Source: an uncultured Gammaproteobacteria bacterium (GTDB lineage: Bacteria; Pseudomonadota; Gammaproteobacteria; HK1). From it: a stretch of DNA of 64,000 nucleotides. Below, piece after piece: positions 1 through 64,000 of the stretch. The DNA lies in contig OY282353.1 in assembly GCA_958295465.1 (NCBI GenBank), forward strand, positions 5,515,664 to 5,579,663, written 5' to 3'. The notes under the pieces were generated by a model. The model did no database searches. It had not been told where the DNA came from and was given only the letters and a program-made list of their open reading frames with translations. Positions within the stretch are counted from its first letter, which is position 1, and every line of letters starts with the position of its first letter. Both the position numbers and the translations under genes were made by a program.

Positions 1-482
1 CGAAGTCCGCATGGGACACCGATGCCCCGGCCGACTTCGATCGTCCGCTGTCGCTGCGCGGCCTCCGGGCCTCGAAGAGGATGGGCCGTTATCTCGCGGA
101 GACCGGGCTGCTGCCCGATGCGGTCGTCTGCTCCAGCGCGACGCGAGCGGTGCAGACCCTCCACGGTGTCGCGCGGGCGGCCGGCCTGGCGCTCGAGGGA
201 GTGCGGTTCGAGGGCGCGATCTACGAGGCGACGCTCTCGACCCTCCTCGACGTGCTCGGCGCCTGCGCCCCCGATGCGCCCCGGACGATGATCGTCGGAC
301 ACAATCCCGGACTCGAATACCTGCTCGACCATCTGGCGGGCGGGGTTCCGATCCCGGGCGATGGAAAGCTGTTGCCCTCCGCCGCCCTCGCCCGGTTCGA
401 TCTTCCCGATGACTGGCGCCGGCTCGAACGAGGCCAAGGCAAACTCGTCGGCCTTACCCGAGTGCGCGATCTCGACGACTGA
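1..482 (+). CDS. sixA: Phosphohistidine phosphatase SixA-family protein, 5' end cut by window edge
   Basis: Frame 3 is open from nt 3 (KSAWDTDAPADFDRPLSLRG...). A later GHNPGLEYLLDHL His motif fits the histidine-phosphatase layout typical of SixA. Confidence 0.7.
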   Translation, partial: KSAWDTDAPADFDRPLSLRGLRASKRMGRYLAETGLLPDAVVCSSATRAVQTLHGVARAAGLALEGVRFEGAIYEATLSTLLDVLGACAPDAPRTMIVGHNPGLEYLLDHLAGGVPIPGDGKLLPSAALARFDLPDDWRRLERGQGKLVGLTRVRDLDD

Positions 483-602
483 GCACGGCCCGGGGGTGAG
501 GACGGCGCCCGCTACACGATCTCGCGAGGGTTCCGTGGAGAGGGTCGTCACCCGCGCGAGCGCGAGGAAGGTCGGGGGCGAGGGGTTCGTCAGAGGAGAC
601 CG

Positions 603-1127
603 TCACTCCCGAACGCCGCCGGTGTCCGCGAGCCCGAGAAGGCGGTTGAACGCCCGCAGGGTGTCGGGGGTGACCGGCGCGACGGCGCCGGCGGCGATCG
701 CGTCCACCGCATGGAACGCCACGCTCTCCACCTCCTCGGGCTGGAGGGTGAACGGTCCGTCGTGCACACAGGTGAACACCCGGCCGAAGCAGCGGTTGCG
801 CTCGTCCTCGTAGTAGAGGTCGAACTTCGGTTCGAGGACCGTACCACGGATGCCGAGCTCCTCCGCCGCCTCGCGCTCGGCGCATTCCTCATATGATTCG
901 CCGGCCGCGACGACCCCACCCGCAGCGAGGTCGTAGCAGCTCGGGTAGATGTCCTTGATCGCGGTGCGGCGCTGCACGAGCACTCTTCCCCGGCGGTCGA
1001 AGACGAAGATGTACGTCGCCCGGTGGGGGAGGTTCTCGCTGCGCACGCGGTGCCGCGGCAGCTCGGCGACGGGACGGTTCCCGTCGTCCACCACGGTGAC
1101 GACCTCCTGACTCGCCGGTGAAGGCAT
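603..1127 (-). CDS. NUDIX hydrolase
   Basis: 174-aa ORF with a complete Nudix box, GVVAAGESYEECAEREAAEELGI (GX5EX7REUXEEXGU). Confidence 0.8.
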   Translation of the reverse strand: MPSPASQEVVTVVDDGNRPVAELPRHRVRSENLPHRATYIFVFDRRGRVLVQRRTAIKDIYPSCYDLAAGGVVAAGESYEECAEREAAEELGIRGTVLEPKFDLYYEDERNRCFGRVFTCVHDGPFTLQPEEVESVAFHAVDAIAAGAVAPVTPDTLRAFNRLLGLADTGGVRE

Positions 1128-1232
1128 CGCGACCTCGACCCAGCCGGATTACGCCGGACCACGGCAAAGGGTACTCCGTTTCGGTGACGTCACTCCCCTG
1201 TTCTCCGGACCGCATGGCTGAAAGCAGCAACG

Positions 1233-1463
1233 TCAGCCACCCAGGGTCACCCCGAGGCCCGGTGCATCGAGGATGCGCATCACGCCGTCCTCGAGGATGA
1301 AGCCGCCGCCGGCCACGTCGCGGGCAAGATCGAGGCTTCCGTCGAGATCGAGGTAGCGCGTCGCCGGGGAGGAGAATGCGGCGTGGAGCGCGGCGGAGAT
1401 GCTCACCACGCTCTCGTCCATGCAACCCCACATGAGCTTGAACCCGCGCCGAAGTGACGGACG
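1233..1463 (-). pseudogene. C-terminal fragment of an enolase-superfamily enzyme (dipeptide epimerase / muconate cycloisomerase-like)
   Basis: Only the last ~75 aa look family-like (GFKLMWGCMDESVVSISAALHAA...YLDLDGSLDLARDV...APGLGVTL). There is no N-terminal capping or barrel part upstream. Confidence 0.5.
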
Positions 1464-1688
1464 GCCCTGCGCCATTGTGCACAAGATTTCACGGACGGGG
1501 GACCCGGGAGCAGGGCCGGACGGCGATTCCCGCCAAACCCGAAAACGTCCATCGGGCCACCGCCACCGGACGCCCGGACGGCAGGGAAGGCCGCGCAATC
1601 CGGAGGGCGCGGCCGTGTCCGGTCCGTCGGCGGGAATTGCCGCGGGCCGGAAGCCGTACCGGCCGATCATCGTGGCTCCGTGGCCGCG

Positions 1689-2564
1689 CTACCCCCTCAT
1701 CCCGATCAACGCCACGCTCGGCACCACGACGAGCACTGCGACGACCACCCGGCGGGTGATGGCGTCCTCCCGGAACACCGCGGCGCCGAGCAGCAGCGTG
1801 AACAGCGGGGCGCAAGCCACGATCGGGGCCACCACGATCAACCGGCCGTGCAACAGCGCCATGTTGAGCACGAGCACCGCGATGCCGTAAGTGGCGCCGG
1901 TGACGAGAAGCCACTTCACGCCTCCCGGCGCGACCGTATCGAACCGAAAACGACCGGTTCGCGCCTGATTGGCGAGCGCCAGCACGAACGACACGCTGTA
2001 GGCCACGACCGCGATGAAGAACGGGCTCGGGATCTCCTCAAGGGCGATTTTCGAGAAGGCATGCGAGAGGCTTCGCACGAGCGCCGCCCCGACCGGCAGC
2101 AGCAGGGCGACGAGCGGCCATGTCCGCGACGACGGTCCGCGGGCCGAGATCAGGATCACCCCGGCCACGATGCCGAGGGAGCCGATCGCAATCTCCCACG
2201 ACAGCGCTTCCGCGAGCAGCGCCACGCCCAGCGCGACGCCGAACAGGGGGGCGGTCGCCGAGAGTGTCGCGCTGATCGTCGGTCCGAGGATCCGTGTCCC
2301 GGCCATTCCGAGATTGGCCGACAGCAGTGGGCGGAAGCATCCGAGCACGATGAGCAGGGGCAGCACCGAGGCGGTCCAGTACCAGGCTTCCATGTAGAAC
2401 GGTGCGGCGAGCCAGTAGATCGCGACGCTTACCCCGATCTGCCACAACACCGCGGTCTGGGAGTCGACGAAGCGCAGTGCCAGACGCGAGAACTGGTTGC
2501 CGAACGCGAACAGGACCGCGGCCGCGAGCGCGAGCAGCACCGGGAAGGTGTCGGCGTCGTGCAC
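1689..2564 (-). CDS. DMT-superfamily (EamA-like) permease
   Basis: 291 aa, about 10 hydrophobic segments, with two-fold EamA-like repeat organisation. Confidence 0.75.
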   Translation of the reverse strand: MHDADTFPVLLALAAAVLFAFGNQFSRLALRFVDSQTAVLWQIGVSVAIYWLAAPFYMEAWYWTASVLPLLIVLGCFRPLLSANLGMAGTRILGPTISATLSATAPLFGVALGVALLAEALSWEIAIGSLGIVAGVILISARGPSSRTWPLVALLLPVGAALVRSLSHAFSKIALEEIPSPFFIAVVAYSVSFVLALANQARTGRFRFDTVAPGGVKWLLVTGATYGIAVLVLNMALLHGRLIVVAPIVACAPLFTLLLGAAVFREDAITRRVVVAVLVVVPSVALIGMRG

Positions 2565-2970
2565 CGCCGGTCACGTCATCCCGGTCAGGTCATGCCGGCG
2601 CGGGGTCGAGCGTGCGCGGCTGCCGGACATCCCCGGCATTCCCGGCATCGGTGATCCCGGAAGCTTCCGGTGCATTGTCGGCTCCATCCATGTCGCCCGT
2701 GCGACCTCCGGCCGTTCCTGCGCGCGGCGTCACTCCTCCGCAACGCCTTTCCGGACACTGTTCCGCCGCACGTTCTCCGGCGGTCCGTCCCCGCACGCGG
2801 CCCCTGGCCACCCTTGGGGAAGCGGGGGTCCGCAACGTCCGGTTCCGGGTACGCCGGGCTCGGGGAAATCGTCGGCGATTACCCTGTATTCTCCCGAAGT
2901 CCCGGCAGGATCGTCCAACGACATGAGGCCGGCGGCGGCCTTCGCTACGGGGGTTGACCGGAATCCCGAG

Positions 2971-3732
2971 ATGTTCCGTTTCCTGAAGCCGGGCCGGCCC
3001 GCGGTCACCGATGCGGTGTGGCGGACGATGCGGCGATCGCTGCCGATCGTGGCGACCCTCGCCGAGCCCGACGCCGGGAGGCTGCGGGTCCTCACGGATG
3101 CCTTTCTGCGCGCGAAGTCGATCGAGGGGGCCGGAGGTTTCGAGCTCGACGAGGGGTCCCGCGTCATGGTGGCGGCGCAGGCGTGCATCCCGATCCTCGC
3201 GCTGGGCATCGAAGCGTACACCGGCTGGCGCTCGGTCATCGTCTATCCGGGCGGGTTCGTGTCCCGCGGCACGTCGGTCGACGAGACCGGGGTCGAGCAC
3301 GAATGGGAGGAGGCGCGCAGCGGCGAATCCTGGTTCCGCGGGCCGGTGGTCCTGTCATGGGAGGACGTCGCGGCCTCGGGCCGGCTGGAAGGCTACAACG
3401 TCGTCATCCACGAGATGGCGCACAAGCTGGACATGTTGAACGGCGACGCGAACGGCTTTCCGCCCTTGCACGCGGAGATGGACGGAGCGGTGTGGTACCG
3501 GGTGTTCAGCGACGCCTTCGAAGACCTTGGCGCACGGCTCGATGCCGGCCGGGAGGCCGGCATCGACGATTACGCGGCGGAGGGACCCGACGAGTTCTTC
3601 GCGGTGACCAGCGAGTACTTCTTCGAGCTGCCGGAGGTGCTCGACGAGTGCTATCCCGAGGTGTACGCGGAGTTGCGCGCCTTCTACCGGCAGGATCCGC
3701 TCGATCGCATCGCGGCGGCGGGCGGCCGGTGA
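2971..3732 (+). CDS. mtfA: MtfA-like zinc metallopeptidase (peptidase M90)
   Basis: MFRFLKP... start. HEMAHKLD zinc motif, GESW..GPVVLSW and FFAVTSEYFFE motifs are typical of MtfA. The long 2497 start in the ORF track is probably spurious. Confidence 0.8.
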   Translation: MFRFLKPGRPAVTDAVWRTMRRSLPIVATLAEPDAGRLRVLTDAFLRAKSIEGAGGFELDEGSRVMVAAQACIPILALGIEAYTGWRSVIVYPGGFVSRGTSVDETGVEHEWEEARSGESWFRGPVVLSWEDVAASGRLEGYNVVIHEMAHKLDMLNGDANGFPPLHAEMDGAVWYRVFSDAFEDLGARLDAGREAGIDDYAAEGPDEFFAVTSEYFFELPEVLDECYPEVYAELRAFYRQDPLDRIAAAGGR

Positions 3733-3995
3733 CCGGATCGATCGTTCCCGGCGGGCTGCGCCTCGCGACGGCCAGGCGCCCGGCGGCCGCAAGGTCCGGA
3801 GTACCGTCCACCGGGTCTGCGCACGCCGGGGAGAGCAGGACGGAACACGCACGGGCCGCACGGGAAGCCGTCTTGCGACAAGCCGCGGAAGCGCGGGTTG
3901 CGGAGCTGGAGGCGCTCATCGGCGGGAAACGTCGCTGAGCAATTCATCCCCGGGCCTCTCGCCCCCCGCGCCGCGGCGGCCCCGCGCTGGAAGCG

Positions 3996-4140
3996 ATGTA
4001 CGGGCTGACCCTGTGGCTGATTCCCACCCTGGAGCACTTTCCGCGCCGGCAGAAGTTCCTGCTCGGGGACAGGATTCAATCCGCCGCGGTGGCGAGCCTG
4101 GAGAGCTTGGCCGAGGTGACGTTCACCCGGCGCCGGCGGC
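3996..4140 (+). pseudogene. N-terminal fragment of an Avd-like four-helix-bundle protein (DGR accessory family)
   Basis: MYGLTLWLIPTLEHFPRRQKFLLGDRIQSAAVASLESLAEV resembles the Avd N-terminal helix pair (FPK/R..RF.LG.RI). The remainder degenerates into Arg-rich nonsense, and there is no RT or TR nearby. Confidence 0.35.
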
Positions 4141-4219
4141 GGTGTGAACGAGGCCAGTCCGGCTCCCATCCGGGCGACGAATGCGCCGGTGCCGCAAACC
4201 GGCAGAAAGAACGGCTCCG

Positions 4220-4850
4220 TCAGCACCCGCGGTTGCCGTGCCGGGCCGCATTACCCGCCGCCGGGTCCACGCGGGCGAGAAGCTCGCCCCCCGTCTCGCA
4301 ACGCACCAGCCACTCGCCCACCTCGGCCAGACCTTCCGGGTCCGCGATGCCGGCCAGCACCCCCGACAGACGCTCGGCGGTCTCCGCTCCGAACCGGGAC
4401 GCCGCCAAGCGGCACAACAGCGCTCGTTCGTGCTCGATGCCTTCCCTCACCCCCTGCTCATGGCCTTCCCGAAACCACAGCTTGGGCCACTCGGCCAACC
4501 GCTCTTCCAGCGTCATCCTCACCCCCTCCAATGTCCGCACCGGAGCCGGCTCCGCATCCCCCGGCGTGAATTGCCCGGCCAGCCTCCATACCCAATCGGT
4601 GAACGCACGCTTCAGCCCATCGTCACGCGGGTCACGCAACCACTCCACCAGCCGCCCCGCCACCCGCACCACGTCCCCCGGCGTGCGGCTCTGCTCCAAC
4701 CCCAACACCGCCGCCATCAGGTTCGTCCCCGGCAAATCCTCTGCCCCGACGTGGCGCTCGTCAACCACGTGGTAACGCTGCGACGGCTGGTACGGCGCCA
4801 GCTCCGGCCCCACCGGCGCAATCAACTCCCCCACCTCCACCGCCGCCCGC
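4220..4850 (-). pseudogene. Rpn-family recombination-promoting nuclease / putative transposase, N-terminally truncated
   Basis: RYHVVDERHVGAEDLPGTNLMAAVLGLEQSRTPGDV and the C-terminal DUF4351-like EGHEQGVREGIEHERALLCRLAASRFG are present. The N-terminal PD-(D/E)XK part is not recognisable. Confidence 0.55.
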
Positions 4851-5148
4851 CGGGTTCGGCCACTCGACCGGGAAAATGGTCCGGTGGCCAAGGGGACGTC
4901 CCCAGCCTTGCGTTGACGGGACTCGAATCCATGCCTTGCACGGATCCTCCTGTCCCGCCATCCTGGATACACGACGAACGAGGACACGGTCCCGTCCGTT
5001 TCGCTTCGATACCACCCTTCGTTCACGCCCACTATCTCAGTGGACGATACTCGGGAAGGCCGCGTGCCGGGCAGAATCGCTTCACTCCATGCATGCGGGA
5101 GGATTCAGGTGGGCGCATCCATCAACGTGTAAACAGGAAACGAACGAC

Positions 5149-6177
5149 ATGACACAGAAGATACCGGCGACGGTGATCACAGGATTTCTCGGCGCCGGCA
5201 AGACGAGCATCATCCGGCACCTGCTCGAGAACGCGGCCGGCCGGCGTATCGCGCTCATCGTCAACGAATTCGGCGACATCGGCATCGACGGCGAGATCCT
5301 CAAGGGTTGCGGCATCGAAGACTGCGAAGACGAGGACGTTCTCGAGCTCGCCAACGGATGCATCTGCTGCACGGTGGCCGATGACTTCGTGCCCACCATG
5401 GAGGCGCTGCTCGGCCGGGAAAGGAAGCCGGACCGGATCGTCATCGAAACCTCGGGGCTCGCCATGCCCAAACCCCTGGTCAAGGCGTTCAACTGGCCCG
5501 ACATACGGACCCGGGTCACGGTCGATGCGGTGGTCACCGTCGTGGACGGACCGGCGGTCGCGGACGGCCTGTTCGCCTCCGATCCGCGGGCCGTGCAGCG
5601 CCAGCGCGAGTCCGACGACGCCCTGGAGCACGAAAGCCCCCTGGAGGAGCTGTTCGAGGAGCAGCTCGGCTGCGCGGACCTGATCGTCGTCAACAAGTCC
5701 GACCTGCTCGGCGCAAGTGCCCTCGACAAGGTGGTCTCCGAGGTCGCGGGACAACTGCGGCCTTCGGTCAAGGTCGTGACCGCGGCCCACGGCGCGGTGG
5801 ACCCGAAGGTGCTGCTCGGGCTGGAGGCCGCGGCCGAGGACGATCTCGATGCACGGCCGTCCCACCACGACGGCGTGGACGACCATGACCACGACGATTT
5901 CGACACCTTCAGCGTGGAGGTGGCCGATTCGCCGAGCGCCGGCGAGCTGCTCCGCCGCCTGGGCGCGGCCATCGCCCACCACGGCGTGCTGCGGGTGAAG
6001 GGCTTCGCCCATGTCCCCGGCAAGGACATGCGGTTGTTGATCCAGGCGGTGGGCGAGCGGATCCAGCACTACTACGACCGGGACTGGCGCGACGGCGAAG
6101 AGCGACGTACCCGGCTGGTGGTCATCGGCCACAAGGGCCTGGATGAAGGCTCGGTCAGGCGAATGCTGAGTGGCTGA
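5149..6177 (+). CDS. cobW: Cobalamin biosynthesis GTPase CobW (COG0523)
   Basis: GFLGAGKTS P-loop, CICCT motif and a His/Asp-rich HHDGVDDHDHDDF stretch. It lies immediately upstream of cobN. Confidence 0.85.
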   Translation: MTQKIPATVITGFLGAGKTSIIRHLLENAAGRRIALIVNEFGDIGIDGEILKGCGIEDCEDEDVLELANGCICCTVADDFVPTMEALLGRERKPDRIVIETSGLAMPKPLVKAFNWPDIRTRVTVDAVVTVVDGPAVADGLFASDPRAVQRQRESDDALEHESPLEELFEEQLGCADLIVVNKSDLLGASALDKVVSEVAGQLRPSVKVVTAAHGAVDPKVLLGLEAAAEDDLDARPSHHDGVDDHDHDDFDTFSVEVADSPSAGELLRRLGAAIAHHGVLRVKGFAHVPGKDMRLLIQAVGERIQHYYDRDWRDGEERRTRLVVIGHKGLDEGSVRRMLSG

Positions 6178-6320
6178 GCCCGATCCGGTATCGCTGAATT
6201 CGACGTCCCGGATTCCCGCTATCCACCGTCGCGGGCGCGAGCTCCACGAGAATGACGATGAAAGGCGTCCTGCGCATTCTTCCATCAGTCGCCTGGAGCT
6301 CGTGCCCGTGCAACGACGTC

Positions 6321-6340
6321 GTTCCCGCGAACGCGGGAAC
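6321..6340. repeat. REP-like perfect palindrome GTTCCCGCG-AA-CGCGGGAAC in the cobW-cobN spacer
   Basis: 9-bp perfect stem read directly. It is related to the ATTCCCGC..GCGGGAAT hairpin at 12143-12162. Confidence 0.6.
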
Positions 6341-6408
6341 CGGCAGCGGAGATCCGGAAATGACCGACAATTCATCATCCTCCACAAGCATTTGCGGATG
6401 AGTGGCCA

Positions 6409-9400
6409 ATGCATCTTCTCAAGGCGCAGCCGGGGGTCGTGGCCGACGGCAGCGAAGCCGTCGATCTCGGCCAGACCCCGGGCGACATCGTCGTACTGTC
6501 GGCCGCCGACACCGAGCTCGCCTCGCTGGCGGCGGCGCGCGGGACCCTGGGCGAGACGTTTCCCGCCGTTCGTCTCGCCAACCTCATGCAGCTCTCGCAC
6601 CACGCCTCCGTGGACCTCTACTGCGAGACGGTCATCGCCGGGGCGCGACTCGTCATCGTGCGCCTGCTCGGCGGGAAGTCCTACTGGCCCTACGGGGTCG
6701 AACAGATCGCGGAGACCTGCGCGGGCACCGGCGCCACGCTCGTGCTGCTGCCCGGCGACGATCAGCCCGACCCCGAGCTTGCCGCGTACTCCACCGTCGA
6801 TGCCGAAACCTGCCGGCGACTGTGGAGCTTCCTCCTGCACGGCGGCGCCGCGAACGCCAGGAGCTTTCTCGCCTGTGCCGCGTCGCTGATCGGCCGCCGG
6901 TTCGACTGGCGGGAGCCGGCCGAGCTGCCACGGGCGGGGATCTGCTGGCCCGGCCTGGACCGCCCCGGCCTCGGCGACCTGCGGCGGGCCTGGACGCACG
7001 ACGGGCCGGTGGCGGCGCTGGTCTTCTATCGAGCCCTGGTGCAGGCCGGCAATCTCGGCCCCATCCTGGCCCTGATCGAGTCGCTGGGCCGCAACGGGAT
7101 CAACTGCCTGCCGGTGTATTGCACGAGCCTGAAGGATCCCGTGTCGGCCGGGGTCGTCGAGTCCCTGCTGGCCGAGAGCGGGGCCGGGATCGTGCTCAAC
7201 GGCACCGGGTTCGCCGTCTCCACCCCCGGCCGGCCCGCAGCCGACTCGCCGTTGAACGCCACGGATGCACCGGTACTGCAACTGGTCTTCTCGGGCGGCA
7301 ACGAGGAGGACTGGCGGGCCACCACCCGCGGGCTCTCCGCCCGGGACATCGCCATGAACGTGGCCTTGCCCGAGGTGGACGGGCGAATCCTCTCGCGCGC
7401 CGTCTCCTTCAAGGGCGAGGCCCGGTTCGACGAATCCACACAGTGCTCCCTGGTGGTCTACGAGCCGGTGCCCGATCGCGTCGAGTTCGTCGCCCGCCTG
7501 GCCGCGAGCTGGCTGCGGCTGCGTCGCACCCCGGTGCACCAACGGCGCCTCGCGGTCATCCTCGCCAACTACCCGAACCGTGACGGCAGGCTCGGCAACG
7601 GGGTCGGACTGGACACCCCCGCCAGCGTCGTCGAGCTGCTGCGCACCCTCGAACGGGCAGGTTACGGGGTCACGGACATCCCCCGCGACGGTGACCGGCT
7701 GATCGAAAGGCTCCGCCGCGGGCCGACCAACGCCGCGGTGGACGGCCGCGAGATATCGGTGACGTTGACGCTGCGGGCCTACCGGCGGTATTTCGATGCG
7801 CTGCCGGCGGCGGTACGCCGGCGCGTCGACGAACGCTGGGGCGACCCCCGGCAGGACCCGTTCTACCTCCCCGCCTCCGGCGAGTTCGCCCTGCCGGCGT
7901 TTCGCTGCGGCAACGTGGTGGTCGGATTGCAGCCGGCCCGTGGCTACAACATCGACCCCCAGTCGACCTACCACGATCCGGACCTGGCGCCGCCGCACGG
8001 CTACTTCGCGTTCTACGCCTGGCTGCGCGCCGTGGAGGACGTCCACGCCGTCGTCCACATGGGAAAGCACGGCAATCTCGAATGGTTGCCGGGCAAGGCG
8101 CTGGCGCTGGGCGAGACCTGCTTTCCGGAGGCGGTCTTCGGGCCGTTGCCGCACCTCTATCCGTTCATCGTCAACGACCCCGGCGAGGGAACCCAGGCCA
8201 AGCGGCGGGCGCAGGCGGTCATCGTCGACCATCTCACGCCGCCGCTGACCCGGGCCGGGACCTACGGCCCGCTGGCGGAGCTGGAGCTGCTCGTCGACGA
8301 ATACTTCGAGGCGGCCGGGGTGGACCCGCGCCGGCTGAAGATCCTGCGCGAGGAGATCCTGGCCCTGGCCGCCCACGTCGGGCTCGACCGCGACTGCGGT
8401 ATCGACACCGCCGACGACCACGACACGGCGCTGTCGAAGCTGGACAACTACCTCTGCGAGCTGAAGGAGATGCAGATCCGCGGCGGCCTGCACGTGCTCG
8501 GCCGTTCGCCGGAGGGGCAAGCGCTGAACGACCTCCTGGTGTCCATGGTCAGGTTGCCGCGCGGCGACCGGGAGCCGGCCGATGCCTCGCTGATGCGCGC
8601 GCTCGCCGGGGATCTGGGCCTGACGGATTTCGACCCCCTGTCCGCCGACCTCGGAGAGCGCTGGCGCGGGCCTCGCCCCGCCGCGCTGGACTCGCCGTCA
8701 CCGTGGCGCACCTGCGGCGACACCGTCGAGCGGCTGGAACTCCTGGCTCGAAAGCTCATCGAGGGCTCGGAGCAACCCGAGCCCGGCTGGACCCGCGCCC
8801 GCGCGGTGCTCGAATTCGTCGAGAGCGACTTGCGTTCGCGGGTGGTCGCCTCGGGGCCGCACGAGCTCGATGCGTGCCGGCAGGCCCTCGACGGGAAGTT
8901 CCTCGCGCCGGGTCCCTCCGGGGCGCCGACACGAGGGCGCCTCGACGTGCTGCCCACCGGACGGAACTTCTACTCCGTCGACACCCGCACCGTACCGACC
9001 CCGGCGGCCTGGAAGCTCGGCTGGCAGTCGGCGACGCTGCTGCTGGAACGTCACCGCCAGGAGCAGGGGGCCTGGCCGAAACGCATCGCGCTGTCCGCGT
9101 GGGGGACGGCGAACATGCGGACCGGCGGTGACGATATTGCCCAGGCCCTGGCCCTGATGGGGGTGAAGCCGACCTGGGAAGTGGCCTCCCGGCGGGTGAC
9201 CGGATTCGAGGTCCTGCCGCTCGACCTGCTGGACCGCCCCCGCGTCGATGTGACGCTGCGCATCTCCGGCTTCTTCCGTGACGCCTTTCCCTCCCAGATC
9301 GACCTGTTCGATTCGGCCGCCCGCGCGGTGGCGGCCCTCGACGAGCCGGAACGGTTCAATCCGCTGGCGGCGAGCATCCGGGACGAGGCGGCCCGGCTGG

Positions 9401-10221
9401 CGGCGGCGGGGGTCGATGAAGCGACGGCCGCGCGCCGGGCCGGCTTCCGGGTGTTCGGCTCCAAGCCCGGCGCCTATGGAGCCGGCTTGCAGGCGTTGAT
9501 CGACGAGCGGGGCTGGGAATCCGAAGCCGACCTCGCGCGCGCCTACGTGGCCTGGGGAGGCTATGCCTACGGCGCCGGGGCCGAGGGAGCGGCCGAGCAC
9601 GGGTTGTTCGAAGCCCGGCTGGCCGGGGTGGAGGCGGTGCTTCACAACCAGGACAACCGGGAGCACGACCTGCTCGACTCCGACGACTACTACCAGTTCG
9701 AAGGGGGGTTGGCCGCGGCCGTCAGGCATCTGGGCGGCGAGCGCCCGGTGGTCTACCACAACGACCACTCCCGGCCCGAGACCCCTCGTATCCGAACGTT
9801 GAAGGAGGAGATCGCACGGGTGGTGCGGGCGCGGGTGGTCAACCCGAAGTGGATCGCGGCCATGCAGCGCCACGGCTACAAGGGCGGCTTCGAGATGGCC
9901 GCGACGCTGGACTACCTGTTCGCCTTCGCGGCCACCACCGGCCTGGTGGAGAACCACCATTTCGATGCGGTCCATGCGGCGTTCATGGAGGACGAATCCG
10001 TCCGGGAATTCCTGGCGCGGAAGAATCCGGATGCCCTTCGGGAGATGGCCGAGCGCTTTCTGGAAGCGGTGGAACGCGGCCTGTGGAAGCCGCGGTCGAA
10101 CTCCGCGCCGGGCACGCTGCGCGCGGTGGCGGGCGGCCGTTGCGAGGTCGGGCCTGCCCGTCAGGCGCGACCTTCAGATGGCGAAAGAGGCCGGGGGCAT
10201 ACTGCACTTCGTCCACGATGA
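6409..10221 (+). CDS. cobN: Aerobic cobaltochelatase large subunit CobN
   Basis: The 1270-aa ORF looks like CobN throughout (e.g. VHMGKHGNLEWLPGK, FYLPASGEF, ERGLWKPRSNSA). The last ~15 codons overlap an antisense gene relic. Confidence 0.9.
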   Translation: MHLLKAQPGVVADGSEAVDLGQTPGDIVVLSAADTELASLAAARGTLGETFPAVRLANLMQLSHHASVDLYCETVIAGARLVIVRLLGGKSYWPYGVEQIAETCAGTGATLVLLPGDDQPDPELAAYSTVDAETCRRLWSFLLHGGAANARSFLACAASLIGRRFDWREPAELPRAGICWPGLDRPGLGDLRRAWTHDGPVAALVFYRALVQAGNLGPILALIESLGRNGINCLPVYCTSLKDPVSAGVVESLLAESGAGIVLNGTGFAVSTPGRPAADSPLNATDAPVLQLVFSGGNEEDWRATTRGLSARDIAMNVALPEVDGRILSRAVSFKGEARFDESTQCSLVVYEPVPDRVEFVARLAASWLRLRRTPVHQRRLAVILANYPNRDGRLGNGVGLDTPASVVELLRTLERAGYGVTDIPRDGDRLIERLRRGPTNAAVDGREISVTLTLRAYRRYFDALPAAVRRRVDERWGDPRQDPFYLPASGEFALPAFRCGNVVVGLQPARGYNIDPQSTYHDPDLAPPHGYFAFYAWLRAVEDVHAVVHMGKHGNLEWLPGKALALGETCFPEAVFGPLPHLYPFIVNDPGEGTQAKRRAQAVIVDHLTPPLTRAGTYGPLAELELLVDEYFEAAGVDPRRLKILREEILALAAHVGLDRDCGIDTADDHDTALSKLDNYLCELKEMQIRGGLHVLGRSPEGQALNDLLVSMVRLPRGDREPADASLMRALAGDLGLTDFDPLSADLGERWRGPRPAALDSPSPWRTCGDTVERLELLARKLIEGSEQPEPGWTRARAVLEFVESDLRSRVVASGPHELDACRQALDGKFLAPGPSGAPTRGRLDVLPTGRNFYSVDTRTVPTPAAWKLGWQSATLLLERHRQEQGAWPKRIALSAWGTANMRTGGDDIAQALALMGVKPTWEVASRRVTGFEVLPLDLLDRPRVDVTLRISGFFRDAFPSQIDLFDSAARAVAALDEPERFNPLAASIRDEAARLAAAGVDEATAARRAGFRVFGSKPGAYGAGLQALIDERGWESEADLARAYVAWGGYAYGAGAEGAAEHGLFEARLAGVEAVLHNQDNREHDLLDSDDYYQFEGGLAAAVRHLGGERPVVYHNDHSRPETPRIRTLKEEIARVVRARVVNPKWIAAMQRHGYKGGFEMAATLDYLFAFAATTGLVENHHFDAVHAAFMEDESVREFLARKNPDALREMAERFLEAVERGLWKPRSNSAPGTLRAVAGGRCEVGPARQARPSDGERGRGHTALRPR

Positions 10222-10432
10222 GCGGCGGCGGATGGCGGGCGAGAAATGACCCGGGATCGCGTTCCGCCTGCTCCGCCTCGCTCGGCAGGTCCAGCGTGAC
10301 GTAGGCATGATCCGGGAACAACCGGCGCACCAGGCTCGTCTTCCCGGTCTGGCGCGCACCGGTCAGGACGACGACCGGGCGGGTCGCAGCCCTCCGAAGG
10401 AACAGGGGTTCTATTTGTCGATCAATCCACAT
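10170..10432 (-). pseudogene. N-terminal fragment of an AAA ATPase (DUF4143-type)
   Basis: MWIDRQIEPLFLRR..VVVLTGARQTGKTSLVRRLFPDH..LIVDEVQYAPGLFRHLKV shows Walker A and B. The frame then runs into the cobN 3' end and family similarity is lost. Confidence 0.55.
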
Positions 10433-10750
10433 GCTGCAAATTCTACGATCTCATCGAAGAATTTGTACGATGGCATCCGGAAGACATCCTGCGTCTCCTC
10501 GGATGCCTGCCGCCACCAGCGCTGCGTCCAACTCGAAGCCTCCGCATGGCGGGCTGCGGTCGAGACCCAGCGGTTCGATCGGGCCGGTGGCCCGGGGGCG
10601 TCCTCATGGCGCATGGCCGGCTCCGGCGCCCGGCGCACGGGCTCCCGCCCCGCCGGGCCCCGGATGCCCTGTTTCGTCGTTGCTGTTGATCTGGCAGCGA
10701 GATTCGACGAACAATGACGGACAGTGCCGTATGTCTGGAAGGTCCGGATT

Positions 10751-10802
10751 GGGAATCCTGGTTCGAGGGTCGCATTTCAGCCGAGCCGCGACCCGGATTC
10801 CC
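10751..10802 (+). promoter_or_regulatory. Nested stem-loop in the 5' leader of the TRAP operon
   Basis: GGGAATCC(10751-58)...GGGTCGC(10767-73)...GCGACCC(10788-94)GGATTCCC(10795-802). It lies 84 nt upstream of the dctP start. Function is unknown. Confidence 0.3.
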
Positions 10803-10885
10803 GAATGCGGGTCCACGTGGCGCTGGCGCTTGCCGCGGCAGGTGGATGCACGACCCGTTCACTCGTCATCCGAAGGAGGAGACCG

Positions 10886-12019
10886 ATGAAGCAGAAAATC
10901 AAACAGCAGGACAAGCACGGCATGAAGCGTCGCGGCTTCCTGAAGAAAGCCGCGGTCGGCGCCACCGGTGTCGCCGCCGCGACCGTCGCGGCGCCCGCAA
11001 TCTCGCAGGGCCGCCAGGAGATCGTCATGGTGAGCACGTGGCCGCGGGACTTTCCGGCCCTCGGCACCAACGCGCAACGCTTCGCTCGGCGGCTCACCGA
11101 CATGACCGACGGCCGGATGAACGTGCAGTACTTCGCCTCCGGCGAGCGGGTCAAGGCGTTCGACTCGTTCGACGAGGTGGCGTCCGGGAACGCGCACATC
11201 TATCACGCGGCCGAGTACTACTGGAAAGGCAAGCATCCCGGCTTCGCCTACTTCGCCTCGGTGCCGTTCGGCATGATCGCCCCCGAGTGCGACGCCTGGA
11301 TCCGTTGGATGGGCGGCCAGGAGCTCTGGGACGAGCTCGGGGCCGAGTTCGGCGTCAAGGGCTTCGTCGGCGGAACCTCCGGGGTGCAGATGGGCGGCTG
11401 GTTCAGGAAGGAAATGAACTCCGCCGACGACTTCAAGGGGCTCAAGTTCCGTATCCCCGGTCTGGGCGGCGACGTTCTCGCGAAGATGGGCGCCTCTCCG
11501 GTCTCGCTTCCGGGCGGCCAGATCTACGAGAACCTGGTCTCCGGCGCCATCGACGGCACGGAGTGGGCGGGGCCCCTGATGGACAGCATCATGAAGTTCT
11601 GGGAGGTGGCCAAGTACTACTACTATCCCGGCCTGCACGAGCCCGGCACCATCCTCGGCTTCGGCGTCAACAAGGCGTGGTACGACGGCCTGCCGAAATC
11701 CGACCAGCTCGTCATCGAGGCCTGCGCCGTCCAGACCCACTTCGAGCTCTTCTCCGAGGTGAACGCCAAGAACCCGGGGTGGCTCCAGAAGTTCATCACC
11801 GAGCAGGGCGTCGTGCTCAAGAAGTTCAACGAAGACATCATCGACGCCTTCGGGGAGGCGGCGGAAGAGGTCTTCGAAGAGACCCGCCAGCACAGCGATC
11901 TCGCGAGGAGGATCGACGACAACTTCCGCGAGTCGATGCGGGCCGTGGCAAGCTGGCTCTCGATCGCGGAGATCGAGTACTTCAAGCAGCGCAACCGCGT
12001 GCTCGGCATCGGCATCTGA
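10886..12019 (+). CDS. dctP: TRAP transporter substrate-binding protein (DctP family) with Tat-like signal
   Basis: GGAGGA RBS 6 nt upstream. MKQKIKQQDKHGMKRRGFLKKAAVGATGVAAATVAAPA signal peptide, and DctP-family body (WPRDFP, FRIPGLGG). Confidence 0.85.
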   Translation: MKQKIKQQDKHGMKRRGFLKKAAVGATGVAAATVAAPAISQGRQEIVMVSTWPRDFPALGTNAQRFARRLTDMTDGRMNVQYFASGERVKAFDSFDEVASGNAHIYHAAEYYWKGKHPGFAYFASVPFGMIAPECDAWIRWMGGQELWDELGAEFGVKGFVGGTSGVQMGGWFRKEMNSADDFKGLKFRIPGLGGDVLAKMGASPVSLPGGQIYENLVSGAIDGTEWAGPLMDSIMKFWEVAKYYYYPGLHEPGTILGFGVNKAWYDGLPKSDQLVIEACAVQTHFELFSEVNAKNPGWLQKFITEQGVVLKKFNEDIIDAFGEAAEEVFEETRQHSDLARRIDDNFRESMRAVASWLSIAEIEYFKQRNRVLGIGI

Positions 12020-12049
12020 GCCGCGCGGCGGCACGGCACTGGATTGAAG

Positions 12050-12108
12050 CTCCCGCGCCGGCGGGAGCGTGATCAACGGGGAGCCTCCGGATCGCCCGGT
12101 GGCTCCCC
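12050..12108 (+). terminator. Two intercistronic GC hairpins after dctP (possible attenuator or mRNA stabiliser)
   Basis: CTCCCGC-gccg-GCGGGAG (12050-67) and GGGGAGCC-15 nt-GGCTCCCC (12078-108) followed by gtcctttc. The U-tract is weak, so this is not a classical terminator. Confidence 0.35.
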
Positions 12109-12142
12109 GTCCTTTCAAGTGCCGTATTCATGACCAGGATGG

Positions 12143-12162
12143 ATTCCCGCTTTCGCGGGAAT
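12143..12162. repeat. REP-like palindrome ATTCCCGC-TTTC-GCGGGAAT
   Basis: 8-bp perfect stem, followed by a half-site copy (gctcgggaatgcc). It is the same motif family as 6321-6340. Confidence 0.55.
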
Positions 12163-12206
12163 GACCGCTTGCTCGGGAATGCCGGCGGAGAATCGGACTT
12201 GCTACG

Positions 12207-13313
12207 ATGACGTCTACCGCAGTGACGGCGGCGAATCCCAGGGCCGCCCCCACCGCGCCGGCGGCGCCCACGGCGGTGGACCTCGTCGAGGTCCTGTCCC
12301 GCATCCTCGCCGGGGCCGTGGTGTGCATCACCCTGGCCTTCACCGTCAACTTCTTCCTGAGCTTCACGTGGGGCTGGCCCGGCCTCCCCGCGCTGTTCTC
12401 CCACGCCGGCTGGTTCGGCTTCGCGCCGCTTCGCAACCCGCTCGATGACGCCCAGGTCCTCAAGGGCTGGACCCAGGTGGCGATCTACGCGGTACCGGTC
12501 GTATCCCTCGTCGTGTGGGTCGCGTCGACGAGGAGTCGCCCGCTCCAGGCCGGGGCGGACGCCTATTCCGCGCTCGCCGCCTTCATCGTGCGCGCCGCCT
12601 TCTGGTCGATGTTCCTGATCGGTATCGCCGATGCGGTGCTTTCCTTCTTGCGGGTGGAGGGTTTCCTGCCCCTGTTCGTCGGCGACGACATGACGATCAA
12701 GCTCGGGTTGTCGAAGTTCCGCGGCCAGTACGTCCACCTTCCGCTGATGGCGCTGTCGTGCATCATCGCCCTCTTCACCCGCTCGCTGTCGATGATCTGG
12801 TTCGCGCTCCTCATCGTGCTGGCCGAGTTCCAGATCGTGATCACGCGCTTCATCTTCTCCTACGAGCAGGCGTTCATGGGCGACCTCGTGCGCTTCTGGT
12901 ACGCCTCGCTGTTCCTGCTGGCGAGCGCCTACAGCCTGGTGGACGAAGGGCACGTCCGGGTGGACGTCTTCTATGCGCGGTTCAGCGAGAAGCGCAAGGC
13001 GTGGACCAACGCGCTCGGCTCCATGCTCCTCGGGGTGCCGTTGTGCTGGATCATCCTCACCATGGGGCTGTGGACGAAGGGGAGCAGCCTTGCGAGCCCG
13101 CTGCTCAACTTCGAGATCTCCCAGAGCGGGTTCGGGATGTACGTGAAGTACCTGATGGCGGGGCTCCTCGTCCTCTTCGCCCTGTCGATGGCCGCACAGT
13201 TCACCGCGTATTTCCTCGAAAGCGTGGCCGTGCTGAGACGAACCGAGGCCGGCCGCGTCGCGACGGCCGCGACGGCCACCGCACCCGCGACCGCCGCCCC
13301 GTCGCATCCGTAG
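12207..13313 (+). CDS. dctQ: TRAP transporter small permease (DctQ-like) with long N-terminal extension
   Basis: 368 aa and multi-TM. The C-terminal half has the DctQ signature region (LVDEGHVRVDVFYARFSEKRKAW). It sits between dctP and dctM. Confidence 0.7.
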   Translation: MTSTAVTAANPRAAPTAPAAPTAVDLVEVLSRILAGAVVCITLAFTVNFFLSFTWGWPGLPALFSHAGWFGFAPLRNPLDDAQVLKGWTQVAIYAVPVVSLVVWVASTRSRPLQAGADAYSALAAFIVRAAFWSMFLIGIADAVLSFLRVEGFLPLFVGDDMTIKLGLSKFRGQYVHLPLMALSCIIALFTRSLSMIWFALLIVLAEFQIVITRFIFSYEQAFMGDLVRFWYASLFLLASAYSLVDEGHVRVDVFYARFSEKRKAWTNALGSMLLGVPLCWIILTMGLWTKGSSLASPLLNFEISQSGFGMYVKYLMAGLLVLFALSMAAQFTAYFLESVAVLRRTEAGRVATAATATAPATAAPSHP

Positions 13314-13323
13314 GGCGATCCCC

Positions 13324-15987
13324 ATGGAGCTCGTCTTTCTCGTCGTCCTCATCCTGCTCATGGTGTTCGCGCTCATGTCCGGCTTTCCGGTCGGATTCGC
13401 GCTTCCGGGGTCCGCCATCCTGTCCATCGGCGCCGCCGCGCTCTGCGGCTGGCTGTTCGCGGACGACGCCAGCGCCTACTTCGCGCACGGCGGTCCCCGC
13501 GAGTGGCTGAGCGCCGGGGTCACGAACTTCCGCAGCCTGTACTGGGTGGTCGAACGCGACACCCTCATCGCGGTCCCCCTCTTCGTGTTCATGGGGATCA
13601 TGTTGCAGCGCTCCCGGATCGCCGAGGACCTGCTGGTGGCGATGGCGCGGATGTTCGGGCCGATACCGGGGGGGCTGGGGATCTCGGTGGTCTTCGTGGG
13701 TGCGCTGCTCGCCGCCACCACCGGCATCGTGGGCGCGACGGTCATCGCGATGGGCCTCATCTCGCTCCCCGCGATGCTGCGCAACAACTACTCCAGGCCG
13801 CTCGCGACGGGGACGATCTGCGCCTCGGGGACGCTGGGCCAGATCATTCCGCCGTCGGTCGTTCTCATCATCCTCGCCGACCAGCTCGCAAGCGCGGCGG
13901 ACATCGCCAGCACCACGCGAAAGGCCGAGTACAGGGCGGCGACCGGCGAGATCACCATGCCGTCGGAGTTCGACGTGGTCTCCGCCAGCGCCGGCGACAT
14001 GTTCATGGGCGCGTTCATTCCCGGGCTCATTCTGGTGGCCATCTACATGGCCTACATCCTCGTCCACGCCCTCCTCGACCCGAAGAGCGCGCCTCCGGTG
14101 CGATACGACGGGCGAATGGACACGCGATTCTTCCTCGGCGTGGTGCTGGCGCTGGTGCCGCCGCTCGTCCTCATCCTGGCGGTGCTCGGCTCCATCCTCA
14201 CCGGCATCGCCACCGTGAACCAGGCCGGCGCGATCGGCGCGATAGGGGCCATGATCATGGGCGGGTACCGCCTCACCGCCGGCCGGCGCAGCGCGTTCCT
14301 GCCCTCGATCATCGCGATCGTCTCCATCGTCGAAATCCTGGTCGTGCTCGCGTTCTACGACATCAACGTCAAGAGCATCGGCAGTGCGGAAGACGTGCGT
14401 GGCGTCGCGCTGGCCCTGGTGGGCACCGTCGGACTGCTCGTCGCCGTCTTCTGGAGCCTGTGGCGGGCCCATGCCATCGGGGACACCCTCAAGGGGGTGA
14501 TGCTCGAGACCGCGAAGACCACCTCGATGGTCTTCATCATCCTGATCGGCGCCGCCATGCTGACCTCCGCGTTCCGCGCCTTCGGCGGCGAGGATCTGGT
14601 GCGCGAGTACCTCACCAGCCTGCCCGGGGGGTTCTGGACGCAGTTCATCGTGGTCATGGCGGTGATCTTCCTGCTCGGGTTCTTCCTCGACTTCATCGAG
14701 ATCGCGGTCGTCGTCATCCCCATCGTCGCCCCGATCCTGCTGGTGGATCCGGGCGCAAACATCACCGCGGTGTGGTTCGGGGTGATGGTGGGGCTCAACA
14801 TCCAGACCTCGTTCCTTACCCCACCGTTCGGATTCGCCTTGTTCTACCTGCGCGGAGTGGCGCCCGCCATCGTCAAGACCCTGGAGATCTACCGCGGCGC
14901 GGCGGTCTTCATCGTCCTGCAGCTCATCGGCCTCGCCATTGCCGGCACGTTCCCGAGCCTGGTCAACTATCTGCCGAACCGCGTGTACCTCGGCTCGGAG
15001 ACCGCGCCCCCGCCGATGAACCCGAAGCTTCAGCACTGCCTCGAAGAGTACATCTTCGCCCAATACGACGAGAACGGCGACGCACTTCGTGTCCACATCG
15101 ATCGGGCCGCGGCCATGGACGCCGGTTTCCTGCCGGACGCCATGCGCCAGAAGTACGAGGGCAGCTTCGAGCTCGCGCGGGCGGCCATCGGGCGGGCGCA
15201 GACGGTGCGCGACGCGGATGCGGCGACGCAGGCATATCTGCCTGAATATCAGCCGCTGCACGTGGAGGTGCGACGGAAGCAGTCGGATCTGCGCAAGCTC
15301 CGGATTCGTCTGGACCGGCTGGAGCGGGATCGCTCGCGGCTCGTCCGCGATGAGACCGCGAGTGATGCTGAACGCAGGCAGGTGGCGCGGGAGATCGCGG
15401 AAGTGGAGGCGGAGATGGCCGCGATCGAGGCGAGCATCCCGGCGGCCTGGGAGGGCGCGAGATCGCGTTACGTCGAGCTCCTGGACGCCCAGAAGAAGGC
15501 CCGCCGCGAGTATCGGCAGAGCGTGGACGAGGCGTACCAGACCATCGCGGATCTGCGGGTGCTGATCGCGGACGTGGACGCACTGCGGGCGTTCGAGCCG
15601 ACGCTTTCGAACCTCGAAGGCGTGGTCGCAAACGAACCGCCCGAGCAGGCGATGGACGTCATCAAGGCGGCGGAGCGCGAGCTTGGCAAGGTGGCGGGGA
15701 GCGGCCGGGTCAAGGGGAGGTTGTCCAAGGCCCGCCGGGCGTTGCGCGGCAACTCACCGGATCCGGAGAAGGCCGCGGGGTTCCTGGCCGAGGCGCGCGA
15801 GCGCTATGCGGAGGAGGTCGCCTGGCGGACCCGCGCCGCGCAGGAGCTGATGCCGGGGCTTTCGGCCTACGACGACGCGATCCGGCACAGCATCGGCCTG
15901 CGCGTCCAGGAGCGGCTCACCAAGGACCAGGCGCGCCTAGTCGCGCAGTGCCAGTCGGTGCACCGCGACATCTCGCTGTACTTCTGA
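13324..15987 (+). CDS. dctM: TRAP transporter large permease (DctM) fused to a ~330-aa soluble, charged, helical C-terminal extension
   Basis: Residues 1-~553 are DctM-like ([40 protein letters not shown]). Residues ~555-887 have no TM segments and are rich in R/E/A/L. Confidence 0.85.
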   Translation: MELVFLVVLILLMVFALMSGFPVGFALPGSAILSIGAAALCGWLFADDASAYFAHGGPREWLSAGVTNFRSLYWVVERDTLIAVPLFVFMGIMLQRSRIAEDLLVAMARMFGPIPGGLGISVVFVGALLAATTGIVGATVIAMGLISLPAMLRNNYSRPLATGTICASGTLGQIIPPSVVLIILADQLASAADIASTTRKAEYRAATGEITMPSEFDVVSASAGDMFMGAFIPGLILVAIYMAYILVHALLDPKSAPPVRYDGRMDTRFFLGVVLALVPPLVLILAVLGSILTGIATVNQAGAIGAIGAMIMGGYRLTAGRRSAFLPSIIAIVSIVEILVVLAFYDINVKSIGSAEDVRGVALALVGTVGLLVAVFWSLWRAHAIGDTLKGVMLETAKTTSMVFIILIGAAMLTSAFRAFGGEDLVREYLTSLPGGFWTQFIVVMAVIFLLGFFLDFIEIAVVVIPIVAPILLVDPGANITAVWFGVMVGLNIQTSFLTPPFGFALFYLRGVAPAIVKTLEIYRGAAVFIVLQLIGLAIAGTFPSLVNYLPNRVYLGSETAPPPMNPKLQHCLEEYIFAQYDENGDALRVHIDRAAAMDAGFLPDAMRQKYEGSFELARAAIGRAQTVRDADAATQAYLPEYQPLHVEVRRKQSDLRKLRIRLDRLERDRSRLVRDETASDAERRQVAREIAEVEAEMAAIEASIPAAWEGARSRYVELLDAQKKARREYRQSVDEAYQTIADLRVLIADVDALRAFEPTLSNLEGVVANEPPEQAMDVIKAAERELGKVAGSGRVKGRLSKARRALRGNSPDPEKAAGFLAEARERYAEEVAWRTRAAQELMPGLSAYDDAIRHSIGLRVQERLTKDQARLVAQCQSVHRDISLYF
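15310..15987 (+). repeat. Direct repeat copy 1 (3' end of dctM)
   Basis: Colinear with 22238-22915 at a constant offset of 6928 nt. Positions 15406-15987 are near-identical (about 7 mismatches by eye). The first ~96 nt are much more diverged. Confidence 0.9.
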
Positions 15988-16219
15988 GCGGCCGCCGGAG
16001 GGCACCGCGCTGTGGTGCTTCCCGAGATTGGAACCTTCGTCGTACCCTCATCCTGTGCGCCGGGCGCACTATTCGCCCAGCCGGCAAATTGCTCCTCTCC
16101 ATGAACAGCAACAAAAAACTCGGAAGAGAACTCCAACATGCTCTCGCAACACTGAACGCCATTGCTTGACGTACACATGCGGCAGTTTATGCAACAATCG
16201 GGAGTACGTTCCAGTTCCA

Positions 16220-17819
16220 GTCTTGTCCAACGAGAGATGAGCCTGAAGGGAGGGTGTGAATCCAACGAGAAGTGAGCCTGTAGCGCGGGGTCTGGGATCA
16301 TCGGAGGATGATCGTGACGCTACAGACCGAACGGGTCCGGACGCTGGACCAGGTGCGTGCCTTCGTCGAGGGCAGCGAGGCGGTGGACTTCACGGGAGCC
16401 GACCGGGAGTCCGTCTACGAGTTCGTGCGCCGCACGCTGGTGCGGTTGAGCTATGAGAGATTGGGCAAGCCCGACAAGGGGCTGGTCAGGCGCTACTTGG
16501 CGAAGGTGACAGGGCTGTCGAGGGCGCAACTGACCCGGCTGATAGGCCAGCATCGCGAGACCGGGCGCATCGAGGACCGGCGCGGTGGCGCTCCGGCGTG
16601 CCCCTTCGAGCGGCGCTACACGCGGGCCGACATTCGGCAACTGGCGGCGGTGGACGCGGTGTTGGGCCAGATGTCGGGGCCGGCGACGCGGGCGCTGATG
16701 CGGCGTCAGTATGCGGTGTTCGGCGATGAGCGATTCGAGCGTTTGGCGGGGCTGTCGAACGGTCACTTGTACAATCTGCGCCGGTCGGTGACGTATCGGC
16801 GCCGGCGCACGGTGGTGGCCAAGACCCAGGCGACACACCGCACCATCGGGCAACGGCGCAAGCCCCAGCCTGACGGCCAACCCGGCTATGTGCGCGTCGA
16901 TACCGTGCACCAGGGCGACCAGGACGGCGCCAAGGGCGTCTACCACATCAACGCGGTCGATGAGGTGACCCAGTTCCAGTTCGTGGGGACCGTGGAGGCC
17001 ATCTCCGAGCGCTTCCTGCTGCCGGTGCTCGAAGGGCTCATCAAGGCGTTTCCCTTCGTGATTCAGGGCATTCACGCCGACAACGGTTCCGAGTACATCA
17101 ACCACCGCGTCGCCGCCCTGCTCAACAAGCTGCGCATCGGGACGTTCACCAAATCCCGCCCCCGCCACTGCAACGACAACGCCCTCGCCGAGAGCAAGAA
17201 CGCCAGCGTGGTGCGCAAGCACCTCGGCCACGGCCACATCCCGCGCCGTCTCGCACCTGTGGTCAACGAGTTCACCCAGCACGTGCTCTCGCCCTTCCTC
17301 AACACCCACCGCCCCTGCCTGTTCCCCGCCGACACACTCGACGACAAGGGGCGGGTCACGAAGCGCTACCGCGACAGCGACGTGATGACCCCCTACGACA
17401 AGCTCAAGTCCCTCGACAACGCCGAGCGCTTCCTCAACCCCGGCGTCACCTTCGACCAACTCGACGCCCTCGCCCACGCCGTCAGTGACCTCGAGGCCGC
17501 CCACGCGCTCAACGATGCCCGCGACGCCCTGTTCCGCACCATCGGGCGCGCTTGGCGCGACGCGGCCTGACCCTCCACACCACCCGCACAATCCACCGTC
17601 CGGCCTCATCCGGGCGGTGGCCCCCTCTGTTGCCACTCCACTCTCCCCAACGCCTCCCCTGTCCCATCGTCCCCCCCTCAGCACCCGAGCAGGGGACCGC
17701 TCAGGGCTTGCACAGGTCCTTCGTGCCCTTCAACATCCCCCTTCCATTCACTCACCCAACTCCGCCTACCGCTCCTTCTACCTCTCTCCCTTCAGGCTCA
17801 TCTTCGTATTGGAAAAGAC
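16220..17819 (+). mobile_element. IS element (~1.6 kb) with imperfect ~33-nt terminal inverted repeats
   Basis: Left end GTCTTGTCCAACGAGAGATGAGCCTGAAGGGAG (16220-52). Right end reverse-complement GTCTTTTCCAATACGAAGATGAGCCTGAAGGGAG (17786-819). A subterminal direct copy TCCAACGAGAAGTGAGCCTG lies at 16261-80. GTTCC is present just outside both ends and may be a target-site duplication. Confidence 0.6.
16308..17570 (+). CDS. DDE-type transposase / integrase-core (rve) protein
   Basis: 420 aa. The D..D(35)E pattern is visible (VRVDTVHQGD; GIHADNGSEY; 35 residues later AESKN). The N-terminal region looks helix-turn-helix-like. Placement in ISNCY/IS1202 is from memory only. Confidence 0.8.
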   Translation: MIVTLQTERVRTLDQVRAFVEGSEAVDFTGADRESVYEFVRRTLVRLSYERLGKPDKGLVRRYLAKVTGLSRAQLTRLIGQHRETGRIEDRRGGAPACPFERRYTRADIRQLAAVDAVLGQMSGPATRALMRRQYAVFGDERFERLAGLSNGHLYNLRRSVTYRRRRTVVAKTQATHRTIGQRRKPQPDGQPGYVRVDTVHQGDQDGAKGVYHINAVDEVTQFQFVGTVEAISERFLLPVLEGLIKAFPFVIQGIHADNGSEYINHRVAALLNKLRIGTFTKSRPRHCNDNALAESKNASVVRKHLGHGHIPRRLAPVVNEFTQHVLSPFLNTHRPCLFPADTLDDKGRVTKRYRDSDVMTPYDKLKSLDNAERFLNPGVTFDQLDALAHAVSDLEAAHALNDARDALFRTIGRAWRDAA

Positions 17820-17874
17820 TGTTCCGAAAGTCTTGGTTCCTGTCAGGGAGAAGACCGACGTCTGACCGACAGAT

Positions 17875-18492
17875 CTATACAATATATCTGCGTTTGAATA
17901 TTTGATCCATCTTCCCTACAAGTTTCTGGCGTTTTATCTCAATGGCTATGAAAGGATATCGTCTTTCCAGAAATTGCAAACGTACCCTTCCCTCTACATA
18001 TTCCATTATAATATCACAACGCTCTTGTACAAGATTATCGTCATCATTCAGCTTGAGAATATCTATTGTATCTGTTGCCCGTTGAGCATATTTCGATGGA
18101 ATGATACTACTTGCCTTTATCAGACAACTTGGGAAGTCCATTGTGAACCAATTCGGCTGTATAATGAAAGGATCCAATATGCTCTCGCTTTCACCTTTAC
18201 GGTTATTTATAATGATAGATGCCAGGCGGTAATTGGACCACTCATAAGCAAGATTGGGATGTTTGGATTTCGGTAAGAAATGATCCACGCTTCCCGGAGG
18301 AATCAGATAATTGCATGTATACGCGCAGACTCCGTTATACAAACGGTGGAGATCATCAATAATATCTTTCCAGTAGTTTCTGAATTGGCTTGCTTTGAGG
18401 GGAGCACCATATTGGCTTAGAAACATTCTTCCTTTCTGACGCACTTCCGGATCGAAATTATGAGGTTCTGATTTAAGTATAACAGGAATCAT
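17875..18492 (-). CDS. HNH-family nuclease, PtuB/TIGR02646-like
   Basis: Core CAYTCNYLIPPGSVDHFLPKSKHPNLAYEWSNYRLASIIINNRKG matches the C.YC...DHF.PKS....W.N...C..CN..K pattern. The ATG at 18492 overlaps the upstream stop (ATGA). The gene is AT-rich. Confidence 0.65.
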   Translation of the reverse strand: MIPVILKSEPHNFDPEVRQKGRMFLSQYGAPLKASQFRNYWKDIIDDLHRLYNGVCAYTCNYLIPPGSVDHFLPKSKHPNLAYEWSNYRLASIIINNRKGESESILDPFIIQPNWFTMDFPSCLIKASSIIPSKYAQRATDTIDILKLNDDDNLVQERCDIIMEYVEGRVRLQFLERRYPFIAIEIKRQKLVGKMDQIFKRRYIV

Positions 18493-20366
18493 AACTCGAC
18501 TCCGTATTCTTCGGCAAAAGCTATCCACCGTGGCCAGAATTTATCATGAGACGGCAGACATTTGGCCAACATATTGGATGTCTGTACCACTTTTTCCTTT
18601 GTGGCTTTCTCTTTATGTGCCTGCAGATCTTTCGCCTTCTGGATCGCTTTCTCTGCATCCCGGGATCGTGCTTGGCCTAGCTGAAATACAGGAGACGTAA
18701 GCCAGGAAGATACATCACCGTATTTCACAAATGGCAGTTCTTCCATGGTGATCTCTCCAGATTCCAGAATATCCAAGTGAATGAAGGCGTCCTTTTCGGA
18801 TTCGAAAATGCTTTCCGCTGAAGCGACTACCAAGGGAGAATGAGTTGAAATTATGAGTTGAAGGTTGAGATCTTTCTCTAGGTAGGTACTGACCGAGGAT
18901 AAAGCAGGAAGCACTTCTCTTTGCCATTTCGGATGAAGATGAGCCTCCATTTCGTCCACCAGAACAACCATCCGATTTTCTCGTCTGCGTCGCGCCAATT
19001 TTGCTGCAATCAGATGCTCATTCCAAGCCCAAACCATCAAATAGGATAGCGCCAATATCCGCTTGATACCCGCGGAAGCATAGAGTACCGGTGTGGTGCC
19101 GCATCTGTGTATAACTGTTGGTATTTCTCTAGGATCGCCTGGAATTCGCACGCTGTCTCCAGTCCTCAATTCGCCCAAGTCCGGAGGCGATAAGCGTGCC
19201 AAGACCTTTGACAGCATTTCAAAAGGGTATTTATCCGGTGCATTTTGCCATTTTATCCAATCTCTGACCAAGCCTTCATTTCTATCTTTCTGGCCGTTCC
19301 ATATGTTGTCACTAGATAGCGTGTATAAGCCATCTTCTGGAGCTCTATCGCTTGCCGACTTGATCGGGTCCCATACCGCGAAAGAACCATCGACTCTTGC
19401 GTAGATTACCAATCCGGGAATTGTATGCCGATTGCCGTCGGAATGTGGCCATCTGAACTGTTTCCGGTCATAGTATATTTTTGGATGTGTTCTGCGGGAT
19501 TGATACGAGCCCTGTATGTCGAATTCAATGTAAACTTGATCAGAATCCAGGTTAGGAAACGCTGGGCGATCAGCCCAATTCCCGGTTAAAGCCCACCACG
19601 CACATTCCATTAAAAACGACTTACCGAGACCATTATCTCCTGTTATAATTGTCATCCGGCCTGCCGGACGAAACAGCATGTCGGAAGTTGGTCCTGTACC
19701 ATGTACATGAAGAAATACCAGCGCTCCACCACGTTCGGGATTTGCGTCAGGTGGTGGCTGAATTTCCTGCTTTAGGGCATTCCAATCGGATACTGCATCA
19801 TGGAACAGCATCTCGTTCTGATGGTCAGGAAGTTCTACGGAAAACAGCCTCTCACGTTCTTCTGACGTGATGTGGTATTCTTCGATAAATCGCGATGTTA
19901 TCGTATTTAAATCATCACTTGGTATCCACTCTTCCGATCGATACAACCACACTGCTAACGCCCAAGCTGGAATTCGCTGCCCTCTGACCCTTCTCTCCAA
20001 TATCTCTGACACCACATCCAGATAGTATGTCCTCCAGCCCCAGGTTGTACTTCCTCGATCATGCAAGAATGCATCCCCGAATGTCTGAGTATTAATCGCC
20101 TGTAAACCACTGGATGGATAATCATGTTTCAGCCAATATTTCGTTGACTGGGTCGAGTGGAAAGGTTGAAAATAGAATTTTGAATCCGAAGCCAGTTTAT
20201 GGTGAATGTCCATATGTTTCCGGGTAAAAGTATTCATTGGGAAATGAATCGAACCATCGATTGGTAGTTTTTTGCGTTTACATACAAGAAAGGTGATCCC
20301 GTGAAACGGATGAATCCGTTTCAATTCCCCAATCGATTTGAGTATCAATTGTGTCGAGAGGTACAT
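18489..20366 (-). CDS. ABC/AAA_21-type ATPase, PtuA-like, with ~210-aa uncharacterised N-terminal domain
   Basis: Walker A IITGDNGLGKS (around nt 19640), signature-like SAGIKRILAL, Walker B MVVLVDEMEAHLHP and H-loop ISTHSP. I prefer the ATG at 20366, 4 nt after the MTase stop. The alternative is a TTG at 20432. Confidence 0.7.
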   Translation of the reverse strand: MYLSTQLILKSIGELKRIHPFHGITFLVCKRKKLPIDGSIHFPMNTFTRKHMDIHHKLASDSKFYFQPFHSTQSTKYWLKHDYPSSGLQAINTQTFGDAFLHDRGSTTWGWRTYYLDVVSEILERRVRGQRIPAWALAVWLYRSEEWIPSDDLNTITSRFIEEYHITSEERERLFSVELPDHQNEMLFHDAVSDWNALKQEIQPPPDANPERGGALVFLHVHGTGPTSDMLFRPAGRMTIITGDNGLGKSFLMECAWWALTGNWADRPAFPNLDSDQVYIEFDIQGSYQSRRTHPKIYYDRKQFRWPHSDGNRHTIPGLVIYARVDGSFAVWDPIKSASDRAPEDGLYTLSSDNIWNGQKDRNEGLVRDWIKWQNAPDKYPFEMLSKVLARLSPPDLGELRTGDSVRIPGDPREIPTVIHRCGTTPVLYASAGIKRILALSYLMVWAWNEHLIAAKLARRRRENRMVVLVDEMEAHLHPKWQREVLPALSSVSTYLEKDLNLQLIISTHSPLVVASAESIFESEKDAFIHLDILESGEITMEELPFVKYGDVSSWLTSPVFQLGQARSRDAEKAIQKAKDLQAHKEKATKEKVVQTSNMLAKCLPSHDKFWPRWIAFAEEYGVEL

Positions 20367-20370
20367 GATT

Positions 20371-21357
20371 TCAACGCGAGCGCAATTGACTTGCTGCGTA
20401 TTCGCAGAAATTCGTATTGAGATCGATACCAACCGCTGGATGTCCTAGCTCCAAAGCCACACGAATTGTTGTGCCTCCTCCCAAGAATGGATCCAGTACC
20501 AAACCACTTGGTTTGCAACCAATCTCAAGACACCGGCGTACCAATAAATCTGGATATGGAGCGGTATCGAGGCGTCCGTTGTTCTTAGGTCTAGCTGCGA
20601 TGGTCCACATATCCTCTTCGACCTTTTGATCGATCAAGGGCTGTTTATTGAAATAATAATATCTGTCTTTCGAGAACATGAAAACGTATTCGTAGCTGCG
20701 ACTGGGCCGATCACGGACTGGTTCAGGTAGCCTGTTTTCTCTATGCCAAATAATCGGGCTTCGAAGGGTCCAGCCACTAGCCACCAGACTGATGGCTACT
20801 CTCCAGGGTATACCGATTAACGACTTTCTAGACAATCCTATCCCCATTCCTCCGCTCTTATCGACAGCTCTGATACCAAATCTCCGTTTTGTACTCTTCC
20901 TATCAATACCTTGAGATTCTCCTTTTCCTGAATAATACGTATCACCTAGATTTAAAAATAGCAAGCCATCTTTACGCAAAATACGATAAATTTCATTCAT
21001 TACTTTTGTGATGTTGTCAACATATTCCTGAACTGAATTTTCCACTCCAAGTTGACGTTCTGCGCCATAATCTCTTAGCCAAAAATACGGTGGAGAAGTG
21101 ACTACGCAATGTACACTTTGATCGGGAAAATCCCGAAGAACTTCTACAGCATCTCCGTTGTAAATCCCCCAATTTAAATCGTAAACTGTTCCTTCCCAAC
21201 GAGAGTTTTTGAAGATGACGTCAGATTTCTTCGCAATTATTGCTTCTTCCGTCCCGGTATGAACATTGTCATGGAGCTCAGTTGAGTGTCGGTTCTCCGA
21301 TGATCGGATAGAGACAGGATATTTTTCCTGGCACAATTTTCCGCTTGAAGTATTCAC
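20371..21357 (-). CDS. Beta-class N4-cytosine/N6-adenine DNA methyltransferase
   Basis: Motif IV VVTSPPYF precedes motif I VLDPFLGGGTT. This IV-before-I order defines the beta class, and SPPY is more typical of m4C enzymes. GTG start at 21357. Confidence 0.85.
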   Translation of the reverse strand: MNTSSGKLCQEKYPVSIRSSENRHSTELHDNVHTGTEEAIIAKKSDVIFKNSRWEGTVYDLNWGIYNGDAVEVLRDFPDQSVHCVVTSPPYFWLRDYGAERQLGVENSVQEYVDNITKVMNEIYRILRKDGLLFLNLGDTYYSGKGESQGIDRKSTKRRFGIRAVDKSGGMGIGLSRKSLIGIPWRVAISLVASGWTLRSPIIWHRENRLPEPVRDRPSRSYEYVFMFSKDRYYYFNKQPLIDQKVEEDMWTIAARPKNNGRLDTAPYPDLLVRRCLEIGCKPSGLVLDPFLGGGTTIRVALELGHPAVGIDLNTNFCEYAASQLRSR

Positions 21358-21371
21358 TGTCCCGTCTCCAT

Positions 21372-21920
21372 TTAACCCAGCGTACTATGCTTTCTTTGTA
21401 TCTGAACCGAATGGTGGGCTCCACTATAGGTCAAAAGGGATCTGACATCAACGCACTCTCCGGCCAAGCCAAACACCTGTAGAGTGGTATTTTCTTCTTC
21501 TACATCCCCACAGTCGCCGCGTGTTGTCGTCGACGCACAAGCCATGTGGTTGTATCCGGTCATCCGTCGTGAGGCAGGCTGCATTTCACCCCATCCGCGA
21601 CGACGTGCACATTGTCCGATGTGGACCCTGCCAGTATTTTCGGATGTGTCGATTTCGCAAGGCACACTTCCGGAATGTACTGCAAGAAAGTCCACCCGGG
21701 ACAAGCATGAACCCATGCAGCTATCCAATTCGATTAAGATCCCGGCAGGATTCTTGACCGGCTCCTTATGGCGGAACCATGACGTCATAAGGACAAGATG
21801 GTTCCGCATCTGGTTGGGATGGTTCCGGTCGACGGCAGCAAGATCGGCGATGACTCCGACGCGGCGGACGTAGGTGATGGAGCCGAGGAGCGCGACATGC
21901 ATGGTAGCGGGATCAGTCAT
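21372..21920 (-). CDS. Hypothetical Cys-rich protein, first gene of the putative defence operon
   Basis: 182-aa ORF whose stop lies 11 nt before the MTase start, on the same strand. I recognised no motif family. GC is intermediate. Confidence 0.3.
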   Translation of the reverse strand: MTDPATMHVALLGSITYVRRVGVIADLAAVDRNHPNQMRNHLVLMTSWFRHKEPVKNPAGILIELDSCMGSCLSRVDFLAVHSGSVPCEIDTSENTGRVHIGQCARRRGWGEMQPASRRMTGYNHMACASTTTRGDCGDVEEENTTLQVFGLAGECVDVRSLLTYSGAHHSVQIQRKHSTLG

Positions 21921-22237
21921 TGCGGAAGCGTTTCCAGGATGGTAGCAGAAAATCGAGGACCGCTCGCCGTGTGTCTGGAATCTGTGTCATCGCCATCCCA
22001 CATCTCACTGTCCGTTCGGTGTCGGAGCATAGGTTCTAGCGGACAGTGGGGATGTTAGCAGTTTCTCGGACACGCATCTTCGGAATGTAGCGCTTTTCGT
22101 GTAGGCGCATGGCGCTACTGTGGAAGGAATCCAGCGACGATGAACAGCGCCACGCTCGTCCACGCGGTGCCGTAGTCGCATCAGCGCTGAACCGCCCCGG
22201 GTGTTCCGGAGACTACAATCGTCGAGTCCTCGAGAGA

Positions 22238-22915
22238 CTGGGCCGGCTGGAGCGGGACCGCTCACGGCTCTCGCGCGACGAGACCGCGAGCGACGAGGAC
22301 CGTGATTCCGTGGAGCGGACGATCGCAGCGGTCGAGGCGGAGATGGCCGCGATCGAGGCGAGCATCCCGGCGGCCTGGGAGGGCGCGAGATCGCGTTACG
22401 TCGAGCTCCTGGACGCCCAGAAGAAGGCCCGCCGCGAGTATCGGCAGAGCGTGGACGAGGCGTACCAGACCATCGCGGATCTGCGGGTGCTGATCGCGGA
22501 CGTGGACGCACTGCGGGCGTTCGAGCCGACGCTTTCGAGCCTCGAAGGCGTGGTCGCAAACGAACCGCCCGAGCAGGCGATGGACATCATCAAGGCGGCG
22601 GAGCGCGAGCTTGGCAAGGTGGCGGGGAGCGGCCGGGTCAAGGGGAGGTTGTCCAAGGCCCGCCGGGCGTTGCGCGGCAACTCACCGGATCCCGGGAAGG
22701 CCGCGGGGTTCCTGGCCGAAGCGCGCGAGCGCTATGCGGAGGAGGTCGCCTGGCGGACCCGCGCCGCGCAGGAGCTGATGCCGGGGCTTTCGGCCTACGA
22801 CGACGCGATCCGGCACAGCATCGGCCTGCGCGTCCAGGAGCGGCTCACGAAGGACCAGGCGCGCCTGGTCGCGCAGTGCCAGTCGGTGCACCGCGACATC
22901 TCGCTGTACTTCTGA
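22238..22915 (+). pseudogene. Orphan duplicate of the dctM 3' end (direct repeat copy 2)
   Basis: Encodes RLERDRSRL...QCQSVHRDISLYF, colinear with the end of dctM. There is no permease part upstream, and the upstream frame (from 22109) is unrelated sequence. Confidence 0.85.
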
Positions 22916-23003
22916 GGGTTTTCCCCGCGGGTGTTGCACGTTCGGGCGACGGGGGGCGACCGGTGGCCGCCGGCGTGCATTCATGCACCGAACCGGGGAC
23001 GCC

Positions 23004-23261
23004 TCACGCTGCCTGCCTTCGCCGCTCCTGCGCCAGATCGTAAGACGCTTGCAGGCGCATCCAATACTCGGCGTTGCTCCAACCGATGCGCTCCAGCGCC
23101 AACGCCATTCTGGGCGAAATGCCGATATGTCCATGCAGCAGCCGCGAGAGCGTATTGCGCGTGACGCCGAGACGGGCGGCAGCTTCCGTTATCGTCCAGC
23201 CGACCGCCTCCAGACTGTCGATGAGCGTCTCGCCGGGATGCGGAGGATTGAACATGGGCAT
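23004..23261 (-). CDS. higA: HigA-family antitoxin (XRE HTH)
   Basis: 85 aa. [39 protein letters not shown] is typical of the HigA/VapI antidote family. It lies directly downstream of higB. Confidence 0.85.
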
Positions 23262-23273
23262 GGTGCGTGTCCT

Positions 23274-23546
23274 CTAGTGGTAATCGATCAGGTCCACGTC
23301 CACCGCCTCGCCATCGACGAAGCGAAAGACGATCCGCCAGTTTCCGGAGATGCGCACGCTCCATTGACCGCGCCGGTCGCCTCGCAACGGATGCAGCCTA
23401 TAGCCGGGCCGGTCCATGTCCCCCGGTTCGCGCGCCGGCTCAAGTGCGTGCAGCACACGCCGAATGCGCTCGACATGGTCGGGGTTCAGCCGCCGGGCGT
23501 CGTCTCGTTCGTAGAGTCTCCGTAGCCCGATGTGCCTGAACTTCAT
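23274..23546 (-). CDS. higB: HigB-family toxin (RelE/ParE superfamily, plasmid maintenance system killer)
   Basis: 90 aa, MKFRHIGLRRLYERDDARRLNPDHVERIRRVL...GQWSVRISGNWRIVFRFVDGEAVDVDLIDYH. ATG at 23546. Confidence 0.85.
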   Translation of the reverse strand: MKFRHIGLRRLYERDDARRLNPDHVERIRRVLHALEPAREPGDMDRPGYRLHPLRGDRRGQWSVRISGNWRIVFRFVDGEAVDVDLIDYH

Positions 23547-23767
23547 GTAACCACACTCTGCCGCGCAACGCGAGATGTTGCGAGTACTCTTTCCGTACCT
23601 TTGTCCGACACCCACACTCAGCCGATGGCCGTATTCGGACGAGTCGTCGCGGCGGCGCGCCGATTCGCTATCGGGAGTCCACGGTGAGGGAGTGCCGGGA
23701 CTTATGGAACAGGCGGATCGCCCGAATGGTTGCAGGAATTTGCCGCGATGCGCCCGCCGGCCGGCGC

Positions 23768-24919
23768 TCAGTACGAGCGCGGGAGCCCGAGCACATGCTC
23801 GGCGAGGTAGCTCAGCACGAGGTTGTTGGAGATCGGAGCGATTCGATAGAGCCTCGTCTCGCGGAACTTGCGCTCGACGTCGTACTCCTCGGCGAAGGCG
23901 AAGCCGCCGTGGGTCTGCATGCACGTGTCCGCCGCCCGCCACGACGCCTCCGATGCGAGCAGCTTCGCCATGTTCGCCTCCGCGCCGCAGGGCTCGCCCG
24001 CCTCGAACAGCTCCGCGGCGCGCCCGCACATCAGGGCGGCCGCCTCGGTGGCGGCGTACGCCTCGGCGATCGGGAACTGGATCCCCTGGTTGCGGCCGAT
24101 GGGGCGGCCGAAGACGTTGCGCTCCTTCGCGTAGTCGCCGGCCTTGCGTATGAACCACCGGGCGTCGCCGATGCACTCGGCGGCGATCAGCACGCGCTCG
24201 GCGTTCATCCCGTCGAGGATGTAGCGGAAACCCCGGCCCTCCTCTCCTATGAGGCTGTCGGCGGGGATCTCCACATCGTCGAAGAAGACCTCGGTGGTCG
24301 AGTGGTTGATCATGGTGCGGATCGGGCGGATCTCCAGGCCCCTGCCCTTCGCCTCGCGCATGTCGAGGAGAAAGACCGAGAGGCCCTCGGTCCGCTTCTT
24401 CACCTCGCCGGCCGGGGTGGTCCGCGCGAGCAGGAGCATGAGGTCGGAGTGCTCGGCGCGCGAGGTCCACACCTTCTGGCCGTTGACCACGTAGTGCGAG
24501 TTCCCCTTCTTCACCGCGGTGGTGCGCAGGGCCAGCGTGTTGCTGCCGCTCGTCGGCTCGGTCACCCCGAACGCCTGCAACCGCAGCTCGCCGGATGCGA
24601 TTCCGGGCAGGTAGCGCCGTTTCTGCTCCGGGCTGCCGTGACGGAGCACCGTGCCCATCGTGTACATCTGGGCGTGGCAGGCGGCGCCGTTGCAGCCCGC
24701 CCGGTGGATTTCTTCGAGCACCGCCGCGGCGGCGGAGAGGGGCAGCCCGCTGCCGCCGTATTCCTCGGGGATGAGGATGGAGAGATACCCCGCCTCGGTG
24801 AGCGCCTGCACGAACTCCGTCGGGTAGGCCCGCTCACGATCGAGCACGCGCCAGTACCCGCCGGGGAAGCGTTCGCAGAGCTTCCCGACCGCATCGCGGA
24901 TTTCGGGCCAGTTCCTCAC
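23768..24919 (-). CDS. Acyl-CoA dehydrogenase family protein
   Basis: 383 aa with ACAD-fold motifs throughout (FGVTEPTSGSN, GRGFRYILDGMNAERV, RETRLYRIAPISNNL). The GTG start overlaps the upstream stop (GTGA). Confidence 0.9.
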   Translation of the reverse strand: MRNWPEIRDAVGKLCERFPGGYWRVLDRERAYPTEFVQALTEAGYLSILIPEEYGGSGLPLSAAAAVLEEIHRAGCNGAACHAQMYTMGTVLRHGSPEQKRRYLPGIASGELRLQAFGVTEPTSGSNTLALRTTAVKKGNSHYVVNGQKVWTSRAEHSDLMLLLARTTPAGEVKKRTEGLSVFLLDMREAKGRGLEIRPIRTMINHSTTEVFFDDVEIPADSLIGEEGRGFRYILDGMNAERVLIAAECIGDARWFIRKAGDYAKERNVFGRPIGRNQGIQFPIAEAYAATEAAALMCGRAAELFEAGEPCGAEANMAKLLASEASWRAADTCMQTHGGFAFAEEYDVERKFRETRLYRIAPISNNLVLSYLAEHVLGLPRSY

Positions 24920-25020
24920 CGTGGGCCTCCCCGCTCCATGCGCAGCCAGGCCGCGGTGCCGTCGCGGGCCACTTCGCAGAGCTTCCCGACCGCATCGCGG
25001 ATTTCGGGCCGGTGCCTCAC
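24916..25020 (-). other. Chimeric 34-codon mini-ORF 3
   Basis: GTGA overlap with mini-ORF 2 and with the ACAD start. Encodes MRHRPEIRDAVGKLCEVARDGTAAWLRMERGGPR. Confidence 0.3.
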
Positions 25021-25121
25021 CGTGGGCCTCCCCGCTCCATGCGCAGCCAGGCCGCGGCTCCGTCGCGGGCCACTTCGCAGAGCCTCTCGACCGCGTCGCG
25101 GATTTCGGGCCGGTGCCTCAC
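25017..25121 (-). other. Chimeric 34-codon mini-ORF 2
   Basis: GTGA overlap at both ends. Encodes MRHRPEIRDAVERLCEVARDGAAAWLRMERGGPR. Confidence 0.3.
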
Positions 25122-25222
25122 CGTGTGCCTCCCCGCGCCATGCGCAGCCAAGCCGCGGTGCCGTCGCGGGCCACTTCGCAGAGCTTCCCGACCGCATCGC
25201 GGATTTCGGGCCGGTGGCTCAC
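25118..25222 (-). other. Chimeric 34-codon mini-ORF 1 created by the tandem repeat
   Basis: GTG start overlaps the rhodanese TGA. Encodes MSHRPEIRDAVGKLCEVARDGTAAWLRMARGGTR: the ACAD N-terminus joined to the rhodanese C-terminus. Confidence 0.3.
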
Positions 25223-26943
25223 CGTGGGCCTCCCCGCGCCGTGCGCAGCCAGGCCGCGGTGCCGTCGCGGGCCACTTCGCCGGGCAGCGCGATCTCCCAG
25301 TCGAGGTAGTCGTTCATCGCCTTCTCCATGCCTCCCTCGGCCTCGTGGATGGGGACGAGGACGTCGTCGGGATCGTCGAGGTAACGCGGTTCGGCGGCGG
25401 TCAGCGGATACCCCGCCGCGGCCCACGCCGCGTTGCCGCCTTCGAGCGCCCGCACCGGGGCATCGACATATGCCGCGGCTTCCGCGGCGGCGAGGCGGGC
25501 CAGCGCGCCGCCGCCGGAGGTGAACACCAGCATCCGCCCGGAGTGCCGGCCGCCGAGTGCCCGGGCGAGCCCATCACCCGCCTGTCCGCGGACACCCGGA
25601 TCAGACCGGTCGTCGAATGCCCGGCCAAGCCTCGCCCGCACCGCGTGGCAGGCCCCGGGAATGTGCCCGGCCCGGTAGGCGCGGCTCAGCGAGACGTCCA
25701 CGACGTCCGCTTCGCCACGGTCGAGCGCCGACGCGAGCGCATCGGGGGCGATGCCGGTGATTGTCGCGCCGCCCGCGATGCGGGTCGCCGCCGCGAGCGC
25801 GCCGGAGGCGACCCTCTCCATGCGTGCCTCGTCCATCCCGAGCACCGGCGGCACGAGCATCCCCGTGTCGAGCGCATGACCCTCGATACCCCCTTCGAGC
25901 ACCACCGCGTCGCGCCAGCCCATCTGTACCAGCCAGGAGGCGGTCATCGTTGCCCGCACTCCGTCGTCATCCACCAGAACGATGCGCGAGCGCAGGGTCC
26001 CGGCGTGCCGGTCCGTGGCCTGCACGAGCTGCCCGCCTGCGACCCAGCGCGCGTCGGGCAGATGCCCGGCCTCGTACTCTTCGCGGGTGCGGACGTCGAA
26101 CACGAAGAGCGAGCGCACTTCGGACTCTGCGCGCCAGCGGTCCAGCGTGGCGCGATCGATGCCGCGCACCCCGAAGCGTTCCGCGACCCGTGCCGCCGCG
26201 GCCTTCGCCTTCGCGGCCCCGGCCGCCGACGGCCTCGCGGCGTGCTCCGTCGCGCCCTTGGCGAGATCGAACCCCGCGAGATGCCACGCCATGGTGCCGT
26301 TGCGCAACGCCACCACCCGGTTGGGCACGCCGGCGTTGATGATCGACTGCGCGCCGATGATGCTCCGGGTGCGGCCCGCGCAATTCACGACCACCGTCGT
26401 CTCCGGCGACGGCGCGGCATCGTGCACGCGGTACGCAAGCTCGGCGCCGGGACAGCAGCGCCCGCCGGGGATGCTGAAGTTGGTGAACTCGGGGGAGGGG
26501 CGGCTGTCGAGGATGACCGGATCCTCGCCAGCATCAAGCATCGCCCGAAGCTCTTCGGCGGAAACCGACGGGGTGCCGAAGGCGTGCTCGACCACCTCGC
26601 CGAATGCCTTGCTCGGGACGTTGACGCCGCTGAAGAGGACGTAGCCGGCCGCGGCCCAGGCGGCGATGCCGCCTTCCAGCACCGAGACATCGGTATAGCC
26701 GAGTCGATCGAGCCTCGCCGCGGCCCGCGCCGCCTCGCCCGCCCCCGCGTCGCACGTAACGACCCGTGCACCGCGGCGCGGAACGAGGAGCGGGGCCAGC
26801 CGTTCGAGCCTCGAAAGGGCGCAGCAGCTCGCGTAGAAGAGATGCGACTCGGCGAAGCGCCGCTCCTCGCGCGTATCGAGCAGCGCAAGCTCCCGATCGT
26901 CGAGGATCATCCGCTTCAGCTCGCTTGCGGTCACCGTCTTCAT
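25219..26943 (-). CDS. Four-domain rhodanese (sulfurtransferase) protein
   Basis: 574 aa from MKTVTASELKRM, with four rhodanese-like repeats. Only domain 2 shows a catalytic loop (VVVNCAGRTRS). The other three carry D, or no Cys, at that position. Confidence 0.8.
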   Translation of the reverse strand: MKTVTASELKRMILDDRELALLDTREERRFAESHLFYASCCALSRLERLAPLLVPRRGARVVTCDAGAGEAARAAARLDRLGYTDVSVLEGGIAAWAAAGYVLFSGVNVPSKAFGEVVEHAFGTPSVSAEELRAMLDAGEDPVILDSRPSPEFTNFSIPGGRCCPGAELAYRVHDAAPSPETTVVVNCAGRTRSIIGAQSIINAGVPNRVVALRNGTMAWHLAGFDLAKGATEHAARPSAAGAAKAKAAAARVAERFGVRGIDRATLDRWRAESEVRSLFVFDVRTREEYEAGHLPDARWVAGGQLVQATDRHAGTLRSRIVLVDDDGVRATMTASWLVQMGWRDAVVLEGGIEGHALDTGMLVPPVLGMDEARMERVASGALAAATRIAGGATITGIAPDALASALDRGEADVVDVSLSRAYRAGHIPGACHAVRARLGRAFDDRSDPGVRGQAGDGLARALGGRHSGRMLVFTSGGGALARLAAAEAAAYVDAPVRALEGGNAAWAAAGYPLTAAEPRYLDDPDDVLVPIHEAEGGMEKAMNDYLDWEIALPGEVARDGTAAWLRTARGGPR

Positions 26944-27094
26944 CGGTCTTCCCTCGATCCCGGCCCGTGGCCTGCGTGGTAAGGGGTGATCGGGCCGTCC
27001 GGGGGCCACGCAGGACTGTCCCGGGACTCTTCGCCTTGCGATGGCAGGGCGTCGCCCATCCGAGGCTCGCGGACTTCCGGGTGGTTCTGCCCGC

Positions 27095-29350
27095 TCATCG
27101 GACGCTGGTCGTTTGCAGGTACGACCGGTATCGCTCGCGGATCTCGCGCACGTACTTGACGACTTCATGCCCACGCACGTAGCCGAAGGTGGCCTGCCGG
27201 TAGTAGGCACGCTTCGACAGCAGCAGCATCGCCTCCTCGACGTTGTCGAACCAGCGGTCGGGGTCGAGGCCCAGCTCGCTCGCGAGCCGGCGCGCATCGC
27301 GCACGTGCCCGAACCCGGCGTTGTACGCGGCCAGTGCGAACCAGATCCGATCCTTGACGGCGAGTTCCGGATCGAACCGGGAGTGCAGCCACGCGAGGTA
27401 GGCAACGCCGGCTCGAATCGACTGCTCCGGATCGCGCAGATCCTCGACGCCGAACTCCCTGGCGGTGCGCGGCAACATCTGCATCAATCCGATCGCGCCG
27501 GCGAGAGACCTGGCCTTTCGATTGAACCCGCTCTCCTGATACATCTGAGCGACGATGAGCGGCCAGTCGAAGCCATGCGTCGCCGCTTCACGCTGGACGA
27601 TGGCATCGTAGGGTGAAAGTCCGTCGGCGTGCTCGTGATCGACGCGGCCCTCACGATGGCGTCGCATTCGAACCGGATTCTCGAAGTACTTCTGATAGAC
27701 GACGTTGAAGAAGAGTCCGCGGTACTCCCTGGCCAGAAACGCGTCCAGGGCGGCGAGCAGCTCCATGCTCTCGGCGCGCACCGCCCATCCGAGCGCGACA
27801 GGCCCGCGCAACGTGAATGCCTTGCGGACATCGGCCCGATAGCCGAGCTCGATGTCGAGCACGTGACTCGCGGCCATGGTGAGGTCCAGACGCCCCTGCG
27901 CCACCTCGGCGATCAACGTCTCGGTCTCCGCATCCTCCGGCGCGGCACGGATATCGAGCTTCAGGCCGGCGTCACGGAGCCGCTCGAGGGTATGCCAGTG
28001 GGCACTGCTCCGGCGCACCGTCACCGCACGCCCGCCGAGATCCTCGATTCCGAGAATCGAGTCGTCGTGCCGGGCCACCAGGTAGTCATGGACGTAGTTG
28101 AACGGGCGCGTCATCGCCACCCCCGGCAGGCGCAGCGCCATGTCGGTCGGCAACGATGCCGCGGCCACGTCGCCGATGCCTCCTTCGAGCATCTCGAACA
28201 GCGATGCGTGGCGCGGCGCGATCACCACTTCCAGGTGCAGGCCGAGCTGCTTCGCGAACTCGCGCAGCAACTCGTACTCGAAGCCCATCTGTTCGCCACG
28301 CCACAAGAAGAAGGTCGCCGCGTTGTTTCGGGTGATGACGCGCAGCACGCCGCGGCGCAGGATCTCGGGCAGATCGCCGGAACGCTCGGTGTGCGCCAGA
28401 CGCGCGAGCTGCTCCAGCGAGAGAAATCGGTTGAGCGCTTCGAGCAGGCTCGGCGCCCGCGCGTTGACCGCCCACGCCACCGCGTCGCTGCTGAACGGCT
28501 GGGAGACGGTTCGCAGGTCGGGCCACTCGTCCTCGAGCGTCTCGCCGTCGCCGACATTGACCGCCGCCATGTCGAGCCGGCCTTCGGTGACGTCCGCCAG
28601 CAGTTTCTCCGCCGGCGTGTTCTCGGGCACGAGGCGGACCCCGATGTCCGGATGGTCGCGACGCGCGCGCTGCACGAGGCGCCAGAACGAGGACCGCTCC
28701 CGGAGCGCTATCTCGCGCCCTGCCTGATCGCCGAAGGATTCGAACCGGTCGCCCTTGCGCACCACGATGTGCTCGCGGGTCCGATGGACGGGAACGGTAA
28801 AGGCGACCATCCTCTTGCGCGGCTCGGTGACGGTGACGTCGGCGGCGACGAGGTCGCCCTTGCCGGCGACCAGGGAGCGAATGAGTGCGTCCCAGCGCTC
28901 CACCCGCACCCAGTCGACGTCGAGATAGTGCTGCTCGGCGAAGCGGCGGATCAGGTCGCGATGGAGCTGCGACGAGCCGGCGAGGACGCCGCCGGCGTGG
29001 TGGACCTCCGCGTCATGGCTTGGAACGATGACGGTGAGGGTTCGTCCCGGTGCAATCAGCTCGAGGGGCGAGTCCGAGGACTTCCCCACCGTTTCCATCT
29101 GTGCGTGCAAACCGGGCGGGCCGCCGGCCGCCAGCAGCCCGGCGCCAAGGAGAAACGCGAGCGGGGTGGCATGGAGTGGGTGCGACGTCGTGGAGACGTT
29201 CGTCCCGCACCCCTCATGGTTCTCCCCTGAATCCACTTCTCCCGCGGCCCCGCGATGCCGGAATCGGGCGCCGGTCCGTGAATTTCTTCGACGTGCCGCA
29301 AGGGATTTCAACCGGAAGGAGCCGGGGGCGTCGTGTCGAGTCGCAGGCAT
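27095..29350 (-). CDS. MltF-like lytic transglycosylase with two solute-binding (SBP_bac_3-like) domains and C-terminal SLT domain
   Basis: SLT motifs are present: AQMYQESGFN (catalytic E-S), GLMQMLP, AYNAG. Start codon uncertain (candidates 29350 or 29419). Confidence 0.7.
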   Translation of the reverse strand: MPATRHDAPGSFRLKSLAARRRNSRTGARFRHRGAAGEVDSGENHEGCGTNVSTTSHPLHATPLAFLLGAGLLAAGGPPGLHAQMETVGKSSDSPLELIAPGRTLTVIVPSHDAEVHHAGGVLAGSSQLHRDLIRRFAEQHYLDVDWVRVERWDALIRSLVAGKGDLVAADVTVTEPRKRMVAFTVPVHRTREHIVVRKGDRFESFGDQAGREIALRERSSFWRLVQRARRDHPDIGVRLVPENTPAEKLLADVTEGRLDMAAVNVGDGETLEDEWPDLRTVSQPFSSDAVAWAVNARAPSLLEALNRFLSLEQLARLAHTERSGDLPEILRRGVLRVITRNNAATFFLWRGEQMGFEYELLREFAKQLGLHLEVVIAPRHASLFEMLEGGIGDVAAASLPTDMALRLPGVAMTRPFNYVHDYLVARHDDSILGIEDLGGRAVTVRRSSAHWHTLERLRDAGLKLDIRAAPEDAETETLIAEVAQGRLDLTMAASHVLDIELGYRADVRKAFTLRGPVALGWAVRAESMELLAALDAFLAREYRGLFFNVVYQKYFENPVRMRRHREGRVDHEHADGLSPYDAIVQREAATHGFDWPLIVAQMYQESGFNRKARSLAGAIGLMQMLPRTAREFGVEDLRDPEQSIRAGVAYLAWLHSRFDPELAVKDRIWFALAAYNAGFGHVRDARRLASELGLDPDRWFDNVEEAMLLLSKRAYYRQATFGYVRGHEVVKYVREIRERYRSYLQTTSVR

Positions 29351-29434
29351 TCGCGCCCGATCATCGCGCAATACCCGCGGCGAAGGCCGCGGGCAGGCTC
29401 GAACACCATAGCGACCCATGCCGCCGGTGCGAAC

Positions 29435-30970
29435 TCAGGCTTCGGTGCTGCGCCTGAAATTGAACGCCGCGCCTTCGCGAATGCCCGACGGCCAGCGCGA
29501 AGTCACGGTCTTCATCCTGGTGAAGAAGCGCACGCCCTCCGGGCCGTGCATATGGTGGTCGCCGAACAGCGATCGCTTCCATCCACCGAAGCTGTGGTAG
29601 GCGGTGGGCACCGGAATCGGTACGTTGACGCCGACCATGCCGATCCGTACCCGATGGGTGAAGTCGCGCGCGGCGTCCCCGTCGCGGGTGAAGATCGCGG
29701 CCCCGTTGCCGAGCTCGTGGTCGTTGACGAGCTCGACCGCCTCCTCGTAGTCGTTCGCGCGCACCACGCTCAGGACCGGCCCGAAGATCTCCTCCTTGTA
29801 GATCCGCATGTCCGGCTTCACGTGGTCGAAGATGCAGCCGCCGATGAAGAAGCCGTCCTCGTGGCCTTCGACGGTGGCATCGCGGCCGTCGACCACGAGG
29901 GTCGCGCCCTCCTCGACCCCGGTGTCCACGTAGCCCCTGACCTTGTCCCGGTGCTCCCGGGTGACGAGCGGCCCCATCTCGACCCCGCTCGCGTCATAGG
30001 GGCCGATCTTCAACGACTCGACCCTGGGCTTGAGCCGACCGACCAGATCGTCGGCGACTTCGTCGCCGACTGCGACCGCGACCGCCACCGCCATGCACCG
30101 CTCACCGGCCGAGCCGTAGGCGGAGCCGACGAGGGCGTCGGTCACCTGGTCCATGTCGGCGTCGGGCATCACCACGAGATGGTTCTTCGCTCCGCCGAGC
30201 GCCTGCACCCGCTTGCCGGCGGCGGTTGCGGTACGGTGCACGTACTCCGCGATCGGCGTCGATCCGACGAAGCTCACCCCCGCGACGTCCTCGTGGGTGA
30301 GCAACGCATCGACCGCCTCCTTGTCGCCGTTGACGACGTTCAGCACGCCGGGCGGCACCCCGGCCTCGACCGCCAGCTCGGCGAGGCGCAGGCCACAGGA
30401 CGGATCCTTCTCCGACGGCTTCAGCACGAAGGTGTTGCCGCACGCGAGCGCTATCGGATACATCCACATCGGGACCATCGCGGGGAAATTGAACGGGGTG
30501 ATCCCGGCGCATACTCCCAGGGGCTGGCGTACGTTGAAGCTGTCCACGCGGCTCGCGACGTTCTCGTTGAGCTCGCCCTTGAGGAGCTGGGGGATCCCGC
30601 ATGCGAACTCCACGATCTCGATGCCGCGGGTCACCGAGCCGCGGGCGTCGTCGAGGGTCTTGCCGTGCTCGGACGAGCAGATGCGGGCAAGCTCGTCGCG
30701 ATGCGCTTCGACGAGGTCGCGGTAGCGGAACAGGATGCGGGCGCGCTGCGAGGGCGGGGTCGCGGCCCATCCCGGAAACGCCGCCTTCGCCGCCCGGACC
30801 GCCTTGTCGACCTCGCCCGCGGTGGCGAACGGCACCCGCGCCCGGACCTTTCCGGTGGCCGGGTTGTAGACGTCACCGAAGCGATTGCTCTCTCCGGCGA
30901 CGCGCTCGCCGCCGATGAAATGCCGGAGGGTGGAAACGTTGGTGTCGTCGGTGGTCATGATCTTCTCCAC
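29435..30970 (-). CDS. mmsA: CoA-acylating methylmalonate-semialdehyde dehydrogenase
   Basis: ALDH family with MmsA-typical regions ([51 protein letters not shown]). Start at 30970 or 30958. Confidence 0.9.
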
Positions 30971-31061
30971 GGGTGTCGTTCGGCGGAATTTCCGGCGATT
31001 CCCAGGTGGGGAAAGGATACCATCGCGTGGCGGTCCGAGACGGGGAGGGCCGTCGGTCCGA

Positions 31062-32423
31062 TCAATTGCCGTACGCGACCTGGGGCAGCCAGGTAACCAG
31101 TTTCGGCAGGAAAAAGATCGCCGCGACGCCGATCATCTGCAGAAAGACGAACGGAACGACTCCCTTGTAGACCGTCGTGATGTCGACGCCTTCAGGCGCG
31201 ACGCCCTTCATGTAGAACAAGGCGAAGCCCACCGGCGGGGTGATGAAGGAAGTCTGGAGGCAGACGGCGAACATTACCGTGAACCAGACCAGATCCACGC
31301 CCAGATCGCTTACCACCGGCGCGATCAGCGGCAGGATGATCAGTGTGATCTCGATCCAGTCGAGGAAGAAGCCCAGGAAGAACGCGGCCACGAGGACGAC
31401 GACGACCACGCCATCCTTACCGAACGGCAACCCGATCAGCACGCCCTCGATCAGTTCGTCGCCGCCGAATCCGCGCAAGACCAGTGAAAAGGCCGTTGCT
31501 CCGACAAACAGCGCAAAGATGTAAGCGGTCGTCTTCGTCGCCTGCTGCACGACCCCATGCAGGCCCCTCAGCGACAAGCGTCCCCGGGCGAGTGCGAGCA
31601 ACGTCGCACCGAGCGCCCCGACGCCGGAAGCCTCGGTCGGCGTCGCGATACCGAAGAAGATGCTTCCGAGGACGGCGATGATCAGCGTAGCGGGCGGAAT
31701 CGCCGATCGCAGGACGTTCTTGACGATGTTCCAGGAGACCGGCTCCGCATCCTCGGGAGCGGGCGCGGCTCCGGGGCTGACCCATGACAACCCGAGGATG
31801 TACAGCGTGTAGAGTGCTCCCAACAGCAATCCGGGAAAAACGGCGCCCATGAAGAGATCGCCTACCGAAATGCGGATCTGATCGCCCATCATCACGAGCA
31901 TGATGCTGGGGGGAATCAGGATGCCGAGCGAGCCCGTAGCACAGACCACGCCGCAGGCAAGCCGCGGATCGTACCGGTGTTTGAGCATCAAGGGCACGCC
32001 CAGTATCGCAAGCAGTACGACGGCAGCGCCGATGATTCCCGTCGAGGCTGCCAACAGTATTCCGATGAAGACGACGGTGATCGCGAGTCCACCCCGCACG
32101 CGACCGAAGAGCTTGGTCAGATCGCTCATCAGATCCTCGGCGATGCCGGAACGGTCGAGCATGATGCCCATGAAAACGAACATCGGCAGGGCTACGAGAA
32201 CCCAGTTGCTCATGACCGCGTAGATGCGGGTCACGAGGATCGAGGTGTACCCCCAATCGACCCCGAAGAACGTGTCGAGATAGGCATCCGAGAAGACGGC
32301 GACCGCGGTAAAGATCATCGCCAGGCCACCCATCAGCCATGCGACCGGATATCCTGTGAAAATCAGGACGATGAAAGACAGGAACATCGCCATCGCCATG
32401 TAATGGCCGGCCTCGAACTCCAT
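31062..32423 (-). CDS. dctM: TRAP transporter large permease (DctM)
   Basis: 453 aa from MEFEAGHY. Carries [27 protein letters not shown] and [13 protein letters not shown] motifs. Confidence 0.9.
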
Positions 32424-32433
32424 TGGGACCCCC

Positions 32434-33066
32434 CTATCGTTCGGTGATTCCGGATGCAACCGCGGGTGCGCCGAAGAGAATCGACGTCAGCACCTTGAGC
32501 AGCCTGGAAATCCCCGCGAGCAGAAGAAGCACGAAGCTGAACAGGAGGAAGCCCTTCACCAACCATCGGGCGGGCAGCCCGTTCGCCGAGGTCGAACGCT
32601 CGTTCGTCTCCCATGACAATTCGACGAACGGGACGGCGTAGATTATGACGAACAGGACGAAAGGCAGGAAAAGCAACAACAGCCCCGCCATCTCGAACCA
32701 GAGTTTGCCTTTGTAAGACAATTTCTCGTGCAGCACGTCCACTCTGACATGGGCATCGAACGCGAAGGTATAGGACAGGCCGACCAGCCAGCCGACGGCG
32801 TAGAGATACCACTGGAGCTCTTCCAATTCGATCATGCCGCGGCTGAAGACGTAACGCAGGACGACGTTGATGATGATCACCGCCAACAGAACGATCCAGA
32901 TCCAGTGGAATACTTCGCCGGCTGCATACACGATCCGATCGAGCCATCGAGCCACGGAAGTGTCGCGCAACGCAAGGCCGTGACGGGAGGTGGCTTCGCT
33001 TGCGACACCACTCCCGGTCAGGGAGTCACCGTGACCGGTGCTCACCGCGCCGTCTCCGCCGTGCAT
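32434..33066 (-). CDS. dctQ: TRAP transporter small permease (DctQ)
   Basis: 4-TM protein with DAHVRVDVLHEKLSYKGKLW. Start codon uncertain. Confidence 0.75.
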   Translation of the reverse strand: MHGGDGAVSTGHGDSLTGSGVASEATSRHGLALRDTSVARWLDRIVYAAGEVFHWIWIVLLAVIIINVVLRYVFSRGMIELEELQWYLYAVGWLVGLSYTFAFDAHVRVDVLHEKLSYKGKLWFEMAGLLLLFLPFVLFVIIYAVPFVELSWETNERSTSANGLPARWLVKGFLLFSFVLLLLAGISRLLKVLTSILFGAPAVASGITER

Positions 33067-33233
33067 GTCGATTCGCCCCGACCGTCCTCGCCGCACGCGG
33101 TCGAGGTCCGGATATGGCACAAGGGAAATGTACAATCCTTGAACAACAACGCTCCGCAGCAGGAGCCGCCTGCTGCGGAGCGTGGGGTGTGGAACCTGTT
33201 CGACTCCACATTCGGATATACCTCAGGTCGTCA

Positions 33234-34340
33234 CTAGTCGAAGTCTCGAGGCAGGTATCCCCATTCTTTCCACACTTGATATTGGGCGTGGAAGGCCTGT
33301 TGCGACTCCCATACGCGCTTGAAGTCGGCATCCTTGGCCGCTTCTTCCTCCATGACCCTGTCGGCGACTCGTTTCAGCTCCTGAATGACGGAGTCGGGCA
33401 GCTTGGCGGGAGTGACCCCCTTTTGTTCGAAGCTCATGATCTGCGCCCCTTGCAACGCCTCTCCGGTGGTGATGGCGCGCATGGCCGCCGCGGTGCAGAC
33501 CATCTCGAAGAGCGTCTGGTCGGCGGAGGAGAGTTTGTTCCACTCGTCCAGATTGATCAAGAGATGGGTCGATGTGGACACCTGATGCCAACCGGGGAAG
33601 AGGTTGAACTTGGCGATCTTGTGGAAACCGAGCACCTCGTCGATGGCCGGCATCGAATATTCGGTGGCGTCCAGCGTCCCCTTCTCCAATGCCGCGAAGA
33701 TCTCTCCACCCGCCATCAGTGTCGCGGAAGCGCCTATCTCGTTCAGCACCATGCCGCCGAGTCCCGAGAAACGGATCTTCAACCCCTTCAGGTCGTCGAG
33801 AGACTCGATCGGTTTCCGGTACCAGCCTGCGGTTTCCGGCCCGATGGTGCTGCACAGAAGCGGATGGATGTTGTGCCGGTGGTAGATGTCCGCGGCGAGA
33901 GAGGCGCCTTCGTCTTCGAACCACCAGGCGGCGTATTCCCAAGGCTCCATGCCGAAGGGCACGGCAGAGAACAGGACCGCCGCGGGGATTCGCCCCTGGT
34001 CGTAGGCCAGATAGTTGTAGGCCGCGGGGAGATCGCCTCGACTGATGGAAGGCGAGATCTCCAGTGGTGGAACGATCTTGCCCGGCTCATAGACCTTCAG
34101 TTGAATCCGGCCATCCGTTGCATTCCTGAGCATCTTCGAGACATAGGCGATGGGATCGCCCAAAGCGGGCCAGCCGGTGTTGAACGTCGATTGGACCTTC
34201 CAGCGGATCTTCTCCTGGGCACCGGCTTCGTCCATCGGCATCCAGGTGAAAAGCGCCGCCCCCGCCACGAGCAGGGCCAGTCCCCGGAGCTTCATCGAGC
34301 CGCCCTCTCGACGCGCATTTCTCGTCGTCCGTGTTTCCAT
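33234..34340 (-). CDS. dctP: TRAP transporter substrate-binding protein (DctP family)
   Basis: GGAGGA RBS before the ATG at 34340, a signal peptide (MKLRGLALLVAGAALF) and a DctP-like body. It is a paralogue of 10886-12019 (shared FSAVPFGM, LKIRFSGLGG). Confidence 0.85.
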   Translation of the reverse strand: METRTTRNARREGGSMKLRGLALLVAGAALFTWMPMDEAGAQEKIRWKVQSTFNTGWPALGDPIAYVSKMLRNATDGRIQLKVYEPGKIVPPLEISPSISRGDLPAAYNYLAYDQGRIPAAVLFSAVPFGMEPWEYAAWWFEDEGASLAADIYHRHNIHPLLCSTIGPETAGWYRKPIESLDDLKGLKIRFSGLGGMVLNEIGASATLMAGGEIFAALEKGTLDATEYSMPAIDEVLGFHKIAKFNLFPGWHQVSTSTHLLINLDEWNKLSSADQTLFEMVCTAAAMRAITTGEALQGAQIMSFEQKGVTPAKLPDSVIQELKRVADRVMEEEAAKDADFKRVWESQQAFHAQYQVWKEWGYLPRDFD

Positions 34341-34425
34341 CGGTGTTTCCTCCAGGTGGTTGCGCCCAATGAGGCCGGGCGTGATGCGATCCGGGGAGAC
34401 GGAGGTTGGCGAGACCGCGTTCATC

Positions 34426-35607
34426 TCACCCGTCACCCGCGGACCAGGCTTGCAGAAACAAGGCGATGATCTCCTCCTTGTTCGCAATCCGTGGATTGTT
34501 GTTCGGTGCACCCGAACGCAGGGCGTCTTCCGCCATCTGGTCCAGCGCATCGGAGAAGGCGTCCCGATCGATGCCGAAGGCGCGCATCGACGGCACCTCC
34601 AGCCGGGAGTTGCAGGCATGGAGACCGTCGATCAGCTTCCTGACCGCCAGGGCATCGTCGTCGCCGGTGTCGCACAAGCCGATAGCGCGTCCGCAATCCG
34701 CGTACCGATCCGTCGCCGCAGTGGACGAAAATTCCGTCACCGTGGGCAGAAGCATGGCGTTGCTCATTCCGTGGGGCACATGGAACAAGCTGCCAAGCGG
34801 CCTGCTCATGGCGTGAACCAGGCAGATCGATGCGTTGGAGAAGGCAAGTCCTCCCAGGGTGGCGGCCAGCATCAGGTGTTCGCGCGCCTCTGCGTCTTCG
34901 GTGTCGTCGTAGGCCCGCTGGACATGAGCGCCGACGAGCCGCATGCAGTCGAGCGCCATGCGGTCGGAAAACACCGTGCGTTTCCGGCTCACATAGCTTT
35001 CGATGGCATGGGTCAGTGTGTCCAGCGCGTTATCCGCGATCAGCCGCCTTGGCTTGGACAGAGTCAGCTCGTAATCGACGATCGCCGCCACCGGCACGAA
35101 AGCCTCGCCCCGACATGAGATTTTCTCCCGGGTCTCCATGTGCACGATGACCGCATGGTGGGTCACCTCGGAGCCCGTTCCCGCGGTGGTCGGGATGGCA
35201 ATCATGGGCAGGCCGGGGGTGTCGAATTCACGCGGAGGCCGGTAAAAAAGCAGGTCCCGCGGATGCCGTGCCATGACCGCTATGGCTTTCGCCGCATCCA
35301 GTGGGCTGCCGCCGCCCAAGCCGATGACGCAGTCATGGCCACCAGCTTCCAGCGTAGCGAGCCCGGCCCGGACAACTTCGTCGGTGGGGTCGGGGATTAC
35401 GCCGTCGAACACCCCGCATCGGACGTTGTGCCTGGCCAGACGTTCGCGCACCCGCGCGACAATCCCCTGATCCACCATGACCTTGTCGGTGACGATGAGA
35501 GGATGGTTTGCGCTTCCGATCCGCGCAAGGACGTCCGGAACCTTGTCCAGGCTGCCCCTGCCGATCTGCAGGAAGCGCGGCATGCAGATTCGCACCGTGT
35601 CCCGCAT
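34426..35607 (-). CDS. Iron-containing (group III) alcohol / hydroxyacid dehydrogenase
   Basis: GGGSPLDAAKAIA, PTTAGTGSE and the His cluster LVHAMSRPLG..HVPHG are typical of the Fe-ADH family. Confidence 0.85.
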   Translation of the reverse strand: MRDTVRICMPRFLQIGRGSLDKVPDVLARIGSANHPLIVTDKVMVDQGIVARVRERLARHNVRCGVFDGVIPDPTDEVVRAGLATLEAGGHDCVIGLGGGSPLDAAKAIAVMARHPRDLLFYRPPREFDTPGLPMIAIPTTAGTGSEVTHHAVIVHMETREKISCRGEAFVPVAAIVDYELTLSKPRRLIADNALDTLTHAIESYVSRKRTVFSDRMALDCMRLVGAHVQRAYDDTEDAEAREHLMLAATLGGLAFSNASICLVHAMSRPLGSLFHVPHGMSNAMLLPTVTEFSSTAATDRYADCGRAIGLCDTGDDDALAVRKLIDGLHACNSRLEVPSMRAFGIDRDAFSDALDQMAEDALRSGAPNNNPRIANKEEIIALFLQAWSAGDG

Positions 35608-36147
35608 AACCCTTTCCTCTTTCCGGAGTGACGGCCGCATGGGGTCACTCCAGCAGCACCACCGTAGCGGACTGCCATGATACAGTCAACCCAAACGAGA
35701 AGAATTTTCTCATTTTGCGCATTGCGTCTCATGCCGTAAGATCGATCCGTCACGGACACACCGAGACGGAAAAGGGGACGAGATGTGCCCGGGAACGTTC
35801 ATCCGGCCAGAAGCGAAGACGGCCCGGCCGGAACAGTCTCGCCCCGAAGCCGTGACCCACGCCCGTGCGTGGAGGAGGCGCAGGTCGTGTGCGCGCCGGC
35901 GGCCGGTATCAGCTTTCGGTTGCGGCCGGCCGGTTGTGCCGTGCCACCACATCCGGCGCGGCCCCAGGTGCCGCGGAGGGAGTGTGGCGCACCTGCGGGG
36001 ACAGGCGTGGGCCAATCGGCTACCCGCCGACCTGCCCATACCGGCCGTTCCACCGGCTGGACGCGGGCGTTGCGCACAGGCGGCGGCTCGACACGTCCGC
36101 CGACGTTCACGCCGGGGCAAAACTGAAACCGTGGCGGAGCGGAACAA

Positions 36148-36918
36148 ATGACCATGACCGAAAAGGTAAAACGGACGGCCCCCCGGCGGATCCTCGAAGT
36201 CGTGGAGACCATATGCATGAATCCGCAAACCGCAACGGCTTCGAGCCTGGCGAAATCTCTACATATTCCCTTACCGACCATATACAGGTTTCTCGATACG
36301 TTAGGTGAGATTGGATTTATAGCTACGAGTCCCTCGGGTACTTTCATTCCAGGCGAGAGGTTGCGCTCTGTCGTATTCAACACCCTCCAATACGAACCAG
36401 GTGTCACCCGGAGGCGGGCGATACTGATGCGGCTCTCGGAGCGGCTGGGAGAAACGGTCAGTCTTTCGATCCCGCAAGGGGCGAGACTGGTATATTTCGA
36501 CCGATTGGAATCACATTGGCCATTTCAGATCAATCTGAAAATCGGGGATTCGTTGCCCCTGCATTGCTGTGCGTCGGGCAAGCTGTATTTGAGTACGTTC
36601 GACCTGGCGGATGCGATCGGTGTATTTCGCAACACGCGAACAAACAAGCGGGCTCGCAATACGATCGGCTCCGCCAGGAAGTTCACGATGGAGTTGTCCC
36701 GAATCAGAAAACAGGACTATGCGCTCGACGATGAAGAGTGGTTCGATGACATGGTCGGGGCGTCCGTACCGATACGCAACCGGCAGGGCGCCCTGTGTGC
36801 GTGTCTTTCCACGCACGCCCTGATCACCCGGAAGCCTCTGGTCGAGCTGGAAGAGCAGATCATCGACATGCAGGCGGCGGCCAGGGAGCTGGAAGCCCTG
36901 TTCTTCCCCGAATCGTAG
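36148..36918 (+). CDS. IclR-family transcriptional regulator
   Basis: N-terminal wHTH ([21 protein letters not shown]) and a C-terminal IclR effector domain ([13 protein letters not shown]). Divergent from the ADH-TRAP-mmsA cluster. Confidence 0.85.
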
Positions 36919-37174
36919 CCCTGTCGCGTCGAAAGCGCCTGGGTTGCTCCGTTTCAGATGCCCCGTCACGCCTTGCGCCGGTTACGGGTATCCTGCACGG
37001 GCCGGGCGCGGCTGCGCTTCCGTACGCCCGACGACGGGAAGGTCCCGGCGGCGTCCGGAGCCATGCCATCCTGGCCGGATGCGCCCGGCCGCTGCCTGTA
37101 CGCCGGGGGGCGTCGGGCGTCAGATACGTCGTCACGCGGTGACTCGACTCGATTCACGGAACCAGGGAGACAAG

Positions 37175-37522
37175 ATGTCCACCATTTTCTCGAAAATCGT
37201 CGCGGGCGAACGGTCCGCCGACGTCGTCTACCAGGACGACCGGGTGACCGCGTTCCGCGACATCCACCCTGCCGCCCCGACGCACATCCTCATCGTGCCG
37301 AACCGGGAGATCCCCACCGTCAACGATCTCGCCGACGGAGACGAGGCGCTGGCGGGCCACATGCTGCTCGTGGCCCGCGATCTGGCGAAGAGCGAGGGGA
37401 TCGCCGAGAGCGGCTACCGGCTCATCATCAACTGCAACCGCGACGGGAACCAGGAGGTGTTCCACCTCCACCTGCATCTCATCGGGGGACGGCCCCTCGG
37501 GGGAATGGTGAAACGCGTGTGA
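37175..37522 (+). CDS. HIT-family (HinT-like) nucleotide phosphoramidase
   Basis: 115 aa. [10 protein letters not shown]-terminus and the histidine triad [11 protein letters not shown]. Confidence 0.9.
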
Positions 37523-37532
37523 GGAAGGAGAG

Positions 37533-37667
37533 ATGACCACTGCAAGACATTCCGTGCTCGTCAACGTCGAGCGGCTCCACCGTCTCATGGACGAGGCGGG
37601 TTGCGCGGCCATCGTCGCGCGTTCCGGGAAGAACTCCACAACCCGCTTGCATTCGCGCCGCTTTTGA
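37533..37667 (+). pseudogene. Possible N-terminal stub of an M24-family (creatinase/prolidase-like) peptidase
   Basis: A 44-codon ORF with a good RBS. VERLHRLMDEAGCAAIVARSGKN resembles the M24 N-domain start. It breaks off where the lower-GC polysaccharide locus begins. Confidence 0.3.
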
Positions 37668-37730
37668 AGTCCAATTCCTGCAAACAAGCAACATAGAAAG
37701 TTGGGCGCTGGAGTTGGCGCAGGACACACG

Positions 37731-38711
37731 ATGAATCGTCGAAACCGAGTGCTGGTGACCGGGGGGGCAGGATTTCTCGGGTCGCAACTGTGCGAACGAC
37801 TGCTTGCGGAGGATTGCGAAGTCCTCTGCGTCGATAATTACTTCACGGGGTCACGAGACAACATCGTCGCCATGTTGTCGAATCCGCGTTTCGAGGCAGT
37901 CAGACACGACATCACGTTTCCGCTCTACATCGAGGTGGACCAGATCTACAATCTGGCCTGCCCGGCTTCGCCGATTCACTATCAATTCGATCCCGTGCAG
38001 ACCACCAAGGTCAGCGTACATGGTGCAATCAATATGCTGGGGCTCGCAAAGCGGATGCGAGCGCCCATTCTCCAGGCATCAACCAGCGAAGTGTACGGCG
38101 ATCCCCAGGTGCATCCGCAAGCGGAGGACTATTGGGGCAGCGTCAATCCAATCGGGCCGCGCGCATGCTACGACGAGGGCAAGCGTTGCGCCGAGACGTT
38201 GTTCTTCGACTACCGGCGCCAGCACGGTATGCCGATCAAGATCGCGCGGATATTCAATACCTACGGACCGCGCATGTCCATTGATGATGGCCGTGTCGTA
38301 TCCTCCTTCGTGGTGCAGGCCCTGCGCGGCGAGCCACTCACGGTTTACGGTGATGGTGATCAAACCCGTTCCTTCTGCTACGTAGACGACATGATTGATG
38401 GATTGGTGAAGTTGATGAACACACCCCACGAAGTCACCGGGCCGATCAATCTTGGTAATCCGAGGGAGATCACCATTCTGGAGCTCGCAAGCGTGATCAT
38501 TCGTCTGACCGGTTCGAAATCGAACATCATCCATAAGAAGTTGCCGAAAGACGATCCGCGGCGTCGGCAACCCGACATTACGAAGGCCGGGCACGTTCTC
38601 GGCTGGGTGCCTTCCACGCCGTTGGAAACGGGAATCGAGAAGACGATCGGCTTTTTCGATCGTCTGCTGAATACGGAGCATATCTCTCCCCTCTTATCTG
38701 GCGCCGGCTGA
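37731..38711 (+). CDS. UDP-glucuronate decarboxylase (UDP-xylose synthase), SDR family
   Basis: [26 protein letters not shown] and YDEGKR motifs are highly characteristic of UXS. Confidence 0.9.
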
Positions 38712-38919
38712 GATACGGGCCTCGGCGCCATGATTTCCGTTGCAACTTCCATCGAGGAGCTCCGTATCGGAGCGTAGACGCCACGATATTCGATTTTCTG
38801 ATTACGTACGAAGCTCAGCTTCTGACGGCAGGGACGCGCAAATCCGGGTTCAGTCGGGGCACACCGATCTTTCCGTCGATCACTACTTGCCTCATCCTGT
38901 CAGCACACACGGAACGGGG

Positions 38920-39801
38920 TTACAGGGTCCGATTCCGGTTCGCACGGAGATAGCGCTCCAACGCATCCTGCCACGGCGGCATGGCCCCGAACGCGACCGA
39001 GACCTTGGCGTTGTCGAGCGTGCTGTAGCGCGGGCGCGCGGCACGGGTGGGATACTCCCCGCTCGAGCAGGGGGTGACGGCGGCTTCGACCCCGGCGAGG
39101 CGGATGATCTCGCGCGCGAACTCGAACCAGGTCGCCGAGCCGTCGTTGACCACGTGATAGAGTCCCGGCTCGCAACCATTCGCCAGCATCCGCAGGAGGA
39201 TGCGCGCGACGTCGGCGGTGGCGGTCGGGGACATGGTCTGGTCGTGGACGACCCGGAGCGCTCCCTTCTCCCGCCCGATGCGGATCATGGTCTCCACGAA
39301 GTTGCCGCCCTTGCCGCTGGCCCCGGCCGTCCCGAACAGCGAGGCCACGCGGAGGATGACGGCATCCTCGCAAGCGAGCCGCGCGAGCGTTTCGCCCATC
39401 GCCTTCGAGGCGCCGTAGACGTTGACCGGCGCGATCGGATCGTCCTCGCGGAATGGCCAAGTACGGGCGGCATCGCCGCCGAACACGTAATCGGTGCTGA
39501 TGTGGAAGAGCCGCACCCCCTTGGCGGCACACGCCCGCGCCATGGCCTGCACCGCGTGCGCGTTGACGGCGAAGGCGAGAGTCGCATTGCCCTCCACCTC
39601 GTCCGTCTTGTGGTAGCCGGTGCAGTTGACGAGGACGTCGAAATCCAGACCGCCAAGGATTCGCTCGATCTTCTCCGGCGCCGACACGTCCAGCCTGCCG
39701 CGGGCCAGCGGCAGCAGATCGAATGGCTCCCCGGCTTCCTCGTACGCGCACCGGACGTCGTGCCCGAGTTGCCCCCTCGGGCCCAACAGCAACACCTTCA
39801 T
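38920..39801 (-). CDS. rfbD: dTDP-4-dehydrorhamnose reductase
   Basis: 293 aa from MKVLLLGPRGQLG. Carries STDYVFGG and YGASK motifs. The ATG overlaps the upstream stop (ATGA). Confidence 0.85.
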   Translation of the reverse strand: MKVLLLGPRGQLGHDVRCAYEEAGEPFDLLPLARGRLDVSAPEKIERILGGLDFDVLVNCTGYHKTDEVEGNATLAFAVNAHAVQAMARACAAKGVRLFHISTDYVFGGDAARTWPFREDDPIAPVNVYGASKAMGETLARLACEDAVILRVASLFGTAGASGKGGNFVETMIRIGREKGALRVVHDQTMSPTATADVARILLRMLANGCEPGLYHVVNDGSATWFEFAREIIRLAGVEAAVTPCSSGEYPTRAARPRYSTLDNAKVSVAFGAMPPWQDALERYLRANRNRTL

Positions 39802-40820
39802 ATCTCGACGATCCCGCCGTACATCTCGACCTCGCGGATGATGCGATGCCAGCGGGCGAGCTCCCGGTACCAATCGAGGGTGATGGTCCGGATGGTCTTG
39901 TCGAGGGTTCCGGCTTCGAGTGCCTTGCAGACCTCGGCCACGCCGTCCGCGGCGGTCTTCTCGGTGCGGTAGCCGAGCGCCTCGATCTTGTCGAACGCCA
40001 CCCGGTAGCTCCGGACATCCGGGTCGCCATACCACTCGATCTCGACGTCTCTCGGAACGTATCCGGCCACCAGCTCTCCGAGAGGGCCGATCTGGTAGAC
40101 GTTTCCGGCGGAACCTACGTTGAAGATCTCCCCGTTCACCTTGGCCGGATCGGCTTCGAGCATGAACATCTGCGCCCGAGCCGTATCACGAACGTGCACC
40201 ATGGGCCGCCACTGCGTTCCGTCGCGCATCAAGGGGAGCTTGCCGGTCTTCCAGGCGCCGAAGGTCATGCCGTTGATGGCGAGGTCGAAGCGCATGCGCG
40301 GGGAAAGTCCGTAGACGGTGGCCTGGCGCAGCACCACGACACAGAACTTCTCGTCCGCGAGAGGCAGCACGCCCCGTTCCGCCATCTCGTTGGCGCGCGC
40401 GTAGGTGGTCAGCGGGTTGGTCGGGCTGGACTCGTCCGCGATGACGCCTCCCTCCTGGAAACCGTAGATACTGCATGAGGAGGGCAGCATGTAGCGCCGC
40501 ACGCCGGCTTCTCTGGCGAGATGGGCGGCGCGCACCCGCGAGTCGCGGTTGATCTGATACGTCGCCTCCTGGAACAGCTCGCCCGAGGGGTCGTTGGAAA
40601 TGGCTGCGAGGTCGATCACCGCGTCCACACCCTGAAAGTGTGCGGGCGTGAGCTTGCGGCTGTCTTCGACCACGACCTCGAGACGATCGTGCTCCGGCAG
40701 GAGGTGGCGGCCGAAGTAGAACCGGTCCACCGCCCTGACCGCGTAGCCCGCATCAAGCAGCAAGGGCACCAGCGCGGTGCCGATGTACCCGCCCGCGCCC
40801 GTCACCAGAACTTGTGTCAT
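39798..40820 (-). CDS. NAD-dependent sugar epimerase/dehydratase (SDR)
   Basis: VLVTGAGGYIG Rossmann motif, PSSCSIYG and YARANE (YxxxK-like region). Substrate not assignable. Confidence 0.75.
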   Translation of the reverse strand: MTQVLVTGAGGYIGTALVPLLLDAGYAVRAVDRFYFGRHLLPEHDRLEVVVEDSRKLTPAHFQGVDAVIDLAAISNDPSGELFQEATYQINRDSRVRAAHLAREAGVRRYMLPSSCSIYGFQEGGVIADESSPTNPLTTYARANEMAERGVLPLADEKFCVVVLRQATVYGLSPRMRFDLAINGMTFGAWKTGKLPLMRDGTQWRPMVHVRDTARAQMFMLEADPAKVNGEIFNVGSAGNVYQIGPLGELVAGYVPRDVEIEWYGDPDVRSYRVAFDKIEALGYRTEKTAADGVAEVCKALEAGTLDKTIRTITLDWYRELARWHRIIREVEMYGGIVEI

Positions 40821-40970
40821 ATGTATCTGCCCCACCTGACCCCGGCTCCGCAGACGATCCGAGGACTTGGCTGAAGTGTCATCCGGACTGCGAGGTATCG
40901 TTTCAGGAGCAGGGTGATACCGGCACCGAAACCGTTCATCAAGGGAATTTTTGTGCGAAGTGGTCCCCGG

Positions 40971-41525
40971 TCACCCGAATGGCGTCACAAGCTCCGCGAG
41001 GCGCGGCTGCCCGCGATCCTTGTCCGAAAGGACTGCTTCCGGTTCTGGAAGCGGCCACGCGATGCCGAGCACCGGATCGTTCCACAGAAGCCCCTTGTCG
41101 TGGTCCGGGGCGTAGTAATTGCCGACCTTGTAGATGACCTCGGTATCGGGCTCCAGCGTCATGAAGCCGTGGGCGAATCCGATCGGTACCAGAATCTGGT
41201 TCCACGCCTCGGCCGACAGGACGACGCTCGCATGCTGCCCGTAGGTGGGCGAGCCCCGGCGCAGGTCCACCGCGACGTCGAACACCGCCCCCCGCACCAC
41301 CCGCACCAGCTTGTCCTGGGCGAAGGGCGGCGTCTGGAAGTGCAGCCCGCGCACCGTCCCCTTCTCGGCCGATAGCGAGTGATTGTCCTGCACGAAGTCG
41401 ATGTCGATGCCGGCTTGGGCGAGCGAGTGTTTGTTGTACACCTCCGAGAAGAATCCGCGACGGTCGCCGTGCTTGCCTGGCGTCAGCATCTTCACGGCCG
41501 GAATGTTCGAATCTTCGACCCGCAT
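40971..41525 (-). CDS. rfbC: dTDP-4-dehydrorhamnose 3,5-epimerase
   Basis: GDRRGFFSE, RGLHFQ, KLVRVVRGAVFDVAVDLR and GFAHGF motifs. Confidence 0.9.
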   Translation of the reverse strand: MRVEDSNIPAVKMLTPGKHGDRRGFFSEVYNKHSLAQAGIDIDFVQDNHSLSAEKGTVRGLHFQTPPFAQDKLVRVVRGAVFDVAVDLRRGSPTYGQHASVVLSAEAWNQILVPIGFAHGFMTLEPDTEVIYKVGNYYAPDHDKGLLWNDPVLGIAWPLPEPEAVLSDKDRGQPRLAELVTPFG

Positions 41526-41736
41526 CGTCTGCCTCACCGGATTGATTGAGCTGCCCCGGGAATCCCGGAGACTACGATCACCGAGTCCTCTGAATATATT
41601 CCCATCACCGGAGCCGCGTAGCATCCGAACAGAATCGGGTCGAATCTTCCGACATCGCCATGGCATCGGCGGCGCGGGTGGCCGGCGCCGGCTCCTGTAC
41701 CGAATCCGATGGAACCGAAGGATCCACGGGAAGCGT

Positions 41737-42489
41737 TCATGAAAGCTCCTTGCGAGCGATGGCAACAGCATGGAGCGACTCACCCCGATCAATACATTGA
41801 TCATCGAGAAGCAGGCACAGTTCGAGTAACGGGGCATCCTCCGGAGTCATGTTCGCCAACACGTCGTTGAGTGCAAAGGCGTAAATGACGCCTCCAGTGA
41901 GAACGACGTCAGCATCCGGGAAAAAGGTTCGAACCGCATCGAGAATCCGTTCGCTGTCGGCAGCATCGGTCGGGTCGTCCGCGATCAATAACGCCACGTC
42001 CGGGCGGCCTCGCTTGACGGAGAGCCGTTTCGTCGAATCCCGCGGGTCGACGAGGAGGCGGTCCGGGAAGATGTTGCGTAATCTTTCAGACATTGAAAGA
42101 GTGAAGTCTGTCCACTGCCGCCGGGAAGGACCAATGAAATCGTCCATTACGAAGAAACCCCCGGGGCGAAGGATGGACTTGCTCCAGCCGACGGCCTGAT
42201 GCACATCGAGCATATGATGAAGAGCGTCGCCCCAGAATACCAAGTCATAGTGACCGGGTCTCGCCAGCTCGTCCGCTTCTCCGCTGGTGAATCGGATCCT
42301 TTCATCAAGACCTCGCCTTTTTGCAAGCTCACGTCCCTCACGTATGCGAATCTCGCTCAGTTCGAATACGTCGAATTCCTGAACCAGATCGGATTCTAGC
42401 ATGTCCATTTCGGCCGAGCCAGTCCCGCAACCGACGGATATTCCCTTGTCAAGCATGTCTCTCCCAAGACGTACTTGAAGCCGTTGCAT
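41737..42489 (-). CDS. Class I SAM-dependent methyltransferase
   Basis: Motif I ISVGCGTGS and post-I acidic residue. DLVFWGDALHH and RPGGFFVMDD motifs. Confidence 0.75.
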   Translation of the reverse strand: MQRLQVRLGRDMLDKGISVGCGTGSAEMDMLESDLVQEFDVFELSEIRIREGRELAKRRGLDERIRFTSGEADELARPGHYDLVFWGDALHHMLDVHQAVGWSKSILRPGGFFVMDDFIGPSRRQWTDFTLSMSERLRNIFPDRLLVDPRDSTKRLSVKRGRPDVALLIADDPTDAADSERILDAVRTFFPDADVVLTGGVIYAFALNDVLANMTPEDAPLLELCLLLDDQCIDRGESLHAVAIARKELS

Positions 42490-42601
42490 GACTCCTCCCC
42501 TGCGTCCAGGTACGGGTTCCCCACAAATATTCTTGTTGATGTGACTGATAATTTCTGGATGCTGCCAGAATCGAGTCTTATCCGGCCGAGGTTTTGAACT
42601 C

Positions 42602-43408
42602 TCATCGTCCCATTAGCTTTCTTGTCCTTTTGAGCCGATCCGGCGTGTTTTCCGCTCCCTTGCCAGGCCTGCTGCGTCCGTCCCGCGCTTCCAGCTTGCG
42701 GGCGGCGTGCCCTTCGCGCAAAAAAATCATACCTTCGTTGACGAACCAGGGTTTCTCCTGGTTGAACGATCCGTAGATTCTGGTGAACCGGGGAATAAAT
42801 CCGTTCTTGAAGAACAGAGATAAAATATCCTTTCGCACTATTCCCCACTGCCAATAATTGTGGACGTCCCTCATCACCTTACCTTGGGTGTGGGAATATT
42901 CGTCGTGCTCCGAAAACCAGCGCTCAATAGCAACCTCACGTGTGCAATGGACATTCGCCTTGTACCATTCGATGCCCTTGTCTACGAATCGGGTGGTGTT
43001 TTCGCTCCCGGTCCAATTCTGAGTGTAAATTATGCACATCCTGGTGTATGGCAGATAATCCCGGATGAACTGATCCCAATCAGGATCGACTTGGTGCAAC
43101 AGGATATCGTACATGATCAAACAATCGACTTCGCCTACCGCATCGCGAACTTCCTTCGCGCCGAGGGCTCCTTCGATCAAGGACACCTTCGGATAATCCC
43201 GGGACCTCTCTCTGGTCAAGGGAGTGATTTCTCCATCGACAATGAAGCCCCTCTCCAGACTGTCGCTGCAAACTTCCGCTGCGTGGAAAGCATAAGCGCC
43301 GTTTACTCCCCAGCAGGCTCCAAGATCGGCGAAAGATCGAAAGGGCATGATTCCATATGCCCGGTCGATCAGCTTCAACTTGTGAGGTGCGGGTTGCACG
43401 TCGAGCAT
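42602..43408 (-). CDS. Putative methyltransferase-like protein (weak)
   Basis: FADLGACWGVNG is motif-I-like and DCLIMYDILLH follows. It lies in the polysaccharide operon. Assignment is tentative. Confidence 0.45.
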   Translation of the reverse strand: MLDVQPAPHKLKLIDRAYGIMPFRSFADLGACWGVNGAYAFHAAEVCSDSLERGFIVDGEITPLTRERSRDYPKVSLIEGALGAKEVRDAVGEVDCLIMYDILLHQVDPDWDQFIRDYLPYTRMCIIYTQNWTGSENTTRFVDKGIEWYKANVHCTREVAIERWFSEHDEYSHTQGKVMRDVHNYWQWGIVRKDILSLFFKNGFIPRFTRIYGSFNQEKPWFVNEGMIFLREGHAARKLEARDGRSRPGKGAENTPDRLKRTRKLMGR

Positions 43409-43476
43409 TGTTCCATTCTCGGTTTACGGGACTCGAGCCTAGCCGAACCGGGCGTTCCGGTGGGACTTGTTGGTAC

Positions 43477-43656
43477 GGGCTTGGAGCTCGTCCGACAGAC
43501 GCTTCGGAGAGGATGGGGTCATCTCGGCAATTCCGGGCCTGGAATCTCGCGTATCCGCCGCCAATCGTGGCCCAGAACGCGGCTGAGTGCCCGCGGTGCG
43601 GCGGCAGCGTCGCGTTCCTCCCTCTCCGAAGCGTCTGTCGGACGAGCTCCAAGCCC
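43477..43656. repeat. Perfect 36-bp inverted repeat flanking a 108-bp spacer, bracketing the stop codon of the 2393-aa gene
   Basis: 43477-43512 GGGCTTGGAGCTCGTCCGACAGACGCTTCGGAGAGG is the exact reverse complement of 43621-43656. Confidence 0.95.
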
Positions 43657-46600
43657 GCCGTAAAGCGGCGAATTCCCGGAAGAGGGTCCGGCGCCGGGAT
43701 AGACCCCCAAGCCGGCGGGCGCCAAGCCGGCGGCGAGCGATGACCAGACCTGCCGTCCCTCGGCGCTACCCGGAGCCGAGGCGGCGAAGCAATCGGTGTC
43801 AACGACGGCAAGGTCCACCTTCCCTTTCATGCTCGCAATCGCTTCGGCCGCCGAGTCCGGGTCCCGACCATGATATACCACATGAAACATACGTGCTCCG
43901 AGCGCCTTCCCGAGAGCCGGATCCATGGTGAGAAGCACCGCATGACCGCCTCGGTGTGTCCGCCAATCATGGGCGAGTCTCTGGAATACGCTCCGTCCGA
44001 ACGGTGTGGAGCCGCATCGAGCACAGGTCCCTGCATCCTCCAGAATACTCGCCGATTCCGCGTTGCAGACATTGCAACAGGCCCGGCGGCCGTTCCGGCG
44101 TGTATCAAGAAGACCCCGGGCGGTTTCCAGGGTCAGCGGATGCGCTACCACGGTATGCTCATCCAGGACGGCGGACAGGGTAGGAAGGGTCTTCACCGTC
44201 AAGGAAGCTACCTCACCGATCGCGCCCAGCTCCTCGCCTTGGCTCTCCAGGAAATAGCTGAACTCCACGTCCATGTTGTTCTGGGGAGTTTGTTCGGAGA
44301 AGCCGCCATGACGACCGATCACCGAGCGGCGGATGATGTAAACCCCGCCCTGGACGTGAGTAAAGACCCAATCGGGATTGCGTTTGGCGAATTCCTGGTT
44401 CCTGAATCTGGCGAAGTCGGGATGGCCGACGATCTCGCGCCCCAGGGTAAACCTCGGCAGATGGGTGCGGTATCCGGCCATCGCATGCCCCGGATTTCGC
44501 CGCATGTGATCGATGAGATACCGTTCCCAACCATGCTTCCCGACAAACGCTTCCTTGCTGCAAAGGTAGATGGAGAAACTCGCATCGCCGAGCGCCATCG
44601 CCATGTTGGAGGCCGGCCCGCACAGCAGGTTGTCCTTCAGGAAGACCAGGCGGACGTTCGACCTGCCGGTGCAGAGCTCGATCAGCTCCCGACGAAAATC
44701 CGGATCGCTGTTGTTGTCGATGATCGTCAACGTGAAGGGCGTGGTGGTGTGCCGCAGGACGCGCCGGATGATCTCGAACGTTTCCGCGCGGTTCTCGTAT
44801 TCCGCCGTGTTGTAGGTGACCATGAAGACGTCCACGGGACGGCTTTGCCAGACGTCCACGTAGTTTCGGAGGGTACGCTCGGTGCCGGCGTGTCTGCGCA
44901 GGAAGTTGCGGGCCTCCGACAACATGGCCTCCCGCCGTTCGGGAGTCATGGCGAGAAGCCGGCGAACGCCGTCCACCAGGCTGTGCGGGTCTCCAGGGGT
45001 CACCAGGATGGCCTCGGCCATGTCCCGCAGATAGTCCGGCACCGCCGAAACGGCGCTTGCGATGACCGGGCGGCCCGCCGCCATGGCCTCGAGAATCACC
45101 GTGGGGAAGCCTTCCCTGTCGCCGTCGGCGGCGACGATGCTCGGAACCACCAGGAAATCGGCTTCCCCGATTGCCGCCGCTACGGCCTGGACGCCGTCGA
45201 GCGGCCCCTTGATGTTGACGTTCTCGATGCCGAGCTCCGCGAGCTTCTTGCGACAGGAGGTTTCCAACGGTCCGTAACCGTAGACGTCGAAAGCAACGGA
45301 GGTTCCCTGCAACCGAGCGGCGGCGTCGATCAGGACCTCGATTCCCTTCTTCTCGATGAAACGGCCGATGAGGATTCCCCTCCTGACTTCGGACGGCGGC
45401 GAAGGGAAGTCCGCCAGAGGCGGGATCTTCTCGAACTCGGAAAGATCGACGGCCTGCATGTTGAAGGCGATCTTCTCGGCCGGCACGCCCTGCTCTTCGA
45501 GAAAGCGGCGATGATGATCGCCGTAGACGAATACCTTGAGGCACCGAGGGTCCCGGACGACTTCCGCGATCCGATTTCGGTTCCTGTTGTGATCGTGGAA
45601 AATGTCCACTGCATGAGCAAACAGGGTGAAAGGTATGCCGGTCGCCTTGCTGGCCGGCCAGGTCAGGGCATGCGCGGCAGGCGCCGCAAAGTGCGTATGG
45701 CACAGCGTGCGTCCATCCCGGATCAGGAGCTTGGCCAGATGCGTTGCGTCGCGCACCCGGTGGGCATCGATCTCGAAGTCCGGCTCGGCGGCGCGATCCG
45801 GTTCGATTCTGAAATAAACGGCCACGTCTTGTCCGTTGCGAACGAGCCAGCGAAGCTCCTCCAGTACGAAGGTTTGTGAAAGCGCCGGCCAATCCCAGAG
45901 GACATAAGCCAGCTTGATCGGAACGATACCATGTCGGATCCGCTCTGCCGCATGTTTCCTCAAAACGCGTTTCATATTGGCGCCGAGATCCACCGTGTGG
46001 GTGATGTTACCGAGTTCCGCCTTGCCAAGATAATAGTCCGCTCCGACATAAGGAACGAAAACAGGACTGTATCGCCTTGTAACGGATATGATGAAATCCC
46101 AATCGACCAGACGGGTCAGATCCACATCGAATCCGCCATTTTGCAGATAGACGTATCTCCGGTGCATGAAGGTGTTCAGATCGATGAAATTCTTAATCAG
46201 GAGTTCCGCCCGATCATAAGGTACGGAATGGATGTAATCGGCGCCGGAATCCAGGTTATGGAGATGAAAGGCCGCATAGGCCGTAGCAACTTCCCTTGCG
46301 CTGGAAAACAAGGCCGCCATTACCAGCAGATAATCCCTGCGCCAGGTATTGTCGCTGTCCAGGTATGCAATGAGATCACCCGTCGCGCTCTTCAAGCCGG
46401 CGTTTCTCGTATCGCATACCCCGGTGTGAGACTTCTCGATCAGCCTGACAATTCCCGAATTTATTTCGGCTGCGAATCGATCGCGTACGACATCTCGGCT
46501 TGAATCGTTGCTCCCGTCGTCTACGACGATGATCTCATGAGGCATGTACGACTGCGCGAGAACCGATTGTATGGCCCTGCATATGAACTTCTCCCTGTTC

Positions 46601-49600
46601 CATACCGGCATGATCACGGAAACGGTCGGTCGCTCCTCTGCAAGCTCCCGCTCCGCAATTTCCCTGATGCCGCCCGGTAGATCTTCCGCCGCAGTATTTC
46701 CGAATCTCTGAAGCTCCTCGATCAGTCGATTCCGCGGCCTCCGGAGATGCGACAGATCAGGTCCGTGTACGAGCTCGCCCACATCGAACTGCCCACCGAA
46801 ATCCATGCTCGCGAAATCCATGCTCGGCATCGACTGAAATCCCTTATGCACGCCGATCCGTAGATGGAAGAGCAGAGGATTGATCCCGCTCGATGCGGCT
46901 TCAGGATAGCGGGACAAGTAGGAAATCCCATTGAAGTCCTTGCTGGGTTGGCGTTTTTCATGCCAGCCCTGGGTGCAATAGTGGCTGAGTGGATCGACAC
47001 CGGAGGAACGAACGTCCGGATTTGCTTCGAGGTAGTACTTCTCATCGAAAAAACCGGACCGCCGAACTTCATCTATGTCATCGGCCATGCTCGGAATGTG
47101 ATCGGGCCATTCTTCATCGCCATCGACGCTCGAGGGATGATGACCGGAAGCGGTCCCGATGGGAGCCGTAGCGGTCACGTTGAACCCGGATTCCTTCACG
47201 AGCAGGCCCATGACCCTCTCGATGGCGTGCTGCAGACATCCATCCGTCTGGCCTGCCTCCACTTCGAATTGTTCCGGATCGATCAGCTCCTTGTCCATGA
47301 GCCCCTTCAACGATGCGACTCGAAACCAGAACATCGAACCGGCGGAGAAGTCGAAGTTATAGGAGCCGATCAGATCTGCTCGCCCAATTTTTCGTAGCAG
47401 CTTGTCCAGCCAGTAGTGGTTACTGATGTGACGTTGCCTCTTCGATAGATCCACCAGAGACCCCCGGGGAACGATCATGCCCAGCTTCTCGTCTCGTGAG
47501 AACTCGCGGGTGATCTCTTCGATATCCGTCTTCAGTAAAGCATCCAGAAGCCTTTTGCGTATCGCATCGCCGTCATTTCTATATTCCGTCTTCTTGGTGT
47601 GTATCTTGCAAGCCGTTTCGTAACCACGTTCGACCAGGAGAGGATAGATCTTCAGGAAGGGGCGAATATCGCGTCCGCGATTTTCCAACATCATCATGTA
47701 CAGGTTGGGGAACTTCCCGCGAATCCTGGCTATTGTCGCCATGGAGACGGATTCGTGCACCGTCACGAACATGTCGATCTTGCCGGCGATCGGATCCAGG
47801 TACTCTGTAATAATGTCGTCTACGAGGTCTTCGTAATATACGTGAAATATCACGCAAATGTCGTTCGATTTCTTGAATCTTGCATTTATCTCTTCAATCA
47901 GATTCCTTCTGCTCACCGTTTCGAGGGCGGATCGGGTCGCCTGCAGATATGCGTGGCCGTATCGCTGATCCGGCTCCAGGTAGGCACCTTCCGCCCACTC
48001 GTTCCAGGCGTTGATGAACACCAGCCTCTCGTCCCCGGTACGGCGCGCACATGTCCGTTCCATGACACCCCGCAACCACTTCTCGTACGCACCGGGGCTC
48101 GCGCCGTGAAAAATGGTAGCCGAGTCCCGTCTGCGAGCCGTGTTGTCCCAGTCAGGAGCTACACAATGGAACCTCGTGATATGGTCCGGAATGTCCGCTT
48201 CCAAGCGTCTCTCGACAAGCTTGGTGTAGCTCCGAACCGATCCGGCGTAATTGGGATTCAGTTTTCGTCCCGGTATCCCGATGCCAAGATCGTGCGAACC
48301 GTGGGGCGGATATTCGACAATAGCATCCATACCGTAGATCGCCGGATCGGTATCGACGCGCTCATATTCGAACGATGCGACCATGGCCAGATATAATTCA
48401 CCAACGCCTTCCTCTCTGCAGAGCTCACGCCAGCTACGCACGGTGGATTGAATATCGGGAAACAACCCGATCCTGTAGACCAGGAACAGGGGTTTCCCAT
48501 CTATTCGTATGTAGTTGGGGTGCCTGAAGTACCGAATCACATCACGCATGGCCTCCAAATCGTCCTCAGCGTGATGCCGCTGAGCGAGCAGTATCTCACC
48601 CTCCTTCCCGTCCCAGCGTCGGGTCCAGGGTTCATTTGCCCATGACAGGCAGAAGGGAAAATCCGGCTTGCCGGTCGCGAGCATTCTCTCGATCGGCATT
48701 TCCAGCAGGCGCCGCCCCTCGAACCAATAGTAGTGATAGCAGAAACCGTGGATTCCGTAGTAGCGCGCAAGAGCCGCCTGCCGCTCCATTACTTCGACGA
48801 TTCGCAAATCGTAGAAGCCGAGGTCCGCGGGGAGACGGGGTTGATAGTGTCCTTCGAATTGGGGAGCTGCCTTTCCGACGTTCGTCCATTCCGTGAAGCC
48901 TTGTCCCCACCACTCGTCATTTTCAGGAATCGGATGAAACTGGGGCAAATAGAACGCGATCAGTTTCACGGACAGGGATTCCGGATCGATCGGATCGGTA
49001 CATTTCGCGACGTGCGATCCCGACCGGGAATCTGCAACCTCCAGCGGACGGTATGGCTTAGGACGTGGATTCGATCCGTGCGAATCCATCCGTGGGTGAG
49101 ATTCGCCCCCCCAGTTGCGCTCGGCGACCGCTTCGCTCAACCCCTGGATGCGCCCGTTGCGCTCCGCGGCTTTCCTGGCATGAGCGAAGTCCTCCCACGC
49201 GCGGTAGGCGTCCGTGTATCGAAACAGCAGCGGGGCAGATCGGAAGAGCTCCTCCTTGATGCGCATCTTGACCGACCAGGGAAGTGGCAATCGGTAATAG
49301 AGCCATTGAGCGGTCAGACTTGCGATCGTGCGCGCCTTCGACACCGGCCTCTGTATGACATGTCGCTGCAAGCTTCGAAGCGGAGCGGTGATCCGCCAAC
49401 TGTTGGAGCCGTACAGGGCCGCGATCTCGTCTCCACGCCGGTCCAAGGCCTCGTTCAACTCCTCGATGCGCCCGTCGCGCTCGGCGACCATCTCGCTCAG
49501 CCCCTCGATGCGCCCGTCGCGCTCGGCGACCATCTCGCTCAGCCCCTCGATGCGCCCGTCGCGCTCGGCGACCATCTCGCTCAGCCCCTCGATGCGCCCG

Positions 49601-50700
49601 TCGCGCTCGGCGACCATCTCGCTCAGCCCCTCGATGCGCCCGTCGCGCTCGGCGACCATCTCGCTCAGCCCCTCGATGCGCCCGTCGCGCTCGGCGACCA
49701 TCTCGCTCAGCCCCTCGATGCGCCCGTCGCGCTCGGCGACCATCTCGCTCAGCCCCTCGATGCGCCCGTCGCGCTCGGCGACCATCTCGCTCAGCCCCTC
49801 GATGCGCCCGTCGCGCTCGGCGATCGATTGTTCGCAGTCGGCAATGTAGCGGCTGAAGAGCGGTGTCGCTTCGTCGAAAGCCGATCTGATTCGATCCAGC
49901 AATGCGATATCCGTCTCGCAAACCTCACCGCGACTCCATCGATTGAACAATTCGAAGCACTGCCCAAGCCAGCGTGAGAGTACGGGATTCGTCAGAAACG
50001 TCGCGTCGTCGGACTGATGATGGTGCAGCTCGGGAGAGAGGAATCGCTCGATCTTCGCATGAGCATGAACCGACGCGCGCTTCGGCCACGAAACGTCGAG
50101 GTCCCGTCCCAGACGATCCGTGATCGCGTGCGGTTCGGAGAGAAGCGTCTCGTAACGCAAACATGCGCGCTTGAGGTTCCGCGATCCCGATTCCGCTTCC
50201 AACACGTGCCGCAGCCAGATGAGATGCCCGCAGGAAACGCCGATTCCATCGCGTTGCTTCAGTGACGTGGCCACGTCGAGGGGATTGCGGATGGGTAATA
50301 CGACTCGAGGCTCGGCGCCGAACGTTTCCAGCGCCTCGATCCAGAAGGGGAGCAATCGGCATAGACGAGGGTCTTTCACCACGAATAGCCGGCTGTCGCC
50401 GAATTCCCGGTGGAGCAACACCTGGGCCCGTTCCCGGAACGGGCCGGCCGTCGGGGAAGCATACCAACCCGGATCGAAGGGTCGCCAATCATTCCAATCG
50501 GAATCCGAGGACCACAGAATATCCCGATTCAGCTCCCAGATCGGTCGAGACTCCCAGAATCCTTCATCGTTGTTGTCGGGAACGGGCTCCATCAAGGTCT
50601 TCGGCAGGTCGCACCCCTCCAGATTCAATACGCGAGACAGGGCCGAGGTGCCGCTCCGGTGCATGCCGGCGACGAGGATCGCGATCTTTCGATGGGACAT
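43519..50700 (-). CDS. 2393-aa multidomain polysaccharide synthase: sulfotransferase, coiled-coil repeats, WbsX-like, RgpF-like, GT2, GT4, GT2, Zn-ribbon tail
   Basis: N-terminus GMHRSGTS plus RNPLDVATS (PAPS-binding motifs). [14 protein letters not shown] x8. [25 protein letters not shown] (WbsX). [20 protein letters not shown] (RgpF). [24 protein letters not shown] (GT2). [20 protein letters not shown] (GT4). [15 protein letters not shown] (GT2). CCNVCN..CARCGS (Zn ribbon). Confidence 0.85.
49444..49821 (-). repeat. In-frame tandem repeat: 42-bp unit, 8 identical copies plus 1 degenerate copy
   Basis: GACCATCTCGCTCAGCCCCTCGATGCGCCCGTCGCGCTCGGC starts at 49486 and then every 42 nt to 49780. 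The degenerate unit at 49444-49485 encodes [14 protein letters not shown]. Confidence 0.95.
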
Positions 50701-50733
50701 TTTTCAGGTTCCGGAATCGGGCCCGCGGGCGTT

Positions 50734-51675
50734 CTAGAGCTTGTTCAACAAGGATGCGGCAAGCAGTCCGAGAGTTTCCGCACGCCTCTGGCGGTACACG
50801 CCGGACTTGATGATTCGCCGCAGTCTGGACGAAAAACGGCCCTCGGTCACCGCTTGGCGGTAGGTGTCGAAGATGCGCCGGTTCTCCGGCGCAAGAAGGT
50901 GTCTGGTTTCATACAACGCCCGGCAGTTCGCGGCGTTGGAGTCTCGAAAGTCGCCTCTGGCAATCCTTGCGAGGCGCCGGGCGTGGTCGGATGGACGGAC
51001 CGACGAACCAATCAGGTTGCGATCATGCTGGCGATACCGTGCAGAAGGATGCGGATCGTAGAACACCTTTCCGCCGGCGCCGGTGACGAGAAGGTATGTC
51101 CACCAATCGTGGATCGGTCCCTCCCTTACGCCCGAGGCGCGCAGGAGCTCGCGCGCCGCCCGGTTCATGACCATGGTGTGCCCGCTGACGATGTTCTGCG
51201 CCAGCGCGTTCCGAAAGCACGGCGGCCTGCGGTACAGCGGCGAAAGCCCCAGATCGCGACCGTTCTCGCCAATCAGCCGCGTCCTCGACCCATAGAGCGC
51301 CGGGACGGCATCGGGAGCCCGCTCCAGCACTGCTACGGCGCGAGACAGCTTGTCGCGATACCAGACGTCGTCCTGGTCCGAATAGGCGAAATAATCGGCT
51401 CGAATCTCCGGATTGAAGACCAGGGAGAAAAAATTCGCCGAGCATCCCTGCTTCGGCCCTTCGAGGACGAAAAAGCGATCCGCTCCGAACGTGGGGGCAT
51501 GCTCTTCAAGCACGGCACCCACGTCTTCCCCGTCGCAGTCTCTCGATATCCATAATTCGAAGTTCTCGTGGCTCTGGGCCCGGATGGACGAGAGCTGCTC
51601 CGGCAGGAAGCGTGCATCTTCGAACACCGCCATGAGCACCGCGACCTTGGGCCGGGTCCCCGTCTCGCCGTTCAA
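50734..51675 (-). CDS. GT2-family glycosyltransferase (rhamnosyltransferase-like)
   Basis: PKVAVLMAVFEDARFLPEQLSSIRAQ and YSDQDDVW (DxD). A probable TTG start at 51675 overlaps the wzt stop (TTGA). Confidence 0.75.
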   Translation of the reverse strand: MNGETGTRPKVAVLMAVFEDARFLPEQLSSIRAQSHENFELWISRDCDGEDVGAVLEEHAPTFGADRFFVLEGPKQGCSANFFSLVFNPEIRADYFAYSDQDDVWYRDKLSRAVAVLERAPDAVPALYGSRTRLIGENGRDLGLSPLYRRPPCFRNALAQNIVSGHTMVMNRAARELLRASGVREGPIHDWWTYLLVTGAGGKVFYDPHPSARYRQHDRNLIGSSVRPSDHARRLARIARGDFRDSNAANCRALYETRHLLAPENRRIFDTYRQAVTEGRFSSRLRRIIKSGVYRQRRAETLGLLAASLLNKL

Positions 51676-52430
51676 TGATTCATCTCCCCGTACTCCCGCA
51701 GCACCTCGCCTATCGGCCCGGACGCTCTGACCCGCCCGGCATCGAGGAGCACTCCCGTGGTGCAGTTGCGCTCGAGCAACGCGGGGTTGTGAGAAGCGAG
51801 CACCAGAATGCCCGCGCGGTTCACGAACTCTTCGAGCCGGCGTCCAGCCTTCTCGACGAAGGCCGCATCGCCGAGCCCGATCCATTCGTCCATCAACAGG
51901 ATCTCGGGCTCGATGCAGGTACACACCGCGAGGGCGAGTCGCAGCTTCATGCCGGTCGAGTAGGTATGCATCGGCATCGCCAGGTAGTCGCCGAGCTCGG
52001 TGAATGCCGCTATTTCACCGGTGCGCTCGCGAACCTCCGCCGGAGTGAACCCGAGGAATATCCCGCGCATCATGATGTTCTCGTATCCCGTTGCACTTGG
52101 ATCGATGCCCAGAGACCAATCGAACAGCGGGGACACCTGCCCCCGGCGCCGCATCCACCCCAACGTCGGCTGGTAGACGCCCGCGAGCACCCGCAGCAGC
52201 GTCGTCTTGCCTGAGCCGTTGGTGCCGATCAGGCCGACCCGGTCGCCACGCCCGAACGTGAGACTCACGTCCTCCAGCGCCCGCACCGACACACGGTTTT
52301 CGGCGGTGCGGGCGATGCGCCCGCCGGTGCTCTTGCGCAGCAGGTTGTTCTTCAGGGAGCGGGAATCCGCGCTGTACACCGGGAAATCGACCGTCACGCC
52401 GGTGAGCTGAAAGCCGGTCTCGATGTTCAT
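51672..52430 (-). CDS. wzt: Polysaccharide-export ABC transporter ATP-binding protein (Wzt/TagH-like), short form
   Basis: Walker A GTNGSGKTT, signature YSTGMKLRL, Walker B ILLMDE. At 252 aa there is no C-terminal glycan-binding domain. Confidence 0.85.
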   Translation of the reverse strand: MNIETGFQLTGVTVDFPVYSADSRSLKNNLLRKSTGGRIARTAENRVSVRALEDVSLTFGRGDRVGLIGTNGSGKTTLLRVLAGVYQPTLGWMRRRGQVSPLFDWSLGIDPSATGYENIMMRGIFLGFTPAEVRERTGEIAAFTELGDYLAMPMHTYSTGMKLRLALAVCTCIEPEILLMDEWIGLGDAAFVEKAGRRLEEFVNRAGILVLASHNPALLERNCTTGVLLDAGRVRASGPIGEVLREYGEMNH

Positions 52431-53329
52431 ACCCAGTAAGCGATCCGCCCGCGGTAGAGGCGATACATGAGGAGCGTCACGAGCCAGCCGCCGAGGGTGA
52501 TGCCCAGGACCACGAGCCACGAGACGAGCCCCGGCGTCTGCCCGAGCGCCGGCGCCCGCACCAGCTCCATGAAATGAAAGAACGGATTGAGGTCCAACAG
52601 GTATGCGCGGTCGGGCACCAGTTCGGGCTTCCAGATGATCGGCGTCAGGAAGAAGGCGATCCGCATGACGCTGGCCACAAGCTGGGGAACGTCCCGGAAG
52701 CGGGCCGACACCAGGCCGAGCAGCAGCCCTATCCACACGCCGTTCAGACAGAGAAGCGCAAGGCCCGGGAGGAACAGAAGCCCGGCCCAGCCCGGTTGGA
52801 TCGAGAAAAGGACGGCCGCGACGATATACACGACGGCGTTGTGGGCGAAGATGATGAGGTTGCGCCATGCCAGGCGGTACACATGGATCGACAGGGGCAG
52901 GTTCACCTGCTTGATGATGCCCCCGGCGCTGATGAACACGGTGCAGCCTTCGTTGATCTGGTCCGAGAGCAACCCCCAGAGGACAAAGCCGGCGGCGATG
53001 AACGGCAAGTAGTCCGCGACGTCCACCTTGAACAGTCCGGCATACAGCACGCCCAGCCCCCCCACCAGCGCCCCCATGCTCACGGTGAGCCAGAACGGAC
53101 CGAACGTGGAGCGGCGATAGCGCAGACGGATGTCCTGCCAGCCGAGCATGCCCCATAAACGGAAAGCGCAAGCCCCCCCGATGATGTCCTGAAGGGCCAG
53201 CGTGGTTTGCGATGAGGGGGGAGACGTGAGGGCGATGTTTCTGGAGGTTTCCGCCGCGCTGTCGTCAGGTACGGCCGAATGGGCACCCGCATCGGCTGAT
53301 GACATCTGCATTCGATCTCCTTGCGCCAT
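52427..53329 (-). CDS. wzm: ABC-2-type polysaccharide export permease (Wzm)
   Basis: 6-TM ABC-2 pattern (WQDIRLRYRRSTFGPFW). ATGA overlap with wzt. Start codon uncertain. Confidence 0.8.
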   Translation of the reverse strand: MAQGDRMQMSSADAGAHSAVPDDSAAETSRNIALTSPPSSQTTLALQDIIGGACAFRLWGMLGWQDIRLRYRRSTFGPFWLTVSMGALVGGLGVLYAGLFKVDVADYLPFIAAGFVLWGLLSDQINEGCTVFISAGGIIKQVNLPLSIHVYRLAWRNLIIFAHNAVVYIVAAVLFSIQPGWAGLLFLPGLALLCLNGVWIGLLLGLVSARFRDVPQLVASVMRIAFFLTPIIWKPELVPDRAYLLDLNPFFHFMELVRAPALGQTPGLVSWLVVLGITLGGWLVTLLMYRLYRGRIAYWV

Positions 53330-53374
53330 CCGTGAGCGCCACCACGAAATGATACGGCGATGAGGGGGGAGGAT

Positions 53375-53551
53375 TCAATCCGCACCGGGATTGGACTTGC
53401 CGCCCACCTCGACCTGCCCCGGCGTCAGCCGCGCCTCGGTCGCGAACGCCTGCACCAAGTGCAGCGGCAAGTGGTTCGCAGCGTCCTCGAACGAGCGCCT
53501 CACAGCCTTGCCGTCCACCGCCACGATGTCGCGGAATGTCCCCGCCCAATC
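53375..53551 (-). pseudogene. ISAs1-family transposase fragment
   Basis: FRDIVAVDGKAVRRSFEDAANHLPLHLVQAFATEARLTPGQVEVGGKSN matches the conserved AIDGKTLRGS...LH.VSAFA....LGQ..V.EKSNE block. It is cut at both ends. Confidence 0.6.
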
Positions 53552-53561
53552 TCCCGCCGGT

Positions 53562-53760
53562 CGCGGCGAAGCTCAAGGGGGCGAGCACGACCCCGATGAA
53601 CGTGAACACGATCACCCCGCCCGTCGCCGCCCCGACCTTCTCGATGGGTACGACACGGGCGACCTCGGCAGGATAGATGCCGTTCCAGCCGATCGCGGTG
53701 AGGCCGAGAACGATACAGACGCCGGATCCGTCCCGCAACGGCCACGGACGGCGCTCACCG
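53562..53760 (-). pseudogene. MFS-transporter C-terminal fragment
   Basis: LGLTAIGWNGIYPAEVARVVPIEKVGAATGGVIVFTFIGVVLAPLSFAA resembles the last TM pairs of an MFS protein. It abuts the ISAs1 fragment in another frame. Confidence 0.45.
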
Positions 53761-53944
53761 GCGACCGGCGCGCGGCCCTGAACGCCGAAGGCATTGCCGG
53801 CGCCCGGCCCGAGTGTCGCGGGCGATGCATTACCGGCCGACCATGGCGGAATCGACGACATGGATGACCGCGCCGATCCGGGGCGGGCTTGACGGAATCC
53901 GGGCTTGCCGGAACGATCTGCACGGTCGGGACGCACCGCTTGGC

Positions 53945-54100
53945 TCACGATTCGGCGAGGGCGGCGCGTTGCGCTTCGATGAGGAAGGCGACGCCATCGC
54001 ATGCGAGGTTCAGCATGGCATCGAGTTCAGTGCGTCGGAACGTGCGCCCTTCCGCCGTACCTTGGACCTCGATGAATCCCCCGGCGTCCGAATTCTCCCG
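53945..54100 (-). pseudogene. rph: RNase PH C-terminal fragment
   Basis: [45 protein letters not shown] matches the Rph C-terminus (..vEvQGTAEG.pF....L..lL.LA..Gi..l...Q). The upstream ~180 aa are missing. Confidence 0.6.
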
Positions 54101-54182
54101 AAGGACGGGATACGGGATCGCACCGGCGGCCGGATGACGGCCTGCTGAAGGATCCACGAGGGGAAAAACGGTGGACATCACC

Positions 54183-55055
54183 ATGAAGGGCATCATCCTC
54201 GCCGGCGGAGAAGGCACACGGCTTTACCCCGTGACGAGCGCGGTGAGCAAACAGCTCCTGCCCGTCTACGACAAGCCGATGATCTACTACCCGCTGAGTG
54301 TTCTGATGCTCGCGGGGATCCGGGACATCCTGGTGATCACCACGCCACGGCATCGCGCCGACTTCCAGCGGTTGCTGGGCGACGGCAACCGATGGGGCCT
54401 CGCGCTCCGCTACGCCGTGCAGCCGAACCCCGACGGCCTGGCGCAAGCCTTCCTGATCGGCAAGGCATTCATCGGGGACGCCCCCTGCGCCCTGGCGCTC
54501 GGCGACAACATCTTTCACGGACACGGCCTGACCGAGACACTGCGAAGCGCCGTGTCCCGACGCAAAGGAGCGACGGTCTTCGGCTACCAGGTTCCCGATC
54601 CTGAGCGCTACGGCGTGGTCGCCTTCGACGAGACCGGCCGCGCCACGTCCCTCGAGGAGAAACCTGCCCGTCCCCGCTCGCAATGGGCGGTGACGGGACT
54701 TTACTTCTACGACAACGACGTCGTCCGCATTGCCGCGGAGGTCGAGCCGAGCGGGCGCGGCGAGCTGGAGATCACCAGTGTCAACGAACACTACCTTGAA
54801 CGTGGTGACCTCCGCGTAGAAAGGCTGGGCCGCGGATTCGCCTGGTTCGACACCGGGACGCACGACAGCCTCGTGGAAGCCGCCGGATTCGTCCGGACCA
54901 TCGAGAAGCGCCAGAACCAGCGCATCGCCGTTCCCGAGGAAATCGCCTTCCTGAACGGCTGGATCGGCCGCGATGCGCTGGCCGCCCTCGGCCACGATCT
55001 CCGCAAGACCGGTTACGGGAAATACCTGTTGCGACTGGCAAAGGAATCTGAATAA
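54183..55055 (+). CDS. rfbA: Glucose-1-phosphate thymidylyltransferase
   Basis: [35 protein letters not shown] and LGDNIF are canonical RmlA motifs. Confidence 0.95.
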
Positions 55056-55125
55056 ACGGCACATTCGACGATATCGGGATCCTGGCCGCCTTCGAGGCCA
55101 CGGCCCCGCCGGGCAGCGCGCTCCT

Positions 55126-55986
55126 TCATTCCGGGAATTCCGGGCGGAACGGGCGGCAGGTGATCCCGAAGGCCTCCCGCACCGGGGCCGGGTCGAGGGT
55201 CAACGCCATGTTCATCCGATCCAGGCTCGCGGCGCTGTATCGCGCGCCGGTCAGGGCCCGCCATGCGAAAAACGCCATGCGCGCCGGTCCGAGCGGCAGG
55301 TGGAGAAGAACGGGGCGCTTGCCCAGGGACTCGAAGATCCGGCGGACCATCTCGCGGTAGGTCAGCGTCTCGCCGCCGGGCAGGCCGAAGAGTGCGTTCC
55401 GTGCGGCGGAAGCGTCCGGGGCGGCGGCCATGGCCTGCGCCACGTCGCCGGCGTGGATCGGCTGGCGGCGCCCGGTGCCCGGCCGGACGATCGGGAAGAC
55501 CCCGAAACGCCGCACGAAGTCCGCAATCGCGCTGACGTTGGCGTCGCGTCCGGGATCGTAGATCAGGGTCGGGCGGAAGATCGTCCAGGCGATCCCTCTG
55601 TCCTCGCAGAGCCGTTGCACTTCCTCCTCGGCGCGTCGCAGCCCCTGGGCCAGATCCCGCTCGTGCGGGTCGGAGCTTTTCGCCTTGAAGAGCACGCTGG
55701 ACGTGCTGAGAGCGATCAGCCGGTCTCCACCGGCGAAGCGCGCGACGAGAGCCGGCAGTGCGGAGATCGGAACGAGGGAGAACAAGGCCGCGGAGGCGGG
55801 AACTTTCAAGATGCCTTCCCCGGATACGCTGCCCCAGGAAAAGCCCGGCGGGGCTTCGTATGGAGCCGGTTCCGTACTGCGGCTGAGACACAGCCCCTCG
55901 AACCCTCCGCCGGCCAGACGTTGTGCGAGATGGCGGCCGACCAGGCCGGTCGCACCGAAAATCACGGCGAAGCGCTTCCCGCCCAT
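55126..55986 (-). CDS. NAD(P)-dependent epimerase/dehydratase-family (atypical SDR) protein
   Basis: FAVIFGATGLVGRHL Rossmann motif. Function not assignable. Confidence 0.65.
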   Translation of the reverse strand: MGGKRFAVIFGATGLVGRHLAQRLAGGGFEGLCLSRSTEPAPYEAPPGFSWGSVSGEGILKVPASAALFSLVPISALPALVARFAGGDRLIALSTSSVLFKAKSSDPHERDLAQGLRRAEEEVQRLCEDRGIAWTIFRPTLIYDPGRDANVSAIADFVRRFGVFPIVRPGTGRRQPIHAGDVAQAMAAAPDASAARNALFGLPGGETLTYREMVRRIFESLGKRPVLLHLPLGPARMAFFAWRALTGARYSAASLDRMNMALTLDPAPVREAFGITCRPFRPEFPE

Positions 55987-55993
55987 CCGGTGG

Positions 55994-56980
55994 TCAGGGT
56001 CCGGCGTCATGCGACCCGGGCCGTCCGTTCCGGGCGGAACGGAGCAGCGATTGCGCCGCCTTGATCCCGAAACGGCCCAGGGCGCCGGCGCCGATGAGGA
56101 GCCCCAGCAGGGAAAACAGGAGAGAGGTGCGGAAGTGCACGCGGAAGTAGCGCAGGAAGCCGCGGGTCTTGTGCCACTCCACCCGGAGCGGGCTGGCCCG
56201 GCTGCTGCCGGCATGATGAACGGCCTCCACGTGCGGGGCGAAGTAGACCGGGATCCCCGTCCGGTGCAGCCGGAGGCAGAGATCGAGATCGTCGACATGC
56301 AGAAAGTAGCCTTCATCCATGCCGCCCACGGTGCGGAAGGTCGCAGCCGGCAGCATCATGCAGGCGCCGCTGATGGCCGGTACGCGGGCGGTGCCGCGGG
56401 GGAGCGGGTGGTCATGGTGGTTGAGCCGGTGATGGCGGAAAAGCCGCGGCGCCAGCCTGTCCAGCCGGAACGTTTCGACCAGTGCGGTGCGCGGCGTCAG
56501 CAGCGCCCGCCGTGACCCGCGCTGGTCGTTCCCGTCGGGATCGAGCACGCGGCAACCGAGCATCCAGTCGTCGCCGAGCGCCGCGGCCTCGGCCAGCAAG
56601 GCGGGAACCGCGCCGGGGCCGAGGCGGCAGTCGGGGTTCAGCAGCAGCAGGTGGCGACCCCTCGCATGGCGGGCCCCGAGGTTGCAGCCCTGCGCGAACC
56701 CGATGTTGCCTCGACCGCCGACGAGTGTGAAGCGGGGCTCCGCCTCTGCCCGGCGCACAAGTTCCGCGACGACCTCGGGCGGGTTGCCGTTGTCGATCAA
56801 TATCAGCTCGGCTACGCCTTCCTGATCCCGGGCGAGCACCGCGTCGATGGCCACGAACAGCACGTCCCCGGTCCGGTACGAAACCATGACGACGCTGACC
56901 CCCTCCACCGGAGTATGGCAGAATATCGTGGCGTCCTCTGGTCCGCTTCCCGCCACACCCGTCACCACGTCCGATCGCAT
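55994..56980 (-). CDS. GT2-family glycosyltransferase
   Basis: VSVVMVSYRTGDV..LILIDNGN..LLLNPD (DxD-like), ISGACMML, and a C-terminal TM segment. Confidence 0.75.
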   Translation of the reverse strand: MRSDVVTGVAGSGPEDATIFCHTPVEGVSVVMVSYRTGDVLFVAIDAVLARDQEGVAELILIDNGNPPEVVAELVRRAEAEPRFTLVGGRGNIGFAQGCNLGARHARGRHLLLLNPDCRLGPGAVPALLAEAAALGDDWMLGCRVLDPDGNDQRGSRRALLTPRTALVETFRLDRLAPRLFRHHRLNHHDHPLPRGTARVPAISGACMMLPAATFRTVGGMDEGYFLHVDDLDLCLRLHRTGIPVYFAPHVEAVHHAGSSRASPLRVEWHKTRGFLRYFRVHFRTSLLFSLLGLLIGAGALGRFGIKAAQSLLRSARNGRPGSHDAGP

Positions 56981-57109
56981 GATGTCCCAATCCGGTATGA
57001 GGTGTGCGTGGCGCCGGTCCCGCACTCCATACGGCATCCTGCGCCGCCGAGCGCCGGCCACGCCGCCGCGTCCCGTTCGCCGCCGCCCGTCCCTCGGGGG
57101 GAGCGCACC

Positions 57110-58126
57110 GTGATCGCGCTCGCGGCCGTGGTCGCGTTCACGGTCGTGACGGTGGCCGCAGGCTGGCTCGCATCGCGCAAACCGCACCGCTGGTTCGTCG
57201 ATCATTCCAACGAGCGTTCGCTGCACGACCGACCGGTATCCCGCGCCGGCGGCATCGCGATACTCGCCGGCATGTCGGCCGGGCTCACGACCCTGGCGTT
57301 CATCGAAGCGCCCATGCCCGGGTCAGGCTGGATACTCGCCGGCGCCATCGTCATCGTTTCCGTTTCGTTCGCGGACGACCTCCGGCGGGTCTCCCCCATC
57401 ATACGCATCGTCTGCCACCTCGCGGCAGGCATCTGCGTAGTGCTCGCCGGCCTGTCGGCCGAGAAGATCGCCCTCCCCGGCACGATGCTCCATCCCGGCC
57501 CGGGCGCGGGCACCGCGTTCACCATCCTGTTCGTGGCATGGTTCGTCAATCTATACAATTTCATGGACGGGATGGACGGGCTCGCGGGCGGTATGACGGT
57601 GATCGGCTTCACGACCCTCGCAGTGCTCTGCGCCGGCCAGGGCGCGGACGGGCTCGCCGCCGCGAGCCTGGTGGTGACGGCGGCGTCTCTCGGATTCCTC
57701 CCGTTCAACTTTCCACCGGCGAGGATTTTCATGGGTGACCTCGGCTCCACGCTCCTGGGATATACCTGCGCAGTCGCGATGCTGTGGGCCGAGCGTTCCG
57801 CATTCGTCCCGCTGTGGATCTCCTGCCTCGTATTCTCCCCGTTCATCGTCGATGCATCGGTCACGCTCGCTCGGCGGGCCATTGCGGGCGAGCGGCCGTG
57901 GCACGCACATCGCGACCACTTCTACCAGCGTCTCGTGCGGCTCGGATGGGGACACCGCAAGACCGTCGTCCTCGAATATGGCCTGATGCTTGCGTGCGCC
58001 TGTTCCGCCGTGGCGGTGCTTCGGCTGCCGCCCGGCGCGCAGGGGACGCTGTTGGGTATGTGGGTGGCTGCATACGTTATCCTCATGCTCCGCGTCGCGC
58101 GCCTCGAACGGGAGGCGAAGGCTTGA
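57110..58126 (+). CDS. Polyprenyl-phosphate HexNAc-1-phosphate transferase (WecA/WbpL/MraY family)
   Basis: NLYNFMDGMDGLAGG and FMGDLGSTLLG motifs, ~10 TM segments. GTG start at 57110 after a G-rich RBS. Confidence 0.85.
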   Translation: MIALAAVVAFTVVTVAAGWLASRKPHRWFVDHSNERSLHDRPVSRAGGIAILAGMSAGLTTLAFIEAPMPGSGWILAGAIVIVSVSFADDLRRVSPIIRIVCHLAAGICVVLAGLSAEKIALPGTMLHPGPGAGTAFTILFVAWFVNLYNFMDGMDGLAGGMTVIGFTTLAVLCAGQGADGLAAASLVVTAASLGFLPFNFPPARIFMGDLGSTLLGYTCAVAMLWAERSAFVPLWISCLVFSPFIVDASVTLARRAIAGERPWHAHRDHFYQRLVRLGWGHRKTVVLEYGLMLACACSAVAVLRLPPGAQGTLLGMWVAAYVILMLRVARLEREAKA

Positions 58127-60015
58127 AGATCGCACGGATCGCCGGCCGGTTGCGCAGTCGGGGGGGCGCTCTCGCACATGACCTCCTGATGATTCCGGTC
58201 GCCTGGCTGGGAGCGTTCTGGCTGCGATTCAACCTCGATTCGATTCCGACGGATTTCCTTGATCAGGCGCTTGTCCTGCTGCCCATGATCGTCGTCATTC
58301 AGGGTCTGGTCTTCCTGTACTTCGGCCTGTACCGTGGTGTGTGGCAATTCGCGTCACTGCCCGATCTCACCCGGATCATCCAGGCGGCCGCCGTCGGAGT
58401 GGTCTTGTGCGCGGCCGCCGCGTTCTTCATGACTCGCATGATCCACGTCCCCCGCGCGTCCTTTCCGCTCTTCGCGGTATTGCTCATCACTCTCCTGAGC
58501 GGGCCGCGGCTCGCCTACCGCTGGGCCAAGGATCGATGGCCCGATACGGCGGATTTGAAAAAGGTCCTCATCGTGGGAGCGGGAAGAGCGGGAGAGGAGC
58601 TTGCACGCTCTCTGCTGCTCGACCCGACCCGCGGGCATCATCCGGTCGGCTTCATCGACGACGATCCCGAAAAAGAAGGCCGCGACGTTCGCGGCGTTCC
58701 TATCCTTGGCCACTGTGGACGGATTCCCGAGATCGCCGCGTATACCGGCGCCGATCTCGTTGTCATTGCGGTACCGTCCGCGAGCACGATCCAGATGCGC
58801 AGACTCATAGAATGTTGCGAGCGTTCGAGCTTGCCGATCCAGACTGTTTCCCGCACACGAGATTTCGTCTCTGCTCGTGCTGCGGTCGGAGAGTTGCGGG
58901 ACATCGCCATCGAGGATCTTCTGAACCGGCAGCCGACGAAGATCGACTGGCCTGGAATGCGGGACGTGCTGGCCGCACGCACGGTTCTCGTGACCGGGGG
59001 TGGCGGTTCGATCGGGAGCGAGTTGTGCCGCCAGATTGCACAACTCGATCCTTCCCACCTCGTCATCGTGGACGCCAGCGAATTCAATCTTCATCGCATC
59101 CACCTCGAACTCCGTGACGCCTGTCCGAATCTCTCGTTCTCGATCATTCTCGCCGACGTCTGTGACACGGCCGCCGTGGAGCGTATCTTCGAGCGCCACG
59201 GTCCGGATGTCGTGTTTCACGCAGCCGCGTACAAACATGTGCCGATGCTCGAAAGTCACCTGCGGGAGGCGGTCCGGGTGAACGTTCTGGGTACGCATAC
59301 GGTGGCGCGTACGGCGGCACGGCACGCCGTCGGCCGCTTCGTGTTCATATCGAGTGACAAGGCGGTGAACCCGGCGAATGCGATGGGTGCGAGCAAGCGG
59401 CTCGCGGAGAAGGTATGCCACGCCGTTCATGACGCCTCGCCGGCGACCCGGTTCATGACGGTGCGGTTCGGGAACGTGCTCGACTCCGCCGGCAGCGTCG
59501 TACCGTTGTTTCGCGAGCAGATTGCACGCGGCGGTCCGGTCACGGTGACCGACCGGAGAATGCAGCGCTACTTCATGACGATCTCCGAGGCATGTCAGCT
59601 CGTCATTGCCTCGGCCGCCCTCGGGGAAGGCGGCGAGGTGTTCGTGCTCGACATGGGCGAGCCCATGCGGATCATGTATCTGGCCGAGCGGATGATCCGG
59701 CTCTCCGGGAAGATCCCGGGCAAGGACGTTGCCATCGAGTTCATCGGCCCCCGGCCGGGGGAGAAGCTCTCCGAGGAATTGTTCCACCCCGTCGAGCCGC
59801 TCAATACGACCCGCCATGCGAAGATCCTCCTCGCCCCTCACCGTCCCCTCGAGCACGCCGGGTTCGCGGAGCGGCTCGCGAAGTTGCGCAAGGCGTGCGA
59901 CGCGTTCGACGAACCGGCGCTGGAGCGCATCCTCACCGGGCTGGTCCCCGAGTATCTCCCTGAACCGTCGCCGCCACTGGAGGACGTGATTCCGATTACC
60001 CGGGCAAAACGCTGA
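58123..60015 (+). CDS. Membrane-anchored nucleotide-sugar 4,6-dehydratase/epimerase (CapD/WbpM family)
   Basis: N-terminal TM segments, VLVTGGGGSIGSEL, AAAYKHVP, and FISSDKAVNP..MGASKR. A probable TTG start overlaps the upstream stop (TTGA). Confidence 0.85.
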   Translation: MKIARIAGRLRSRGGALAHDLLMIPVAWLGAFWLRFNLDSIPTDFLDQALVLLPMIVVIQGLVFLYFGLYRGVWQFASLPDLTRIIQAAAVGVVLCAAAAFFMTRMIHVPRASFPLFAVLLITLLSGPRLAYRWAKDRWPDTADLKKVLIVGAGRAGEELARSLLLDPTRGHHPVGFIDDDPEKEGRDVRGVPILGHCGRIPEIAAYTGADLVVIAVPSASTIQMRRLIECCERSSLPIQTVSRTRDFVSARAAVGELRDIAIEDLLNRQPTKIDWPGMRDVLAARTVLVTGGGGSIGSELCRQIAQLDPSHLVIVDASEFNLHRIHLELRDACPNLSFSIILADVCDTAAVERIFERHGPDVVFHAAAYKHVPMLESHLREAVRVNVLGTHTVARTAARHAVGRFVFISSDKAVNPANAMGASKRLAEKVCHAVHDASPATRFMTVRFGNVLDSAGSVVPLFREQIARGGPVTVTDRRMQRYFMTISEACQLVIASAALGEGGEVFVLDMGEPMRIMYLAERMIRLSGKIPGKDVAIEFIGPRPGEKLSEELFHPVEPLNTTRHAKILLAPHRPLEHAGFAERLAKLRKACDAFDEPALERILTGLVPEYLPEPSPPLEDVIPITRAKR

Positions 60016-60117
60016 CGGCGGATTTCATGCGCCGGCATCCCTGGCGCCCTCCGATGATCCGTCGTGCCGGCGGATGCATCCGGTCCGCGGCAATGAACGA
60101 GTCCGACCCGTAGCAGC

Positions 60118-61218
60118 TTACGAGACGCGCGCCGCAACCTCCTCGGCGATCGCGAGCGACGAGGTGAGTCCCGGCGATTCGATCCCGAACAGATTCACCA
60201 GGCCGTCGATGCCATGGGTCTCCGGACCCTGTACGACGAAGTCCGGAGCGGTCTCCCCCGGACCGTGGATCTTGGGGCGGATGCCGGTGTAGTCGGGTTG
60301 CAGCGCGCCATCCCGCAAGGCCGGGTAGTAGCGCCGGATCGATGCGTAGAAGCTCTCGATCCGACCGGCGTCCACGTCGTAGTCGAGGGTATCGACCCAG
60401 TGCAGATCGGGGCCGAAACGGCAGCGGTTGTCGAGATCGAGCCCGACGTGTACCCCGAGCCAGGCGCCCGAGTGCATCGGATAGACGAGGCGTGAGAAAG
60501 GCGAGCGGCCGGTGAGGCAGAAGTAGTTTCCCTTCGCGTAGTGCAGTGGCGGCACGTGCCCGGGGTCGAGCCCTTCGATGCTCCGCGCGACGTCCTGGGC
60601 CCCGAGCGCCGCCGCGTTGACGACGACGTCGCCGACCAGGCTCACCGGCTCTGCCCCGCCGGCGTCGATGCGGATCCCGTCGTCGCGCACCGCGCCGCCG
60701 AGACAGGGGCTCCCGAGCGCAACGACCGCACCGGCCGCCTCGGCGTCTCCTTCCAGCGCGAGCATGTACCCGTGGACGTCGACGATGCCGGTCGAGGGTG
60801 AGAGGAACGCGCCCACGCAGTCCACCTGCGGCTCCAGCTTGCGGGTCTCCTCTGGATCGAGGCGCACGAGATCCCCGACCCCGTTTCCCCGCGCCCGCTC
60901 GACGAGCGCCTCCATGGCATCGAGTTGCCCGTCCTCGGTGGCGACCACCAGCTTGCCGGTACGGGCATGAGCGACCCCGTGGCTCGCGCAGAAATCATAG
61001 AGCGCATGTTTGCCGGCCACGCACGCATGCGCCTTCAGGCTCCCTTTCGGGTAGTACAGGCCGGCGTGAACGACCCCGGAGTTGCGCGAACTCACCTCCG
61101 AGCCGATCACGTGGTGCCGCTCCAGGACGACCACCTCGCGGCCGCGGAGCGCGAGCGCACGCGCAACCGCCAGCCCGACGACGCCGGCGCCGATCACGAT
61201 GCATTCGATGCGGTCCAT
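60118..61218 (-). CDS. FAD-dependent oxidoreductase (DAO family, hydroxyglutarate/glycerol-3-P oxidase-like)
   Basis: CIVIGAGVVGLAVA dinucleotide-binding motif, with SRNSGVVHAG following. Confidence 0.75.
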   Translation of the reverse strand: MDRIECIVIGAGVVGLAVARALALRGREVVVLERHHVIGSEVSSRNSGVVHAGLYYPKGSLKAHACVAGKHALYDFCASHGVAHARTGKLVVATEDGQLDAMEALVERARGNGVGDLVRLDPEETRKLEPQVDCVGAFLSPSTGIVDVHGYMLALEGDAEAAGAVVALGSPCLGGAVRDDGIRIDAGGAEPVSLVGDVVVNAAALGAQDVARSIEGLDPGHVPPLHYAKGNYFCLTGRSPFSRLVYPMHSGAWLGVHVGLDLDNRCRFGPDLHWVDTLDYDVDAGRIESFYASIRRYYPALRDGALQPDYTGIRPKIHGPGETAPDFVVQGPETHGIDGLVNLFGIESPGLTSSLAIAEEVAARVS

Positions 61219-61224
61219 GCCGGC

Positions 61225-61529
61225 TCACCGGACGCCGGCCCGCCGACCGGCCCCTGGCGCTGCGCCGGCCGGGATGCACTCGACGCCATCCGGGTCGAAG
61301 CCGAATCCCGTGTCCACGAGGCGTGCGGCCTGGATGCGCCCGCCGTCCACGGCCAGGGTCTGTCCGCTGATTGCGGTATGCGCGGCGAGAAAGAGCATCG
61401 CACCGGCGATGTCCTCGGGCTTCACGATCCGCTTCAGCATCGGCCGAACAGCTCCACCGCCGCGCGCCCGATGCCCGACGACCCTCCGGTGACCAGCACC
61501 GCCTTGTCCTTCAGGTCCGCGGTGACCAT
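61225..61529 (-). pseudogene. Short-chain dehydrogenase with large internal deletion and frameshift
   Basis: The N-terminus KAVLVTGGSSGIGRAAVELFG runs straight into a stop. The overlapping frame continues with the SDR C-terminus KPEDIAGAMLFLAAHTAISGQTLAVDGG. The catalytic middle part (~180 aa expected) is absent. Confidence 0.7.
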
Positions 61530-61774
61530 CTCGTGTCCTCGTTCGACGTTCCGTTGGATCCCCGGGATACGTCCGGTACGTTCCCGGGCGGATACCAAAC
61601 CCTCCACTCGCTCGAAACCCCGGTTGATTCGTCTCCGGATGATATTCCAAAAACCCCATGATCGGCGGTCTGCACACCCCGCCCGCCATGGAACGGGCAG
61701 AGCGTCCTGGGAGCGCTGACTTCGCTCAGGATGGCGCCCGCCGGTGCTTGACGGGAATATCGATCCACACCGCC

Positions 61775-62713
61775 TCAAAGCTCGGCCGCTAACTCCAGCA
61801 CCGCCCGTGCGAGGGTCGCCTTGTCCGCGCCGGTACGCATCAGGGTCGGAGCTACGCGCACGGGACGATCGAACCCGGCCGCGTCCGCTGCATCCTCCGA
61901 ATCGATGATCCAGGCATCCACGACGTCCCCGTAGTGCCGCTCGATGGCGCGGTTGGAGACGTCGAGGCCGAGCTCGCGCATCATCTTCGCGGTGGGACCC
62001 TTCACCGCGCGGCCCCCGACGATCGGCGAGACCCCGATCACCGGAGCGGCGGCGGCCCGGATCGCATCGGCCATCCCGGGCACCGCGAGGATCGGGTCGA
62101 TGCTGATGAAGGGGTTGGACGGGCACACGACGACACACCGCAACGAAGGATCGGCGAGCGCCGCCAGCGCCGCCCCGCACGGGCGCGCGTCCCCGGCGCC
62201 CTCGAAGTCGAAGCCGGTGACCACCGGCTCGCACCGGTCGCGCACGAAGTAGTGCTGGAACGGCAGCCGCCCGCCCGGCGTGCGCACGGTGGTGCGTACC
62301 GCCGCGTCGCAGGCAGGCACGATCCGCGCGCGCACCCCGAGGCGGCGGGCCACGTTCTCGGTGACGTGCGACAGCGGTTCGCCGGCTGCGAGGCGGCGGC
62401 TGCGCTCGACGTGCAGGGCGAGGTCGCCGTCGCCGAGCCGGAACCAGCTCTCTCCGCCGAGAGCGGCCAGTGCCTGCATGAACGTCCAGGTCTCGCCGCC
62501 ACGCCCCCAGCCGGTCTCGGAGTTGGCGAGCCCGGCCAGCGTGTAGAGGACGGTGTCCGCGTCGGGACAGATGCGCAGCCCCAGGTGGTCGAAGTCGTCG
62601 CCCGGGTTGCAGATCACGGTGAGCGAATCGGGCGGCAGCACGCGGTACAGGCCGAGCGCGAGCTTCGCGCCCCCGACGCCACCGGACAGCGCCACCACCG
62701 GGCCGACGTTCAT
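61775..62713 (-). CDS. cofD: 2-phospho-L-lactate transferase (F420 biosynthesis)
   Basis: LSGGVGGAKLALGL, CPSNPFISIDPIL and SPIVGG..VKGPT motifs are typical of CofD/FbiA. Confidence 0.85.
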   Translation of the reverse strand: MNVGPVVALSGGVGGAKLALGLYRVLPPDSLTVICNPGDDFDHLGLRICPDADTVLYTLAGLANSETGWGRGGETWTFMQALAALGGESWFRLGDGDLALHVERSRRLAAGEPLSHVTENVARRLGVRARIVPACDAAVRTTVRTPGGRLPFQHYFVRDRCEPVVTGFDFEGAGDARPCGAALAALADPSLRCVVVCPSNPFISIDPILAVPGMADAIRAAAAPVIGVSPIVGGRAVKGPTAKMMRELGLDVSNRAIERHYGDVVDAWIIDSEDAADAAGFDRPVRVAPTLMRTGADKATLARAVLELAAEL

Positions 62714-63031
62714 CGATGATCCGGGGCAGTCACGCGAAAGTACCGGGAAGGAAGTCGCCTGGGGCTCGCTTCTCGATCACCGGAGCCGTGGCGCCGGCGG
62801 ATGCCGGCCTCGTCGGGCGCGGGGTGTGCCGTTTCCGCTCGCGGGCGACCGGAGGATGGATACGCGGGACAGCAGGTCGCCGCCGGCCACGCATTCGATG
62901 ATCGATCCAGCCGCTTCCGCATCGGGGAAACGCACGCGCCGGGAAGGTGCACAATCTCCTCCCGCAACCGTGGCAGCTCCTCCGACAGGAAGAACAACGG
63001 CATGACATCCATTGCGATTCCGGCCCGGCGC

Positions 63032-63901
63032 TCAGCGGAAGAGGTCACGCTCGCGTTCGCGCACGAGCGCTCGGGCCGGCGACGGCTCGCCGCTCCATGC
63101 GAGCCCCCGCACGTGTACGGCCGGTACGCCCTCTCCGGCCTCCCCGGCGACGAGGTTCGCGGCCGAGGCGATCTGGTCGGCGAAGCCGGTCAGCGTCACC
63201 TTCAGCGACTCGCCGAAGAGGTCCGGGGCGCCACGCAGATCGACGAGCGAGGGCAGTCCCGCCGCGCCGACCGCGATGCCCGCCACCCCGTGCCGCCACG
63301 CCCGGCCCACGCTGTCGCTGACGACTACCGCGAGGCGGCATCCGAAGCGCGCTTCGAGGGCGCGATGGAGCGCCGCCGCGCTCGCGTCCGGGTCGCTCGG
63401 CAGCAGGAGCACCGTTTCATCGGCGAGCGCTTCATCGGCAACCGCTTCGTCGTCAATCTCCATGCCGTTTCCCGGGTCAGCGACGCCCAAACGCCCGACG
63501 TTCGAACGGTCCACACCGGCGTTGGCCATGACGTGTCCGCTGCGATGCTCGGCGACGAGCACGCCGTGGCCGTGGGCGACGATCTCGTTCGACTCCCCCA
63601 GCATGACCTCCACCATGCGCGGGTCCTTGCCGAGGGAGGCGGCCAGCTCGACCGCGCGCGGCGACGGCTCCACGTCCGTGAGCCGCACGCGCCGTCCTTC
63701 CGCCTTGGAGACGATCTTCTGGGTCACGACGACGACGTCGAAGTCCGCCGGGACGACGCCGGTGGCGGCGATCGCGTCACCGACGAGGCCCGCGACGTCG
63801 TCTCCCTCGCGGACGATTGGGATGCCCGCGAGCGGCGTCAGGGTGAGGGGGCGGGGAGACGGCGGGTGCAATTCAGGAGAACGGCGTGACGGTGTGGTCA
63901 A
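63032..63901 (-). CDS. cofE: Coenzyme F420-0:L-glutamate ligase, stand-alone form
   Basis: VVVTQKIVSKAEGR, MANAGVDRSN, LLLPSDPDASA and SDSVGRAWRHG motifs. There is no fused nitroreductase domain, and there is an acidic insertion after the NAGVD motif. Confidence 0.8.
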   Translation of the reverse strand: MTTPSRRSPELHPPSPRPLTLTPLAGIPIVREGDDVAGLVGDAIAATGVVPADFDVVVVTQKIVSKAEGRRVRLTDVEPSPRAVELAASLGKDPRMVEVMLGESNEIVAHGHGVLVAEHRSGHVMANAGVDRSNVGRLGVADPGNGMEIDDEAVADEALADETVLLLPSDPDASAAALHRALEARFGCRLAVVVSDSVGRAWRHGVAGIAVGAAGLPSLVDLRGAPDLFGESLKVTLTGFADQIASAANLVAGEAGEGVPAVHVRGLAWSGEPSPARALVRERERDLFR

Positions 63902-64000
63902 TGCCCCTGTTCACCACTGACGAAGGTCTCGTGGAGGCCGTCGGTCATGCGAAGATTCTACGCGGAATCCACCGCTTCCGAACTGGCATGGAACGACTGT

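Follow-up and report, generated by a model that had tools for sequence, protein, structure and literature searches.

Most described VNTRs are in-frame coding repeats or plain intergenic repeats, and known translational coupling joins a pair of real genes, or a gene and a single uORF. MIRUs form a dispersed and apparently mobile family with 41 loci in H37Rv, and the MIRU ORF reportedly overlaps the stop codon of the upstream gene too, an observation ascribed to Supply et al. in 1997. Each MIRU unit carries a short ORF that is co-oriented with the flanking genes and has a 4-nt stop/start overlap with the downstream gene, a coupling that is regarded as keeping any effect on downstream expression small (PMC12548453; PMC2734929). 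Judged by architecture, the mycobacterial MIRU-VNTRs appear to be the closest known analogue of the array described here; our search of the literature on junction-derived tandem duplications found nothing specific.

We analysed a 64-kb stretch of DNA (the window) in which the junction of two genes, one for a rhodanese and one for an acyl-CoA dehydrogenase (ACAD), is tandemly repeated. We consider it likely that this array is an old, recombining, junction-derived minisatellite (VNTR) and that the mini-ORFs within it are tolerated by-products. The features of the locus are as follows.

25219..26943, minus strand: rhodanese gene, 574 aa from MKTV..., with its start codon placed from homologues and its stop codon TGA at 25221-25219; four Rhodanese domains (Pfam PF00581, 4 stretches, E=4e-49)
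24872..25280, minus strand: array of the 101-bp unit, 4.05 copies (TRF, repeat search and unit table)
25275-25175, 25174-25074, 25073-24973 and 24972-24872, minus strand: the units in tail+head register
25276..25280, minus strand: GCGAA microhomology at the rhodanese end, with its partner in ACAD at 24872-24876
25175-25179, 25074-25078 and 24973-24977, minus strand: GCGAA at the three novel junctions
25229..25233, minus strand: GGAGG, Shine-Dalgarno-like, 6 nt upstream of the first GTG (direct reading)
25128-25132, 25027-25031 and 24926-24930, minus strand: identical further copies of GGAGG
25118..25222, minus strand: mini-ORF1, 34 codons plus TGA, VSHRPEIRDAVGKLCEVARDGTAAWLRMARGGTR; overlapping the rhodanese TGA with its GTG and the next GTG with its TGA
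25017..25121, minus strand: mini-ORF2, 34 codons plus TGA, VRHRPEIRDAVERLCEVARDGAAAWLRMERGGPR (translation and GTGA check)
24916..25020, minus strand: mini-ORF3, 34 codons plus TGA, VRHRPEIRDAVGKLCEVARDGTAAWLRMERGGPR; its TGA overlaps the ACAD GTG
23768..24919, minus strand: ACAD gene, 383 aa, GTG start (Pfam Acyl-CoA_dh_N, _M and _1)

The TRF run on the window returned a repeat at 24872-25280 with a period of 101, 4.0 copies, 93% matches, no indels and a score of 727, and the register given by a second repeat search of the window agreed with it. Each 101-bp unit consists of 53 nt from the 3' end of the rhodanese gene (the tail) and 48 nt from the 5' end of the ACAD gene (the head), and pairs of window units differ at 4 to 8 of the 101 positions. 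A 49-nt probe placed over the novel junction matched three times in the window, with none expected from shuffles. The array is made of head-to-tail tandem copies of a unit of at least 10 bp, which is the form of a VNTR or minisatellite.

The order on the minus strand is rhodanese, mini-ORF1, mini-ORF2, mini-ORF3 and ACAD. An extra unit yields 34 codons and a stop because 101+4=105. All four GTGA overlaps of the window were intact, each preceded by GGAGG and a 6-nt spacer, and the co-oriented ORFs share a 4-nt stop/start overlap at each of them, as coupled gene pairs do. The operon upstream of the rhodanese gene is chained alike, with ATGA at 27098-27095 and 26943-26940. The initial annotation had described a 101-bp x4 unit made of the rhodanese end, GTGA and the ACAD start, on which TRF and translation agree, and 34-codon ORFs whose GTG each overlaps the previous TGA at four intact junctions, which translation confirmed. 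Its common N-terminus, MR(H/N)(R/W), stood only in part, since N and W at codons 3 and 4 occur only in the true ACAD start and the mini-ORFs read (S/R)HR.

We then compared the window with eight other long-read metagenome contigs that carry the same locus; their names suggest hifiasm-meta assemblies and several are circular contigs of 5.7-6.1 Mb, and the proteins of the window itself belong to a 5.68-Mb contig. The unit was present once in L081, twice in L091, L092 and L083, three times in L090, four times in the window, L088 and L089, and five times in L087. The identity of the flanking genes was 97-99% among strains and 91-94% to L083, a sister species with two copies. The copy number is polymorphic as in other VNTRs: besides the window with its 4 copies, the strains whose flanking genes are 97-99% identical have 1, 2, 2, 4, 4 and 5.

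The novel junction GCGAA/GTGGCC was common to all arrays, and codon 4 was CGG in 16 of 16 internal heads and TGG in 8 of 8 true ACAD heads. The four-gamete test failed for 43 of 105 site pairs; the units are mosaic. In one common allele, TG is deleted from a GTGA, which gives a 99-bp unit and fuses two units in frame (67 aa), so GTGA is not kept in every allele. This deletion was the only indel seen, and it is one of the few that remove a stop and a start yet fuse the neighbouring ORFs in frame. The ORF chain was unbroken in 8 of the 8 reliable assemblies, a count that rests on small numbers and non-independent loci and includes a window chosen for its intact relay, and the GGGGAGG motif had only one variant across the 16 internal units of the reliable contigs. 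A premature stop in the three-copy contig L090 (TGG>TGA) was dropped as evidence of decay because aligning this contig to L088 opens 24 gaps per 2.6 kb.

The origin of the unit was apparent from the single-copy allele of L081, in which tail and head are contiguous with nothing extra, the junction keeps GTGA like the window and GCGAA direct repeats lie exactly 101 bp apart. The ACAD N-termini of 80 genomes without the rhodanese neighbour are homologues of the head, rhodanese C-termini are homologues of the tail, and no further copy of the unit was found elsewhere within the 64-kb window. The unit is of local origin and the array is old; we read it as an old recombining VNTR because of the shared junction, the series of copy numbers across strains and the sister species, and the GCGAA repeats 101 bp apart in the single-copy allele.

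The ACAD orthologues of these 80 species-representative genomes were 71-80% identical. None of the 80 loci has this rhodanese upstream, so they give no comparison of the junction and were used solely for N-terminal conservation. The host is a 64% GC proteobacterium and its nearest ACAD orthologues are alphaproteobacterial. Exact-pattern scans of JGI metagenome contigs for the junction and for the tail returned no match, and a plasmid search returned distant ACAD matches only. An RNA element was rejected after the array folded no better than shuffles (z=+2.0), and no Rfam family was matched in the array; a promoter or terminator in each unit was likewise rejected, the motif search of the array having found none.

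A history consistent with these sequences would begin with an ancestral operon whose rhodanese TGA and ACAD GTG overlapped as GTGA, with the Shine-Dalgarno sequence of ACAD contained in the rhodanese tail. The junction may have been duplicated by slippage or by illegitimate recombination between the GCGAA pentamers 101 bp apart. Because 101 = 2 mod 3, each added unit would rebuild a full initiation region (GGAGG, 6 nt, GTG) and a 34-codon ORF stopping in the next GTGA, and the last unit would leave the ACAD initiation region unaltered for at least 53 nt upstream. Ribosomes may be passed on, or load afresh, at each junction, and the mini-ORFs are probably translated, as by-products; with such hand-on or loading at all junctions, a duplication would be nearly harmless and would likely drift. 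Unequal exchange or gene conversion among units could then have expanded, contracted and scrambled the array, giving the 1-5 copies of conspecific strains.

The variants of the internal units comprised 16 nonsynonymous and 5 synonymous changes and no stop (omega-like ratio 1.4), and with an expected synonymous fraction of 0.30 they gave no sign of purifying selection (P(excess synonymous)=0.81), whereas the ACAD body had 15 nonsynonymous and 40 synonymous variants. The changes I>T, R>H, D>G, V>A and W>R seen in the internal heads hit positions that the 80 ACAD orthologues conserve or at which they never have R, and nearly every unit encodes its own distinct peptide. As far as can be judged from these substitutions, the peptides are not under purifying selection, and this lack of conservation in their peptide sequences makes the mini-genes look like by-products that are tolerated. 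The initial annotation had raised a bias towards synonymous sites among the copies and a role as small peptides; the counts went against the former, and the counts together with the changes at conserved ACAD residues went against the latter.

When the 9 substitutions observed were simulated under neutrality, ~0.55 of runs left every start, stop and frame of the window intact, so the intact relay of the window is no evidence of the maintenance that it had been taken to hint at. Among the 21 variants, ~0.4 stops and ~0.9 GTGA hits were expected and 0 stops were observed. Codon position 2 accounted for 12 of the 21 variants; changes that are synonymous in frame +2 were in excess (P=0.019 before six-frame correction), which was judged not significant and plausibly stems from the composition of a GC-rich genome. 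The CGG/TGG difference is fixed although other variants are common to internal and terminal heads, and it is not fully explained by pure drift.

Mis-assembly classically arises at tandem repeats, but it is exceedingly improbable that the array was produced by faulty assembly or by a slip that happened very recently in this genome alone, given arrays with the same junction in at least seven other contigs from two assemblies, an array length (~400 bp) far below that of long reads and units that are individually distinguishable because of their sequence differences. The view of the initial annotation that this is not a recent slip was upheld, and assembly expansion was set aside, by the recurrence of the junction and the CGG marker in independent conspecific and sister-species long-read assemblies. 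We also find it very unlikely that a mobile, dispersed MIRU-like element was inserted at the ACAD start codon: the contiguous flanking gene ends in L081 account for the whole unit, and the homologies of head and tail and the lack of another window copy point the same way, even if the -4 nt coupled ORF, the ~100 bp tandem units and the variable copy number match the MIRU description (PMC12548453; PMC2734929). The 34-aa (or 67-aa) chimeric peptides have a good Shine-Dalgarno sequence and start, and their ORFs are open in all reliable contigs. Their being functional small proteins is nevertheless hardly credible in view of the omega-like ratio and of peptides that differ in nearly every unit. A protein search with a concatenated 68-aa query found only 3 matching proteins in 5.8 billion, all at this same locus, and strains with the single-copy junction have no mini-ORF, so the peptide is entirely absent there.

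The array might also be a putative adaptive rheostat, in which reinitiation steps or extra ribosome entry sites would set ACAD output or the enzyme ratio and a change in copy number would be heritable tuning. This fits a copy number that is polymorphic in co-occurring strains, ORF chains unbroken in every reliable array, the frame-preserving TG deletion included, and GGAGG kept in nearly all units. There are precedents in M. tuberculosis VNTR3239, whose copy number was related to fpg1 mRNA (PMC2734929), and in MIRU ORFs coupled at -4 nt (PMC12548453). We nonetheless regard such a rheostat as unlikely, since disruptive changes were not statistically depleted, ACAD is dispensable in related species, from which it has been deleted, and the initiation region of ACAD itself is not altered by the last unit, so that a large effect of copy number is not expected. 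The unbroken chains, the in-frame TG deletion, the near-invariant GGAGG and a frame-compatible length that has a 1-in-3 chance could reflect selection for uninterrupted translation to ACAD. A selected, copy-number-tunable ribosome relay that needs such translation, with a putative number of relay steps setting ACAD output relative to rhodanese, would explain the unit length, the TG deletion and the conserved GGAGG; more broadly, MIRU-like coupled-ORF repeats could then owe their birth to the duplication of overlapping stop/start junctions. We consider this reading quite improbable.

The old, junction-derived minisatellite illustrates cleanly, from nature, that a tandem duplication over an overlapping stop/start codon can be self-repairing. 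Every copy brings back a ribosome-binding site, a start codon, an open frame and an overlapping stop, and the native initiation context of the downstream gene is thereby preserved. No mobile element is needed for a MIRU-like architecture of ORF units coupled at -4 nt, which gene ends can generate locally. Among the near-identical strains, alleles with 1, 2, 4 and 5 units and one with units fused in frame occur naturally, a ready test set for the efficiency of termination-reinitiation through successive short ORFs. The locus is also a warning for annotation, as mini-ORFs can be intact and coupled like these without encoding a functional peptide.

Comparison with MIRU-VNTRs (e.g. M. tuberculosis senX3-regX3) showed that both have tandem units in an operon (40-100 bp in MIRUs) and a copy number that varies between strains, and that the unit ORF is co-oriented and overlaps the downstream start by 4 nt, with GTGA at all window junctions. 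The likeness is one of architecture; here the host is proteobacterial and the unit is no dispersed mobile family but the contiguous ends of the flanking genes themselves, at one locus within the 64-kb window. Contingency loci with phase-variable simple-sequence repeats share the heritable change in repeat copies, but their units are 1-8 bp instead of 101 bp. The initial annotation had suggested a contingency locus with variable copy number; the variation (1 to 5 copies) is real, but this is no contingency locus as understood in phase variation, since no frame is ever switched off by a change in copies, and all alleles (101- or 99-bp units) keep the ACAD start, Shine-Dalgarno sequence and frame context, with no downstream frameshift and no ON/OFF switch. 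Bacterial microhomology minisatellites share with this array GCGAA at the end points, head-to-tail units, strain-variable copies and mosaic units, whereas, in contrast to most VNTRs, it spans an overlapping stop/start and forms a chain of separate ORFs that are predicted to be coupled. Termination-reinitiation at ATGA or GTGA has its counterpart in the GTGA and upstream GGAGG of each junction, where coupling is likewise predicted; in contrast to known cases of coupling, as many as four short ORFs in succession lie between the two genes here.

Tandem Repeats Finder showed a single strong array at positions 24872-25280 of the window, with a period of 101 bp, 4.0 copies, 93% matches, no indels and a score of 727. 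The minus strand is the coding strand of the rhodanese gene, of the mini-ORFs and of the acyl-CoA dehydrogenase (ACAD) gene.

Genes and ORFs at the rhodanese-ACAD junction
26943 (MKTV start) to the TGA at 25221-25219, minus strand: rhodanese, four Rhodanese domains, start set by homologue comparison
25222-25118, minus strand: mini-ORF 1, 34 codons
25121-25017, minus strand: mini-ORF 2, 34 codons
25020-24916, minus strand: mini-ORF 3, 34 codons
GTG start at 24919, minus strand: ACAD, three acyl-CoA dehydrogenase domains

The repeat unit is composed of the final 53 nt of rhodanese and the initial 48 nt of ACAD, and the novel joint between units reads CTCTGCGAA immediately followed by GTGGCC. All four junctions of the window are GTGA, with GGAGG and a 6-nt spacer upstream. 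A joint-spanning probe gave 3 matches in the window and 0 in shuffled sequence, and the units differ pairwise at 4-8 positions and are therefore not confusable in assembly. The feature is thus real, and its initial annotation had described the 101-bp period, the three 34-codon ORFs and the four GTGA overlaps correctly. Long antisense ORFs of 200-656 aa on the plus strand (25012-26982, 23684-25309 and 24921-25523) overlap rhodanese, ACAD and the array; they show no sign of being genes and were taken to be typical GC-rich shadow ORFs.

Related contigs were obtained by a rhodanese homologue search. One of them, L081, matches the window at 98-99% identity in both genes, and its gene neighbourhood agrees with that of the window (SLT/solute-binding gene, rhodanese, ACAD, HigB toxin, HTH antitoxin and DctM). 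Its junction is single, the rhodanese tail and the ACAD head being contiguous with one GTGA, so that the flanking gene ends account for the whole unit. Rhodanese and ACAD each contain a single GCGAA there, spaced exactly 101 bp, and the end points thus show the microhomology expected of slippage or illegitimate recombination, the putative mechanism. ACAD was deleted in several related lineages, in which only a short 5' stub is kept directly after the rhodanese stop/start overlap.

ACAD stubs in related loci
L082, 6843-6870
L084, 4255-4270
L085, 3612-3650
L086, 1687-1730: in-frame TGA at codon 4; the contig ends inside the stub, and ACAD was probably deleted likewise

These stubs indicate that the rhodanese-ACAD junction is ancestral and that ACAD is dispensable. 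Between the SLT/solute-binding gene and rhodanese lies a 52-aa ORF (26940-27098, minus strand) without a Pfam match, called in L081, L088, L091 and L092 and absent from L082; its ATGA overlaps at both ends mean that the whole operon is chained by 4-nt overlaps. Directly downstream of ACAD, a HigB-like toxin (PF05015) and HTH antitoxin pair (~23004-23549, minus strand) is present in the window, L081, L088, L091 and L092, and absent in L087 and L089, where DctM directly follows ACAD.

Copy number varied from one to five across the related loci, as the initial annotation had supposed it might.

Junction copies per locus
L081: 1, single-copy allele
L091 and L092: 2, contigs of 5.7 and 5.9 Mb
L083: 2, different species, 91-94% nucleotide identity
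L090: 3, indel-rich contig
Window: 4
L088 and L089: 4
L087: 5

Record names suggest that the comparison contigs are long-read (hifiasm-type) metagenome assemblies, and the window's own proteins were recorded from a 5.68-Mb contig. All array-bearing contigs share the novel joint of the window. Codon 4 of the head (unit position 63) is CGG in 16/16 internal heads and TGG in 8/8 true ACAD heads. Since this pattern holds in L083 too, the sequences argue for one origin of the array predating the split of the two species, followed by expansion and contraction; the earlier view that the repeat is not recent thus stands. The four-gamete test was failed by 43/105 informative site pairs, so the units are mosaics, as unequal exchange or gene conversion would give. 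Head positions 26, 34 and 37 carry variants common to internal and true heads despite the fixed codon-4 difference, which suggests short-tract conversion together with selection for W4 in ACAD, an incomplete explanation.

Other tandem repeats occur in the window. A second large array (49450-49823, within the minus-strand ORF 43519-50700) has 8.9 copies of a 42-bp unit, 99% identical and in frame, giving about nine copies of one peptide in a 2393-aa ORF; copies so nearly identical suggest that this coding VNTR is recent or has been homogenised. Rhodanese codons 444-463 (25555-25614) form an internal 60-bp (20-aa) VNTR, GGRSDPGVHGQAGDGLA.AF, with 0 copies in the rhodanese homologue P0004, 1 in the window and P0003, 2 in P0001 and 4 in P0002. 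Rhodanese lengths step through 534, 554, 574, 594 and 614 aa, and 594 aa in 13/15 listed cluster members suggests that two copies are the usual state. A diverged 60-bp direct duplication within rhodanese (25726-25811 / 25753-25818, spacing 60) corresponds to a ~20-aa insertion (ERVASGALAAATRIAGGATITG) missing from P0002-P0004. Tandem duplications of 40-100 bp seem to arise readily in this lineage.

Small peptides had been listed as one possible role of the mini-ORFs, and the substitutions contradict functional peptides. In internal units of reliable contigs, 16 of the 21 distinct variants are nonsynonymous, 5 are synonymous and none creates a stop, with an expected synonymous fraction of 0.30, an omega-like ratio of 1.4 and a probability of 0.81 of at least the observed number of synonymous changes. 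Between the window and L083, the ACAD body has 40 codon differences that are synonymous and 15 that are nonsynonymous. Internal heads bear W4R, I>T, R>H, D>G and V>A; R is never the residue at position 4 in 80 ACAD orthologues, which have H, Y, I, F, L or W there and in which the I-R-(D/E)-A-V motif hardly varies. Variation in true ACAD heads is confined to positions variable in orthologue N-termini, plus one synonymous site. Purifying selection is thus not acting on the peptides.

Selective maintenance of the mini-ORFs and overlaps was likewise unsupported. When 9-10 random substitutions were simulated in the 303 internal bases, starts, stops and frames all survived in ~0.55 of runs, so the intact relay of the window is no evidence of selection. 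Moreover, TG is lost from one GTGA in a common allele (L087, L088, L089, L090 and the proteins P0153 and P0154, the latter two encoded on two further contigs). This loss gives a 99-bp unit and joins two mini-ORFs, precisely in frame, into a single one of 67 aa, an outcome of ~2 of ~100 possible 2-bp deletions per unit; GGAGG is altered in one variant only. The events are few and non-independent, and the window was picked for its intact relay; these facts are compatible with, and do not demonstrate, selection for translation that runs unbroken up to ACAD. The sole premature stop, in L090, was rejected as a sign of decay because that contig is unreliable (24 gap openings per 2.6 kb).

From the anatomy and the known coupling at 4-nt overlaps (review PMC12548453), we infer the following relay. 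With a unit length of 2 mod 3, every added copy would regenerate a ribosome-binding site, a GTG, a 34-codon open frame and a TGA that overlaps the GTG after it. Behind the last copy, the ACAD initiation region would keep its original sequence over at least 53 nt upstream, and at each step ribosomes would terminate and reinitiate, or load afresh. With the initiation region kept and ribosomes passing every step, a duplication would have little or no polar effect and, being near-harmless, could be retained and drift like any ordinary minisatellite. RNA stability of the array was not above that of shuffled sequence (z=+2.0), Rfam gave no family match to it, and neither sigma-70-like promoters nor intrinsic terminators were found in or adjoining it.

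Among known systems the mycobacterial MIRU-VNTR comes closest: its tandem 40-100 bp units vary in copy number and carry an ORF whose coupling to the downstream gene, at -4 nt, is believed to keep the effect on downstream expression minimal (PMC12548453; PMC2734929). MIRUs are dispersed and apparently mobile, whereas the present unit has no further copy in the 64-kb window and was made from the neighbouring genes themselves. No allele of the array switches a frame, so it is not a contingency locus, and we class it as a junction-derived, ORF-chaining VNTR. Copy number of one M. tuberculosis VNTR relates to the downstream mRNA level (PMC2734929), a precedent that makes a tuning role conceivable here; that copy number affects ACAD expression is possible, with a rather low probability. 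The alleles provide a natural series for studying termination-reinitiation relays, and junction duplication may serve as a model of how MIRU-like repeats originate.

What the first reader, a model, noticed from the sequence alone, without database searches (positions are those of the whole stretch)
43519..50700. 2393-aa single-polypeptide glycan factory: terminator-like sulfotransferase, coiled coil and five glycosyltransferase-type domains
**Domain order read from motifs**
1. PAPS-type sulfotransferase ([17 protein letters not shown])
2. Repeat/coiled-coil region ending in the [13 protein letters not shown] motif
3. WbsX-like domain
4. RgpF-like domain
5. GT2
6. GT4
7. GT2
8. Cys4 zinc ribbon

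**Context**
- The gene sits with wzm/wzt, rfbA/C/D, a UDP-xylose synthase and two methyltransferases. That makes this an ABC-transporter-dependent O-antigen or rhamnan-type locus.

**Established knowledge**
- In such pathways WbdD (E. coli O9a) and WbbB (Klebsiella O12 / Raoultella) combine a chain-terminating enzyme, a coiled-coil molecular ruler and, in WbbB, the polymerising glycosyltransferases.

**Inference**
- This protein may be an expanded analogue in which sulfation terminates the chain. I am not aware of a described sulfotransferase terminator with this architecture.
Basis: partly seen in the sequence, partly recalled or inferred. Interest (0 to 1): 0.7.

Follow-up and report, generated by a model that had tools for sequence, protein, structure and literature searches.

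The report
Sulfotransferase-headed coiled-coil polysaccharide assembly giant
One 2393-residue bacterial protein joins a sulfotransferase-type head, a long repeat-built helical spacer and five sugar-adding modules next to a polysaccharide exporter, which resembles known "terminate and measure" O-antigen machines but would cap the chain with sulfate, a chemistry not yet tested for them.

Summary
The ORF is real: 43519-50700, minus strand, 2393 aa.

**Domain order**
- Sulfotransferase-fold head with both PAPS motifs invariant.
- Nine 14-aa repeats, eight of them identical 42-nt units.
- Conserved SWRxTAPLR motif.
- WbsX, RgpF C-half, GT2, GT4, and a divergent third GT-A domain.
- Invariant Cys4 ribbon.

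**Context**
- The gene lies in a wzm-wzt / rmlA-C-D locus.
- ~92-94% identical syntenic loci keep the same head and coil but carry four different glycosyltransferase cassettes, with 2-15 repeats.
- The head family has about 13,000 clusters. It nearly always sits N-terminal.
- In distant relatives (Dyella, Rhodanobacter, a Chloroflexi MAG) it lies beside a Wzt that carries the cap-reading Wzt_C module.

**Verdict**
- The WbdD/WbbB-like "terminator - ruler - polymerase" reading is the best explanation.
- Three things remain open. This locus's Wzt (243 aa) has no such module. Termination by sulfation is untested. The coil structure is inferred.
- The "UDP-xylose synthase" and the "second methyltransferase" were not verified.
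- It is a new variant of a known kind, of moderate to high interest.

The parts
49825..50700 (-). N-terminal PAPS-sulfotransferase-fold head (aa 1-292). The 5'-PSB motif GMHRSGTS is at aa 12-19 and the 3'-PB motif RNPLDVATS at aa 138-146.
   Evidence: AF2 model has pLDDT 92. The top 20 Foldseek PDB hits are all sulfotransferases. The motifs are invariant. Pfam Sulfotransfer_3 is sub-threshold.
49411..49824 (-). Repeat/coiled-coil spacer (aa 293-430): 8 identical 42-nt (14-aa, [14 protein letters not shown]) units, one diverged unit and a tail.
   Evidence: TRF reports 49450-49823, 8.9 copies, 99% identity. Unit-by-unit listing. SlyX-like hits are sub-threshold. Copy number is 2-15 in close homologues.
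48964..49410 (-). Post-coil conserved region (aa 431-579): the [13 protein letters not shown] motif (49372-49410), a basic aromatic stretch and a degenerate extra repeat.
   Evidence: The motif occurs in 71 of 120 homologues. It is also present in Dyella, Rhodanobacter and L045 relatives. The stretch has 17 K/R against 6 D/E and no TM segment.
47935..48963 (-). WbsX / GH99-like domain (aa 580-922).
   Evidence: Pfam PF14307, E 9e-134. Only faint sequence similarity to GH99 structures.
47161..47934 (-). RgpF C-terminal-half domain (aa 926-1172).
   Evidence: Pfam PF05045, model positions 250-502, E 2e-36.
46651..47160 (-). Linker module with FFDExYYLxxNPDV-type repeats (aa 1181-1350). It contains a 15-nt tandem duplication at 46797-46826.
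   Evidence: The module recurs in many family members in front of GT modules. TRF result.
45901..46650 (-). GT2 module with a canonical DSD motif (aa 1351-1600).
   Evidence: Pfam PF00535, E 2e-31. PDB match to K4CP, 1e-18.
44821..45900 (-). GT4 (GT-B) module (aa 1601-1960).
   Evidence: Pfam PF13692 and PF00534, E about 1e-26.
44131..44820 (-). Third, divergent GT-A-fold module (aa 1961-2190) with LCSKE where DxD is expected.
   Evidence: No Pfam hit. Profile against PDB matches K4CP at 2e-7. AF2 model plus Foldseek match to 6p61, E 7e-10, TMt 0.72.
44014..44076 (-). Cys4 zinc-ribbon-like motif (C2209, C2212, C2226, C2229).
   Evidence: All four cysteines are invariant in 12 homologues down to 28% identity.
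43522..44013 (-). Small alpha/beta domain, a disordered stretch and a conserved C-terminal amphipathic helix (aa 2369-2386, window 43543-43596).
   Evidence: AF2 secondary structure. This helix has the highest hydrophobic moment in the protein, 0.70. The consensus RxLSRxxxxDWRR is conserved.
50734..51924 (-). GT2 gene immediately upstream. The ORF is 396 aa, but relatives are 299-313 aa, so the true start is probably near 51675.
   Evidence: Pfam GT2. The gene is conserved at the same position in L081-L084.
51672..52403 (-). Wzt, the ABC-transporter ATPase: 243 aa with no C-terminal carbohydrate-binding module.
   Evidence: Pfam ABC_tran. Translation and end of the protein.
52427..53329 (-). 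Wzm, the ABC-2 permease.
   Evidence: Pfam ABC2_membrane.
54171..55055 (+). RmlA.
   Evidence: Pfam NTP_transferase, E 6e-75.
41737..43408 (-). Downstream gene pair: a 268-aa ORF of unknown family (42602-43408) and a SAM methyltransferase (41737-42489, with homology extending to 42684). They form one 556-aa gene in relative L084.
38920..41837 (-). RmlC (40971-41837 ORF), an SDR epimerase (39798-40835) and RmlD (38920-40035 ORF).
   Evidence: The RmlD equivalog scores 268 bits, above its cut-off.
55994..60015 (.). Initiation genes: a GT2 with rhamnosyltransferase-like similarity (55994-57226, -), a WecA-family phosphotransferase (56651-58126, +) and a WbpM/CapD-like dehydratase (57784-60015, +).

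Best explanation
The protein is the central assembly enzyme of an ABC-transporter-dependent, rhamnose-containing surface polysaccharide of the O-antigen type.

**Shown**
- One polypeptide carries, in order: a PAPS-sulfotransferase-fold head; a spacer of about 130-170 residues built from 14-aa repeats; a conserved basic SWRxTAPLR segment; and five GT-type modules (WbsX, RgpF-C, GT2, GT4, divergent GT-A). It ends in a Cys4 ribbon and an amphipathic helix.
- In near-identical syntenic loci the head and coil stay constant, while the polymerase cassette is swapped, inserted or deleted.

**Inferred mechanism**
- The C-terminal modules, held at the membrane by the amphipathic helix and/or the basic segment, polymerise the repeat unit on an undecaprenyl-linked primer. 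That primer would be made by the WecA-like enzyme and the neighbouring GT2 enzymes.
- The coil projects the sulfotransferase head about 20 nm from the membrane.
- When the growing non-reducing end reaches the head, it is sulfated from PAPS, which blocks further extension.
- Coil length, in 14-aa steps of about 2 nm, would then set the modal chain length.
- The finished chain is exported by Wzm/Wzt. In this lineage the transporter lacks a cap-reading module, so export is probably not gated by the cap.
For: - **Domain order and identities:**
- **Head is a sulfotransferase:** pLDDT 92; only sulfotransferases among the top 20 Foldseek matches (TPST, CurM-ST, OLS-ST, Stf9).
- **Catalytic apparatus looks intact:** the 5'-PSB and 3'-PB motifs plus E50, K109 and R138 are invariant.
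- **A distant member passes Pfam thresholds:** the L009 head clears the gathering scores of Sulfotransfer_3 and Sulfotransfer_1.
- **Head position:** the head is N-terminal or nearly so in all of the top 150 of about 13,362 clusters (E<=1e-30). It is followed by a coil-like region in most of the 120 closest giants.
- **Published paradigm:** terminator distal to a coiled-coil ruler, with or without fused polymerase modules (PMC11231755).
- **Hallmark pairing in relatives:** head-coil-SWR-GT genes lie directly after a Wzt with Wzt_C in Dyella flava, a Rhodanobacter MAG, a Chloroflexi MAG and L045.
- **Locus:** wzm-wzt, rmlA/C/D, WecA-like and WbpM-like genes.
- **Cassette swapping behind a constant head:** four variants with DNA breakpoints at the coil.
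- **Variable coil:** 2-15 repeats in close relatives; about 60 to 300 aa in distant ones.
Against: - The Wzt here, and in all four close syntenic loci, is about 243-252 aa with no carbohydrate-binding module. No Wzt_C was found elsewhere in the giant protein or in the neighbouring ORF. PMC11231755 says all characterised terminated systems have one.
- About half of the more distant head-bearing loci also lack it.
- Pfam Sulfotransfer_3 is below threshold for this protein.
- The coil is not modelled. Each 14-aa unit contains two glycines and an Arg at alternate d positions, and the SlyX matches are sub-threshold.
- There are no PAPS-synthesis genes in the window, although those genes normally lie elsewhere in a genome.
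- No chemical structure of the polymer is known, and the organism is uncultured and unidentified.
Confidence: 0.5

Rival explanations
1. The architecture is the same, but the sulfotransferase head is a decorating enzyme, not a terminator. It would sulfate internal or every repeat-unit residues, or only some chains. The coil would serve for oligomerisation or scaffolding. Chain length would be set by the balance between polymerase and Wzm/Wzt, as in K. pneumoniae O2a. In O1 a terminal pyruvate is likewise added without controlling length.
For: - Wzt lacks a carbohydrate-binding module here and in the close relatives.
- PMC11231755 describes O2a, where length is set by stoichiometry, and O1, where a non-gating terminal pyruvate is added.
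- One close relative (P0005) has only 2 repeats, and P0006 also has 2. Such a coil is too short to be much of a ruler.
Against: - The head is consistently placed at the end of a long spacer, opposite the polymerase modules, across thousands of clusters. That is hard to reconcile with an enzyme that must act on every repeat unit as it is made.
- The same family is paired with Wzt_C in several lineages.
Confidence: 0.3
2. The head is not an active carbohydrate sulfotransferase. It could be a nucleotide-binding or regulatory pseudo-enzyme, a kinase-like P-loop domain, or an enzyme acting on a non-glycan substrate such as a lipid carrier or protein. The giant protein would then simply be a scaffolded multi-GT polymerase.
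For: - The Pfam match is sub-threshold.
- TM-scores to solved sulfotransferases are only about 0.48.
- Kinase-fold PFKFB proteins appear among the weaker Foldseek hits.
- No biochemical data exist.
Against: - Both PAPS-binding motifs and the candidate catalytic Glu and Lys are invariant across sequences down to 26% identity. That argues for retained catalysis.
- All of the top 20 structural matches are PAPS sulfotransferases.
- A distant member passes two Pfam sulfotransferase thresholds.
Confidence: 0.12
3. The long ORF is an assembly or sequencing artefact that fuses several genes.
For: - The gene contains eight identical 42-nt repeats, which assemblers can miscount.
- Shorter versions of the gene exist in relatives.
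Against: - The reading frame is uninterrupted with coding-type GC3 along its length.
- An independent contig encodes a 92%-identical 2340-aa protein with the same order.
- The shorter relatives differ by clean in-frame module indels, not by frameshifts.
- The source contig is 5.68 Mb.
Confidence: 0.02

Closest known systems
WbbB (Klebsiella pneumoniae O12 / Raoultella terrigena)
   Same: A single polypeptide carries an N-terminal chain-terminating enzyme, a coiled-coil ruler and C-terminal polymerising GT modules, and it works with Wzm/Wzt (as described in PMC11231755).
   Different: - The WbbB head is a beta-Kdo glycosyltransferase (GT99). Here the head has a sulfotransferase fold.
- No sequence similarity was detected.
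- WbbB has 2 polymerase modules; this protein has 5 GT-type modules.
- The O12 Wzt has a CBM that reads the cap. The Wzt here has none.
ORF6 of K. pneumoniae O7
   Same: An N-terminal terminator (methyltransferase-kinase), a coiled coil, then fused GT2 rhamnosyltransferase modules; a rhamnose-containing polymer; further GTs supplied by separate proteins (PMC11231755).
   Different: - Its cap is methyl-phosphate, not a presumed sulfate.
- Its transporter has a CBM.
- The module families differ: it has no WbsX, RgpF or GT4 module.
WbdD (E. coli O9a / K. pneumoniae O3, O5)
   Same: A catalytic head separated by an extended coiled coil from a membrane-proximal region with an amphipathic helix and a polymerase docking site; coil length sets chain length (PMC11231755; PMC3482155 listed).
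   Different: - The WbdD head is a kinase plus methyltransferase.
- Its polymerase, WbdA, is a separate protein.
- A Wzt CBM is required for export.
- It is not homologous to this protein.
HNK-1 sulfotransferase acting on LARGE1-made matriglycan (mammals)
   Same: Precedent for sulfating the non-reducing end of a growing glycan. The capping reading (3-O-sulfation of terminal GlcA stops extension) is from my own knowledge, not read here. The work itself, Sheikh et al. 2020, is only cited in the reference list of PMC12514197.
   Different: It is a eukaryotic Golgi system. The enzyme is separate and freely acting, with no coiled-coil ruler and no ABC transporter.
PAPS-dependent sulfotransferases with solved structures (TPST1/2, CurM-ST, OLS-ST, Stf9, heparan-sulfate 3-OST)
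   Same: The fold and both PAPS-binding motifs.
   Different: - Sequence identity is only 13-16%.
- None of them is fused to a coil and GT modules.
- The acceptor is unknown here.

Membership tests
Coiled-coil terminator / molecular-ruler systems of ABC-transporter-dependent glycan assembly (WbdD / WbbB / O7-ORF6 paradigm) | The locus encodes a Wzm/Wzt ABC-2 transporter next to the assembly protein. | tested here: met
   Wzm is at 52427-53329 and Wzt at 51672-52403. Only one GT2 gene separates them from the giant gene.
Coiled-coil terminator / molecular-ruler systems of ABC-transporter-dependent glycan assembly (WbdD / WbbB / O7-ORF6 paradigm) | A non-polymerase catalytic module lies at the end of the spacer opposite the polymerase and membrane end. 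| tested here: met
   The sulfotransferase-fold head is aa 1-292, the repeats are aa 293-430 and the GT modules run from aa 580.
Coiled-coil terminator / molecular-ruler systems of ABC-transporter-dependent glycan assembly (WbdD / WbbB / O7-ORF6 paradigm) | The spacer is an extended coiled coil. | tested here: inconclusive
   - 14-aa repeats with I/V at every a position, and L alternating with R at d.
- The modelled helix 262-291 runs into the repeats.
- Matches to the coiled-coil family SlyX are below threshold.
- There are two Gly per unit.
Coiled-coil terminator / molecular-ruler systems of ABC-transporter-dependent glycan assembly (WbdD / WbbB / O7-ORF6 paradigm) | Wzt carries a C-terminal carbohydrate-binding module that reads the cap. 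| tested here: not met
   - The window Wzt is 243 aa and ends just after the ATPase domain.
- Wzt is 252 aa in L081-L084.
- The feature is met in distant relatives of the same head family: L009, L031, L045 and L049 have Wzt_C at E 1e-14 to 1e-23.
Coiled-coil terminator / molecular-ruler systems of ABC-transporter-dependent glycan assembly (WbdD / WbbB / O7-ORF6 paradigm) | A terminal cap on the glycan stops polymerisation, and chain length follows coil length. | not testable with these tools
   This needs polymer chemistry and mutants. The only indirect hint is that coil length varies naturally (2-15 repeats).
WbbB / GT99 beta-Kdo terminators and WbdD kinase-methyltransferase terminators (sequence families) | The head domain is homologous to GT99, or to the WbdD kinase and methyltransferase. 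| tested here: not met
   The head alone has no PDB sequence match at E<=10. No WbdD or WbbB is among the 60 matches listed for the whole protein, all of which fall in the GT2 or GT4 modules. The head fold is sulfotransferase.
PAPS-dependent sulfotransferase superfamily | A 5'-phosphosulfate-binding P-loop and a 3'-phosphate-binding R...S motif. | tested here: met
   G12-MHRSGTS-19 and R138-x-P140...S146 are invariant or nearly invariant in 30 and in 115 homologues.
PAPS-dependent sulfotransferase superfamily | The sulfotransferase fold. | tested here: met
   The AF2 model has pLDDT 92 and pTM 0.91. The top 20 Foldseek PDB hits are all sulfotransferases, E 2e-6 to 1e-3, TM about 0.48.
PAPS-dependent sulfotransferase superfamily | The curated Pfam score threshold is reached. 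| tested here: not met
   Sulfotransfer_3 scores 22 bits against a cut-off of 27 for this protein. The related L009 head passes, with 56 bits for Sulfotransfer_3 and 45 bits for Sulfotransfer_1.
PAPS-dependent sulfotransferase superfamily | Sulfate is transferred from PAPS to an acceptor. | not testable with these tools
   Requires an enzyme assay.
Pfam Glyco_tran_WbsX, RgpF, Glycos_transf_2, Glycos_transf_1 / Glyco_trans_1_4 | The score is above the family gathering threshold. | tested here: met
   Scores are 446.8, 126.4, 109.4 and 93.8 / 91.8 bits, against cut-offs of 23-27. The RgpF match covers only the C-terminal half of the model.
GT2 / GT-A glycosyltransferases (third module, aa 1961-2190) | A GT-A fold with a DxD metal-binding motif. 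| tested here: inconclusive
   The fold is met. The DxD position reads LCSKE, or VCGKE / ASTD in homologues (and the sequences), so activity is uncertain.

The most novel reading that the evidence does not exclude
The ruler itself is a hypermutable in-frame VNTR. Eight identical 42-nt units, with 2-15 units among >80%-identical heads from related strains, would let a population retune polysaccharide chain length in steps of about 2 nm by slipped-strand or recombinational gain and loss. The same repeats would act as recombination sites for swapping polymerase cassettes behind a constant sulfotransferase head. Together with a sulfate cap that the transporter does not proof-read, because it has no CBM, this would be a distinct and very widespread (about 13,000 clusters) mode of bacterial glycan length control.
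Probability: 0.2. Interest if true: 0.8.

Novelty: new variant of a known kind. Interest (0 to 1): 0.58.

Why it matters
- **A new capping chemistry.** Experimentally established caps in ABC-transporter-dependent glycan assembly are methyl, methyl-phosphate and alpha- or beta-Kdo; pyruvate is a non-controlling terminal addition. A sulfate cap installed by a ruler-mounted sulfotransferase would add another chemistry.
- **A very large family explained.** It would account for an essentially unannotated family of proteins currently labelled 'GH99-like' or 'hypothetical'.
- **A natural test set.** The four cassette variants and the 2-15 repeat alleles behind one conserved head form a natural experiment for the ruler hypothesis.
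- **A tool for glycoengineering.** They also offer a toolkit of swappable polymerase modules.
- **A test of the export rule.** The lack of a cap-reading module on Wzt tests whether termination and export gating must be coupled.

Tried and rejected
- **PDB sequence search with the head alone:** only chance ribosomal hits. I used structure prediction instead.
- **Literature searches:** sulfotransferase combined with WbdD, Wzt, molecular ruler, chain-termination chemistry or coiled-coil found nothing relevant. The one Wzt hit is an unexplained small sulfotransferase-domain ORF beside wzt and wbbB in Aeromonas salmonicida.
- **Papers that could not be opened:** the key census (Mann, Kimber, Whitfield 2019) and the 2020 JBC review. 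One search was wasted on a badly chosen term.
- **'WbsX' search:** returned filarial-antigen papers.
- **Genome-contig scan:** neither the source species nor any close relative is present; the best identity is 36-60%.
- **Cluster look-up:** gave only generic names.
- **CobN search for taxonomy:** gave only 'Chromatiales MAG' at 88% and Kiloniellaceae or Pelagibius at about 70%, so the organism stays unassigned.
- **'UDP-xylose synthase':** the SDR at 37701-38711 scores equally poorly for RmlB, LegB, ArnA and UXS. Rejected as unverified.
- **'Two methyltransferases':** only 41737-42489 has methyltransferase hits. The 268-aa ORF has none.
- **A hidden CBM in the giant protein or in neighbouring ORFs:** no Wzt_C hit.
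- **Transmembrane anchoring:** no TM-like segment.

Full report
**1. Observation**

The window has one uninterrupted ORF at 43519-50700 on the minus strand, 2393 aa. Its codon-position GC bias is of the coding type.

Pfam places these domains:
- WbsX at aa 580-922 (E 9e-134).
- The C-terminal half of RgpF at 926-1172 (E 2e-36).
- GT2 at 1361-1470 (E 2e-31).
- GT4 at 1776-1932 (E about 1e-26).
- Only a sub-threshold Sulfotransfer_3 match at 8-206 (22 bits against a cut-off of 27).

The last 427 residues have no Pfam family. Tandem Repeats Finder reports 8.9 copies of a 42-nt unit at 49450-49823. Eight of these are identical to the base, and each encodes [14 protein letters not shown].

**2. The head is a sulfotransferase by fold and by motif**

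- Sequence search of aa 1-293 against PDB found nothing.
- I aligned 30 diverse homologous heads (A1). The resulting AlphaFold2 model has pLDDT 92 and pTM 0.91.
- The top 20 Foldseek matches in PDB are all PAPS-dependent sulfotransferases. They include tick and human TPST, CurM-ST, olefin-synthase ST, Stf9 and HS 3-OST (E 2e-6 to 1e-3, TM about 0.48).
- In 115 homologues, G12-MHRSGTS-19 (5'-phosphosulfate loop), K109-D-P-R112, R138-x-P140...S146 (3'-phosphate motif), N44, G47, W49-E50, R150, W162, R178 and H227 are 90-100% conserved.
- This pattern indicates a retained active site. The assignment of E50 and K109 as catalytic residues, by analogy with TPST and CurM-ST, is from my own knowledge and was not tested.

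**3. Spacer and what follows it**

- The modelled helix 262-291 runs straight into the repeats.
- Within the repeats the a positions are I/V, and the d positions alternate L and R.
- NCBIfam and Pfam SlyX (a coiled-coil family) match below threshold.
- A coiled coil is therefore likely but was not modelled. Two glycines per unit are a caveat.
- Nine units correspond to about 19 nm of helix, at about 2.1 nm per unit.
- Right after the coil comes [13 protein letters not shown] (aa 431-443). The motif SW[RK]x[TS]xP[LIVMF][RK] occurs in 71 of the 120 best homologues. It is also present in Dyella, Rhodanobacter and L045 relatives.
- The next 80 or so residues are strongly basic and aromatic (17 K/R against 6 D/E).
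- The protein has no transmembrane segment. Its strongest amphipathic helix is the conserved extreme C-terminus, aa 2369-2386.
- By analogy with WbdD (PMC11231755), these are candidate membrane-binding or docking elements. This is inference.

**4. C-terminal 440 residues**

- A 12-sequence alignment (A2) used as a profile hits GT2 structures, with K4CP at 2e-7.
- The AF2 model (pLDDT 80) matches GT-A enzymes over its first 230 or so residues (6p61 at E 7e-10 and TMt 0.72; SpsA; K4CP).
The DxD position, however, reads LCSKE, so its activity is uncertain.
- C2209, C2212, C2226 and C2229 are invariant. This supports a Cys4 zinc ribbon.
- A small alpha/beta domain and a disordered stretch follow.

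**5. Locus**

On the minus strand, upstream of the giant gene:
- Wzm (52427-53329).
- Wzt (51672-52403).
- A GT2 gene (50734-51924 ORF).

Downstream:
- A 268-aa ORF with no family hit.
- A SAM methyltransferase.
- RmlC, an SDR epimerase and RmlD.

Nearby: RmlA, a rhamnosyltransferase-like GT2, a WecA-family initiating enzyme and a WbpM-like dehydratase.

This is an ABC-transporter-dependent, rhamnose-containing O-antigen-type locus. Three further points:
- Wzt is only 243 aa and ends just after its ATPase domain, so it has no carbohydrate-binding module.
- The SDR at 37701-38711 cannot be called a UDP-xylose synthase. It scores 98 bits against a cut-off of 294, and it scores equally weakly for RmlB.
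- No PAPS-synthesis genes lie in the window.

**6. Close relatives show cassette swapping behind a constant head**

Four syntenic loci share wzm - wzt (252 aa) - GT2 - BIG GENE - ... - rmlC - epimerase - rmlD. Three of them come from one metagenome sample. The big gene differs:
- L084: 2340 aa with the same order as the window, 92% identical.
- L081: head-coil-GT2-GT4-GT-A-Zn, 1611 aa.
- L082: head-coil-WbsX-RgpF-methyltransferase, 1458 aa.
- L083: head-coil-RgpF-GT2, 1515 aa.

Further comparisons:
- The heads are 82-87% identical in protein.
- At DNA level the window matches L081 at 92% from wzm through the coil (53389-49453), and again from 46864 onward. Relative to L081, the window therefore carries a clean in-frame 2.6-kb module (SWR linker, WbsX, RgpF) that begins exactly at the repeats.
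- Repeat number among these close homologues is 2, 6, 9, 10, 11, 13 or 15.
- The fused ORF is therefore genuine, and the protein is modular in evolution as well as in structure.

**7. The wider family**

- A profile of the head finds 13,362 clusters at E<=1e-30 among 1.84 billion representatives (28,538 at E<=1e-3).
- In the best 150 the head is at or near the N-terminus. Protein lengths run from 325 to 2256 aa.
- The genome scan found head-coil-GT proteins in Proteobacteria, Chloroflexi and Desulfobacterota.
- In four loci the gene starts immediately after a Wzt of 458-484 aa whose extension is a bona fide Wzt_C domain (E 1e-14 to 1e-23). These are Dyella flava DHOC52, a Rhodanobacter MAG, a Chloroflexi MAG and L045.
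- In those proteins the motifs [12 protein letters not shown] and RxPxxVxxS are present. Three of the four also carry SWRxTAPxR; the Chloroflexi protein does not. Non-repetitive coil-like spacers range from about 60 to about 300 aa.
- The Chloroflexi head passes both Pfam sulfotransferase thresholds.
- In six other loci (five if L001 and L005, two near-identical Pseudomonas MAG loci, are counted once) Wzt lacks the module.

**8. Mechanism**

The published paradigm comes from PMC11231755:
- A terminating enzyme sits at the distal end of a coiled-coil ruler.
- Polymerase modules are fused (WbbB, O7-ORF6) or recruited (WbdD).
- A Wzt CBM gates export.

The present protein matches the fused format point for point, except for the CBM.

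I therefore favour a sulfotransferase terminator mounted on a repeat-built ruler, with export not gated by the cap in this lineage (confidence about 0.5).

The rivals are:
- **Non-terminating sulfation, with length set by transporter stoichiometry as in O2a (0.3).** The missing CBM and the 2-repeat alleles favour it. The conserved head-at-the-far-end geometry and the Wzt_C pairing in relatives argue against it.
- **An inactive or differently directed head (0.12).**
- **An artefactual fusion (0.02).**

**9. Comparison and novelty**

- The protein works like WbbB or O7-ORF6 but is not homologous to them.
- I found no open paper describing a sulfotransferase terminator.
- I could not read the 2019 census of terminator chemistries, which may already predict such heads. 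That tempers the novelty claim.
- I rate it a new variant of a known kind, with interest 0.58.
- The most novel reading still open is that the perfect in-frame VNTR makes the ruler hypermutable and also provides the recombination site for cassette exchange.

**10. Organism**

The organism is unassigned. The best named CobN relatives are a 'Chromatiales' MAG at 88% and Kiloniellaceae or Pelagibius at about 70%. The genome scan did not contain the source species.

Noticed in passing
window 16308-22000: A low-GC island (45-47% against about 68% in the flanks). It holds an integrase-core gene (16308-17570), a 647-aa AAA_21/AAA_15 ATPase (18489-20432), an N6/N4 DNA methylase (20371-21357) and small unknown ORFs. 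It looks like a mobile restriction-modification or defence island.
   Followed up: partly
window 41737-43408 (-): The 268-aa ORF and the methyltransferase ORF together align to a single 556-aa protein of relative L084. The alignment switches frame around 42623-42684, so there is a frameshift or a split gene here. L081 also has two genes (226 and 330 aa) at this place.
   Followed up: partly
window 46797-46826 (-): A perfect 15-nt tandem duplication inside the giant gene encodes ...SMDFASMDF.... It lies about 40 nt from the right-hand breakpoint (46864) of the module present in the window but absent from L081.
   Followed up: no
L081-L084 (L081, L083 and L084 from sample ERZ19489113; L082 from ERZ19489055): Four different polymerase cassettes behind one conserved head occur in syntenic loci. 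Three of them come from the same metagenome, which suggests co-existing serotypes of closely related strains.
   Followed up: partly
window 37701-38711 (+) and the whole locus: No clear RmlB (dTDP-glucose 4,6-dehydratase) accompanies rmlA, rmlC and rmlD. The only candidate is an SDR that scores 118 bits against the equivalog cut-off of 365.
   Followed up: partly
window 61775-63901 (-): CofD (2-phospho-L-lactate transferase) and F420-0:gamma-glutamyl ligase genes are present. This points to coenzyme F420 biosynthesis in what otherwise looks like a proteobacterial genome.
   Followed up: no
window 10724-15987 (+) and 31062-34619 (-): There are two separate TRAP transporter gene sets (DctP, DctQ, DctM). 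The first has an unusually long 887-aa DctM ORF with three matched stretches.
   Followed up: no
window 25219-27405 (-): A 728-aa protein with four rhodanese-like domains.
   Followed up: no
window 43519-50700, per-module composition: GC content differs between modules: 52% in RgpF and the first GT2, 57% in WbsX, 64% in GT4 and 73% in the repeats. All except the repeats are below the roughly 68-70% of the flanks, which fits a mosaic, horizontally exchanged locus.
   Followed up: partly
PMC4483657 (Aeromonas salmonicida wb cluster): A 216-aa sulfotransferase-domain ORF lies between wzt (438 aa) and a wbbB homologue. Its authors left it unexplained because no sulfate is known in that O-antigen. 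It may be a stand-alone relative worth comparing.
   Followed up: no

Follow-up and report, generated by a model that had tools for sequence, protein, structure and literature searches.

Does a tandem array of identical 42-bp units within the gene for a 2393-aa polysaccharide assembly protein encode a ruler for the glycan, and, if so, which enzyme would end the chain? The question is raised by the window, by which we mean the whole 64,000-nucleotide stretch of DNA from an uncultured gammaproteobacterium that was analysed here. Coiled-coil rulers are the accepted means of length control for O-antigen and capsule in ABC-transporter-dependent pathways, and the evidence so far comes from a few enterobacterial prototypes and from engineered insertions and deletions. 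Stalks built of identical heptad-multiple units, the counts of which differ between co-existing strains, would provide a natural experiment, in which the relation of stalk length to chain size and the role of the heptad register are testable with natural alleles.

A modular gene in a Wzm/Wzt locus

The array-bearing gene (positions 43519-50700; minus strand, as are all features below unless stated otherwise) was divided on the basis of its open reading frame (ORF) and Pfam matches into a sulfotransferase, a coiled coil, a module opened by an SWR motif, and five glycosyltransferase (GT) modules. GC3 exceeds GC2 in the ORF, as is expected for coding sequence in the host genome. The N-terminal PAPS-type sulfotransferase domain (aa 1-293; 49822-50700), hereafter the head, leads into a stalk predicted to be one continuous α-helix (aa 264-429; 49414-49911). 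At the foot of the stalk lies the motif SWRITAPLR (aa 434-442; 49375-49401), which is conserved in relatives and opens a conserved basic and hydrophobic module reaching to approximately aa 500. The GT modules comprise a Glyco_tran_WbsX module (aa 580-922; 47935-48963; Pfam E = 8.7e-134), a C-terminal module of RgpF, the rhamnan synthesis protein F (aa 926-1172; 47185-47925; Pfam E = 1.7e-36), a GT2 module (aa ~1358-1550; 46051-46629; Glycos_transf_2 E = 2.4e-31), a GT4 module of the GT-B type (aa ~1600-1950, with the Pfam match at 1776-1932; 44851-45903; Glyco_trans_1_4 E = 1.4e-26), and a third, weak GT-A-like module (aa ~1958-2200; 44101-44829), which matches Glycos_transf_2 below the cut-off (E = 0.0021) and is 80% identical to the corresponding region of P0125. 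No transmembrane segment was found in the 2393-aa protein, and no amphipathic membrane helix was demonstrated in it.

A separate GT2 gene lies immediately upstream (50734-51924); its actual start codon probably lies downstream of that of the ORF, and the syntenic gene of the nearest relative, L088, encodes 311 aa. The adjoining genes encode the 252-aa ABC transporter ATPase Wzt (51672-52430; ABC_tran match only) and the ABC-2 type membrane component Wzm (52427-53329; ABC2_membrane E = 4.4e-12), and rmlA and rmlC (dTDP-rhamnose), epimerase genes, and GT2 are also found nearby. The Wzt_C carbohydrate-binding module is absent from the Wzt of the window and likewise from those of L001 and L088. 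Five relatives (L019, L022, L051, L060, and L066) have Wzt_C in the adjacent Wzt (E = 6e-10 to 7e-28). The L066 protein consists of a sulfotransferase, a coiled coil, a GT, and GT25 and contains no further enzyme that would be a candidate for capping; the methyltransferase domain additionally present in L051 is a possible source of a cap. No PAPS-synthesis genes were found within the 64-kb window.

The head is a predicted sulfotransferase

The N-terminal enzyme, which the preliminary description had left unnamed, is a predicted PAPS-type sulfotransferase. The pLDDT of the head in the AlphaFold2 model is mostly above 90, with a single 10-residue block at 67. A Foldseek search with this model found the CurM sulfotransferase (4gbm, E = 3e-6), TPST1/2, Stf0, Stf9, and HS 3-OST; among the top 20, all matches at E ≤ 1e-3 were sulfotransferases (target TM 0.37-0.52, probability 1.00). 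Residues 13-19 of the head (MHRSGTS) correspond to the 5'-PSB loop and residues 138-146 (RNPLDVxxS) to the 3'-PB motif. Comparison of 76 sequences showed conservation of 90% or more, up to invariance, at M13-H14-R15-S16-G17-T18-S19, R138-N139-P140, and S146. From knowledge of the superfamily, we take the residues of MHRSGTS and RNxxDxxxS to be those binding PAPS.

The Pfam Sulfotransfer_3 profile scored 22.0 bits with the head, under its 27-bit gathering cut-off, and no sequence relative was found in the PDB. Searches of Pfam and NCBIfam gave no kinase/methyltransferase, GT99, or GT137 terminator match. Since the head has no homology to characterised terminators, its relation to the prototypes is one of analogy. 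The head family itself is large, with 4,936 cluster representatives at E ≤ 1e-30 in Proteobacteria, Cyanobacteria, Acidobacteria, and others.

The repeat array

Eight 42-bp units (aa 294-405; 49486-49821) directly follow the head domain with no mismatches among them, running from unit 1 (49780-49821) and unit 2 (49738-49779) to unit 8 (49486-49527). The unit, GCCGAGCGCGACGGGCGCATCGAGGGGCTGAGCGAGATGGTC, is the same in 8/8 copies and encodes 14 aa, its length being divisible by 3. Comparison of the DNA with itself at a period of 42 gave a run of 321 identical positions within the span 49461-49823, and TRF reported 8.9 copies of period 42 at 49450-49823 with 99% matches. When the window was shuffled 100 times with its dinucleotides preserved, no match appeared. 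A ninth, degenerate unit of 14 aa (aa 406-419; 49444-49485) begins with 25 nt identical to the unit. The preliminary description of eight sequence-identical in-frame repeats followed by a degenerate ninth is thus confirmed. It had also noted a distant relic, and a displaced stretch of 1.3 units (18 aa; aa 512-529; 49114-49167) is indeed present, starting 93 aa past the end of the ninth unit; matching the unit at 46/54 nt (85%), it is not distant. In its Ser/Ala codons, the relic is intermediate between the units of the window and of L088. On the plus strand, two ORFs (48733-49977 and 49328-49849) cross the array as antisense by-products.

Structure of the stalk

AlphaFold2 predicts a single helix of 166 residues (aa 264-429) that is ~24.6 nm (~246 Å) long, with the array as its core. 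The pLDDT of the stalk in this monomer model is above 90 at the start and decreases to ~50 at aa 400-430. The only peaks in the hydrophobic power spectrum of the stalk are those at 3.5 and 7 residues (power 3.46 at 3.5 versus 0.2 at 3.6). The I/L/V spacing of 3-4 residues pointed out previously corresponds to heptad core positions (a = I7, d = L10, and a = V14 of the unit), and the fourth core position is Arg3, so that one in four core positions is Arg. The two Gly residues per unit, which had been feared to weaken the coiled-coil propensity, sit at the outward c and f positions. The model and the periodicity together support the view that the array encodes most of a rigid, heptad-phased, coiled-coil helical stalk of ~25 nm, with ~2.08 nm per 14-aa unit, in agreement with the earlier estimate of roughly 2 nm for a helical spacer. 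Because the unit consists of whole heptads, gain or loss of units spares the coiled-coil register in addition to the reading frame. We infer an oligomeric state for the stalk.

Heptad quantisation in the family

The SWR motif was present in 64 of 122 relatives, invariably keeping a fixed heptad phase relative to the sulfotransferase domain. Relatives of the stand-alone type, which have no GT modules, finish 24-40 aa past SxSWRxTxPLR with a short basic tail. The spacer from the domain end to the SWR motif varies between 48 and 227 aa, and its length modulo 7 was 2 in 38 proteins, 6 in 22, and another value in only 4. With strict anchors, 31/32 distances were 1 or 5 modulo 7 (chi-square p = 8e-14). 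When the 64 relatives were phased back from the SWR motif, position a was I/V/L in 78% of cases, position d alternated between Leu (35%) and Arg (34%), and 135 of the 175 ER[DN] motifs fell in one common phase.

The repeats follow the same rule. The period of the protein-level tandem arrays was divisible by 7 in 50 of the 51 relatives having arrays, and that of the DNA arrays in the stalk zone was divisible by 21 nt in 24 of 29 genome loci, versus 21 of 91 arrays outside the stalk zone. At the sequence level, these counts show that the stalks of the family are composed of tandem units of 7n residues and that their length steps in heptads.

Turnover of the units

Copy number differs between nearly identical genes. 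L084 and L085 have 9 and 6 units, respectively, with 0/2424 flanking nt differing, and L086 and L087 have 5 and 6 units with 1/2424 differing; all four are from one metagenome assembly (ERZ19489113), the contig names of which are of the hifiasm-meta pattern. Members of the P0005 cluster have 7, 5, and 8 units, and the copy number varies in the P0001 cluster as well. The L001 array has 11.2 copies at 99% identity.

The nearest relative, L088 (P0124), is 91.5% identical to the window in the DNA of the sulfotransferase domain. Its array also has 8+1 units and is internally perfect, and its unit carries 5/42 fixed nucleotide differences from that of the window. The two arrays, each perfect and yet 5/42 apart, indicate concerted evolution with a conserved count. 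The same 8+1 count is found in P0262. Conservation of the count amid homogenising turnover possibly reflects selection on length. No second allele of the window gene was found in the collections searched, and with the same count in its closest relatives, the rapidly adjustable dial suggested previously is at most a possibility for this organism. The recent or ongoing slippage or recombination suggested previously is evident in the relatives, in the 5/42 shift of L088 and in haplotigs that differ by 1-3 units, and presumably applies to the window gene.

Comparison with known systems

The layout of terminator, coil, and polymerase is known; here the head is a predicted sulfotransferase. WbbB, K. 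pneumoniae O7 ORF6, and WbdD are the known rulers with an enzyme, a coiled coil, and a polymerase (PMC11231755), and O4 ORF7 is counted in the same functional class. WbbB (Klebsiella pneumoniae O12 / Raoultella terrigena) resembles the window protein in having an N-terminal modifying enzyme, a coiled coil, and C-terminal polymerising GTs in one polypeptide of a Wzm/Wzt pathway, and L066 extends the likeness, as its sulfotransferase head comes with a tail containing GT25 and with a transporter bearing Wzt_C. The head of WbbB, however, is a GT99 β-Kdo transferase, WbbB has two GT modules in comparison with five, and the window Wzt has no carbohydrate-binding module. Furthermore, tandem DNA repeats of perfect identity encode the stalk of the window protein; the comparison with WbbB was made at the level of domain order.

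K. pneumoniae O7 ORF6, in which a methyltransferase-kinase is followed by a coiled coil and two GT2 modules (another GT being the product of a separate gene), is likewise a terminator-coil-GT fusion of a dTDP-rhamnose-using Wzm/Wzt locus. Some of its orthologues have GT modules and some end after the coil (PMC11231755), and the sulfotransferase family also has GT-bearing and coil-ended members. The cap is methyl phosphate in O7 as opposed to the presumed sulfate here, and the heads are non-homologous.

WbdD (E. coli O9a / K. pneumoniae O3) is a stand-alone protein with a trimeric coil of ~200 Å, comparable to the ~246 Å predicted here, and changes in the length of its coil shift the modal chain length (PMC5082667). 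The stand-alone sulfotransferase relatives have SxSWRxTxPLR and the basic tail in place of the membrane/polymerase docking region of WbdD. The window protein differs from WbdD in that its head is fused to the polymerase and in its a/d pattern, with β-branched residues at a and Leu/Arg at d. The coil length of putative methyltransferases, which are putative terminators, also varies among strains in E. coli group 3 capsule loci; the head enzyme is a different one, and the length is reported as a typing nuisance, with neither repeat units nor heptad quantisation in the parts of that report available to us (PMC13171606).

Protein length sets product length also in YscP, which determines the needle length of the type III secretion system, and in phage tape-measure proteins, where internal duplications alter the product. 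These proteins differ in fold and pathway and measure protein assemblies, not glycans.

A repeat-built ruler and its alternatives

Since stalks of this kind gain and lose whole repeats in related bacteria, the stalk probably serves as a ruler of surface polysaccharide length that can evolve. By analogy with the systems above, the mechanism that we favour with moderate confidence is a repeat-built coiled-coil ruler, in which the stalk spaces the sulfotransferase from the GTs and sets the chain length by terminal sulfation. The stalk belongs to a cytoplasmic multi-module assembly protein of a Wzm/Wzt-dependent pathway for a rhamnose-containing polysaccharide, and fixes the distance and the angular phase of the sulfotransferase relative to the foot motif SxSWRxTxPLR, beyond which the GT modules lie. 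The lipid-linked chain would extend at the GT end and, once long enough for the distal sulfotransferase, would be sulfated at its non-reducing end. Sulfation would stop extension, and the modal chain length would thus be set by the stalk length. In the window gene, as in the relatives where turnover is seen, replication slippage or unequal recombination would add or remove whole units, keeping them homogenised and changing the stalk in ~2-nm steps. We infer the role of sulfate as a cap, and thereby in length control, from the characterised terminators. The WbdD/WbbB-type ruler of the preliminary description stands as regards the order of modifying enzyme, spacer, and GTs in a wzm/wzt locus, but the local Wzt does not have the Wzt_C module, by which the prototypes recognise the cap and link it to export, and this counts against full membership of the type.

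A bolder version, offered tentatively and in our view rather doubtful, is that sulfate is an uncharacterised cap and that the heptad minisatellite, which forms the ruler in many members of the head family, serves as a contingency locus for glycan length as opposed to on/off expression. Slippage would maintain heritable length variants within populations in steps of ~2 nm, with the count selected at a lineage optimum (8+1). Sulfate, if a true cap, would be a new capping chemistry, originating from a sulfotransferase family that is found very widely and has hardly been studied. The module-free transporter provides a case for examining whether ruler-type termination works without cap-dependent export. 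Length tuning, if true, would have a bearing on how uncultured bacteria, symbiotic or environmental, interact with phages, hosts, or the immune system.

The strongest alternative, which we regard as unlikely, is that the coil is a mere oligomerisation or scaffold stalk, that the sulfotransferase decorates internal sugars, and that competition between polymerisation and export by the module-free Wzm/Wzt sets the length, so that copy number matters little. K. pneumoniae O2a is a terminator-free system in which the length is determined by such a competition. The capsular polysaccharide of Vibrio KMM 8419, a sulfated, rhamnose-containing product of an ABC-transporter pathway, has sulfate on every repeat unit (PMC11641403), and the sulfotransferase here could thus be a decorating enzyme. 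The absence of Wzt_C from the window Wzt is consistent with this possibility, and capping by this sulfotransferase family rests on analogy. However, a head held ~25 nm from the GTs on a stalk that is heptad-quantised to both ends is difficult to reconcile with a tether or with a decorator acting during polymerisation. In addition, all characterised coiled-coil proteins of these pathways are terminators or rulers (PMC11231755), the same head occurs together with a Wzt_C transporter in five relatives, and the 8+1 count is kept across lineages with fully homogenised arrays.

It is quite improbable that a tolerant linker merely houses a neutral minisatellite of a selfish-like kind, the identity of its units being due to recent slippage and its length variation to drift. 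In some populations, near-identical genes do differ freely in copy number, and a study on E. coli capsule typing deems coiled-coil length variation in putative methyltransferases not critical for K-antigen production (PMC13171606). Neutrality would nevertheless leave unexplained why the periods are almost always multiples of 7 aa in the stalk zone, beyond the multiples of 3 nt that the reading frame demands, why the heptad register is kept all the way between the head domain and the foot motif, and why the counts of the window and L088 are equal despite turnover.

Finally, although perfect 336-bp arrays are beyond short-read sizing, it is extremely improbable that assembly errors have created the array or distorted its copy number, because the array protein comes from a 5.68-Mb contig, which argues against short-read collapse, and independently assembled genomes have orthologous or homologous perfect arrays in the corresponding place, among them L088 on a contig of 3.3 Mb, L001 in the record of a complete chromosome, and contigs with names of the hifiasm-meta pattern.

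The repeat array and its reading frame

All eight consecutive copies of the 42-bp unit, which reads GCCGAGCGCGACGGGCGCATCGAGGGGCTGAGCGAGATGGTC on the − strand and encodes 14 amino acids, are identical, with zero differences from window position 49821 down to 49486 (−), as the preliminary description had stated. The ninth, degenerate unit that it reported was also found, at 49444–49485, where the first 25 nt are common to the unit. Tandem Repeats Finder (TRF) delimited the array as 49450–49823 (period 42, 8.9 copies, 99% matches), and no match to the unit turned up in 100 dinucleotide-preserving shuffles of the window. The claim that the repeats are in frame proved correct as well: the array follows the frame of a 2393-aa ORF (43519–50700, −), whose GC pattern by codon position matches that of genuine coding sequence. 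A gene on the + strand across the array was rejected, as the ORFs there are antisense and the GC3 pattern favors the − frame. An on/off phase-variation switch was also rejected, because the unit length is a multiple of 3 and the frame is never lost. The exact 2393-aa protein is on record once, as a singleton cluster, and because its source contig measures 5.68 Mb, an artefact of short-read collapse is unlikely.

A sulfotransferase-like head on a single long helix

Pfam assigned four modules to the C-terminal part of the giant protein, namely Glyco_tran_WbsX (aa 580–922, E = 9e-134), RgpF (aa 926–1172), GT2 (aa 1361–1470), and GT4 (aa 1776–1932), and a weak, GT-A-like fifth GT module lies C-terminal to GT4. 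The N-terminal region gave a sub-threshold match to Sulfotransfer_3 (aa 8–206; 22 bits, with the cut-off at 27 bits). A sequence search of the PDB with this domain returned nothing meaningful, and a fold search was therefore needed. In an AlphaFold2 model of aa 1–575 built on 76 homologs, the N-terminal domain was confidently predicted (pLDDT mostly >90), and residues 264–429 formed an uninterrupted single helix. When the head was compared with the PDB using Foldseek, all of the top 20 matches at E ≤ 1e-3 were PAPS-dependent sulfotransferases, including the sulfotransferase (ST) domain of CurM (4gbm, E = 3e-6), tyrosylprotein sulfotransferases, and mycobacterial Stf0 and Stf9; heparan sulfate 3-OST matched slightly above this cut-off. 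Two motifs, MHRSGTS (aa 13–19) and RNPLDVxxS (aa 138–146), are either invariant across the family alignment or conserved to at least 90%. From knowledge of the superfamily, we take them to be the 5'-phosphosulfate loop and the 3'-phosphate motif, respectively, which bind PAPS.

At the foot of the helix lies an SxSWRxTxPLR motif (SWR motif; 49375–49401) in fixed heptad phase, within a module (aa 434–500, approximately 49200–49400) that no Pfam family covers. A stretch of basic and hydrophobic character comes after the motif, and the arrangement is conserved in the relatives P0024 and P0032 and at the relatives' loci L001 and L088. By analogy with the C-terminus of WbdD, the foot module may be a docking or membrane-proximal element. 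A membrane anchor in the giant protein was rejected, as there is no hydrophobic segment of sufficient length.

The helix has the periodicity of a coiled coil. The hydrophobic power over residues 264–429 peaks sharply at periods of 3.5 (3.46) and 7 residues (3.94), with a value of 0.2 at 3.6 and of at most 0.3 at the other periods tested, which is the propensity that the preliminary description had asked to be checked. The heptad spacing of I, L, and V noted there is real: I7, L10, and V14 of the unit occupy the core register, and the fourth core position is Arg3. The two glycines per unit sit at the outward c and f positions, so the concern raised about them is minor. Helix geometry gives approximately 2.1 nm per 14-residue unit, close to the approximately 2 nm estimated earlier. 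Over the stalk stretch, the NCBIfam matches belong to families of coiled-coil proteins (SlyX-type, SMC, and Rad50). By the classical rules (β-branched residues at a and Leu at d), a dimer would be favored for the stalk.

Stronger evidence comes from 64 homologs, in which the segment from the ST domain to the SWR motif was phased backwards from the motif. One position was I, V, or L in 78% of cases, the position four residues later alternated between Leu (35%) and Arg (34%), and 135 of 175 ER[DN] motifs fell in a single phase. The heptad register therefore continues without a break between the catalytic head and the foot motif.

Heptad quantization of the stalk in the family

The family of the N-terminal domain is large, with 4,936 representatives of 50%-identity clusters at E ≤ 1e-30 and 17,745 at E ≤ 1e-3. 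At least 569 matching stretches were found in species-representative genomes, which include Alpha- and Gammaproteobacteria, Cyanobacteria, Acidobacteria, Planctomycetes, Actinomycetes, and others. Family members occur in two formats. Some are fused to RgpF, GT4, GT2, GT25, TPR, or methyltransferase modules; the others stand alone as proteins of approximately 380 aa with a basic tail, end 24–40 residues past the SWR motif, and are followed by a separate GT gene that overlaps their stop codon. These formats correspond to the WbbB-like (fused) and WbdD-like (stand-alone) arrangements of the known terminators (PMC11231755).

Tandem repeats were obvious at the protein level in the stalks of 51 out of 120 relatives, and in all but one of these (50/51) the period was 7, 14, 21, 28, 35, 42, or 56 residues. 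At the DNA level, TRF found arrays in the stalk zone of 29 of 80 genome loci. The period was a multiple of 21 nt in 24 of the 29 and a multiple of 33 nt (hendecads) in three; beyond the stalk zone, multiples of 21 nt accounted for 21 of 91 arrays. The stalk arrays of loci L004, L012, and L052 have periods of 33, 66, 198, or 264 nt (11n residues, not 7n), which suggests that the coils of some lineages are built on hendecads instead of heptads.

Although they span 48 to 227 residues, the stalks are quantized in length as well: the spacer length modulo 7 equals 2 in 38 and 6 in 22 of the 64 phased homologs. When both ends were strictly anchored, the distance was 1 or 5 modulo 7 in 31 of 32 cases (chi-square p = 8e-14). 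Hence there are two register classes 4 residues apart, lengths otherwise differ only by whole heptads, and the phase of the coil is rigidly tied to both ends of the stalk. Such coupling would be expected of a ruler, not of a floppy tether. It is thus well supported that the protein contains a heptad-quantized, repeat-built coiled-coil stalk between the ST and GT modules.

Turnover of the arrays

A metagenome assembly with hifiasm-style contig names (ERZ19489113) contains four haplotigs (L084–L087), from one population, of a homologous gene encoding ST, coiled-coil, and GT4 modules. The 63-nt unit is present 9 times in L084 and 6 times in L085, which show no difference in 2,424 nt of flanking gene sequence, and L086 and L087 carry 5 and 6 units with one difference in 2,424 flanking positions. 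The two pairs represent lineages 1.1% apart, and each array is homogenized to its own variant. An IS (DDE_Tnp_1) lies upstream in three of the four and is missing from the circular chromosome contig, pointing to a variable polysaccharide locus. Copy number also differs within the P0005 group of relatives (at least 90% identity; 7, 5, and 8 units), and the P0001 group, at the same identity, contains two types of unit in rearranged mixtures.

The closest relative of the window gene is P0124, encoded at L088, where wzm, wzt, a GT2 gene, and the gene itself are syntenic; its ST domain is 87% identical to that of the window in protein and 91.5% in DNA. The L088 array occupies precisely the same position and is likewise internally perfect, and in every unit 5 of the 42 nt deviate from the window unit, a pattern that we read as concerted evolution. 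The relic that the preliminary description placed about 100 aa beyond the array indeed starts 93 residues past it (aa 512–529, 49114–49167, −), although it is not very diverged from the unit and hardly "distant", with 46 of 54 nt identical. Its Ser codon is as in the window unit and its Ala codon as in the L088 unit, and it is probably a preserved ancestral unit that escaped homogenization.

The window gene, P0124/L088, and another relative, P0262, share a count of 8 perfect units plus one degenerate unit. The more distant L001, which is the best match of the window protein among species-representative genome contigs (56% identity), has 11.2 copies. The array is thus dynamic, yet its count looks held in the window lineage, as under length selection; with two lineages only, the pattern is suggestive. 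In JGI metagenome contigs, the exact 42-nt unit had no matches, and a protein-guided scan found only two partial relatives (54–63% identity). The proposed rapidly adjustable length dial is accordingly upheld for the family, in which copy number varies among homologs, but not for this organism, as the collections searched yielded no further allele of the window gene.

Genomic context and comparison with known rulers

Directly upstream of the giant gene are a GT2 gene and genes for a Wzt ATPase (252 aa) and a Wzm permease, and flanking genes include rmlA, rmlC, epimerases, dehydratases, a methyltransferase, more GT2 genes, and a Polysacc_synt_2 dehydratase. The locus is an ABC-transporter-dependent, rhamnose-containing polysaccharide locus, and its G+C content is below that of the surrounding genome. 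The window contains no PAPS-synthesis genes, which therefore provide no supporting context, and no Rfam families. Directly downstream of the giant gene are a 268-aa ORF lacking a Pfam match (42602–43408, −) and a stand-alone class I methyltransferase gene (41737–42489, −). In P0124, a methyltransferase forms part of the orthologous protein itself, and the stand-alone enzyme could add a further glycan modification or provide an alternative one.

In all characterized systems, the enzyme responsible for termination lies at the coiled coil's distal end, and a ruler role of the coil is established for Escherichia coli O9a WbdD and Klebsiella pneumoniae O12 WbbB (PMC11231755). The catalytic domains of WbdD are held approximately 200 Å off the membrane, and insertions and truncations in it raise and lower the modal chain length, respectively (PMC5082667). 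The coil of the window protein (166 residues) would span approximately 246 Å at 1.48 Å per residue, and the order of its parts, with a modifier, a coil, and then polymerase modules, is that of the known rulers. The most economical reading would be an ST-headed ruler working like WbbB and K. pneumoniae O7 ORF6, with a head that is not homologous to theirs.

A capping role for the ST is supported by five relatives in which the adjacent Wzt bears a Wzt_C module, the cap-binding carbohydrate module. One of these, from Rhodanobacter, is an ST, coiled-coil, GT, GT25 protein containing no other candidate cap enzyme; another, from Dyella, also has a methyltransferase domain and is hence ambiguous. Two observations count against full membership in the prototype class. 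The Wzt proteins of the window locus, L001, and L088 are without Wzt_C, so that the window system falls outside the Wzt-module criterion of the prototypes. In addition, marine bacteria produce ABC-transporter-dependent polysaccharides with sulfate on every repeat (PMC11641403). The non-homologous head and the position outside this criterion led us to regard the giant protein as an analog, a variant of the known ruler kind. By this analogy, a combined ruler and terminator function is the best-supported inference overall, and we consider it moderately probable.

Natural variation of coiled-coil length has been described for E. coli group 3 capsule loci with putative methyltransferases, mentioned only as a nuisance for typing (PMC13171606). 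In the open literature, we found nothing specific on ST terminators, rulers encoded by perfect repeats, family-wide heptad quantization, or a sulfate cap, and ST-headed coiled-coil proteins may already be listed in a terminator-chemistry census. The census of Mann, Kimber and Whitfield (Glycobiology, 2019) reportedly predicted "new chemistries".

Apparent mosaic origin and other features of the window

The 2393-aa protein appears to be chimeric, combining two kinds of ST-headed protein. Its aa 1–1179 align to P0124, which has ST, coil, SWR, WbsX, RgpF, and methyltransferase parts (65% identity overall, 87% in the ST domain), whereas aa 1207–2391 align to aa 359–1542 of another relative, P0125, with 80% identity. 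P0125 has its own ST head, only two units, a linker, and GT2, GT4, and GT-A modules. The junction falls at approximately aa 1179–1207 (approximately 47080–47165), and the alignments suggest an origin by module shuffling or by fusion through deletion. Modules have evidently been shuffled between ST-headed proteins. The linker preceding the GT2 module holds another in-frame slippage product, a perfect 15-bp tandem duplication (46797–46826, CGAAATCCATGCTCG twice) that doubles the five residues SMDFA.

Two further features lie apart from the polysaccharide locus. A tandem array of four 101-bp copies (24872–25280, 93% identity, period not a multiple of 3, no Rfam match) starts within the 5' end of an acyl-CoA dehydrogenase gene (23768–24919, −) and reaches upstream of it; the array appears to repeat the start region of that gene. 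A low-GC island (approximately 17900–21900; 0.46 compared to approximately 0.68 around it) encodes an AAA_21/AAA_15 ATPase (18489–20432, −) and an N6/N4 DNA methylase (20371–21357, −), and is probably an acquired restriction-modification or defense islet.
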